From: Candidatus Aenigmatarchaeota archaeon
GTDB lineage: Archaea > Aenigmatarchaeota > Aenigmatarchaeia > QMZP01 > QMZT01
DNA length: 24,855 nt
Direction: 5' to 3'
Assembly (NCBI GenBank): GCA_041489155.1
Contig: JBGPQP010000013.1
Span: 1-24,855 of the forward strand
The position numbers and the translations under genes were made by a program. Below the pieces are notes generated by a model, which was not told the origin of the DNA, did not search any database, and saw only the letters and a program-made list of their open reading frames with translations. Numbering within the stretch: the stretch's first letter is position 1; every line of letters begins with the position of its first letter. Positions 1-24,855 of this stretch are shown here, in pieces.

Positions 1-3000
1 CACGTAATTGCTAGAGTTAGCATCGTAGTACTGTGTGTGGTTCACAACACCTGCCTTCCACCACTGCTTTCCTGTATAATAAGTAGCGCAGTCAGGCTCG
101 AAAGTTCTGTTCATATAGCCCGAGCCTGACGAAGTCGTGTCCTGCGCAGGTCCCCAGCTGACGCCGTCTGTCGTGACCCAGAATTTCTTGTACGTGGGCG
201 GCACGACATTGAGACCGTCAACCGCGTCCTTCACGCTCACCGAAAGCTCCGTGGTGTTCGTGCCTGTTCTGGTCACGTTGGACTCGTTGCCTCCCACAAG
301 GCTTATGTTCAGACCTCTCTTCGTGACCTCAAGCGAATGATTTGCGGTTTCGTAAGTCATGCCTCTCTGGTCAGTAACGTTGAATTTCCAGTACCATATG
401 CCGATATCAGAGGAAAGGTACTTCCTAGTAAGCGTTGCATTATAGCCTACGCGGTCGGAAAGCATCGTGGAGTTTGCGAGTTGCCATGGCCCTGTTGTAG
501 AATTGTATTCCCAGAGCTCGAGCGTGAGCGTATCATCGTCATCGGTAACGTTGACTGAGAAAACGAAGTTCGGTCCGTCCGAAGGTCTTGCCCAGTACGT
601 CGATGACGGGCTGACAATCTCGTTGTTCAAAAGAGGCGAAACCTGTCTGAAGAATGAGTCAACGAATTTCGTCGAGTTCGGATTGAAATAAGTCCTCGTA
701 CTGGAAACGGTGATGTTGTACTGGCCGCCAGGCAGGCTGGTCATGTTGAGGGTGCAGTTGTAGCGCCCGTTACCTAGTGCCTCAACAGTTGTGCAGTTGG
801 CTAAATACGAATCATGTGAAACTGATATGTTCATGTTCGCGTCAACGACCGGCGTTCCGCATTCGTATTCGTCGCTTATATTTATGTATATACTGACGTT
901 CTCGCCGCTAAGGCAGTAGCTCTTGCCGCTGCACGTGGCATTGTCGAACGTGTGTATCAGTTCGCCGATTATCGTGAGGTTCGAAAGGAAGGTCATGTTT
1001 TCCTCGTCGTAGCAGGAATTGTTTATGGTGCCTGCTGTCCAGTTGTGGAGGCCTACTGCGTATCCGCAGCCCGGATTGAAGTTGAACCTGAAGTAGCCGC
1101 TGCTGTCCGTCGTGTTCTGCAATCCTGAATCATAGCCTGCGCTGTCGTTGTACTTCACCCAGAACTTGCCGTCAACGCTCGCACCAACATAGGTTTGGTT
1201 GTCGGTGTCATAGACCCTTATTATTATGGTCTCATTCGTATACTGCTCCCCTGAGCGGTTGACTATGTTGTTGTCGCCGTCAACAAGCGAGATGCTCACG
1301 TTGTCTTTTTCAACAGTATAGCTCTGCGTGCTTGACGAACCAGAAAGGTCGTACTGGCCGCTGTAGTTCATGTCGGTGCCGTTGAACTTAAAGTAATACG
1401 TGTTGCCAACGAATGAGCAATTATGGAAAAGCGAGAAATTCACGTATTTGTTGGCGCAAAGCGTGCAGTTGGTCGTGTTTCTGAGTACCCATGGCTCCGC
1501 TCCGGTGTTTGATGTCCAGAACCATACAGTGACATTGTTGTAGTCCACGTCGTCGACACGGACGCTGAAATTGGTCGGCGCGCCCCAGCCTTCGCGGACG
1601 TATGAGGGGCTGGTGAATGTCGGGGCGTTGTTTACGTAGCTCTGCAGCCAGACGACATCGTCGTGCATTTCCGTGTCGTTATTGTAGTAGCCGGTGGAAT
1701 TCATCTGTATCCACACGCCGTATTTGTAAACAGGCGTCTCCTGCGTCGTCGTCCAGTTGCAGCGATAGGTGCCGTTGTTGTAATCGACTATGTCGCCGCA
1801 GGTATAATTGTAGGTCGCGTTCTTGACCATCAGGACTGAGATGTTTAGCCCGGGGATAAGGTTACCGCACTCATCGGTTATGTTTATGTATACATAAACG
1901 TTGTCTTCCTGATGCTTCGTATAATTGTCAGGCCTCATGCTGGCATTGAGATTGCCATAAACAGTGATGTTGAACGATGGCGAAATCGCAGTTTTGTAGC
2001 AGGTGTCCGAGGTTGCCACGAAGCCGTACCAGTACTGTTTTCCTACCTCGTAATTGCAGTTACCTTTAAGCGAGAAGTCGAAATTGACGTGACCTGTGCC
2101 GCTCGTTGTATTCATAGCTTCTGTAAGGTTCTGCGAATTGGTATTGGTCCTATTGGTGCTTATGTTAAGATAAACGGTCGCAGCAGAGTCGGCGACGTAC
2201 ATCTTCCTGTCAGTGTCGTTGACTATAAGCGACAGGCTGAAGTTGCCGCCTGTCCTGTTGACCTTGGTCTCGTTGCCTGCGAAGTATAGTATCTGCACGT
2301 CGTTTTTCTCGAGAACATAGCTGTTGTCGTTGTTCACGTAATCCCCTAGCGCAGTCTGGGTCTTTCGTTCGTTTCCCATGTCATCCGTGCCTGTGAACTG
2401 GAAATAGAAGGTCGGGTTGCCGGTCAGGTTGGCGCACATATACGTCTCGTTCCAGTAGAAGGTGTAGTTCGTGCACGAGGTGCAGTTCTGCGTCAATCCG
2501 ACCTGCGAATAATCGACGCCGTATTTCTTCCTCTCGAAAATTACGGTTACGTTGTCCCCGGCCTCATCCGTCACGTTGACGCTGAAATTATAAAGAGCGC
2601 CCCAGCCGTCAAGCCTCGGCGTAACGTTTGCGTACTTCAGTATTGGTATCGTCTTCAGGTAGAAGGTGTAGGGAGGTACTCTTGTTGTCTGGTTCGGATA
2701 GTAGTAGCTCTTGACAGGGTTCGGTTGGTATGTCTTGTTGGCCCACATGGTCACGTTATACCAGCCCTCCGCCACTCCAGTGGAAATCCAGTCGCCCTGA
2801 TAGAAACCGCCTCCGAGATTCGGGACGTTAGAATAATTGTACCTGTAATTCCTGACGCTCATGTTGAACTCGACATTCGCGTAGTCAAGCGTGTTGCCGC
2901 AGTCGTCCTTGACCTGACCCTGCACGAATATGTTGTCACCCCACGTGTAGTTGTTTGAGCCGTCGGGCTTGATTATCGTAAGATTAAGGTCACCCATGAC

Positions 3001-5445
3001 GTCGAGAACGTATGTGCTGCTTATGTTCGGGTAATAGCAGCTGTCACTTGCATTCATCTGCGCGCGCCATATCTGGTTTCTCGCTTCGTATTCATAGTCA
3101 CCCTCGCTGTCGCATGTGGGATTGAAGCTCCTGTTTATGTAACCCGAAGCGTTTGTAGCCGCATTCAGGCCGTCATCATAAGCATAATAGTTCCAGCTCA
3201 CCCATATGGTCGCGTTGGCGCCTGACGTGAGGTATGTCTTGTTGCTCTCATCGTAAAGCCTGAGAACCAGAAGATCCTCCTGCGCACCGCTTCTGTTGGC
3301 TATGGTATTGTTGCCACGCACGTGCTCAAAGATGACGGAGTCGGGGAGCACGCCGAAGGTGCCGTATGTGCCCGTGCCGTTATCGTTATTGGCGTTGTCT
3401 GTGACGTTGAACCTGAAGCGCGCCGATGAATTTATGTCTGAGCAGTTGAGGCGGACATCTGTGAAGTTTATCTTTGTCCATAAAAGACACGCAGTGCAAT
3501 TTTTTGTTTCAATATTTTTCCACCCGGTTCCCGTGTCGAACTGGAGCGTGACATTCACGTTTCCTCCTTCTATCCCGTGGTCCTTGACCTCGACCGAGAA
3601 ATTCCATCCGCCTCCCCACCCCTTGCTGTCGGTGGTCTTGTTGTTCACGGTCATGTTGGCGAAAAGCGGAGGCCAGTTCAGGGATATCTCGACTTTGAAA
3701 TTTTCGGAAACGTTGTACTTGTAGCAAAGATCGCTTGCATGTATGTAACCTCTCCACGTCATGTTGCCTGAACTGAATCTGTCGTCAGGCGTGAAGGTAA
3801 CGTTTGCATAACCGCCCGCATCCGTTCGCGTGTCGTTGACGTAAACAAAGCTGTTCATGTCGCCTTGGATGGTCGTCACGTTGAAGTATATCAGCGGATG
3901 CTCGGAGGTTGGTTTTGGGTAGATATAGCTTCCGTTATCCGTATCGCGAACCCTTAACTTGAAGGGCACCGCCGTGCCTGGGGTGATGCTGTTGTTGCCT
4001 TCTATGTATTCCACTATCGTGTTGGCCTTCTCCATGTTTATGGTATCGCTGTTGCCTATGTAGTCGCCGGCAGCGACTGATGTATCGTATGTGTAAGTTT
4101 CCCCATCCTCTGCACTGAAGTAGAATTTGATGGTTTTGTCTGCATAGGTTTCGCACGGCATGATTGTGTTCAGTTCTATGTCATTCCATGCAAGAACGAG
4201 GTTTGTGCAGTTGATAGGGTTGGAGGGGCAGTTGGGGCCGCAGCAGCGGCTGCCGTAAGATTCCTCGAGCGCGCCAACAGCAAGCCAAAGCGTAACGTTT
4301 ACCGTGTCGTCGAGGTTGTCCGTTATATTGACCGAGTAGTTCCTCACCTTTGACCATGATTCGGTCCTGTAAGTCGCATTCGCATCCTTGAGCATGGGAA
4401 CCGTCCTGAGTTCAAATGCATTCGTTTCGGTCACCGTATCGTTGTAATAGTTGTTCTCGTATGATTTCATGGTGAAGTTGTACATGCCATTCGTTCTGTT
4501 GAGCGTCTGCCAGATGCAGGTGTAAACGTTCTCGCCTATCCTCTGGATGTTCGGGCAGAGATAACTCGCTCCTGCAGTAGAAAGATTGAAGGTCACGTGG
4601 GTGGTGTCGATTTTCATTGGCTCTTCGCAGAAGTTGTAGATATACGTCGTTATAGAAACGTTCGCCCTGCCCTGTTGTATAATTGTTCCGCCAGTCGGCG
4701 CTACGATTGTGTTTATGATTTCGCCTATTGTCGTGAAATTATAATAGCCGTACTGGCTGGCTTCGGCGGTCGAGTTGGTCTGCTTGTAGCAGACTTCGTC
4801 TGAGTTTACCTTAACGTACCACCAGTGCGGTCCTACTTCGTACTCTTCCTCTGTGTAAGGCGTCGATTCGTTGTCGCAGTGGTCTGCTGCGGTAAAGTTG
4901 TAAGTTATGTTACCGCCAGCACTGGTATCAAATACCTGGCCGCTGTCCCAGAGAATCGTACCTCCAAGCGTGCCCAACTGCGAAATGTAAAGAGTTGTGT
5001 TGAGGCCCGAAAAATAACTTCCGTTCTCATCCCTTATCCTCAGGTGAAGAGTGAGATTCGTTCTCTCGGACGTGCGGTTGGCGATTGCGCCCGGCCCGTG
5101 GCCGGAAAGTATCTCGAATATGACATTGTCCCTAGTCACATTGAAGTAGCCGATGGGCGTTTCTTCCATGAAGTATTTCGGGTCCTCTATCTTTATCTTG
5201 TACTCGTAAGACTTGTCGGCATCGGTACATGTGAAGTGCTGGATGAACTTTATGCTCTGGTTCGTAACCGAGTTGTTGGCCTGTGTGGAATTTATTATGT
5301 TCCATATGCTTGTATTGGCCTGTCTTGACCAGAGGGTCACGTTTATGCTGTCGTTCCTCTGGTCGTACACGTTCAATGAGAAGTTTATCGGCTGGCCCCA
5401 CTGACTTTGCGCAGGATTGACGCTGGCATTGGAGATTTTCGGCGG
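1..5445 (-). repeat. Six degenerate protein-level repeat units within the giant ORF (last one partial)
   Basis: A recurring unit start (P-x-I/L...W-G...N-F-S-V-N-V-x-D) has its Pro codon at 5442, 4398, 3669, 2646, 1623 and 636, giving spacings of 348, 243, 341, 341 and 329 codons. Confidence 0.85.
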
Positions 5446-8400
5446 GGTGTTGTACCTCACTTTGAAGAACAGCTGCTGCGGCTCAGTGGCAAGGCCTCCC
5501 CATTCCCAGAGGTATTTGAATTGCGTGACCTTGACTATCTCGGCTGCTGCGCTCGTGTCAGACCTTACCTCTAGTTTCAGGGTTTTGCTGGGCTGGGTCG
5601 TGTACTGGTTTGTGTCAAAGTCTGTCGGGTCATAGTCGTATACGGTTTCCGTACCTGACCCGCCTATCGTGGGACGATATTTGTTCCATATTTCTATCCT
5701 TCCGGTAAGGCTGTCGTTGTATAAATATACCTGCCCGCCCTCGCCTGTTTCAAGGGTGTTTCCGTCCAAGCCCCAGACCACCCTTGTGGTAAACTCCGTG
5801 ATCCTTGGGTTGCTAACACCACTAGGCGCCTGCTCTATCCCGATGGTGAAATTGCTTGACGGCCTTCCCGTTGCGTCTCCGGGGTCGGAATACGTCGAAC
5901 TGTCAGTGTATTCGATGCTGCCGGACTGCTCGGAATATGTCGTGGGGGAGAGATCGTATTCCTGCGCGTCGCTCGTGCAGTTGAGGCGGAAGGTGAAGTT
6001 CTTGGCCGCGCCAACGGGGACGTTTTCATCAAGAGTCCAGTTGATGGTTCTTCCGGACGTATACCATACTCCGGTGCCGTTGTTAGTGACATTGCACGCC
6101 TGCGGTATTTTCACGCTTATGTTCCATGCGCCCGAGGCCGCGGTCGCCCTGCCCCTGTTCGTCCCCTGAATTATGAACCACTGGGAGATGTTCGGGGTCA
6201 CGACCTTTGAATAGTTGCTTTCATTAAGCGTAAGCGAGAAGTCGAAATGGGCATAGTCGAACGTGTCGCTGGTGACCCCATAGTAAGACTGCTCGGCATC
6301 GGTGTACTCGCTGCCCGCCTTGCCCTGATAAAGCAGGGACCATGCGCCGAAATTTGAGCTCGTCATGGTTGTCGGGGAAAGCAGAGTGTAGTTAAGCATG
6401 ACAAACTCGTTGACGCCCAGATGGCTTATGAACCACGTTATTGTCGTGATGCCTGTAACAGGGTCGACGCTCGTACTCGAATTGCCGGAAGTGTAACTCA
6501 CGGACCATCCGTTGGGGACGGTTTCATTGAAATATATGTTTTCGGCAGGTCCGCACTCCGCATTGTGCAGGACGAATTTGGGATATACGTTCGTGTAGTT
6601 GCCAACTTTCACAGGCATTTCCCTGTAGACTTTTATATAAGGCGACGGAATGTAGAGCGTCCTGTTTGTCACGAAGGCTTTGCTGTAATTATTAGGGTCC
6701 TTATAGGAGACATTGAAGTAAATGATATACAAACCTTCGGTCGAAGGCACGGTCACGGAAAAATTGGTAATGTTCGACGAGCTGCCCGAAACGTTCATGC
6801 GCTTTGAAGACGGTGAAACCGTGAAATCCGAAGGCGTGATGTGGCTTATGTTGAACTCTATCGTTGAGCTCCAGTTGTTCTGTATGCTGACATTTAGCTG
6901 AATCGTCTCCCCTAGACAGGCGCCGTAGTCCGGAATAAGCATTCTGGATACGTAAACAACCTCGAAGAGGTTGTAGCTCATCGTCGTCGACGAGCCGCTG
7001 GCCCACACTGCAGTGACGTTGACCGTGTAGTTGGAAGGCAGCCATCCAGCGGTGGATATGTTCGTGAAATTTATAACGTAGGACGATGAAGCCGGCCAGG
7101 TTATATTTTTTGTCAGGTTGTAAACAAGGGAATTTTGACTGTCTGTTATTCTGAGCGTAAGGTTACCGTTGATGCTGGAGCCAAGCGTATTGGTCATATT
7201 GACCCTTACGTCTATCGGGTCCATGACCTCAAACATGGTGCCATTGATGTTGGAGATGTTGTTGTAAACTTTTGTTTCGGTTGCGTAAAGGTCGGGTACG
7301 GTGGCATTGAGGTTTATGAGGTCAAGCTTGAATGTATAGTCATAAAGTCTGGAATCGTTGTGAAAATAAATCCTGACCTTCCAGTTGTTGGTCGCGTTCT
7401 TGTAATACTGGGCATTGGTCGAGATGTTTCTCGATATGAGGACGTCTGACCCTGATGTGTTGTACGCCTGCGATATGAAGCCGTCGCCTGACGTAGGCCA
7501 TTCATCGTTGACAAAATCGTAAAGCTGTATCTGTATCGTGCCGTTTATCTCGCTCTGGAACTCGACAGAAAGGTTCAGGGCATCCCAGGGCTTGCTTTCC
7601 GCGTCGCCCACAAATTCTATTGTGGAGTAAGAATTGGTGACCTCCCCGTATTTGTCGAAATCCAGCCACATCTTGTAGCCTTCGTTTGTGCCGACGTTGT
7701 TGCTCAGCTGCGTCGTGTTCGTGAAGAGCGTTCCCTCGCTGTCGAGCATTATGTCAAAGCCAGCGAAGCTTGTGTCGTTCATGGTCCAGCCGAGCGCTTT
7801 GATGTCACCAGCGACGTTCCTCGGGTTCCTAACGAACTGTATGACCCTTGGTATGCCGGTCGTTACCGTTGTCGTTTCCCCTGCCCACCCCCCTGTCCAG
7901 ATGTTATAGCTGAGGCTGGAGGCGCCTTCCGAATATATCAGGACGCCTTCCTCAGTTCCGTCCGGATACCACACGAATGACTCGGTCGTGCCTTCACTAT
8001 CGTCTCCGCCCGACGTCCCAGTGTGCTCTGTATGTTCCGTGTCCCATGCTGAGCCGCTCCAGAACCTGGTGTTGAGGTCGTTCCCATCGTCGTGAACGAC
8101 CATCATGATGCTGTCGGTTCCCGGCCTCGTTCTGAGAGTTATCCAGTTGGGGTCGCCGCCCATGGGCGATGCATAAACTGGTAATCGGTTTGACCACGTG
8201 CCGTTCCATATCCTGTAAGACATGTAGGCGGTGGTCCCGTTCCCCCACACGAACATGGCGTCGCCGCTGAGTTCTTCCCAAGCGGCGTCGAAATCCTGCT
8301 CGTCCTGGCCCGCCGCGGTGTCATCGAGTGTCACGTTGTCGATGATGTTGGTCCCGTTCCATATCGCGCCGTAATGGACGTAGTTGTACGGATCGAGTAC

Positions 8401-11400
8401 CATTATCGCTATCTTGTCGCTGTTCGGGTCCGGCTCGGCACCTATCCACGTTATGTTGCCATTGACCGAGTTCGAGAAGTCGAAGGTGTACGCCTGTGAC
8501 CACATGCTGCCGTTCCATATCCTGTACCTTATGGCACTGTCCGTGGCATCGCTCCTGTAGAAAAGCAGGGCCCTGCCACTCAGAGTTTCGTACGCGATGT
8601 CGAACGCCTTAACCCTTAAGAGGGTTCTGACTCCTGTCGCGATAGTGCTGTTCTGGTTCCAGCTGGTTCCGTTAAAGACATAGACGTACGTGTTGTTGTC
8701 AACGCCTTTTATGGCGGCAATCTTCTCGTACTGCCTTTCCCTCAGGGGGCATGAAACGACCATGCCTATGTCATACGCCGTGCCCATCGTTGACATCTCG
8801 CCTTGAGAGCCCCACGAGAGCGTTGCTCCGTCCCATCTTCTATATTTCGGATACGTGTCCCCGCTGCCGTCCGTTGAGATGTAGATTATTGTGGCGCTGG
8901 TGGACGAGCTGTCGTCGAAATCGTAGGTATTCAGGAATTCCATGTATGTGTTGTCGTTGGTCCTGAGGTTGCTCACGCTCCCTGCCTTCAAAGTCCCGTT
9001 TACGACGGCATAAGACGAGACGTTATAGAGGCTGTAGCTTGGGTCGACTGCAAGCATCCATGGCCTGGCCTCCGCGAATTCCTTTTCTGAGAAGAATTCC
9101 AAATAGGAAACCTTCGAGGGTCCCATCGAATAAAGATAAGGCCAGACGGGCGGAGTGTTGAAATAATAAGTAAGACTGGATCCGCTTGGGACGTTTTCCC
9201 AGGTAAGAGCCTTGAAATCTCCATTCTCCGTCACCACCGCATCCGTTCCTGAAACATCGAACTCCTTTGGCACGTATTCCGTGAAGATGAACGTGTTTGC
9301 GGAGGTGTACGAGTTAACCGTTATGGTCGATTTGAAGGGTCCTCTTCCCGGGTCTATAGTAACCGGCGTATTTCTCACGATGTCGAACTCGTAATATGAT
9401 TTTGCAACGAAATATGAATTTATCTCAACGTCGGGCAGGTCGTTCCTTTTTGCCTGCAGCAGATATTGCCCCTCCCCGCCGACCGTGTAATTGGCAACGT
9501 AGACTCCTGGCTGTATCTCAACGATTCCACCTTCGGACGTTGAAATGGAGGTTATTTCATTGTCTGGGCCTGTTATGTATAAAGCAACATCCGCCCCGGA
9601 AACCAGATACCCTCCCTTGTCCAGCACCACAATCAGGATTTCTGCGGTTTCCCCCGGCCTGTAAATGCTTTTCCTCGTGTTTATCGAGATCAGGCCCCAG
9701 TTGAACCATATCTCCTCTTTGCTTTCACCTGATTCGATGACTAGCTTGTAGGCGCCTGCCCTGAAGTTTTTCTTCGCGTCGAGCTTTATGCTGAAAGCCC
9801 CGTCCGCCTTTTCAACGACCTCAGGCTGGATATCAAGCCTTTCTCCGTTCTGCGTTTCGACATAAACATCAGTTATTTTGCCTTCATTTTCCTTTACAAC
9901 GTATGTTTGTTGTGAAAGCTGAGGAACCTTCCATGAAACTGAATCGTCTAGGCCGTCGTAATCAGAATCCATGAATTTTACTTCATGTTCCGGGTCATTT
10001 GTCACATCGGTCTCTTCAGTGAAAATGGCATCGCTGCCTTCCTTCCAGAAAACTTCTACGCCGCCCGAAATCTGCACGTCAAAAGTTGGTTCTTCTTCAA
10101 AGGAGAAGGATTTTTTGCCAGATAACTCATTTATTTCCGTCTCGGTCTTTATGCTCTCCGGTATTTCAGTTGACACCTGAACATCTTTGTAGTGTTCCTC
10201 ATCAAAATCGCTGCTTATCCTGATCTCTTTCCGCCACCCTTCCGTTGAGTATTCCTCTGTTTCTTCCTTCTGCGGTGCCGGGGTTTCGTAGTCTATCTCA
10301 TATTTAGCCGCGGCCTCTGACTCTATCCTTTCTTCCTTCCATGTGCTTATTTTTTCTCTTATCCTCTGCAGTATTTTTACCGTCCTGCTCCCTTTCTGTT
10401 CGCCGGTCTCAATTTCCAGTCTGCCTTTTATGTCCTTGATTTTTCTTAGCATGACATTGTCGGCCTTCTCTGGAAGAGTAACCTGCAGCTCTATGTTTTC
10501 AACAGCCATCTTATTGGGGTTTTTGACAGTAATTATTTTCTTCCACTCGACAGGTTCGCCCACCTCTGCAACACCCTGTATGGTTTCTGCTTCTATGGTC
10601 ATGTTTTCCAGCGGGCAGTTTACGTGAACGGGAAATTCCTGCGCGACAGCAGAAGTTGCGCTCTCGGCAGAAACCTTTAGCGTGTAGTTACCGCAGGCAC
10701 CCGCCTTTGCGTCCCATTCGAGAGCGAATGAGGCATTTTCTTCGATGAATGGGATTACCAAGGTCTTGTTTTCTATTTCGAACGAAACAGGTGCTGACAC
10801 GTTTATGCTTATGTTTTCTGATGAGCCATAAAGTGAGCTTACGTTTGCTTTTATCTTGAAAGTTTCCTGCAGGTTTATTGCGCTTGGCAAAGCGAAAACG
10901 TAAAGCTTAATTTCAGATACATGGGTTAGCGAAATGTTGGTCCCGTTCAGCGGCGCTGTTATGTTAATGGTTTCGTTTGCAGGCTCTGCGATATCTGTTT
11001 CGTTCAGTGTTTCGTCACCATCGACAGTTTCGTTTCCGGTTGTTTCATTCTGAAAAATGGGCAAATCTCCAGCTGGCACAAGCGTATCGTTGGTTGCGTT
11101 CTGCTCAAAAGTTTCATTTGTGATATTCAAAAGGAAGTCACTGATGAAGTCCTCTCCGATTTCTGAGGTGACTTCGTTGTTCGCTATTACGTAACCCTCG
11201 ATCGACAGAGATGAATTTTCAGTCGTGTTAGTCAGGTTGTAAGCGGTTATTATGGCCGCCGGCGCCAGAACAAGGAACATAAAAACAGCGATGAGCTGTA
11301 TCTGCCCGATGCTGCCGAGGCTTGATTTCATGTCATGGCCCTGAAGGCGTTTTATAGCCTGTCTCTCCTTTTTTCCCACGCAACCGTTTTTCAGGTAGCA

Positions 11401-11580
11401 TAGCCTCGCAGGCCCTATCTCTCTCTCGTATATGATTTCAGCTCCCCTGAGCTCGTAAACGTACTTTGTCACCGTGTGCCTGTGCAGCTTCGTTAAATCA
11501 GAAATAGCGGTGATGGTGAGCCCTTCAGGGTGCTTCTTGAGGGCTTCTATTATCTGTCCGCGAGCTGAACCCACGTCCAT
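1..11580 (-). CDS. Giant surface protein (>=3860 aa, 3' end outside window): N-terminal wHTH, hydrophobic helix, Glu/Lys-rich module, beta-propeller, then ~340-aa Ig-like repeats
   Basis: Manual translation from ATG at 11580 gives MDVGSARGQIIEALKKHPEGLTITAISDLTKLHRHTVTKYVYELRGAEIIYEREIGPARLCYL...GQIQLIAVFMFLVLAPAAIITA... and the same frame is still open at base 1 (...WKAGVVNHTQYYDANSSNYV). The ORF track lists no long ORF in this frame, as expected if there is no stop in the window. N-x-S/T sequons are very dense. Confidence 0.93.
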   Translation of the reverse strand, partial: MDVGSARGQIIEALKKHPEGLTITAISDLTKLHRHTVTKYVYELRGAEIIYEREIGPARLCYLKNGCVGKKERQAIKRLQGHDMKSSLGSIGQIQLIAVFMFLVLAPAAIITAYNLTNTTENSSLSIEGYVIANNEVTSEIGEDFISDFLLNITNETFEQNATNDTLVPAGDLPIFQNETTGNETVDGDETLNETDIAEPANETINITAPLNGTNISLTHVSEIKLYVFALPSAINLQETFKIKANVSSLYGSSENISINVSAPVSFEIENKTLVIPFIEENASFALEWDAKAGACGNYTLKVSAESATSAVAQEFPVHVNCPLENMTIEAETIQGVAEVGEPVEWKKIITVKNPNKMAVENIELQVTLPEKADNVMLRKIKDIKGRLEIETGEQKGSRTVKILQRIREKISTWKEERIESEAAAKYEIDYETPAPQKEETEEYSTEGWRKEIRISSDFDEEHYKDVQVSTEIPESIKTETEINELSGKKSFSFEEEPTFDVQISGGVEVFWKEGSDAIFTEETDVTNDPEHEVKFMDSDYDGLDDSVSWKVPQLSQQTYVVKENEGKITDVYVETQNGERLDIQPEVVEKADGAFSIKLDAKKNFRAGAYKLVIESGESKEEIWFNWGLISINTRKSIYRPGETAEILIVVLDKGGYLVSGADVALYITGPDNEITSISTSEGGIVEIQPGVYVANYTVGGEGQYLLQAKRNDLPDVEINSYFVAKSYYEFDIVRNTPVTIDPGRGPFKSTITVNSYTSANTFIFTEYVPKEFDVSGTDAVVTENGDFKALTWENVPSGSSLTYYFNTPPVWPYLYSMGPSKVSYLEFFSEKEFAEARPWMLAVDPSYSLYNVSSYAVVNGTLKAGSVSNLRTNDNTYMEFLNTYDFDDSSSTSATIIYISTDGSGDTYPKYRRWDGATLSWGSQGEMSTMGTAYDIGMVVSCPLRERQYEKIAAIKGVDNNTYVYVFNGTSWNQNSTIATGVRTLLRVKAFDIAYETLSGRALLFYRSDATDSAIRYRIWNGSMWSQAYTFDFSNSVNGNITWIGAEPDPNSDKIAIMVLDPYNYVHYGAIWNGTNIIDNVTLDDTAAGQDEQDFDAAWEELSGDAMFVWGNGTTAYMSYRIWNGTWSNRLPVYASPMGGDPNWITLRTRPGTDSIMMVVHDDGNDLNTRFWSGSAWDTEHTEHTGTSGGDDSEGTTESFVWYPDGTEEGVLIYSEGASSLSYNIWTGGWAGETTTVTTGIPRVIQFVRNPRNVAGDIKALGWTMNDTSFAGFDIMLDSEGTLFTNTTQLSNNVGTNEGYKMWLDFDKYGEVTNSYSTIEFVGDAESKPWDALNLSVEFQSEINGTIQIQLYDFVNDEWPTSGDGFISQAYNTSGSDVLISRNISTNAQYYKNATNNWKVRIYFHNDSRLYDYTFKLDLINLNATVPDLYATETKVYNNISNINGTMFEVMDPIDVRVNMTNTLGSSINGNLTLRITDSQNSLVYNLTKNITWPASSSYVINFTNISTAGWLPSNYTVNVTAVWASGSSTTMSYNLFEVVYVSRMLIPDYGACLGETIQLNVSIQNNWSSTIEFNISHITPSDFTVSPSSKRMNVSGSSSNITNFSVTVPSTEGLYIIYFNVSYKDPNNYSKAFVTNRTLYIPSPYIKVYREMPVKVGNYTNVYPKFVLHNAECGPAENIYFNETVPNGWSVSYTSGNSSTSVDPVTGITTITWFISHLGVNEFVMLNYTLLSPTTMTSSNFGAWSLLYQGKAGSEYTDAEQSYYGVTSDTFDYAHFDFSLTLNESNYSKVVTPNISQWFIIQGTNRGRATAASGAWNISVKIPQACNVTNNGTGVWYTSGRTINWTLDENVPVGAAKNFTFRLNCTSDAQEYDLSPTTYSEQSGSIEYTDSSTYSDPGDATGRPSSNFTIGIEQAPSGVSNPRITEFTTRVVWGLDGNTLETGEGGQVYLYNDSLTGRIEIWNKYRPTIGGSGTETVYDYDPTDFDTNQYTTQPSKTLKLEVRSDTSAAAEIVKVTQFKYLWEWGGLATEPQQLFFKVRYNTPPKISNASVNPAQSQWGQPINFSLNVYDQRNDSINVTLWSRQANTSIWNIINSTQANNSVTNQSIKFIQHFTCTDADKSYEYKIKIEDPKYFMEETPIGYFNVTRDNVIFEILSGHGPGAIANRTSERTNLTLHLRIRDENGSYFSGLNTTLYISQLGTLGGTILWDSGQVFDTSAGGNITYNFTAADHCDNESTPYTEEEYEVGPHWWYVKVNSDEVCYKQTNSTAEASQYGYYNFTTIGEIINTIVAPTGGTIIQQGRANVSITTYIYNFCEEPMKIDTTHVTFNLSTAGASYLCPNIQRIGENVYTCIWQTLNRTNGMYNFTMKSYENNYYNDTVTETNAFELRTVPMLKDANATYRTESWSKVRNYSVNITDNLDDTVNVTLWLAVGALEESYGSRCCGPNCPSNPINCTNLVLAWNDIELNTIMPCETYADKTIKFYFSAEDGETYTYDTSVAAGDYIGNSDTINMEKANTIVEYIEGNNSITPGTAVPFKLRVRDTDNGSYIYPKPTSEHPLIYFNVTTIQGDMNSFVYVNDTRTDAGGYANVTFTPDDRFSSGNMTWRGYIHASDLCYKYNVSENFKVEISLNWPPLFANMTVNNKTTDSKGWGGGWNFSVEVKDHGIEGGNVNVTLQFDTGTGWKNIETKNCTACLLWTKINFTDVRLNCSDINSSARFRFNVTDNANNDNGTGTYGTFGVLPDSVIFEHVRGNNTIANRSGAQEDLLVLRLYDESNKTYLTSGANATIWVSWNYYAYDDGLNAATNASGYINRSFNPTCDSEGDYEYEARNQIWRAQMNASDSCYYPNISSTYVLDVMGDLNLTIIKPDGSNNYTWGDNIFVQGQVKDDCGNTLDYANVEFNMSVRNYRYNYSNVPNLGGGFYQGDWISTGVAEGWYNVTMWANKTYQPNPVKSYYYPNQTTRVPPYTFYLKTIPILKYANVTPRLDGWGALYNFSVNVTDEAGDNVTVIFERKKYGVDYSQVGLTQNCTSCTNYTFYWNETYMCANLTGNPTFYFQFTGTDDMGNERKTQTALGDYVNNDNSYVLEKNDVQILYFAGNETKVNRTGGNFSLSLIVNDTDRKMYVADSAATVYLNISTNRTNTNSQNLTEAMNTTSGTGHVNFDFSLKGNCNYEVGKQYWYGFVATSDTCYKTAISPSFNITVYGNLNASMRPDNYTKHQEDNVYVYINITDECGNLIPGLNISVLMVKNATYNYTCGDIVDYNNGTYRCNWTTTQETPVYKYGVWIQMNSTGYYNNDTEMHDDVVWLQSYVNNAPTFTSPSYVREGWGAPTNFSVRVDDVDYNNVTVWFWTSNTGAEPWVLRNTTNCTLCANKYVNFSLFHNCSFVGNTYYFKFNGTDMNYSGQYDLSGSSSTQSYTVEKDNVSISLVDGDNNIVNRSGEQYTNETIIIRVYDTDNQTYVGASVDGKFWVKYNDSAGYDSGLQNTTDSSGYFRFNFNPGCGYAVGLHNWTAGTINNSCYDEENMTFLSNLTIIGELIHTFDNATCSGKSYCLSGENVSIYINISDEYECGTPVVDANMNISVSHDSYLANCTTVEALGNGRYNCTLNMTSLPGGQYNITVSSTRTYFNPNSTKFVDSFFRQVSPLLNNEIVSPSSTYWARPSDGPNFVFSVNVTDDDDTLTLELWEYNSTTGPWQLANSTMLSDRVGYNATLTRKYLSSDIGIWYWKFNVTDQRGMTYETANHSLEVTKRGLNISLVGGNESNVTRTGTNTTELSVSVKDAVDGLNVVPPTYKKFWVTTDGVSWGPAQDTTSSGSGYMNRTFEPDCATYYTGKQWWKAGVVNHTQYYDANSSNYV

Positions 11581-11720
11581 AGAACCTGTACCAACCCTAT
11601 AGGATTACCTTGTACATTAGTGTACAACGCTAATATCATACATAAGTGTCGAAGTATATATAGCATTGGTTAATAGGGTAATAGACAAAGGTTTAAATTG
11701 TCGATCGACAATACAATAGA
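11581..11720. promoter_or_regulatory. Divergent promoter region with two TATA-like boxes and two operator-like inverted repeats
   Basis: TTGTACA-ttag-TGTACAA at 11610-11627; TATATATA at 11655-11662 (likely minus-strand TATA); purine run plus TTTAAA at 11692-11697 (plus-strand BRE/TATA); perfect 16-bp palindrome ATTGTCGATCGACAAT at 11697-11712. Confidence 0.75.
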
Positions 11721-12188
11721 ATGATTGATTTTCTGAGGGCCAGGAGGGTGGGGAAGGGCAAGAAGGATTACCTTAGTGAGCTGTCAAAAATCGCTAAAGG
11801 GGAACGCGAAAAGATTCTTAGGGAAAAAATAAGGGAAATCGTTTTTGAGGAACTTCAGGGCTGCGGGATAAACAAACGAATTGACGACATTCATGCTTCC
11901 AATAAAAACCTTGAAAAAAATCTTGAAAATCTGAAAAGTTCCCTGGTGCCTTTGAGTCGGTCGAAAACCGACAGTATAAGGAAAATCAAGATAAAGAGGA
12001 TGATAATCGAGCTGCTTAGAAAAGAAAAACGCATGACTGCGTCGGATGTCAGCGTTAAGCTGGACCTTTCCAGGACGAGGTGCAGCGAGTACCTCACGGA
12101 ACTCGAGAAATCGGGTGCAGCACGCGGTTTGGTCGTGTCAAGGCAGAAGTTCTACGAGCTCACCGAACAAGCGAATGATAATCAGTGA
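11721..12188 (+). CDS. Putative transcription regulator: N-terminal coiled coil plus C-terminal winged HTH
   Basis: The C-terminus IIELLRKEKRMTASDVSVKLDLSRTRCSEYLTELEKSGAARGLVVSRQKFYEL fits a wHTH pattern. The heptad-like stretch NKNLEKNLENLKSSL precedes it. Its stop overlaps that of the convergent gene. Confidence 0.88.
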   Translation: MIDFLRARRVGKGKKDYLSELSKIAKGEREKILREKIREIVFEELQGCGINKRIDDIHASNKNLEKNLENLKSSLVPLSRSKTDSIRKIKIKRMIIELLRKEKRMTASDVSVKLDLSRTRCSEYLTELEKSGAARGLVVSRQKFYELTEQANDNQ

Positions 12189-15100
12189 TTTTTAAGCCTC
12201 TCGTTGAGAACGGACACGTTTCTGTTTATGTCAGAAAGCCTGTTGTTGCGATTCCTGATCAGCAGTTCGTAATCGATTCTGCTCATGGAACCTTTCTTGA
12301 AATAATTGGTCTGGATGTCGGTTATGGACTTCTTTATTTTTTCCCTTTCGGCTTCCAAGCTTTTAATTTCAGACCTGCATTTTTTCACATGCGCCCTTTC
12401 CCTCAGCCTGAAACCGATTACCACAGATGCCAAGGCAACAACCAGCAATACCCAAAGGTAATCCATGATGGTTTCCGAAATCCAGCTTCTTTGCTGTACC
12501 CTTTTCAGGGATTCCTCGGCCTCGATTTTATCCAGCCTGTTCATGGCTTCTAACATCATGGCTTCAGCGTCGACGTAGTTGTCAAGCGTGAATTCGGAAA
12601 CCCCGCTGTCGAAAATCTCTGAGGCAGATGAGGTATCGTAACCTAGGGATGAAAGCTCATAAATCTTCGTTTCAACGCTGTTTATCAGTTCGTTGGTTTT
12701 TATTGCCTTTTCCTTTATATCAAGAACCTTACTGGCGAGAGATTCCGCGCCTTCGTAATACCCTTCGCCGTAAAGTTTTTTGGCTTCGGAAAGCGTGTCG
12801 TTAGCGTAGGTTACGCCGAAGCCCATGGCTTGCATTTCTGCTATTGTTTTTTCTGCAATTTCTATTGCTTTCGCGGCTTTGTCGTTTTCCGCGGCATTGG
12901 CCATTCCCGCAACCAGGAATAAAACAAGCATCGCAGCAGCAGCCTTGGGCAGCGAGGTCCCTTTTTTTGTTTTGCTGTTTTCTGTTCTGAGATCTTCAGT
13001 CATGCTTTGTATCTGGAACAATTCGTTTTTTGCATTTTCCATAAGTCTGCTGTAATGATCTCTTCCAAGTTTTCCGTGAAGGAAGTAGCTGCTCTGGGCA
13101 TCGGATATGGAATTTCTGATTCTTTTTTCCTCGTTAGTCAGCAAAATGACGGCTTTTTCATGGTTGACCATATCCTTCAGTTTGAATAGGGTATCGATTC
13201 TTGCTTTACTTGTTTTCGCAAAACTGTTTTCGTATCTTTCCATCATCTGCCTGTATTTATCCGCGCCGATTTTGCCTTTTGCATATTCGTTCTGAAGCTC
13301 CAGAATCAGTTTCTTTATCATGTTATCCTCTACGCTAAGCAAATCAAGTTTCCGGTTTAGGGCGGAAACGGACATTCTTTTTTTGGCCTTTCTGGCTCCG
13401 AACACAAAAACCAAGACAAGCAGGATAATCAGCCACCAATAGTTGTAAACGATTATCAGATAGCCTGCGGTTCCTGATTCGAAGGTGTACAGGAGCGTGG
13501 CGCTCTCAGCCCTCTCGTTAGCTCTCTGATACTCGCCTCGCTGGAACGCGGACTTGGAAAGGAAAAGCATTTTCTCTGTTTCCGGCAGATTCACGCTTTG
13601 GTTTTTCATGATGCCGATGTTTTTTTCAAGGTCGTTTATTTTGTTGTCGAGTTCGAAGGCAAGATTTTTGGCTTCTACCACGCTTTCAGAGAGTTCCTTG
13701 ACCTTGTCGTAATTGCCTTCGTCAAGCGACTTTTCTATTTCGTCGATAATTTCTTCCAGTTTGCTTTTTTCTAAACCCGACTTCTCCATTTCGAGTATGG
13801 ATTCCTTTGCAGCTTCATAATACTGGAGGGTTTTGTTCTCTATGAACCTGTGGGTTATGAGCGAGAGTGTTGATATTTTCACGGCACTGGTGTTTTTTGA
13901 AGCCTCGACAAACTGCCCTCTGACCGTAACGTTCAAATCGTATCTGTTGTTAACCGCATAACTGGGGGCCCGTATTTCGATTTCGAAGTATTTTGTTTCA
14001 CCGTATTTTATTGAGCTGATATATGGCTGCGCAATCTTCATGAATGTCTGCGGGTAACCGGAAAGTGACAGGTAGACGTTTTTCAGTTCCGTTCCAATTA
14101 CCTTATTTTCGACTCCTATATTCAGCGTCTTGTTTTCCCCGCGGTTTATGTCAAGCCTGCCCGGGAAGGTCAGAATTATCTCGTAATTCTTTTTTTCGGC
14201 GGGTAGCGCGAGGTCAATGCTTCCTCCGGTGTTACCTCCAGTGTTACCTCCCGAAGGGATGGAGCAGTCGTTGTCCGTGACGTAGGAACACCCTACACCA
14301 CAGACGTCGTCCAGATTGTTGCAAATGACCGATACATTCAAAGATGCGTTAGCGGGAGAGTTATTCGAGCTGTTGGTATTAACGTATAAGGAAGATACCA
14401 CAGCATTCGCGTTTGAGCTTATGTAAACGGTTATATTGTTCCAGCTAACGGAGCCATTGCTCAGGTTGCCCGCAAAATAATCCAGATTCCCCGACGTGTT
14501 TGACCAGCCGGAAGGCAGTGTCCAGTTTATCCATACATTTGCGGCGGTCTCGTTGCCTATGTTTCTCACCTTTGCGCTGTAATTTACCCCTCCGCTGCTT
14601 TGCTGAACAATATTTTCATAATTCTCAATGCTGACAATCAGGTATGGACCGTTCCATGAGGAAATGATGGTTGCATTCAGTGTTACGCTGTATGGGTCGG
14701 CATTTGTAGTGGTGGCATTCACGGTTATCCGTAGCGGATATATTCCCGGCTCAGAAGGAGAGGTTACATTGATGTTTATATGCTCTTTCCCCTTTGCTGG
14801 AATATCGAAACTGTTTGGATCCGATATGTTGAAATACGTGTTAGCAAAATTCGATGATATTCTGAAGTTTAACGGATAATCCCCGGTGTTGTTGATGACA
14901 ATTACACTCAAACTTCCGTTTGTACTAAACATTATATTCTTTTCTTCAAGACTTCCTGGGGAAACATTCCACGAGTGGTCATAATCTACTGATATATTGT
15001 ATTGCTGGCTGGTTGCGTTATGCCCCAATACGTCGCTTGACCATATTCTGTAGTCCCATGTGTCTGGAGGGAGTGGCACAGAAAAGGAGGCATTCCATTC

Positions 15101-16336
15101 ATCCGAGCTCATGTTGCTCATATTGACATTATCCCACGTTGAAACGCCTGATCGCTTGAATTGAAATATGGCAGAGCCAACACCACTTACGTCGGTTACG
15201 TTCGCAATTACGCTGATGCTCATATTGGGGTCTATGTCATCCTCGCTTGAAGGCGAAAGCATGATGTTGTTCAGCACAGGCGAGCTGGCTGCGTCGACGT
15301 AAAACGTATAGTTGGAAGACCAAGAACTGTTTGATTCGTTATCATGCGCCAAGCATGCCCATTTATAGGCGCCGTCGGGTATGCCGCTTATGGTCCAATT
15401 GACAGATTCGTTATAATGGTCAGCAGCACCTCTGTCATAGGACGCGGTTATTTCCTGTTCGCCCAGTACCCTGTTGGTTATCCTAAGCTCATCTAACACG
15501 ACGCTTTTCTGGTTACCGCCGGTGTTGTTGCTGCCTAAGTAAAGATTTGTGCCGAAAACCGACCCATAGCTGCTGTACTCGTTGCCACCAGGAGTCATAG
15601 AGCTGTTGGAACCGTCCACAAACATGTCCACTCTCCTTCCTCCGCCGAAATCGCCGTAAAGGTCCCATAAGACAGCGACGTGATGCCATTCGCCTTCGTG
15701 CCAGCCCAACGGATTGTCTGTATAAATCTCGGCCACGCCGTAGTTGTCATCGTCATAAAAAGTGAAATACAGCACGTCGGATGGACCTGGCTCTATAAAA
15801 ATTTCCATCCTATTACCTCCGGCATCTCCGTAGCCGTCAGTTGAAAGCAAATATACATTTTCTCCCCAGTCAGACGTGTTGTAATTCGGGCTTATCCAGA
15901 ATTCCAGGGTTCCCCTGCTGTAGTTTATGTTACCCGAAGTCGGGTATGTCAGGATATCAGAGCCGTTTATCAGCACGCCTTTCATAAACCTGCTCTGGAC
16001 AATATCAGTCGATGTGTTGGTGCCCGTTTCGCCATCCTCACACGTATAGTTGTTGAATCTGCACATGAGCATTGTGTCGGAGCTTTTATCAAGTTCCATG
16101 ATATTTTTCGTGTTGTAGATAGCGAAAGACCCGTTTATATCATTGAACAAGGAAACATTGTAAACTTTTTCATCGTCGCTCACGTTGCATACAAATGTGA
16201 TGTTATTTGTTGATGAAACGTTGCCGTCAGATGGGGAAACAAGCGTTACGGTGGGAGGGGCGGCGAAAACTAATACCTGAAATAAAAATATTAGAATAAT
16301 GGCTGGCAGTAAGATCAATAATGCCTTTTTAGCCAT
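12182..16336 (-). CDS. 1384-aa membrane-anchored surface protein: signal peptide, Ig-like domains, LamG/concanavalin-A-like domain, duplicated helical-TM-coiled-coil C-terminus
   Basis: Start reassigned to MAKKALLILLPAIILIFLFQVLVFA (ATG at 16336, Sec signal peptide). LamG motifs GTLEFWI, WHHVAVLWD, MFVDG and LDELRITNRVL are present. Three further hydrophobic segments lie near the C-terminus. Confidence 0.9.
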   Translation of the reverse strand: MAKKALLILLPAIILIFLFQVLVFAAPPTVTLVSPSDGNVSSTNNITFVCNVSDDEKVYNVSLFNDINGSFAIYNTKNIMELDKSSDTMLMCRFNNYTCEDGETGTNTSTDIVQSRFMKGVLINGSDILTYPTSGNINYSRGTLEFWISPNYNTSDWGENVYLLSTDGYGDAGGNRMEIFIEPGPSDVLYFTFYDDDNYGVAEIYTDNPLGWHEGEWHHVAVLWDLYGDFGGGRRVDMFVDGSNSSMTPGGNEYSSYGSVFGTNLYLGSNNTGGNQKSVVLDELRITNRVLGEQEITASYDRGAADHYNESVNWTISGIPDGAYKWACLAHDNESNSSWSSNYTFYVDAASSPVLNNIMLSPSSEDDIDPNMSISVIANVTDVSGVGSAIFQFKRSGVSTWDNVNMSNMSSDEWNASFSVPLPPDTWDYRIWSSDVLGHNATSQQYNISVDYDHSWNVSPGSLEEKNIMFSTNGSLSVIVINNTGDYPLNFRISSNFANTYFNISDPNSFDIPAKGKEHININVTSPSEPGIYPLRITVNATTTNADPYSVTLNATIISSWNGPYLIVSIENYENIVQQSSGGVNYSAKVRNIGNETAANVWINWTLPSGWSNTSGNLDYFAGNLSNGSVSWNNITVYISSNANAVVSSLYVNTNSSNNSPANASLNVSVICNNLDDVCGVGCSYVTDNDCSIPSGGNTGGNTGGSIDLALPAEKKNYEIILTFPGRLDINRGENKTLNIGVENKVIGTELKNVYLSLSGYPQTFMKIAQPYISSIKYGETKYFEIEIRAPSYAVNNRYDLNVTVRGQFVEASKNTSAVKISTLSLITHRFIENKTLQYYEAAKESILEMEKSGLEKSKLEEIIDEIEKSLDEGNYDKVKELSESVVEAKNLAFELDNKINDLEKNIGIMKNQSVNLPETEKMLFLSKSAFQRGEYQRANERAESATLLYTFESGTAGYLIIVYNYWWLIILLVLVFVFGARKAKKRMSVSALNRKLDLLSVEDNMIKKLILELQNEYAKGKIGADKYRQMMERYENSFAKTSKARIDTLFKLKDMVNHEKAVILLTNEEKRIRNSISDAQSSYFLHGKLGRDHYSRLMENAKNELFQIQSMTEDLRTENSKTKKGTSLPKAAAAMLVLFLVAGMANAAENDKAAKAIEIAEKTIAEMQAMGFGVTYANDTLSEAKKLYGEGYYEGAESLASKVLDIKEKAIKTNELINSVETKIYELSSLGYDTSSASEIFDSGVSEFTLDNYVDAEAMMLEAMNRLDKIEAEESLKRVQQRSWISETIMDYLWVLLVVALASVVIGFRLRERAHVKKCRSEIKSLEAEREKIKKSITDIQTNYFKKGSMSRIDYELLIRNRNNRLSDINRNVSVLNERLKNH

Positions 16337-16375
16337 ATTTATTAAATAAAATTCATGGATTATAAAGAAAAAATT

Positions 16376-16816
16376 ATGTTTAAACAGGGGAGAAAAATTG
16401 TTGTTGCGGCCATGCTGATTTTTTTGTCCCTTGTTGTTTTTTTGATACTGATTCCTAAAACAAATGACATAAACAAAATAGAAATTAGCGAGCCAGAAAT
16501 CAGCATTGCGATGGACAAGGAAATCTACTATTCCTCGGAGGAGATGAATATCAATGCGAGCATTTTGCTCCCGGAGGAAGGTTATGTGGTCCTGAAAATT
16601 TACGGCATTCCTGACAGCAGGGGAAACTACAGAATAAACGAAGAAAGAAACATAAGCGCTGGGCCAGAAAGAACCGATGAGGCTTTCGTTTTCAGCATGC
16701 CGAGCTGTTACGGCTGCGCGGGCGTTTCTCCGGGAAATTATGAAATCGTAATGGAGCTTGTCAGCAACGGAAAAATAATAGGAAACTGCTCGAAAACGGT
16801 TAAACTTGAAAAATAA
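16376..16816 (+). CDS. Small membrane-anchored Ig-like protein with CxxC (start 16376 preferred over 16355)
   Basis: N-terminal TM helix (IVVAAMLIFLSLVVFLILI), an Ig/MG2-like start ISIAMDKEIYYSSEEMNI, and MPSCYGCAGVSPGNYEI. The ATG at 16376 leaves room for promoters. Confidence 0.8.
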   Translation: MFKQGRKIVVAAMLIFLSLVVFLILIPKTNDINKIEISEPEISIAMDKEIYYSSEEMNINASILLPEEGYVVLKIYGIPDSRGNYRINEERNISAGPERTDEAFVFSMPSCYGCAGVSPGNYEIVMELVSNGKIIGNCSKTVKLEK

Positions 16817-16883
16817 GCTATTTTTATTCCAGTATAAAGAATTAATATGCCGACGCATACGCAGTATGCGTTATTACAAGATT

Positions 16884-16957
16884 GGGCCCGTAGCTCAGCT
16901 GGATAGAGCGCTAGCTTGCGGAGCTGGAGGCCGCGCGTTCGAATCGCGCCGGGCTCG
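16884..16957 (+). tRNA. tRNA-Arg(GCG)
   Basis: Acceptor stem GGGCCCG/CGGGCTC; D arm GCTC/GAGC; anticodon stem CTAGC/GCTGG with loop TTGCGGA (GCG at 16918-16920); T loop TTCGAAT; discriminator G; CCA not encoded. Confidence 0.96.
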
Positions 16958-16991
16958 TTTGCATTTTTCTGGAATCAAAGGACTCAAAGAA

Positions 16992-16999
16992 TTTATAAA
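16992..16999 (+). promoter_or_regulatory. TATA box of tRNA-Trp
   Basis: TTTATAAA preceded by purine-rich AAAGAA (BRE-like), about 30 nt upstream of the tRNA 5' end. Confidence 0.65.
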
Positions 17000-17026
17000 C
17001 CATTCCCTTATCAATTAATTACGCAT

Positions 17027-17171
17027 GGGGCTGTGAGGTAGTCCGGCATCCTGGCGGGCTCCAGTAAAGCGAAAATGCGAATTGGAGCTTTGAGGGTATT
17101 TTGAGGATTTCCCAAATATCCTGTGACGAAAGAGATACCCGCATACCTGGGTTCAAATCCCAGCGGCCCCA
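17027..17171 (+). tRNA. tRNA-Trp(CCA) with a 72-nt intron at position 37/38 (intron 17065-17136)
   Basis: Acceptor stem GGGGCTG/CGGCCCC; anticodon stem GCGGG/CCCGC; loop CT-CCA-G[intron]A with CCA at 17061-17063; T arm CTGGG-TTCAAAT-CCCAG. Confidence 0.93.
17065..17136 (+). ncRNA. Intron-encoded box C/D-like 2'-O-methylation guide RNA
   Basis: AUUGGAGCU (17081-17089) is complementary to the tRNA's own GGCUCCAGU and is followed by D-like UUGA; the +5 rule points to C34. A C-like GUGACGA lies at 17123-17129. tRNA-Trp introns acting as C/D guides are established in Euryarchaeota. Confidence 0.7.
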
Positions 17172-17259
17172 TGTAACTTTTTTATAAAAAATATAGATGA
17201 AAATAACTATGGGAAACAACTATATCATATTGATAAGCTAATGCCCTAAATTATGATTA

Positions 17260-18189
17260 ATGAAAAAAATAGCTATACTCTCAATTATCTTGATAGTTCT
17301 TGTTAGCCTTTGTGTTAATAAACAGCCACAATCGTCTGGCGGCGGTATTGAAACACCACCACAAAAGACTCCAGAATCTACGTCATCGTCGGTGCCTATT
17401 TCAGTGCCCAATACGAGCGCATGTGCAATTACCTCACCGCCACCGAGCATGGAAGGTATCAATACTCATCCTGAAGTATACGGTACGGGTGCGGACCCAA
17501 ATATCATAACATTAGGCCCCAAAGTTGGCGCTCACCCGGATTGGCAGCCCTACGAGAATAAGTTTAGCATGGAATTCGAACTTCAACGCGGAACGCCCGT
17601 ACTTGCGCCTGTCGACATGGTGCTGATAGGGATCAACAACAGGGGCGCTGCTTATCGTATTCAAGAGGGAGAAAAAGTAAGCCCATTCGATGATTTGGGG
17701 TTATACTTTGAGTCTGCCAGTCCTGATTGGCCAAAGATGATAATATTTACCTATCACTTAATGAGTTCACCGCTGGTGCTTAAAGACAATCAAAGTGAAA
17801 TTGAAGAGTGGGGAACGGTTTTTCGAGCCCAGGGGCATCTCTTTTATGACTTCACCGATTATATGGCCCCAGAAAATGCGATTTCATGCGATGCCATGAT
17901 TGGACGCTTGGTAAAACGTGGCGAACTGATTGGATTCGCTGGTAATGTCGGTACCCACTCCATGGCCCCTTTTGCTTTTAAAGTGTCACATACGTCAGAA
18001 AATCCGACCGTTCAAAAAGGGAACCGCTACCTTCATTGGGTACAACCAAGCTCGTTCTTTTACTGGAAATGTTACAGTCCTGATGCGAATTTTCCCAGTG
18101 GCGTGCTTGCTTATCCCTTCGAATGTGAAGGGTATCAACTTCCTACCGAGCAGCATGATGTGAATTTCAAGTACACATCAACGGAATAA
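17260..18189 (+). CDS. Predicted lipoprotein with a degenerate M23/LytM-peptidase-like fold
   Basis: Lipoprotein-like signal MKKIAILSIILIVLVSLC, then a Ser/Pro/Thr linker. Scaffold motifs GTPVLAP, YHL and VKRGELIGFAGNVG are present, but the HxxxD and HxH zinc ligands are absent. Confidence 0.75.
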   Translation: MKKIAILSIILIVLVSLCVNKQPQSSGGGIETPPQKTPESTSSSVPISVPNTSACAITSPPPSMEGINTHPEVYGTGADPNIITLGPKVGAHPDWQPYENKFSMEFELQRGTPVLAPVDMVLIGINNRGAAYRIQEGEKVSPFDDLGLYFESASPDWPKMIIFTYHLMSSPLVLKDNQSEIEEWGTVFRAQGHLFYDFTDYMAPENAISCDAMIGRLVKRGELIGFAGNVGTHSMAPFAFKVSHTSENPTVQKGNRYLHWVQPSSFFYWKCYSPDANFPSGVLAYPFECEGYQLPTEQHDVNFKYTSTE

Positions 18190-18297
18190 AATAGGATTGA
18201 ATGGAAGCTACCCAAGGAGCGGCAGGCTGGAGAGGAATTCTTATAGTTGTTGATATGGTTATATGAAAATAACGAAACCCACGCTTTCTTTCACGTT

Positions 18298-18317
18298 TTT
18301 ATTGAGACCTCAATAAA
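18298..18317. promoter_or_regulatory. Operator-like inverted repeat overlapping the pilin-cluster promoter
   Basis: TTTATTGAG-ac-CTCAATAAA (9-bp arms), ending 8 nt before the ATG at 18326 and overlapping a TATA-like TTTTTATT. Confidence 0.55.
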
Positions 18318-18325
18318 GAATAATC

Positions 18326-18730
18326 ATGAGGGCCCAGACTGCTTTCGAGTTCATGGTAATAGCTATATTCGTACTTGCTTTTCTTACTCCCATCTGGATC
18401 TATCTGGTACAAATACAAACGGAAACCAACGACCAGTTCACGTTGTCATATGCCAAGAACGCAGTAACCCAGATAGCGAAGAAGGCCGACCTAGTTTATT
18501 CGCAGAGGATGGATGCAAGGATAAGATTGGAAATCTATATACCGCGGGGCGTGCAGGATATAAACATCTCTGGAAACGAGATAAACATGAAGATATTGTC
18601 ATCTTCGGGAACAGTAGACGTTTTTGCCACGTCGATCGCACAGCTCCAGGGAAATCTTCCAACCGAAGAAGGGCTCTATATGGTCATGCTTAAGGCCGAA
18701 GGGGACTACGTAAACGTGACGCTTGCTTGA
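18326..18730 (+). CDS. Type IV pilin-like protein (class III signal peptide)
   Basis: MRA|QTAFEF followed by a hydrophobic helix, with E at +5. Confidence 0.88.
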   Translation: MRAQTAFEFMVIAIFVLAFLTPIWIYLVQIQTETNDQFTLSYAKNAVTQIAKKADLVYSQRMDARIRLEIYIPRGVQDINISGNEINMKILSSSGTVDVFATSIAQLQGNLPTEEGLYMVMLKAEGDYVNVTLA

Positions 18731-18748
18731 TTTGTAATCGGACTTGAG

Positions 18749-19399
18749 ATGTGTGAAAAAATGAAAAAAATGAAAATTGTCGCCATCGGCGTAGTGCTGC
18801 TTTCATTTGCAATAGGCATATATTTTTACGGCCAGGCACCTGACATCATACCTTCGCACTGGAACATAAAGGGCGAGGTCGATGACTACACACCAAAATT
18901 CGGGGGCATGTTCTTGGTCCCCCTGCTCATGGGTTGCTTCCTGCTGCTTTTTGAAGCGATACCCAGGATGGACCCGTTGAAAGCGAACATTGAAAAATTC
19001 AGGATGCATTATGAACGGTTCATTGTGCTCATCCTTATGTTCTTTTTATACGTCTACCTGCTCACGCTTTCCTGGGCAATGGGGATGAGCTTCAACATGA
19101 TACAGGCCCTTTCACCGGCCTTCGGCATATTGTTTTTCTACTGCGGCATTCTCATAGCCAACGCGAAGCAGAACTGGTTCATAGGAATACGCACACCGTG
19201 GACCATGAGCAGCGAAAAGGTCTGGAATAAAACCCACAGAATTGGCGGGAAGCTGTTCAAGGCAGCAGGCATAATTTCTTTATGCGGAATCTTACTGCCT
19301 GATTACGCGATTTTCATCGTCCTGGCTCCGGTAATTTTATTTTCGGTCTACTTGGTAGTTTATTCCTATCTGGAATACAAAAAGGAGAAGAGAGCATGA
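18749..19399 (+). CDS. SdpI/DUF1648-family membrane (immunity-like) protein
   Basis: Motifs PDIIPSHWNIKGEVD and NWFIGIRTPWTMSSEKVWNKTHRIGG, with about six TM helices. Exact start Met uncertain. Confidence 0.9.
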   Translation: MCEKMKKMKIVAIGVVLLSFAIGIYFYGQAPDIIPSHWNIKGEVDDYTPKFGGMFLVPLLMGCFLLLFEAIPRMDPLKANIEKFRMHYERFIVLILMFFLYVYLLTLSWAMGMSFNMIQALSPAFGILFFYCGILIANAKQNWFIGIRTPWTMSSEKVWNKTHRIGGKLFKAAGIISLCGILLPDYAIFIVLAPVILFSVYLVVYSYLEYKKEKRA

Positions 19400-19779
19400 A
19401 AGCTCAGGTAGCCATCGAGTTCATGATGATTTTCGGGGTTTTTCTGTTAGGCATAACCATCGTCGCCCTCGCCGCATGGAACAACATCGCGAACGCGGAA
19501 AAATCTTCGATGGACTTCGAGGCGAGAAGGATACTTAATCTGATAAGCGGCAGGATAAATACTGTCTACCTTGAGGGCCACGGTTTTTCAATAGGCTTAG
19601 CCGTGCCTGAAAAAATAGGCGTAAGCGATTACGCCATTACTATAGATGAAAACACGCTCTGGCTTGAGCTGAATGGAGTTTCCTATACAAGCAAGTTGCT
19701 TGCCTCGAACATAACCGGCAGCGTTAAAAGGGGAGAAAACACTTTAACCAACGTGAACGGTGCTGTTGTCTTATCTTAA
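19396..19779 (+). CDS. Type IV pilin-like protein (class III signal peptide)
   Basis: MKA|QVAIEF plus a hydrophobic helix; ATGA overlap with the upstream gene. Confidence 0.88.
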   Translation: MKAQVAIEFMMIFGVFLLGITIVALAAWNNIANAEKSSMDFEARRILNLISGRINTVYLEGHGFSIGLAVPEKIGVSDYAITIDENTLWLELNGVSYTSKLLASNITGSVKRGENTLTNVNGAVVLS

Positions 19780-19796
19780 TAAAATGTGATAATAAC

Positions 19797-20279
19797 ATGA
19801 AAAGGAAGAGGGGACAGGTGTGGTCCCTTGATCTGATCACGTCAATAGTGATTTTTCTCATGGTCCTGATGCCTCTGTTCTTTTTATGGAATTACGTGAA
19901 CAGGCAAAACGAGCAGCAGATACTTTTTGACGAAACTGAGAACCTCGCCCTGTCCGTATCTGACTCTCTTGTCAGAACAAAGGGCATACCAGAAGACTGG
20001 AATACATCGAACGTTAACACGATAGGCCTCGCTACCGAGGAAAACGTTCTTGATGCGGCTAAGGTTTCCTATTTTTTGACGATGGGAGGCAGTGAATACA
20101 ACAGGACCAGAACGATGCTGACCGGCGGCTATGATTTTTTCTTCAATCTCACTGATCTCAACGGAACAAACTATGGAGTAGTCGGGAGCAAACCTGATGA
20201 CAAAACGCTTGTGCCGGTTGAAAGATACTGCCTTTATAATGATAGGATTGCCAAGCTAGAATTCGCAATAATATTCTAA
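19797..20279 (+). CDS. Type IV pilin-like (minor pilin-type) protein
   Basis: MKRKRG|QVWSLD plus a hydrophobic helix, and an LVRTKGIPEDW...IGLA motif I associate with archaeal pilin-locus proteins. Confidence 0.82.
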   Translation: MKRKRGQVWSLDLITSIVIFLMVLMPLFFLWNYVNRQNEQQILFDETENLALSVSDSLVRTKGIPEDWNTSNVNTIGLATEENVLDAAKVSYFLTMGGSEYNRTRTMLTGGYDFFFNLTDLNGTNYGVVGSKPDDKTLVPVERYCLYNDRIAKLEFAIIF

Positions 20280-20287
20280 AACTTAAT

Positions 20288-20551
20288 CTACAGTTCCATC
20301 TCAAGCATTTTATAGCGAATCTTTATCCTGTATCCTGCTTCCTTTATCCTTTTTATGACTTCGATGTCCTGCGTGCCTTTCTTAGAAATAAATTCTTCTA
20401 TACCCAGCTCCACAAGGGCAATGGGGTTAACGATGTCGACCATAACTTCCTTGTCCTTCATCTCTATTTCAGCTGCGGGGGTGTTGCCCATGTATATCAT
20501 GAAATGCGCTTTTCCCACTATGCTCTTGAAAATGTCGGCAAGAATATCCAT
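20288..20551 (-). CDS. Hypothetical protein (87 aa)
   Basis: Fills the gap with natural composition; lies 15 nt downstream of the co-oriented small gene. Confidence 0.75.
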   Translation of the reverse strand: MDILADIFKSIVGKAHFMIYMGNTPAAEIEMKDKEVMVDIVNPIALVELGIEEFISKKGTQDIEVIKRIKEAGYRIKIRYKMLEMEL

Positions 20552-20566
20552 AAAGACACTCTGGCT

Positions 20567-20755
20567 TTATTTCTTGTTTTCAAAAGGGACTATGATAAAC
20601 TCAATGTTGCCGTTAACTTTAACCTTGGACTTGCCTACCTTGAATTCAACGCCGTTAAGGTTTATCTTGGTCCTCGTCTCCTTTCCTTCGAGAATCTCCA
20701 GAAGCTTCTCAAGGAACTCTTCCTTGTCTTTTACTATGTCATCCAGAACTCCCAT
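20567..20755 (-). CDS. Hypothetical protein (62 aa)
   Basis: Shine-Dalgarno GAGGTG (complement of 20761-20766) sits 5 nt before the ATG at 20755. Confidence 0.75.
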   Translation of the reverse strand: MGVLDDIVKDKEEFLEKLLEILEGKETRTKINLNGVEFKVGKSKVKVNGNIEFIIVPFENKK

Positions 20756-20842
20756 CAAACCACCTCGCGATTATTACAGATTATTTTCAATTTCTAACTA
20801 TATATATTTTCAATTTATATCCAAGCAACACAATTCTAAAAC

Positions 20843-21184
20843 ATGTACAAGCAGGTCATAGTCGTTCGCAGGGATTTGAAAATGGACAAGGGCAAGCTCG
20901 CCGCCCAGGTAGCGCATGCCTCTCTCGAGGCCTACAAAAAAGCTGATTCTCGCGACATAGAAGGCTGGGAAAACGAGGGGATGAAAAAGATTGTTGTCTC
21001 AGTAAATGACATAAAAGAGTTTATGGGAATAAAGGAACGCGCTAAGGAGGCCAGGCTGCCGTACGCCGTTATCCGCGACGCAGGAAAAACCCAGCTCGAA
21101 CCGGGAACCGTGACGGCAATGGGCATAGGACCTGCGGAAGACGGGAGGGTAGACAAAATAACAAAGAACCTTAAACTGCTGTGA
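20843..21184 (+). CDS. pth2: Peptidyl-tRNA hydrolase, archaeal/eukaryotic Pth2 type
   Basis: Motifs KQVIVVRRDLKMDKGKLAAQVAHA, KKIVV, IRDAGKTQLEPGTVTAMGIGP and C-terminal LKLL. Confidence 0.97.
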   Translation: MYKQVIVVRRDLKMDKGKLAAQVAHASLEAYKKADSRDIEGWENEGMKKIVVSVNDIKEFMGIKERAKEARLPYAVIRDAGKTQLEPGTVTAMGIGPAEDGRVDKITKNLKLL

Positions 21185-21212
21185 TCCTGGTTTTATCATT
21201 ACTTATTAGGAA

Positions 21213-21241
21213 TTAAATATACGTAAGCTATTAAAGCTTAC
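21213..21241 (+). promoter_or_regulatory. TATA-like box followed by an operator-like inverted repeat
   Basis: TTAAATAT at 21213-21220, then GTAAGCT-attaa-AGCTTAC at 21223-21241. Confidence 0.5.
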
Positions 21242-21295
21242 CACCAAGAACCAAGAATTCAAAAAGATCTGAGTTGTTTGGCTATCACAGGTGAT

Positions 21296-21751
21296 ATGAT
21301 GGACGATAATTATGAGTTGAAAACCGGTGTCGATCTTGCATTCAAGCTGGTGCTCATGAACCAGAGAGTGCCTGTCAGAACGGTAGCTAAAATTCTTGAC
21401 TTCAAGCTGGATTACACGAAAAAGCTGCTTGGCATGCTTGAAAGGAAGAAGATGGGCAGGATGAACTACAAGCCTTTCGGCGAAACGGAAGTCATGATTA
21501 ACAACGGTCACGCTATAGAGGAGATGATTGGCATGAACAGAATGAAGGTTTTCGATTGGATGATAAACTGCCCAAGGGAGGAACGAGGCGTCATGTTCAG
21601 GGTTTCATGCCAGAATTGCGAGCATTTCAAGGATCTTGACGGCAAGATTCTGAAAGGCAAGGAAGGCTATGATTTCAGGCCCGAGCACGTTCTTTGCGGC
21701 TGGGCCAAAATCTTGGAAAACGTGCATTATTTAAAATTTACTCTGAATTAA
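21296..21751 (+). CDS. Putative wHTH protein with a C-terminal Cys-rich (possible zinc-binding) motif
   Basis: SD AGGTGA at 21289-21294 favours ATG 21296 or 21299 over TTG 21278. VPVRTVAKILDFKLDYTKKLLGMLERKKM is HTH-like; CP-x10-CQNCEHF...VLC follows. Confidence 0.7.
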   Translation: MMDDNYELKTGVDLAFKLVLMNQRVPVRTVAKILDFKLDYTKKLLGMLERKKMGRMNYKPFGETEVMINNGHAIEEMIGMNRMKVFDWMINCPREERGVMFRVSCQNCEHFKDLDGKILKGKEGYDFRPEHVLCGWAKILENVHYLKFTLN

Positions 21752-21783
21752 AAATAGTACATCATGGTGAGGTGATTATAGCT

Positions 21784-24700
21784 ATGTTGAAAGGAATACT
21801 GAATAAAGGTTTCGTGAAATACAGCCTGGGGCTGGCAATATTAATTTTGTGCGTTTTTTCGTTGATCATGTACGTCAGACCTACGTCCGGCAAAATCTCG
21901 GACACTGGCCTTATGACGGGCAACGGTGACAACGGAAAGCATAATGGCATTGAAGTCTTGGATTTTTATGAAAACGGCATTGAACCGCAGGCACCGCCAC
22001 AGAATAACAACGACAACGAAAATTCAGGTTCAGACTCAGGTTCGAGCTCTGGCAGTTACGGCAGTTTTGCTTCCAGCTTCGGAGGCAGTTCGGGAGGAGG
22101 CGAAACTGTGCAATCAACAATAGAAATAACGAAAGTGATAGAAGGGCCATACTACGGACAATGCCCTCCTAACGCGCCAACAGATGTTTGCTATCTCGAT
22201 GGTGTCACAAACATAATTGTGAACACAAACGACCCTGACCCTACGGGAACCTGCGAATGGGGCTACTATCTTGACGACAATTACCAGCAATTCTTTGGCT
22301 GGTATGCCACATTCCCTGTGCACTTCCCAGAAGAGACAAAACACGAGCTGCGCATAAGATGCTGGGATGCTCTAGGAAACCCGATGCCAGAAGATGTGGA
22401 AGTGTTCTACGTCGACAAAACACCACCAACAACAACAAAGACTTATGGTCAGCCATTGGTAGAGACACCTACAGGTGGATATCCGAAATGGATAACATCA
22501 CAGACACCTATAATGTTGACAGTTGACGATACAGGTCCGCACAAATCAGGCATAAAGGAGACAATGTATAGGATAACACTTATGCAGGGCAACGAGTCTT
22601 GCCTAAGCAATGACGTGTGCCAGCAACAGCAGACTGGAGGGGGGGTAGATCTCGGAACAGCCGGCAATTTCGCGATTCTGTCAAAATCAGGAATCACCAA
22701 TGTTCCTACATCTGCTATTACTGGAGATGTTGGAACGAGTCCAATCACCGGTGCAGCTATTACTGGACTAGAATGTCCAGAAGTGAATGGGACAATATAC
22801 ACGGTCGATGATGCTGGCCCTTCGTGTAAGGTAATAGACCCGGTCTTACTGACCGCGGCTGTAAGCGACATGGGAGCAGCGTACACCAATCTCTCCGGAC
22901 GAACTCCGGATTATACTGAACTTGGAGCTGGAAATATTGGCGGGATGACACTCGCCCCCGGTGTCTACAAATGGAGTACTGACGTGACAATACCAACAGA
23001 TGTCACCCTCTCGGGCGGCCCAAATGATGTATGGATATTCCAGATAGCAGGAACTCTCAGTATCAGCTCTGATAAGAAGGTTATCCTAAGTGGCGATGCA
23101 CAGGCAAAGAACATCTTCTGGGTGGTCGCTGGCACAACGACACTTGGAACAACATCTGTTTTCAATGGAAATATTCTTGGTGGTTCGGGTGCATCGACGA
23201 TTGCGCTACTTAATGGTGCAACACTAAACGGAAGAGCATTGGCACAAAAAGATGTTACATTAATTGCCAATACTGTCTCATTACCACCTGTTGGGGGGCA
23301 ATTTAACATATATTTATCACCTTTCCAGATACAGCAGGAATCATGCCACATGATTGAATACTACAGCGTTGACAACGTTAATAAGACCGAAATAATAAAG
23401 AGACAGTGCGTGTTCGTTGATAACACGCTTACTTCATACTGTGGCGACGGTGCTGTAAATGCGGGCGAACAGTGCGAGCTGCCTAATACCTATAACAACA
23501 CGTATTGTATACAAAATACTTCACAATGCCAGCCTTCGGGCAGGAAGCTAGGAACGAGGGATGCTTACGGCAACTGCGATGGCAGTTGTGGCTGTACGAA
23601 TGACCCGTTCGTGTACAACTGCGTCAAAGACGTGTGTGGGGCTGAGTGCGACCTGAACAGCGGTTGTCCAGACTACTGCGACGGCAGCGTTAAGCACACG
23701 GGCAGGACTTGCGGCTGGTGCTCGACTTGTCTTTGCACCAATGGGACTGCATTTAATTGTAATTCGCTTGATGCGTGGTACAACACGACCGAAACTAAGT
23801 GGGTAAGCACGGGCGAGTGCACGGAGAAGGAGCAGAAGAAGCAGGAATACAGGGATTATAACTGCGGCACTTCGCCTGCTGTAGATTGTTATTACAATGT
23901 TACCCAGACTAACTGGGTTGACACTGGTCAGAACAGGAACAAACCGGATGGGACGAGCTGTAACGATGGCTTTTGGTGCAGAGATAATGATGTTTGTACG
24001 GCAGGAGTATGTAATGGTGCCACAAAGAACTGCAGCCAGTATAACATACCGATGGTTGCAAGATGTGACAACGTTCCTGATGCAAATTCGTACACGTGGG
24101 ATTATGGAGCAGGCTTCGTAAGCGTTTGTGATGAAGAGCATGACAGGTGTACTACAGGTGAGCAGAATCTGACGCACACGTGCAGCGTGCTTAACTGCAG
24201 CGCACAATGCGACGCTACGCATGGCTGCGCTAATTCTACATGCTCCCAGACGTACAATGATTATTGTAATACGACAAAGCTTGTGGAGTACGACAGCGAC
24301 AAGGTGAAGGATTCGACTACCGTAAATGGCTCGTGCCAGAATTCGTGCAGAAGCAATTGCACGTGCACCAACTGCACAGCCAGCTGCTCACCGCCACCCA
24401 CAAACACGTATTGCGTGAAGGGCGTGTGCGATGCGAGTTGCGCAGTAAACAGCGACTGCACATGTCAGCAGGATGGGTGCGTGGGAAAGGATTATTACGA
24501 TTATCCATCACAGGGTGCTTGCACCAATGGGTGTAGCTGCGACCAAGGTTCATGCACGCCATCGATAAGTTATAATGACCCGAGATGCTCGCATAAGGTT
24601 TGCGATTACCAGTTACAGGCATGCAGCCTAGTGGAAGGTGCGGGTACGAACCAGTGCAGCACATGGCAGGACTGCCAGTTCTGCGGGAATGGCGTGGTCG

Positions 24701-24855
24701 ACGGCTTCGAACAATGCGAGCTGCCGAGTACGGTGAATAACGCGTATTGCATCCAGACGACCAGCCAGTGCAGCGGCACCAAGCTTGGAACGAGGGACGC
24801 CTTGGGGAACTGTGGAGCTTCGTGTGGTTGCGTGTATGACCCGTTCACGTATGCG
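21784..24855 (+). CDS. Large secreted/anchored protein (>=1024 aa, 3' end outside window): Ig-like domains, DUF3494 ice-binding domain, Cys-rich repeats
   Basis: SD GAGGTGA, then ATG 21784 MLKGILNKGFVKYSLGLAILILCVFSLIMYV; the frame is open to 24855. VDLGTAGNFAILSKSGIT...TLAPGVYKWSTDV...VWIFQIAG...AQAKNIFWVV...LNGRALAQKDVTL is a typical DUF3494 sequence. CGDG/CGNG-x5-EQCE motifs follow. Confidence 0.93.
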   Translation, partial: MLKGILNKGFVKYSLGLAILILCVFSLIMYVRPTSGKISDTGLMTGNGDNGKHNGIEVLDFYENGIEPQAPPQNNNDNENSGSDSGSSSGSYGSFASSFGGSSGGGETVQSTIEITKVIEGPYYGQCPPNAPTDVCYLDGVTNIIVNTNDPDPTGTCEWGYYLDDNYQQFFGWYATFPVHFPEETKHELRIRCWDALGNPMPEDVEVFYVDKTPPTTTKTYGQPLVETPTGGYPKWITSQTPIMLTVDDTGPHKSGIKETMYRITLMQGNESCLSNDVCQQQQTGGGVDLGTAGNFAILSKSGITNVPTSAITGDVGTSPITGAAITGLECPEVNGTIYTVDDAGPSCKVIDPVLLTAAVSDMGAAYTNLSGRTPDYTELGAGNIGGMTLAPGVYKWSTDVTIPTDVTLSGGPNDVWIFQIAGTLSISSDKKVILSGDAQAKNIFWVVAGTTTLGTTSVFNGNILGGSGASTIALLNGATLNGRALAQKDVTLIANTVSLPPVGGQFNIYLSPFQIQQESCHMIEYYSVDNVNKTEIIKRQCVFVDNTLTSYCGDGAVNAGEQCELPNTYNNTYCIQNTSQCQPSGRKLGTRDAYGNCDGSCGCTNDPFVYNCVKDVCGAECDLNSGCPDYCDGSVKHTGRTCGWCSTCLCTNGTAFNCNSLDAWYNTTETKWVSTGECTEKEQKKQEYRDYNCGTSPAVDCYYNVTQTNWVDTGQNRNKPDGTSCNDGFWCRDNDVCTAGVCNGATKNCSQYNIPMVARCDNVPDANSYTWDYGAGFVSVCDEEHDRCTTGEQNLTHTCSVLNCSAQCDATHGCANSTCSQTYNDYCNTTKLVEYDSDKVKDSTTVNGSCQNSCRSNCTCTNCTASCSPPPTNTYCVKGVCDASCAVNSDCTCQQDGCVGKDYYDYPSQGACTNGCSCDQGSCTPSISYNDPRCSHKVCDYQLQACSLVEGAGTNQCSTWQDCQFCGNGVVDGFEQCELPSTVNNAYCIQTTSQCSGTKLGTRDALGNCGASCGCVYDPFTYA

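Follow-up and report, generated by a model that had tools for sequence, protein, structure and literature searches.

Why would a giant archaeal surface protein begin with a winged helix-turn-helix (wHTH) domain and stand head-to-head with a second gene for a winged-helix protein? The locus that raises this question lies in the window analysed here, a stretch of 24,855 nucleotides of contig JBGPQP010000013.1 from a Candidatus Aenigmatarchaeota archaeon. Its giant ORF (positions 1–11580, minus strand) runs for more than 3,860 aa with no stop up to the contig end, where it is still open. The original prediction had read residues ~1–63 as a wHTH and, behind it, a basic linker and a single hydrophobic helix (aa ~93–114), then sequon-rich sequence, with no stop between head and helix, and had placed a divergent coiled-coil plus wHTH gene 140 bp away. 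It proposed that the giant carries its own cytoplasmic regulator, which might link export, cleavage or host contact of the protein to transcription in a two-regulator switch of the cI/Cro kind.

Profile searches and structural models indicate that the first 66 residues (11383–11580, minus strand) are a genuine winged-helix domain of the DNA-binding type. Submitted alone, aa 1–83 match HTH_IclR at 22.5 bits, a Pfam score that barely reaches the cut-off of 22 and counts against the DNA-binding reading; MarR_2 (21.4 bits vs a cut-off of 27) and HTH_11 also match, and NCBIfam returns nothing except weak ArsR/SmtB-type matches. The AlphaFold2 model, built on a 28-row alignment, places helices at residues 6–16, 23–30 and 34–46 and strands at 50–55 and 58–63; the winged helix is confidently modelled at aa 6–63, with a mean pLDDT of 91–96 for residues 11–60. 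Foldseek matches of the head include MarR-family regulators, AspA, TFE-alpha and PapI, and a profile search against solved structures aligns it with the winged helices of TtgV and CodY.

The head is followed by a basic linker (aa 67–92; 11305–11382, minus strand) with six Lys/Arg residues, which contains Met84 (codon 11329–11331) and is modelled by AlphaFold2 as the beginning of one long helix spanning residues 70–122. It leads into the hydrophobic helix (aa 93–114; 11239–11304, minus strand), which starts with a small residue and Gln and ends with Ala before an N-x-T sequon, both ends being conserved (Q93 and A113 each at ≥90%). A hydropathy scan of the giant ORF detects one hydrophobic helix only, at aa 94–112. 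The 26 residues past it contain no Lys/Arg and hold the first sequons, and the density of N-x-S/T over the entire ORF is 5.3 per 100 aa. The single helix, the basic linker before it and the sequons found only after it support an N-in topology, with the head predicted to be cytoplasmic and the remainder of the protein outside. Beyond the helix, aa 115 to ~390 (10411–11238, minus strand) form a sequon-rich stalk with an Ig-like domain, homologous to the ectodomains of short family members. Identity with orthologues is 76–92% in the head, 59–91% in the helix and 36–53% in ectodomain residues 115–390; head and helix are thus the best-conserved parts, pointing to selection on both.

The same layout would result if an overlooked stop codon, a frameshift or faulty assembly had run a small regulator gene together with a gene for a surface protein that truly starts at Met84. 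The residues Met84-Lys-Ser-Ser do resemble the starts of giants in split cassettes, where regulator and giant are separate genes, and of the secreted protein on contig C17; two paralogues in the same genome, separate head genes adjoining secreted-protein genes, are split in exactly such a manner. Moreover, the copy in genome G351 has two frame breaks farther along, near residues 399 and 490, which may be long-read indel errors, because G351 has only 4 contigs. Against this explanation, conservation of Met84 does not extend beyond the family, and the stretch from domain to helix contains zero stop codons. Its frame is open in 28/28 relatives to which an ATG start could be assigned, and a stop is absent from the 29 best matches. 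A contig from independent run X3 covers positions 10900–11570 with 0 differences and 0 indels, and the independent contigs of runs X3 and X4 are identical, without indels. The open frame in relatives and the identical independent metagenome contig together argue that the architecture is not an artefact, an explanation that we regard as extremely improbable. The original reading of a winged helix, a basic linker, one membrane helix and a sequon-rich chain in a single frame is borne out by these data.

Comparison with relatives indicates how the ORF is composed. Residues 1–386 align with a 399-aa protein of G351 at 58.6% identity, and the sequence from aa 429 onward aligns with stand-alone giants of other genera. 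As judged from these alignments, two genes were joined in frame secondarily to give the ORF: one for a membrane-targeted regulator (aa 1 to ~390), the other for a giant surface protein (aa ~429 onward).

The facing gene (11721–12188, plus strand) encodes a soluble regulator of 155 aa, supported by profile match, fold model and neighbourhood: residues 90–132 match HTH_24 at 1.2e-8, and the model consists of a two-helix coiled-coil hairpin followed by a winged helix. Its ATG lies 140 bp from that of the giant, on the opposite strand, in agreement with the original prediction; the N-in topology and two distinct palindromes in the spacer, described below, likewise agree with a giant that carries its own cytoplasmic winged helix and faces a second wHTH gene. 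A joint model of head residues 1–92 with the small regulator gave a score of 0.00 and was used for neither side.

Matches to the head occur in 163 of the 371 genomes of the phylum and the small regulator in 135 of 371, and a small-regulator homologue lies divergently upstream in 30/30 loci. From this gene-content comparison, the soluble coiled-coil regulator, the divergent membrane-targeted regulator and the giant surface-protein gene are a conserved, phylum-wide cassette; the present locus has the divergent coiled-coil winged-helix gene, both kinds of spacer site (opA and TCGACA-type, see below) and the giant coding sequence downstream. The original prediction of a giant ectodomain on an HTH–membrane helix regulator holds here, and regulator–giant fusions recur in at least four families, but it does not describe the defining form: in most members the membrane-targeted regulator is a separate protein of 240–400 aa whose ectodomain is small, and the giant is encoded by the gene that follows. 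In the split loci examined from other genera, a giant ORF of ≥3,700 aa lies downstream in 4/4. Homologues that consistently encode the HTH as a separate gene had been named as evidence against the idea. For the junction of HTH and helix this is not what is seen, since the domain is joined to a helix in 76 of the best 150 representatives; yet it is a free-standing small protein in 58 of them, as in the two paralogues.

The spacer contains two palindromes, located by a genome-wide pattern search with 10 mononucleotide shuffles. The putative operator opA (11610–11627), TTGTAC-N6-GTACAA, occupies about +6 to +23 relative to the transcript start predicted for the giant gene; it is present in a single copy in the 1.13-Mb genome, with one occurrence in the window vs 0.10 expected. 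The second putative operator, opB (11698–11711), is a perfect 14-bp palindrome of two TCGACA-type half-sites, again single-copy in the genome. Promoter elements were identified by eye: a TATA-like box inferred for the giant gene (11655–11662, minus strand), whose position is conserved among the sequences of relatives, and a TATA-like TTTAAA inferred for the small regulator gene (11692–11697, plus strand), ~26 nt before its ATG, a distance suggesting a leaderless mRNA. In this geometry opA follows the TATA box of the giant gene, opB sits between the TATA box and the ATG of the small regulator gene, and a TCGACA half-site (11647–11652, minus strand) comes immediately after the TATA box of the giant gene. 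The TCGACA hexamer alone was rejected as evidence, being too frequent (26 in the window vs 14.5 expected); only conserved positions count. A repeat search over 11560–11740 with a minimum length of 10 returned nothing, the palindrome arms being only 6–7 nt.

With up to two mismatches, opA is found in 29 of 30 head-bearing loci vs 0 of 29 control stretches inside ORFs. This tally was anchored on residue 8 of the head, with locus L025 lacking an ATG start. Operator counts leave out L039 (G271) and L041 (G275), in which the small-regulator domain sits inside longer ORFs. Five loci have the small regulator with the head missing or truncated, and opA is lost in four of them (G272, G279, G273 and G078), where the TCGACA sites persist; the fifth, G131, has a truncated head yet keeps opA with one mismatch, and G351 has an intact head and an opA with three mismatches. 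These patterns support the view that head and opA go together, with the four losses reflecting at most two independent events, since they come from two lineages only (genus g15 and G078). The other sites are conserved to differing degrees: opB is present with at most one mismatch in 15 of 29 loci, and exactly in the three head-less g15 loci examined, and a TCGACA copy occupies the half-site position at the giant promoter in 22 of 29 intergenic regions.

We hypothesize, with moderate confidence, that the membrane-targeted head represses its own gene via opA, while the small regulator acts via the TCGACA-type sites. The helix at aa 93–114 would take the rest of the chain across the membrane and leave the head, still tethered, in the cytoplasm. 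There it may serve as a dedicated repressor that binds opA as a dimer, just past the predicted transcript start, so that each giant chain made would put one repressor head at the membrane, in a 1:1 ratio with production. The 155-aa regulator would work through opB, over its own promoter, and through the half-site beside the TATA box of the giant gene. The result would be a self-contained unit in which two regulators and two operators control a surface protein of very high cost. Most relatives would have the repressor as the separate protein encoded just before the giant, the two genes having been fused in the present lineage. The assignment of protein to site is tentative: the recognition helices of both proteins and both site types are nearly invariant, so no covariation backs it, and upstream of a paralogous free-standing head on C17 there is a TGTCGA...TCGACA palindrome, which would fit the opposite assignment.

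A different fate of the head is conceivable if it is released by cleavage and transcription thereby counts export, a reading that we find possible, though rather doubtful. A prepilin-type peptidase, two of which are encoded in the genome (Peptidase_A24), could cut at the small residue–Gln junction where the helix begins on the cytoplasmic side, or signal peptidase could cut after the conserved Ala at its outer end and leave a 113-aa tethered stub; either way, one repressor would be freed or left behind per successfully inserted giant. Both junctions are consistent with this, Q93 and A113 being conserved as stated, and the pattern [GAS]-Q-x-[QKRE]-hydrophobic occurs at the helix start in 44 of 76 tethered family members. 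All 16 pilin-like ORFs collected from the genome, 3 of them within the window, have Lys/Arg–Gly/Ala–Gln and then a hydrophobic stretch, and at their N-terminus the giants of split cassettes have a short leader, then G-Q, then a helix with a small residue at its end before N-x-T. The 58 free soluble heads mentioned above suggest that the domain is able to work untethered. However, when a position matrix was derived from the 16 class III N-termini of the genome, leaving out positions −3 to +1, the helix scored no better than ordinary membrane helices (−7.9 vs a training minimum of 5.8, with 428 of 1,349 background helices reaching at least this score), so the class III reading gains nothing beyond the G-Q pair. 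Class III signals share the small residue and Gln at the cytoplasmic helix end with the giant, but they have a short charged leader of a few residues and Lys/Arg–Gly/Ala before the cut, whereas here the leader is a folded domain of 92 residues, position −2 is the uncharged Ile and the helix is not pilin-like; relatives often carry Lys at −2. To our knowledge, a folded leader of 92 residues has no precedent. As for signal peptidase I, which expects a basic n-region, an h-region of ~7–15 residues and small residues at −3 and −1, the basic linker and the Ile-Thr-Ala before the sequon fit, but the hydrophobic stretch of 20–21 residues resembles an anchor more than a cleaved signal. We consider unlikely the soluble-release version in particular, in which the head is clipped at small residue–Gln once the giant engages the membrane, so that each exported molecule frees one repressor and the opA promoter is shut. 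Were it true, the device would amount to a molecular counter of export, serving proteins as long as ~14,000 residues, and the free-standing heads beside secreted-protein genes would be its unfused version.

Two further explanations keep the head in place and change its task. An outside-in sensor of the ToxR/CadC kind, in which contact or load on the ectodomain alters dimerisation and DNA binding of the head and the small regulator forms the second arm of a bistable switch, agrees with the domain order of transmembrane transcription regulators, with the palindromic operators, which imply dimers, and with two divergent promoters that have separate sites. We nevertheless judge it quite unlikely, as the ectodomain is fast-evolving and varies from ~150 to >14,000 residues, hard to fit with a conserved signal path through one helix, and as head-less variants retain helix and ectodomain. 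Alternatively, the head may not regulate genes at all and instead tether DNA or the locus to the membrane, aiding co-translational insertion or segregation, or have a role apart from DNA. Among its Foldseek matches are indeed AspA, which binds centromeres, and winged helices without a regulatory function, and an N-terminal head emerges well before the chain is completed. This we hold to be very improbable: the only two matching palindromes of the genome sit in the giant's own promoter region, opA is placed as repressor sites classically are, and it tracks the presence of the head.

The proposed self-repression by a membrane-targeted head recalls several known systems. Transmembrane transcription regulators (TTRs) are defined, in the part of Demey et al. 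2023 (PMC10269533) drawn on here, as any proteins with a predicted DNA-binding domain and a transmembrane region; they were found there in 367/404 archaeal species, 56% being single-pass, and archaeal TTRs for motility and pilin genes are mentioned. With its predicted DNA-binding head and its single predicted transmembrane helix, the giant ORF fits this definition, and its conserved private putative operators are indirect evidence that it may regulate transcription while in the membrane. Like ToxR, TcpP and CadC, it would place an N-terminal DNA-binding domain in the cytoplasm, cross the membrane with one helix and expose its C-terminal part. The DNA-binding domain of ToxR and CadC is of the OmpR type and their outside sensor is small, whereas the present protein has a 65-residue MarR/IclR-like winged helix and more than 3,700 outside residues of glycoprotein, and a divergent soluble regulator and two private putative operators accompany its regulator part. 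The OmpR/PhoB-type profile Trans_reg_C gave no match to the head at E-values up to 0.1, which sets it apart from the ToxR/CadC/TcpP subfamily.

MarR/IclR-type repressors and AspA of plasmid pNOB8 have the same helix-helix-helix-strand-strand fold and palindromic target sites. Membership of the MarR family was rejected, as only the core winged helix (~65 aa) of the ~140-aa MarR arrangement is present and the flanking N- and C-terminal dimerisation helices are absent, the linker helix running into the membrane instead. ArnR and ArnR1 of Sulfolobus are membrane-bound HTH regulators of the archaellum; ArnR is anchored by C-terminal helices and is not known to have a large outside domain. By description, they are similarly archaeal, with an N-terminal HTH, membrane-anchored and in control of a cell-surface structure. 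Export-coupled regulation and proteolytic release of membrane-bound factors are also established in FlgM secretion and in SREBP and anti-sigma cascades. There too, gene expression reflects what becomes of a protein that is exported or inserted into the membrane, but no sequence or structural relation is known, and here regulator and cargo are one polypeptide. Literature searches for the wHTH–helix–giant architecture and for the cassette found no published description. The portion of Demey et al. 2023 used here mentions no giant ectodomain or such cassette, though its supplementary tables may list members, and the portion of a 2026 survey of archaeal type IV filament systems considered here does not describe the architecture.

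Ultra-small archaea of this kind devote much of a 1-Mb genome to giant surface proteins that change fast and are believed to mediate contact between cells. The cassette offers a compact, testable circuit of two small predicted DNA-binding proteins, two private sites of 14–18 bp and one promoter pair, in which a regulator is physically joined to the protein under its putative control. If the head acts as proposed, it would provide a simple natural link between transcription and the amount or export of a single huge product, and membrane-bound transcription regulators would extend from small sensors to giant adhesin-like proteins.

The giant ORF (1-11580, minus strand; 3,860 aa) is open at the end of its contig, C13, which the window covers completely in a 1.13-Mb genome of 39 contigs. 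Residues 1-66 form a compact domain, hereafter the head, followed by a linker with six Lys/Arg (67-92) and a hydrophobic helix (93-114). This is the only hydrophobic helix detected, consistent with the original prediction of a single one between a basic linker and a sequon-rich part. The post-helix part is acidic, lacks Lys/Arg throughout its first 26 residues and is rich in N-x-S/T, the density being 5.3 per 100 aa over the entire ORF. Four short contigs (C25, C29, C32 and C39) are single open frames from end to end, homologous to the repeats of the giant. The giant is thus incomplete in the window, its gene having probably been broken up during assembly. A further open frame of the same genome (C2:105053-118447, minus strand; 4,465 aa) has a hydrophobic helix at its end, and the sequence after it resembles, by eye only, a HerA/FtsK-type ATPase tail. 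NCBI names relatives of the giant protein solely "hypothetical protein, Candidatus Aenigmatarchaeota archaeon".

The head is a winged helix, as had been read for the first 63 residues; an AlphaFold2 model, Foldseek and profile comparison agree on this. Isolated residues 1-83 match HTH_IclR at 22.5 bits (cut-off 22) and, more weakly, MarR_2, HTH_23 and HTH_11, while a profile built from 28 orthologous N-termini aligns with the winged helices of TtgV (E 0.003) and CodY. The model (28-row alignment) has a helix-helix-helix-strand-strand order, with a mean pLDDT of 91-96 for residues 11-60, and continues into a single long predicted helix (70-122) spanning the membrane segment. Foldseek matches to the head include MarR-family repressors, AspA, TFE-alpha and PapI (E ~4e-4 to 2e-3). 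The small regulator gene (11721-12188, plus strand) diverges from the giant with 140 bp from ATG to ATG. Its product, also a winged-helix protein, matches HTH_24 (1.2e-8); in its model a hairpin of two helices (14-47, 50-75) precedes a winged helix (86-147; pLDDT >90 for residues 91-150).

The fusion of head and helix is genuine. The claim that no stop separates them is borne out by relatives, where the frame is open in all 28 loci with a settable ATG start, and by an independent sediment run (X3), one contig of which is identical to 10900-11570 with no differences or indels; pieces from run X4 are likewise concordant, whereas runs X1 and X2 may stem from the source samples themselves. Identity to orthologues is 76-92% in the head, 59-91% in the helix and 36-53% in ectodomain residues 115-390. 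When residues 1-125 were compared with 1.84 billion representative proteins, 251 matches were obtained at E <=1e-3, the alignment spanning head, linker and helix in roughly the best 40. Among the best 150, 76 carry the head near the N-terminus (within 35 residues) and then, no more than 60 residues on, a hydrophobic helix (10 of >=1,000 aa, 3 of 400-999 aa, 51 of 200-399 aa and 12 of <200 aa), 58 are free-standing heads of <=130 aa without the helix, and 16 have other layouts.

Within the phylum, the head is matched in 163 of 371 genomes (49 of 98 high-quality ones) and the small regulator in 135 of 371; all 30 loci, window included, have a homologue of the latter upstream of the head gene and divergent from it. 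The head gene stops after 242-399 aa in 17 of 29 loci and has no stop within the sequence fetched in the other 12. In four loci from other genera an ORF of >3,700 aa lies downstream of the short head gene, overlapping its stop codon in three and separated from it by one gene in the fourth. Since residues 1-386 of the window ORF align to the short proteins and residues 429 onward to the separate giants, this ORF is an in-frame fusion of a short regulator gene and a giant gene. Ten genomes, from four families, have open frames of >=1,500 aa in which the match extends across the helix, the longest reaching 14,526 and 14,236 aa. At one locus (L035, G342:C2; one genus) the short regulator gene and the giant gene are separated by a gene for an additional 463-aa two-helix protein (7477-8865), which bears the same G-Q-helix motif; the product of this giant gene has an ordinary signal peptide.

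In G352, from the same genus as the window, the fused frame is unbroken for 854 aa, up to the contig end. In G351, of this genus too (L033, G351:C2, 6772-8903), the reading frame of the fused gene shifts twice, near aa 399 and near aa 490, and a 14-bp palindrome of different sequence replaces the candidate operator opA. The frame shifts may be long-read indel errors, because the G351 assembly has only four contigs; this copy is either decaying or combines such errors with a genuine operator change.

Two candidate operators lie in the spacer: opA (11610-11627; TTGTAC-N6-GTACAA) and opB (11698-11711), a perfect 14-bp palindrome with TCGACA-type half-sites. Each occurs once in the genome (shuffle means 0.1 and 0.0), and opA once in the window against 0.10 expected. 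In a search anchored at head residue 8, 29 of 30 loci (all but G351) had opA with <=2 mismatches, versus none of 29 equal-length control stretches within ORFs; its central six bases vary in distant relatives yet remain palindromic. With <=1 mismatch, opB is found in 15 of 29 loci, and the remainder have TCGACA copies at similar positions. By eye, a TATA-like box of the giant's promoter was read at 11655-11662, which would place opA ~6-23 nt downstream of the expected transcript start, and a TTTAAA box of the small gene at 11692-11697, with opB between this box and the ATG; the position of the box relative to the ATG implies a predicted leaderless mRNA.

A natural experiment is provided by genomes with the small regulator but no intact head, examined here at five loci that retain helix, ectodomain and small regulator while the head is deleted or truncated: L040, L042 and L043 (G272, G273 and G279), L045 (G078) and L046 (G131). 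The head-coding part is absent in G272, G279 and G273, which belong to one genus, and in G078; in these four, opA is lost (best matches with 3-5 mismatches, the palindrome having collapsed in G078) and opB or TCGACA sites persist. G131, with a truncated head, retains opA with one mismatch. Thus, opA is missing in 4/5 loci without an intact head versus 1/30 with one, the losses without a head representing at most two independent events. This supports a pairing in which the head would act at opA and the small regulator at TCGACA sites. One caveat is a TGTCGA...TCGACA palindrome upstream of one free-standing paralogous head on C17. Paralogous heads occur at C17:6246-6491 and C17:12312-12578 (both minus strand), each adjoining or overlapping the beginning of a gene for a protein with a signal peptide (stop-to-stop frames of 526 and 670 aa), and, fused within a 1,736-aa protein, at C4:62630-67837 (minus strand). 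They have their own upstream repeats, with a CATCAATG-type motif in common.

Beyond the small regulator, and convergent with it, lies a gene for a surface protein of ~1,380 aa (12182-16858, minus strand; probable start near 16333) with Laminin_G_3, NPCBM_assoc and Big_7 domains, in whose C-terminal part hydrophobic helices alternate with long segments resembling coiled coils. The gene is also found beside the cassette in G352 (L034), and in pieces in G351. The plus strand carries tRNA-Arg(GCG) (16883-16958), an SdpI/DUF1648 membrane protein (18749-19399), peptidyl-tRNA hydrolase PTH2 (20843-21184) and another large ORF (21694-24855; >=1,054 aa) that runs off the contig and contains an Ice_binding-like domain (PF11999, E 8e-64). 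Three small plus-strand genes (18326-18730, 19396-19779 and 19797-20279), at ~6-8 kb from the cassette, encode proteins with class III (prepilin-type) signal peptides, in which [KR]-[GA]-Q precedes a hydrophobic helix. G351 has a comparable pilin-like gene close to its own cassette.

Across the family, a small residue followed by Gln is conserved at the inner end of the helix, and Ala followed by N-x-T at its outer end. The main alternative to a tethered head is its release by cleavage. In favour of release are two Peptidase_A24 genes in the genome and the [KR]-[GA]-Q motif before a hydrophobic stretch in 16/16 pilin-like ORFs collected from it, three of them in the window. However, a matrix derived from these 16 N-termini, with positions -3 to +1 omitted, does not separate the helix from ordinary membrane helices (428 of 1,349 background helices reach its score), the giant protein has Ile at position -2, and its hydrophobic stretch is of anchor length. 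As these points speak against release, a head that would remain tethered is taken as the base case.

In the literature searched, which took in text of a 2026 survey on type IV filament systems in archaea, we found described neither a giant archaeal surface protein with a DNA-binding head nor the cassette of small regulator, membrane-targeted regulator and giant gene. The head is not a full MarR protein, and the absence of an OmpR-type domain sets it apart from the ToxR/CadC type. As judged from its sequence, the tethered giant would fit the definition of a transmembrane transcription regulator, a DNA-binding domain with a TM region, given by Demey et al. (2023; PMC10269533).
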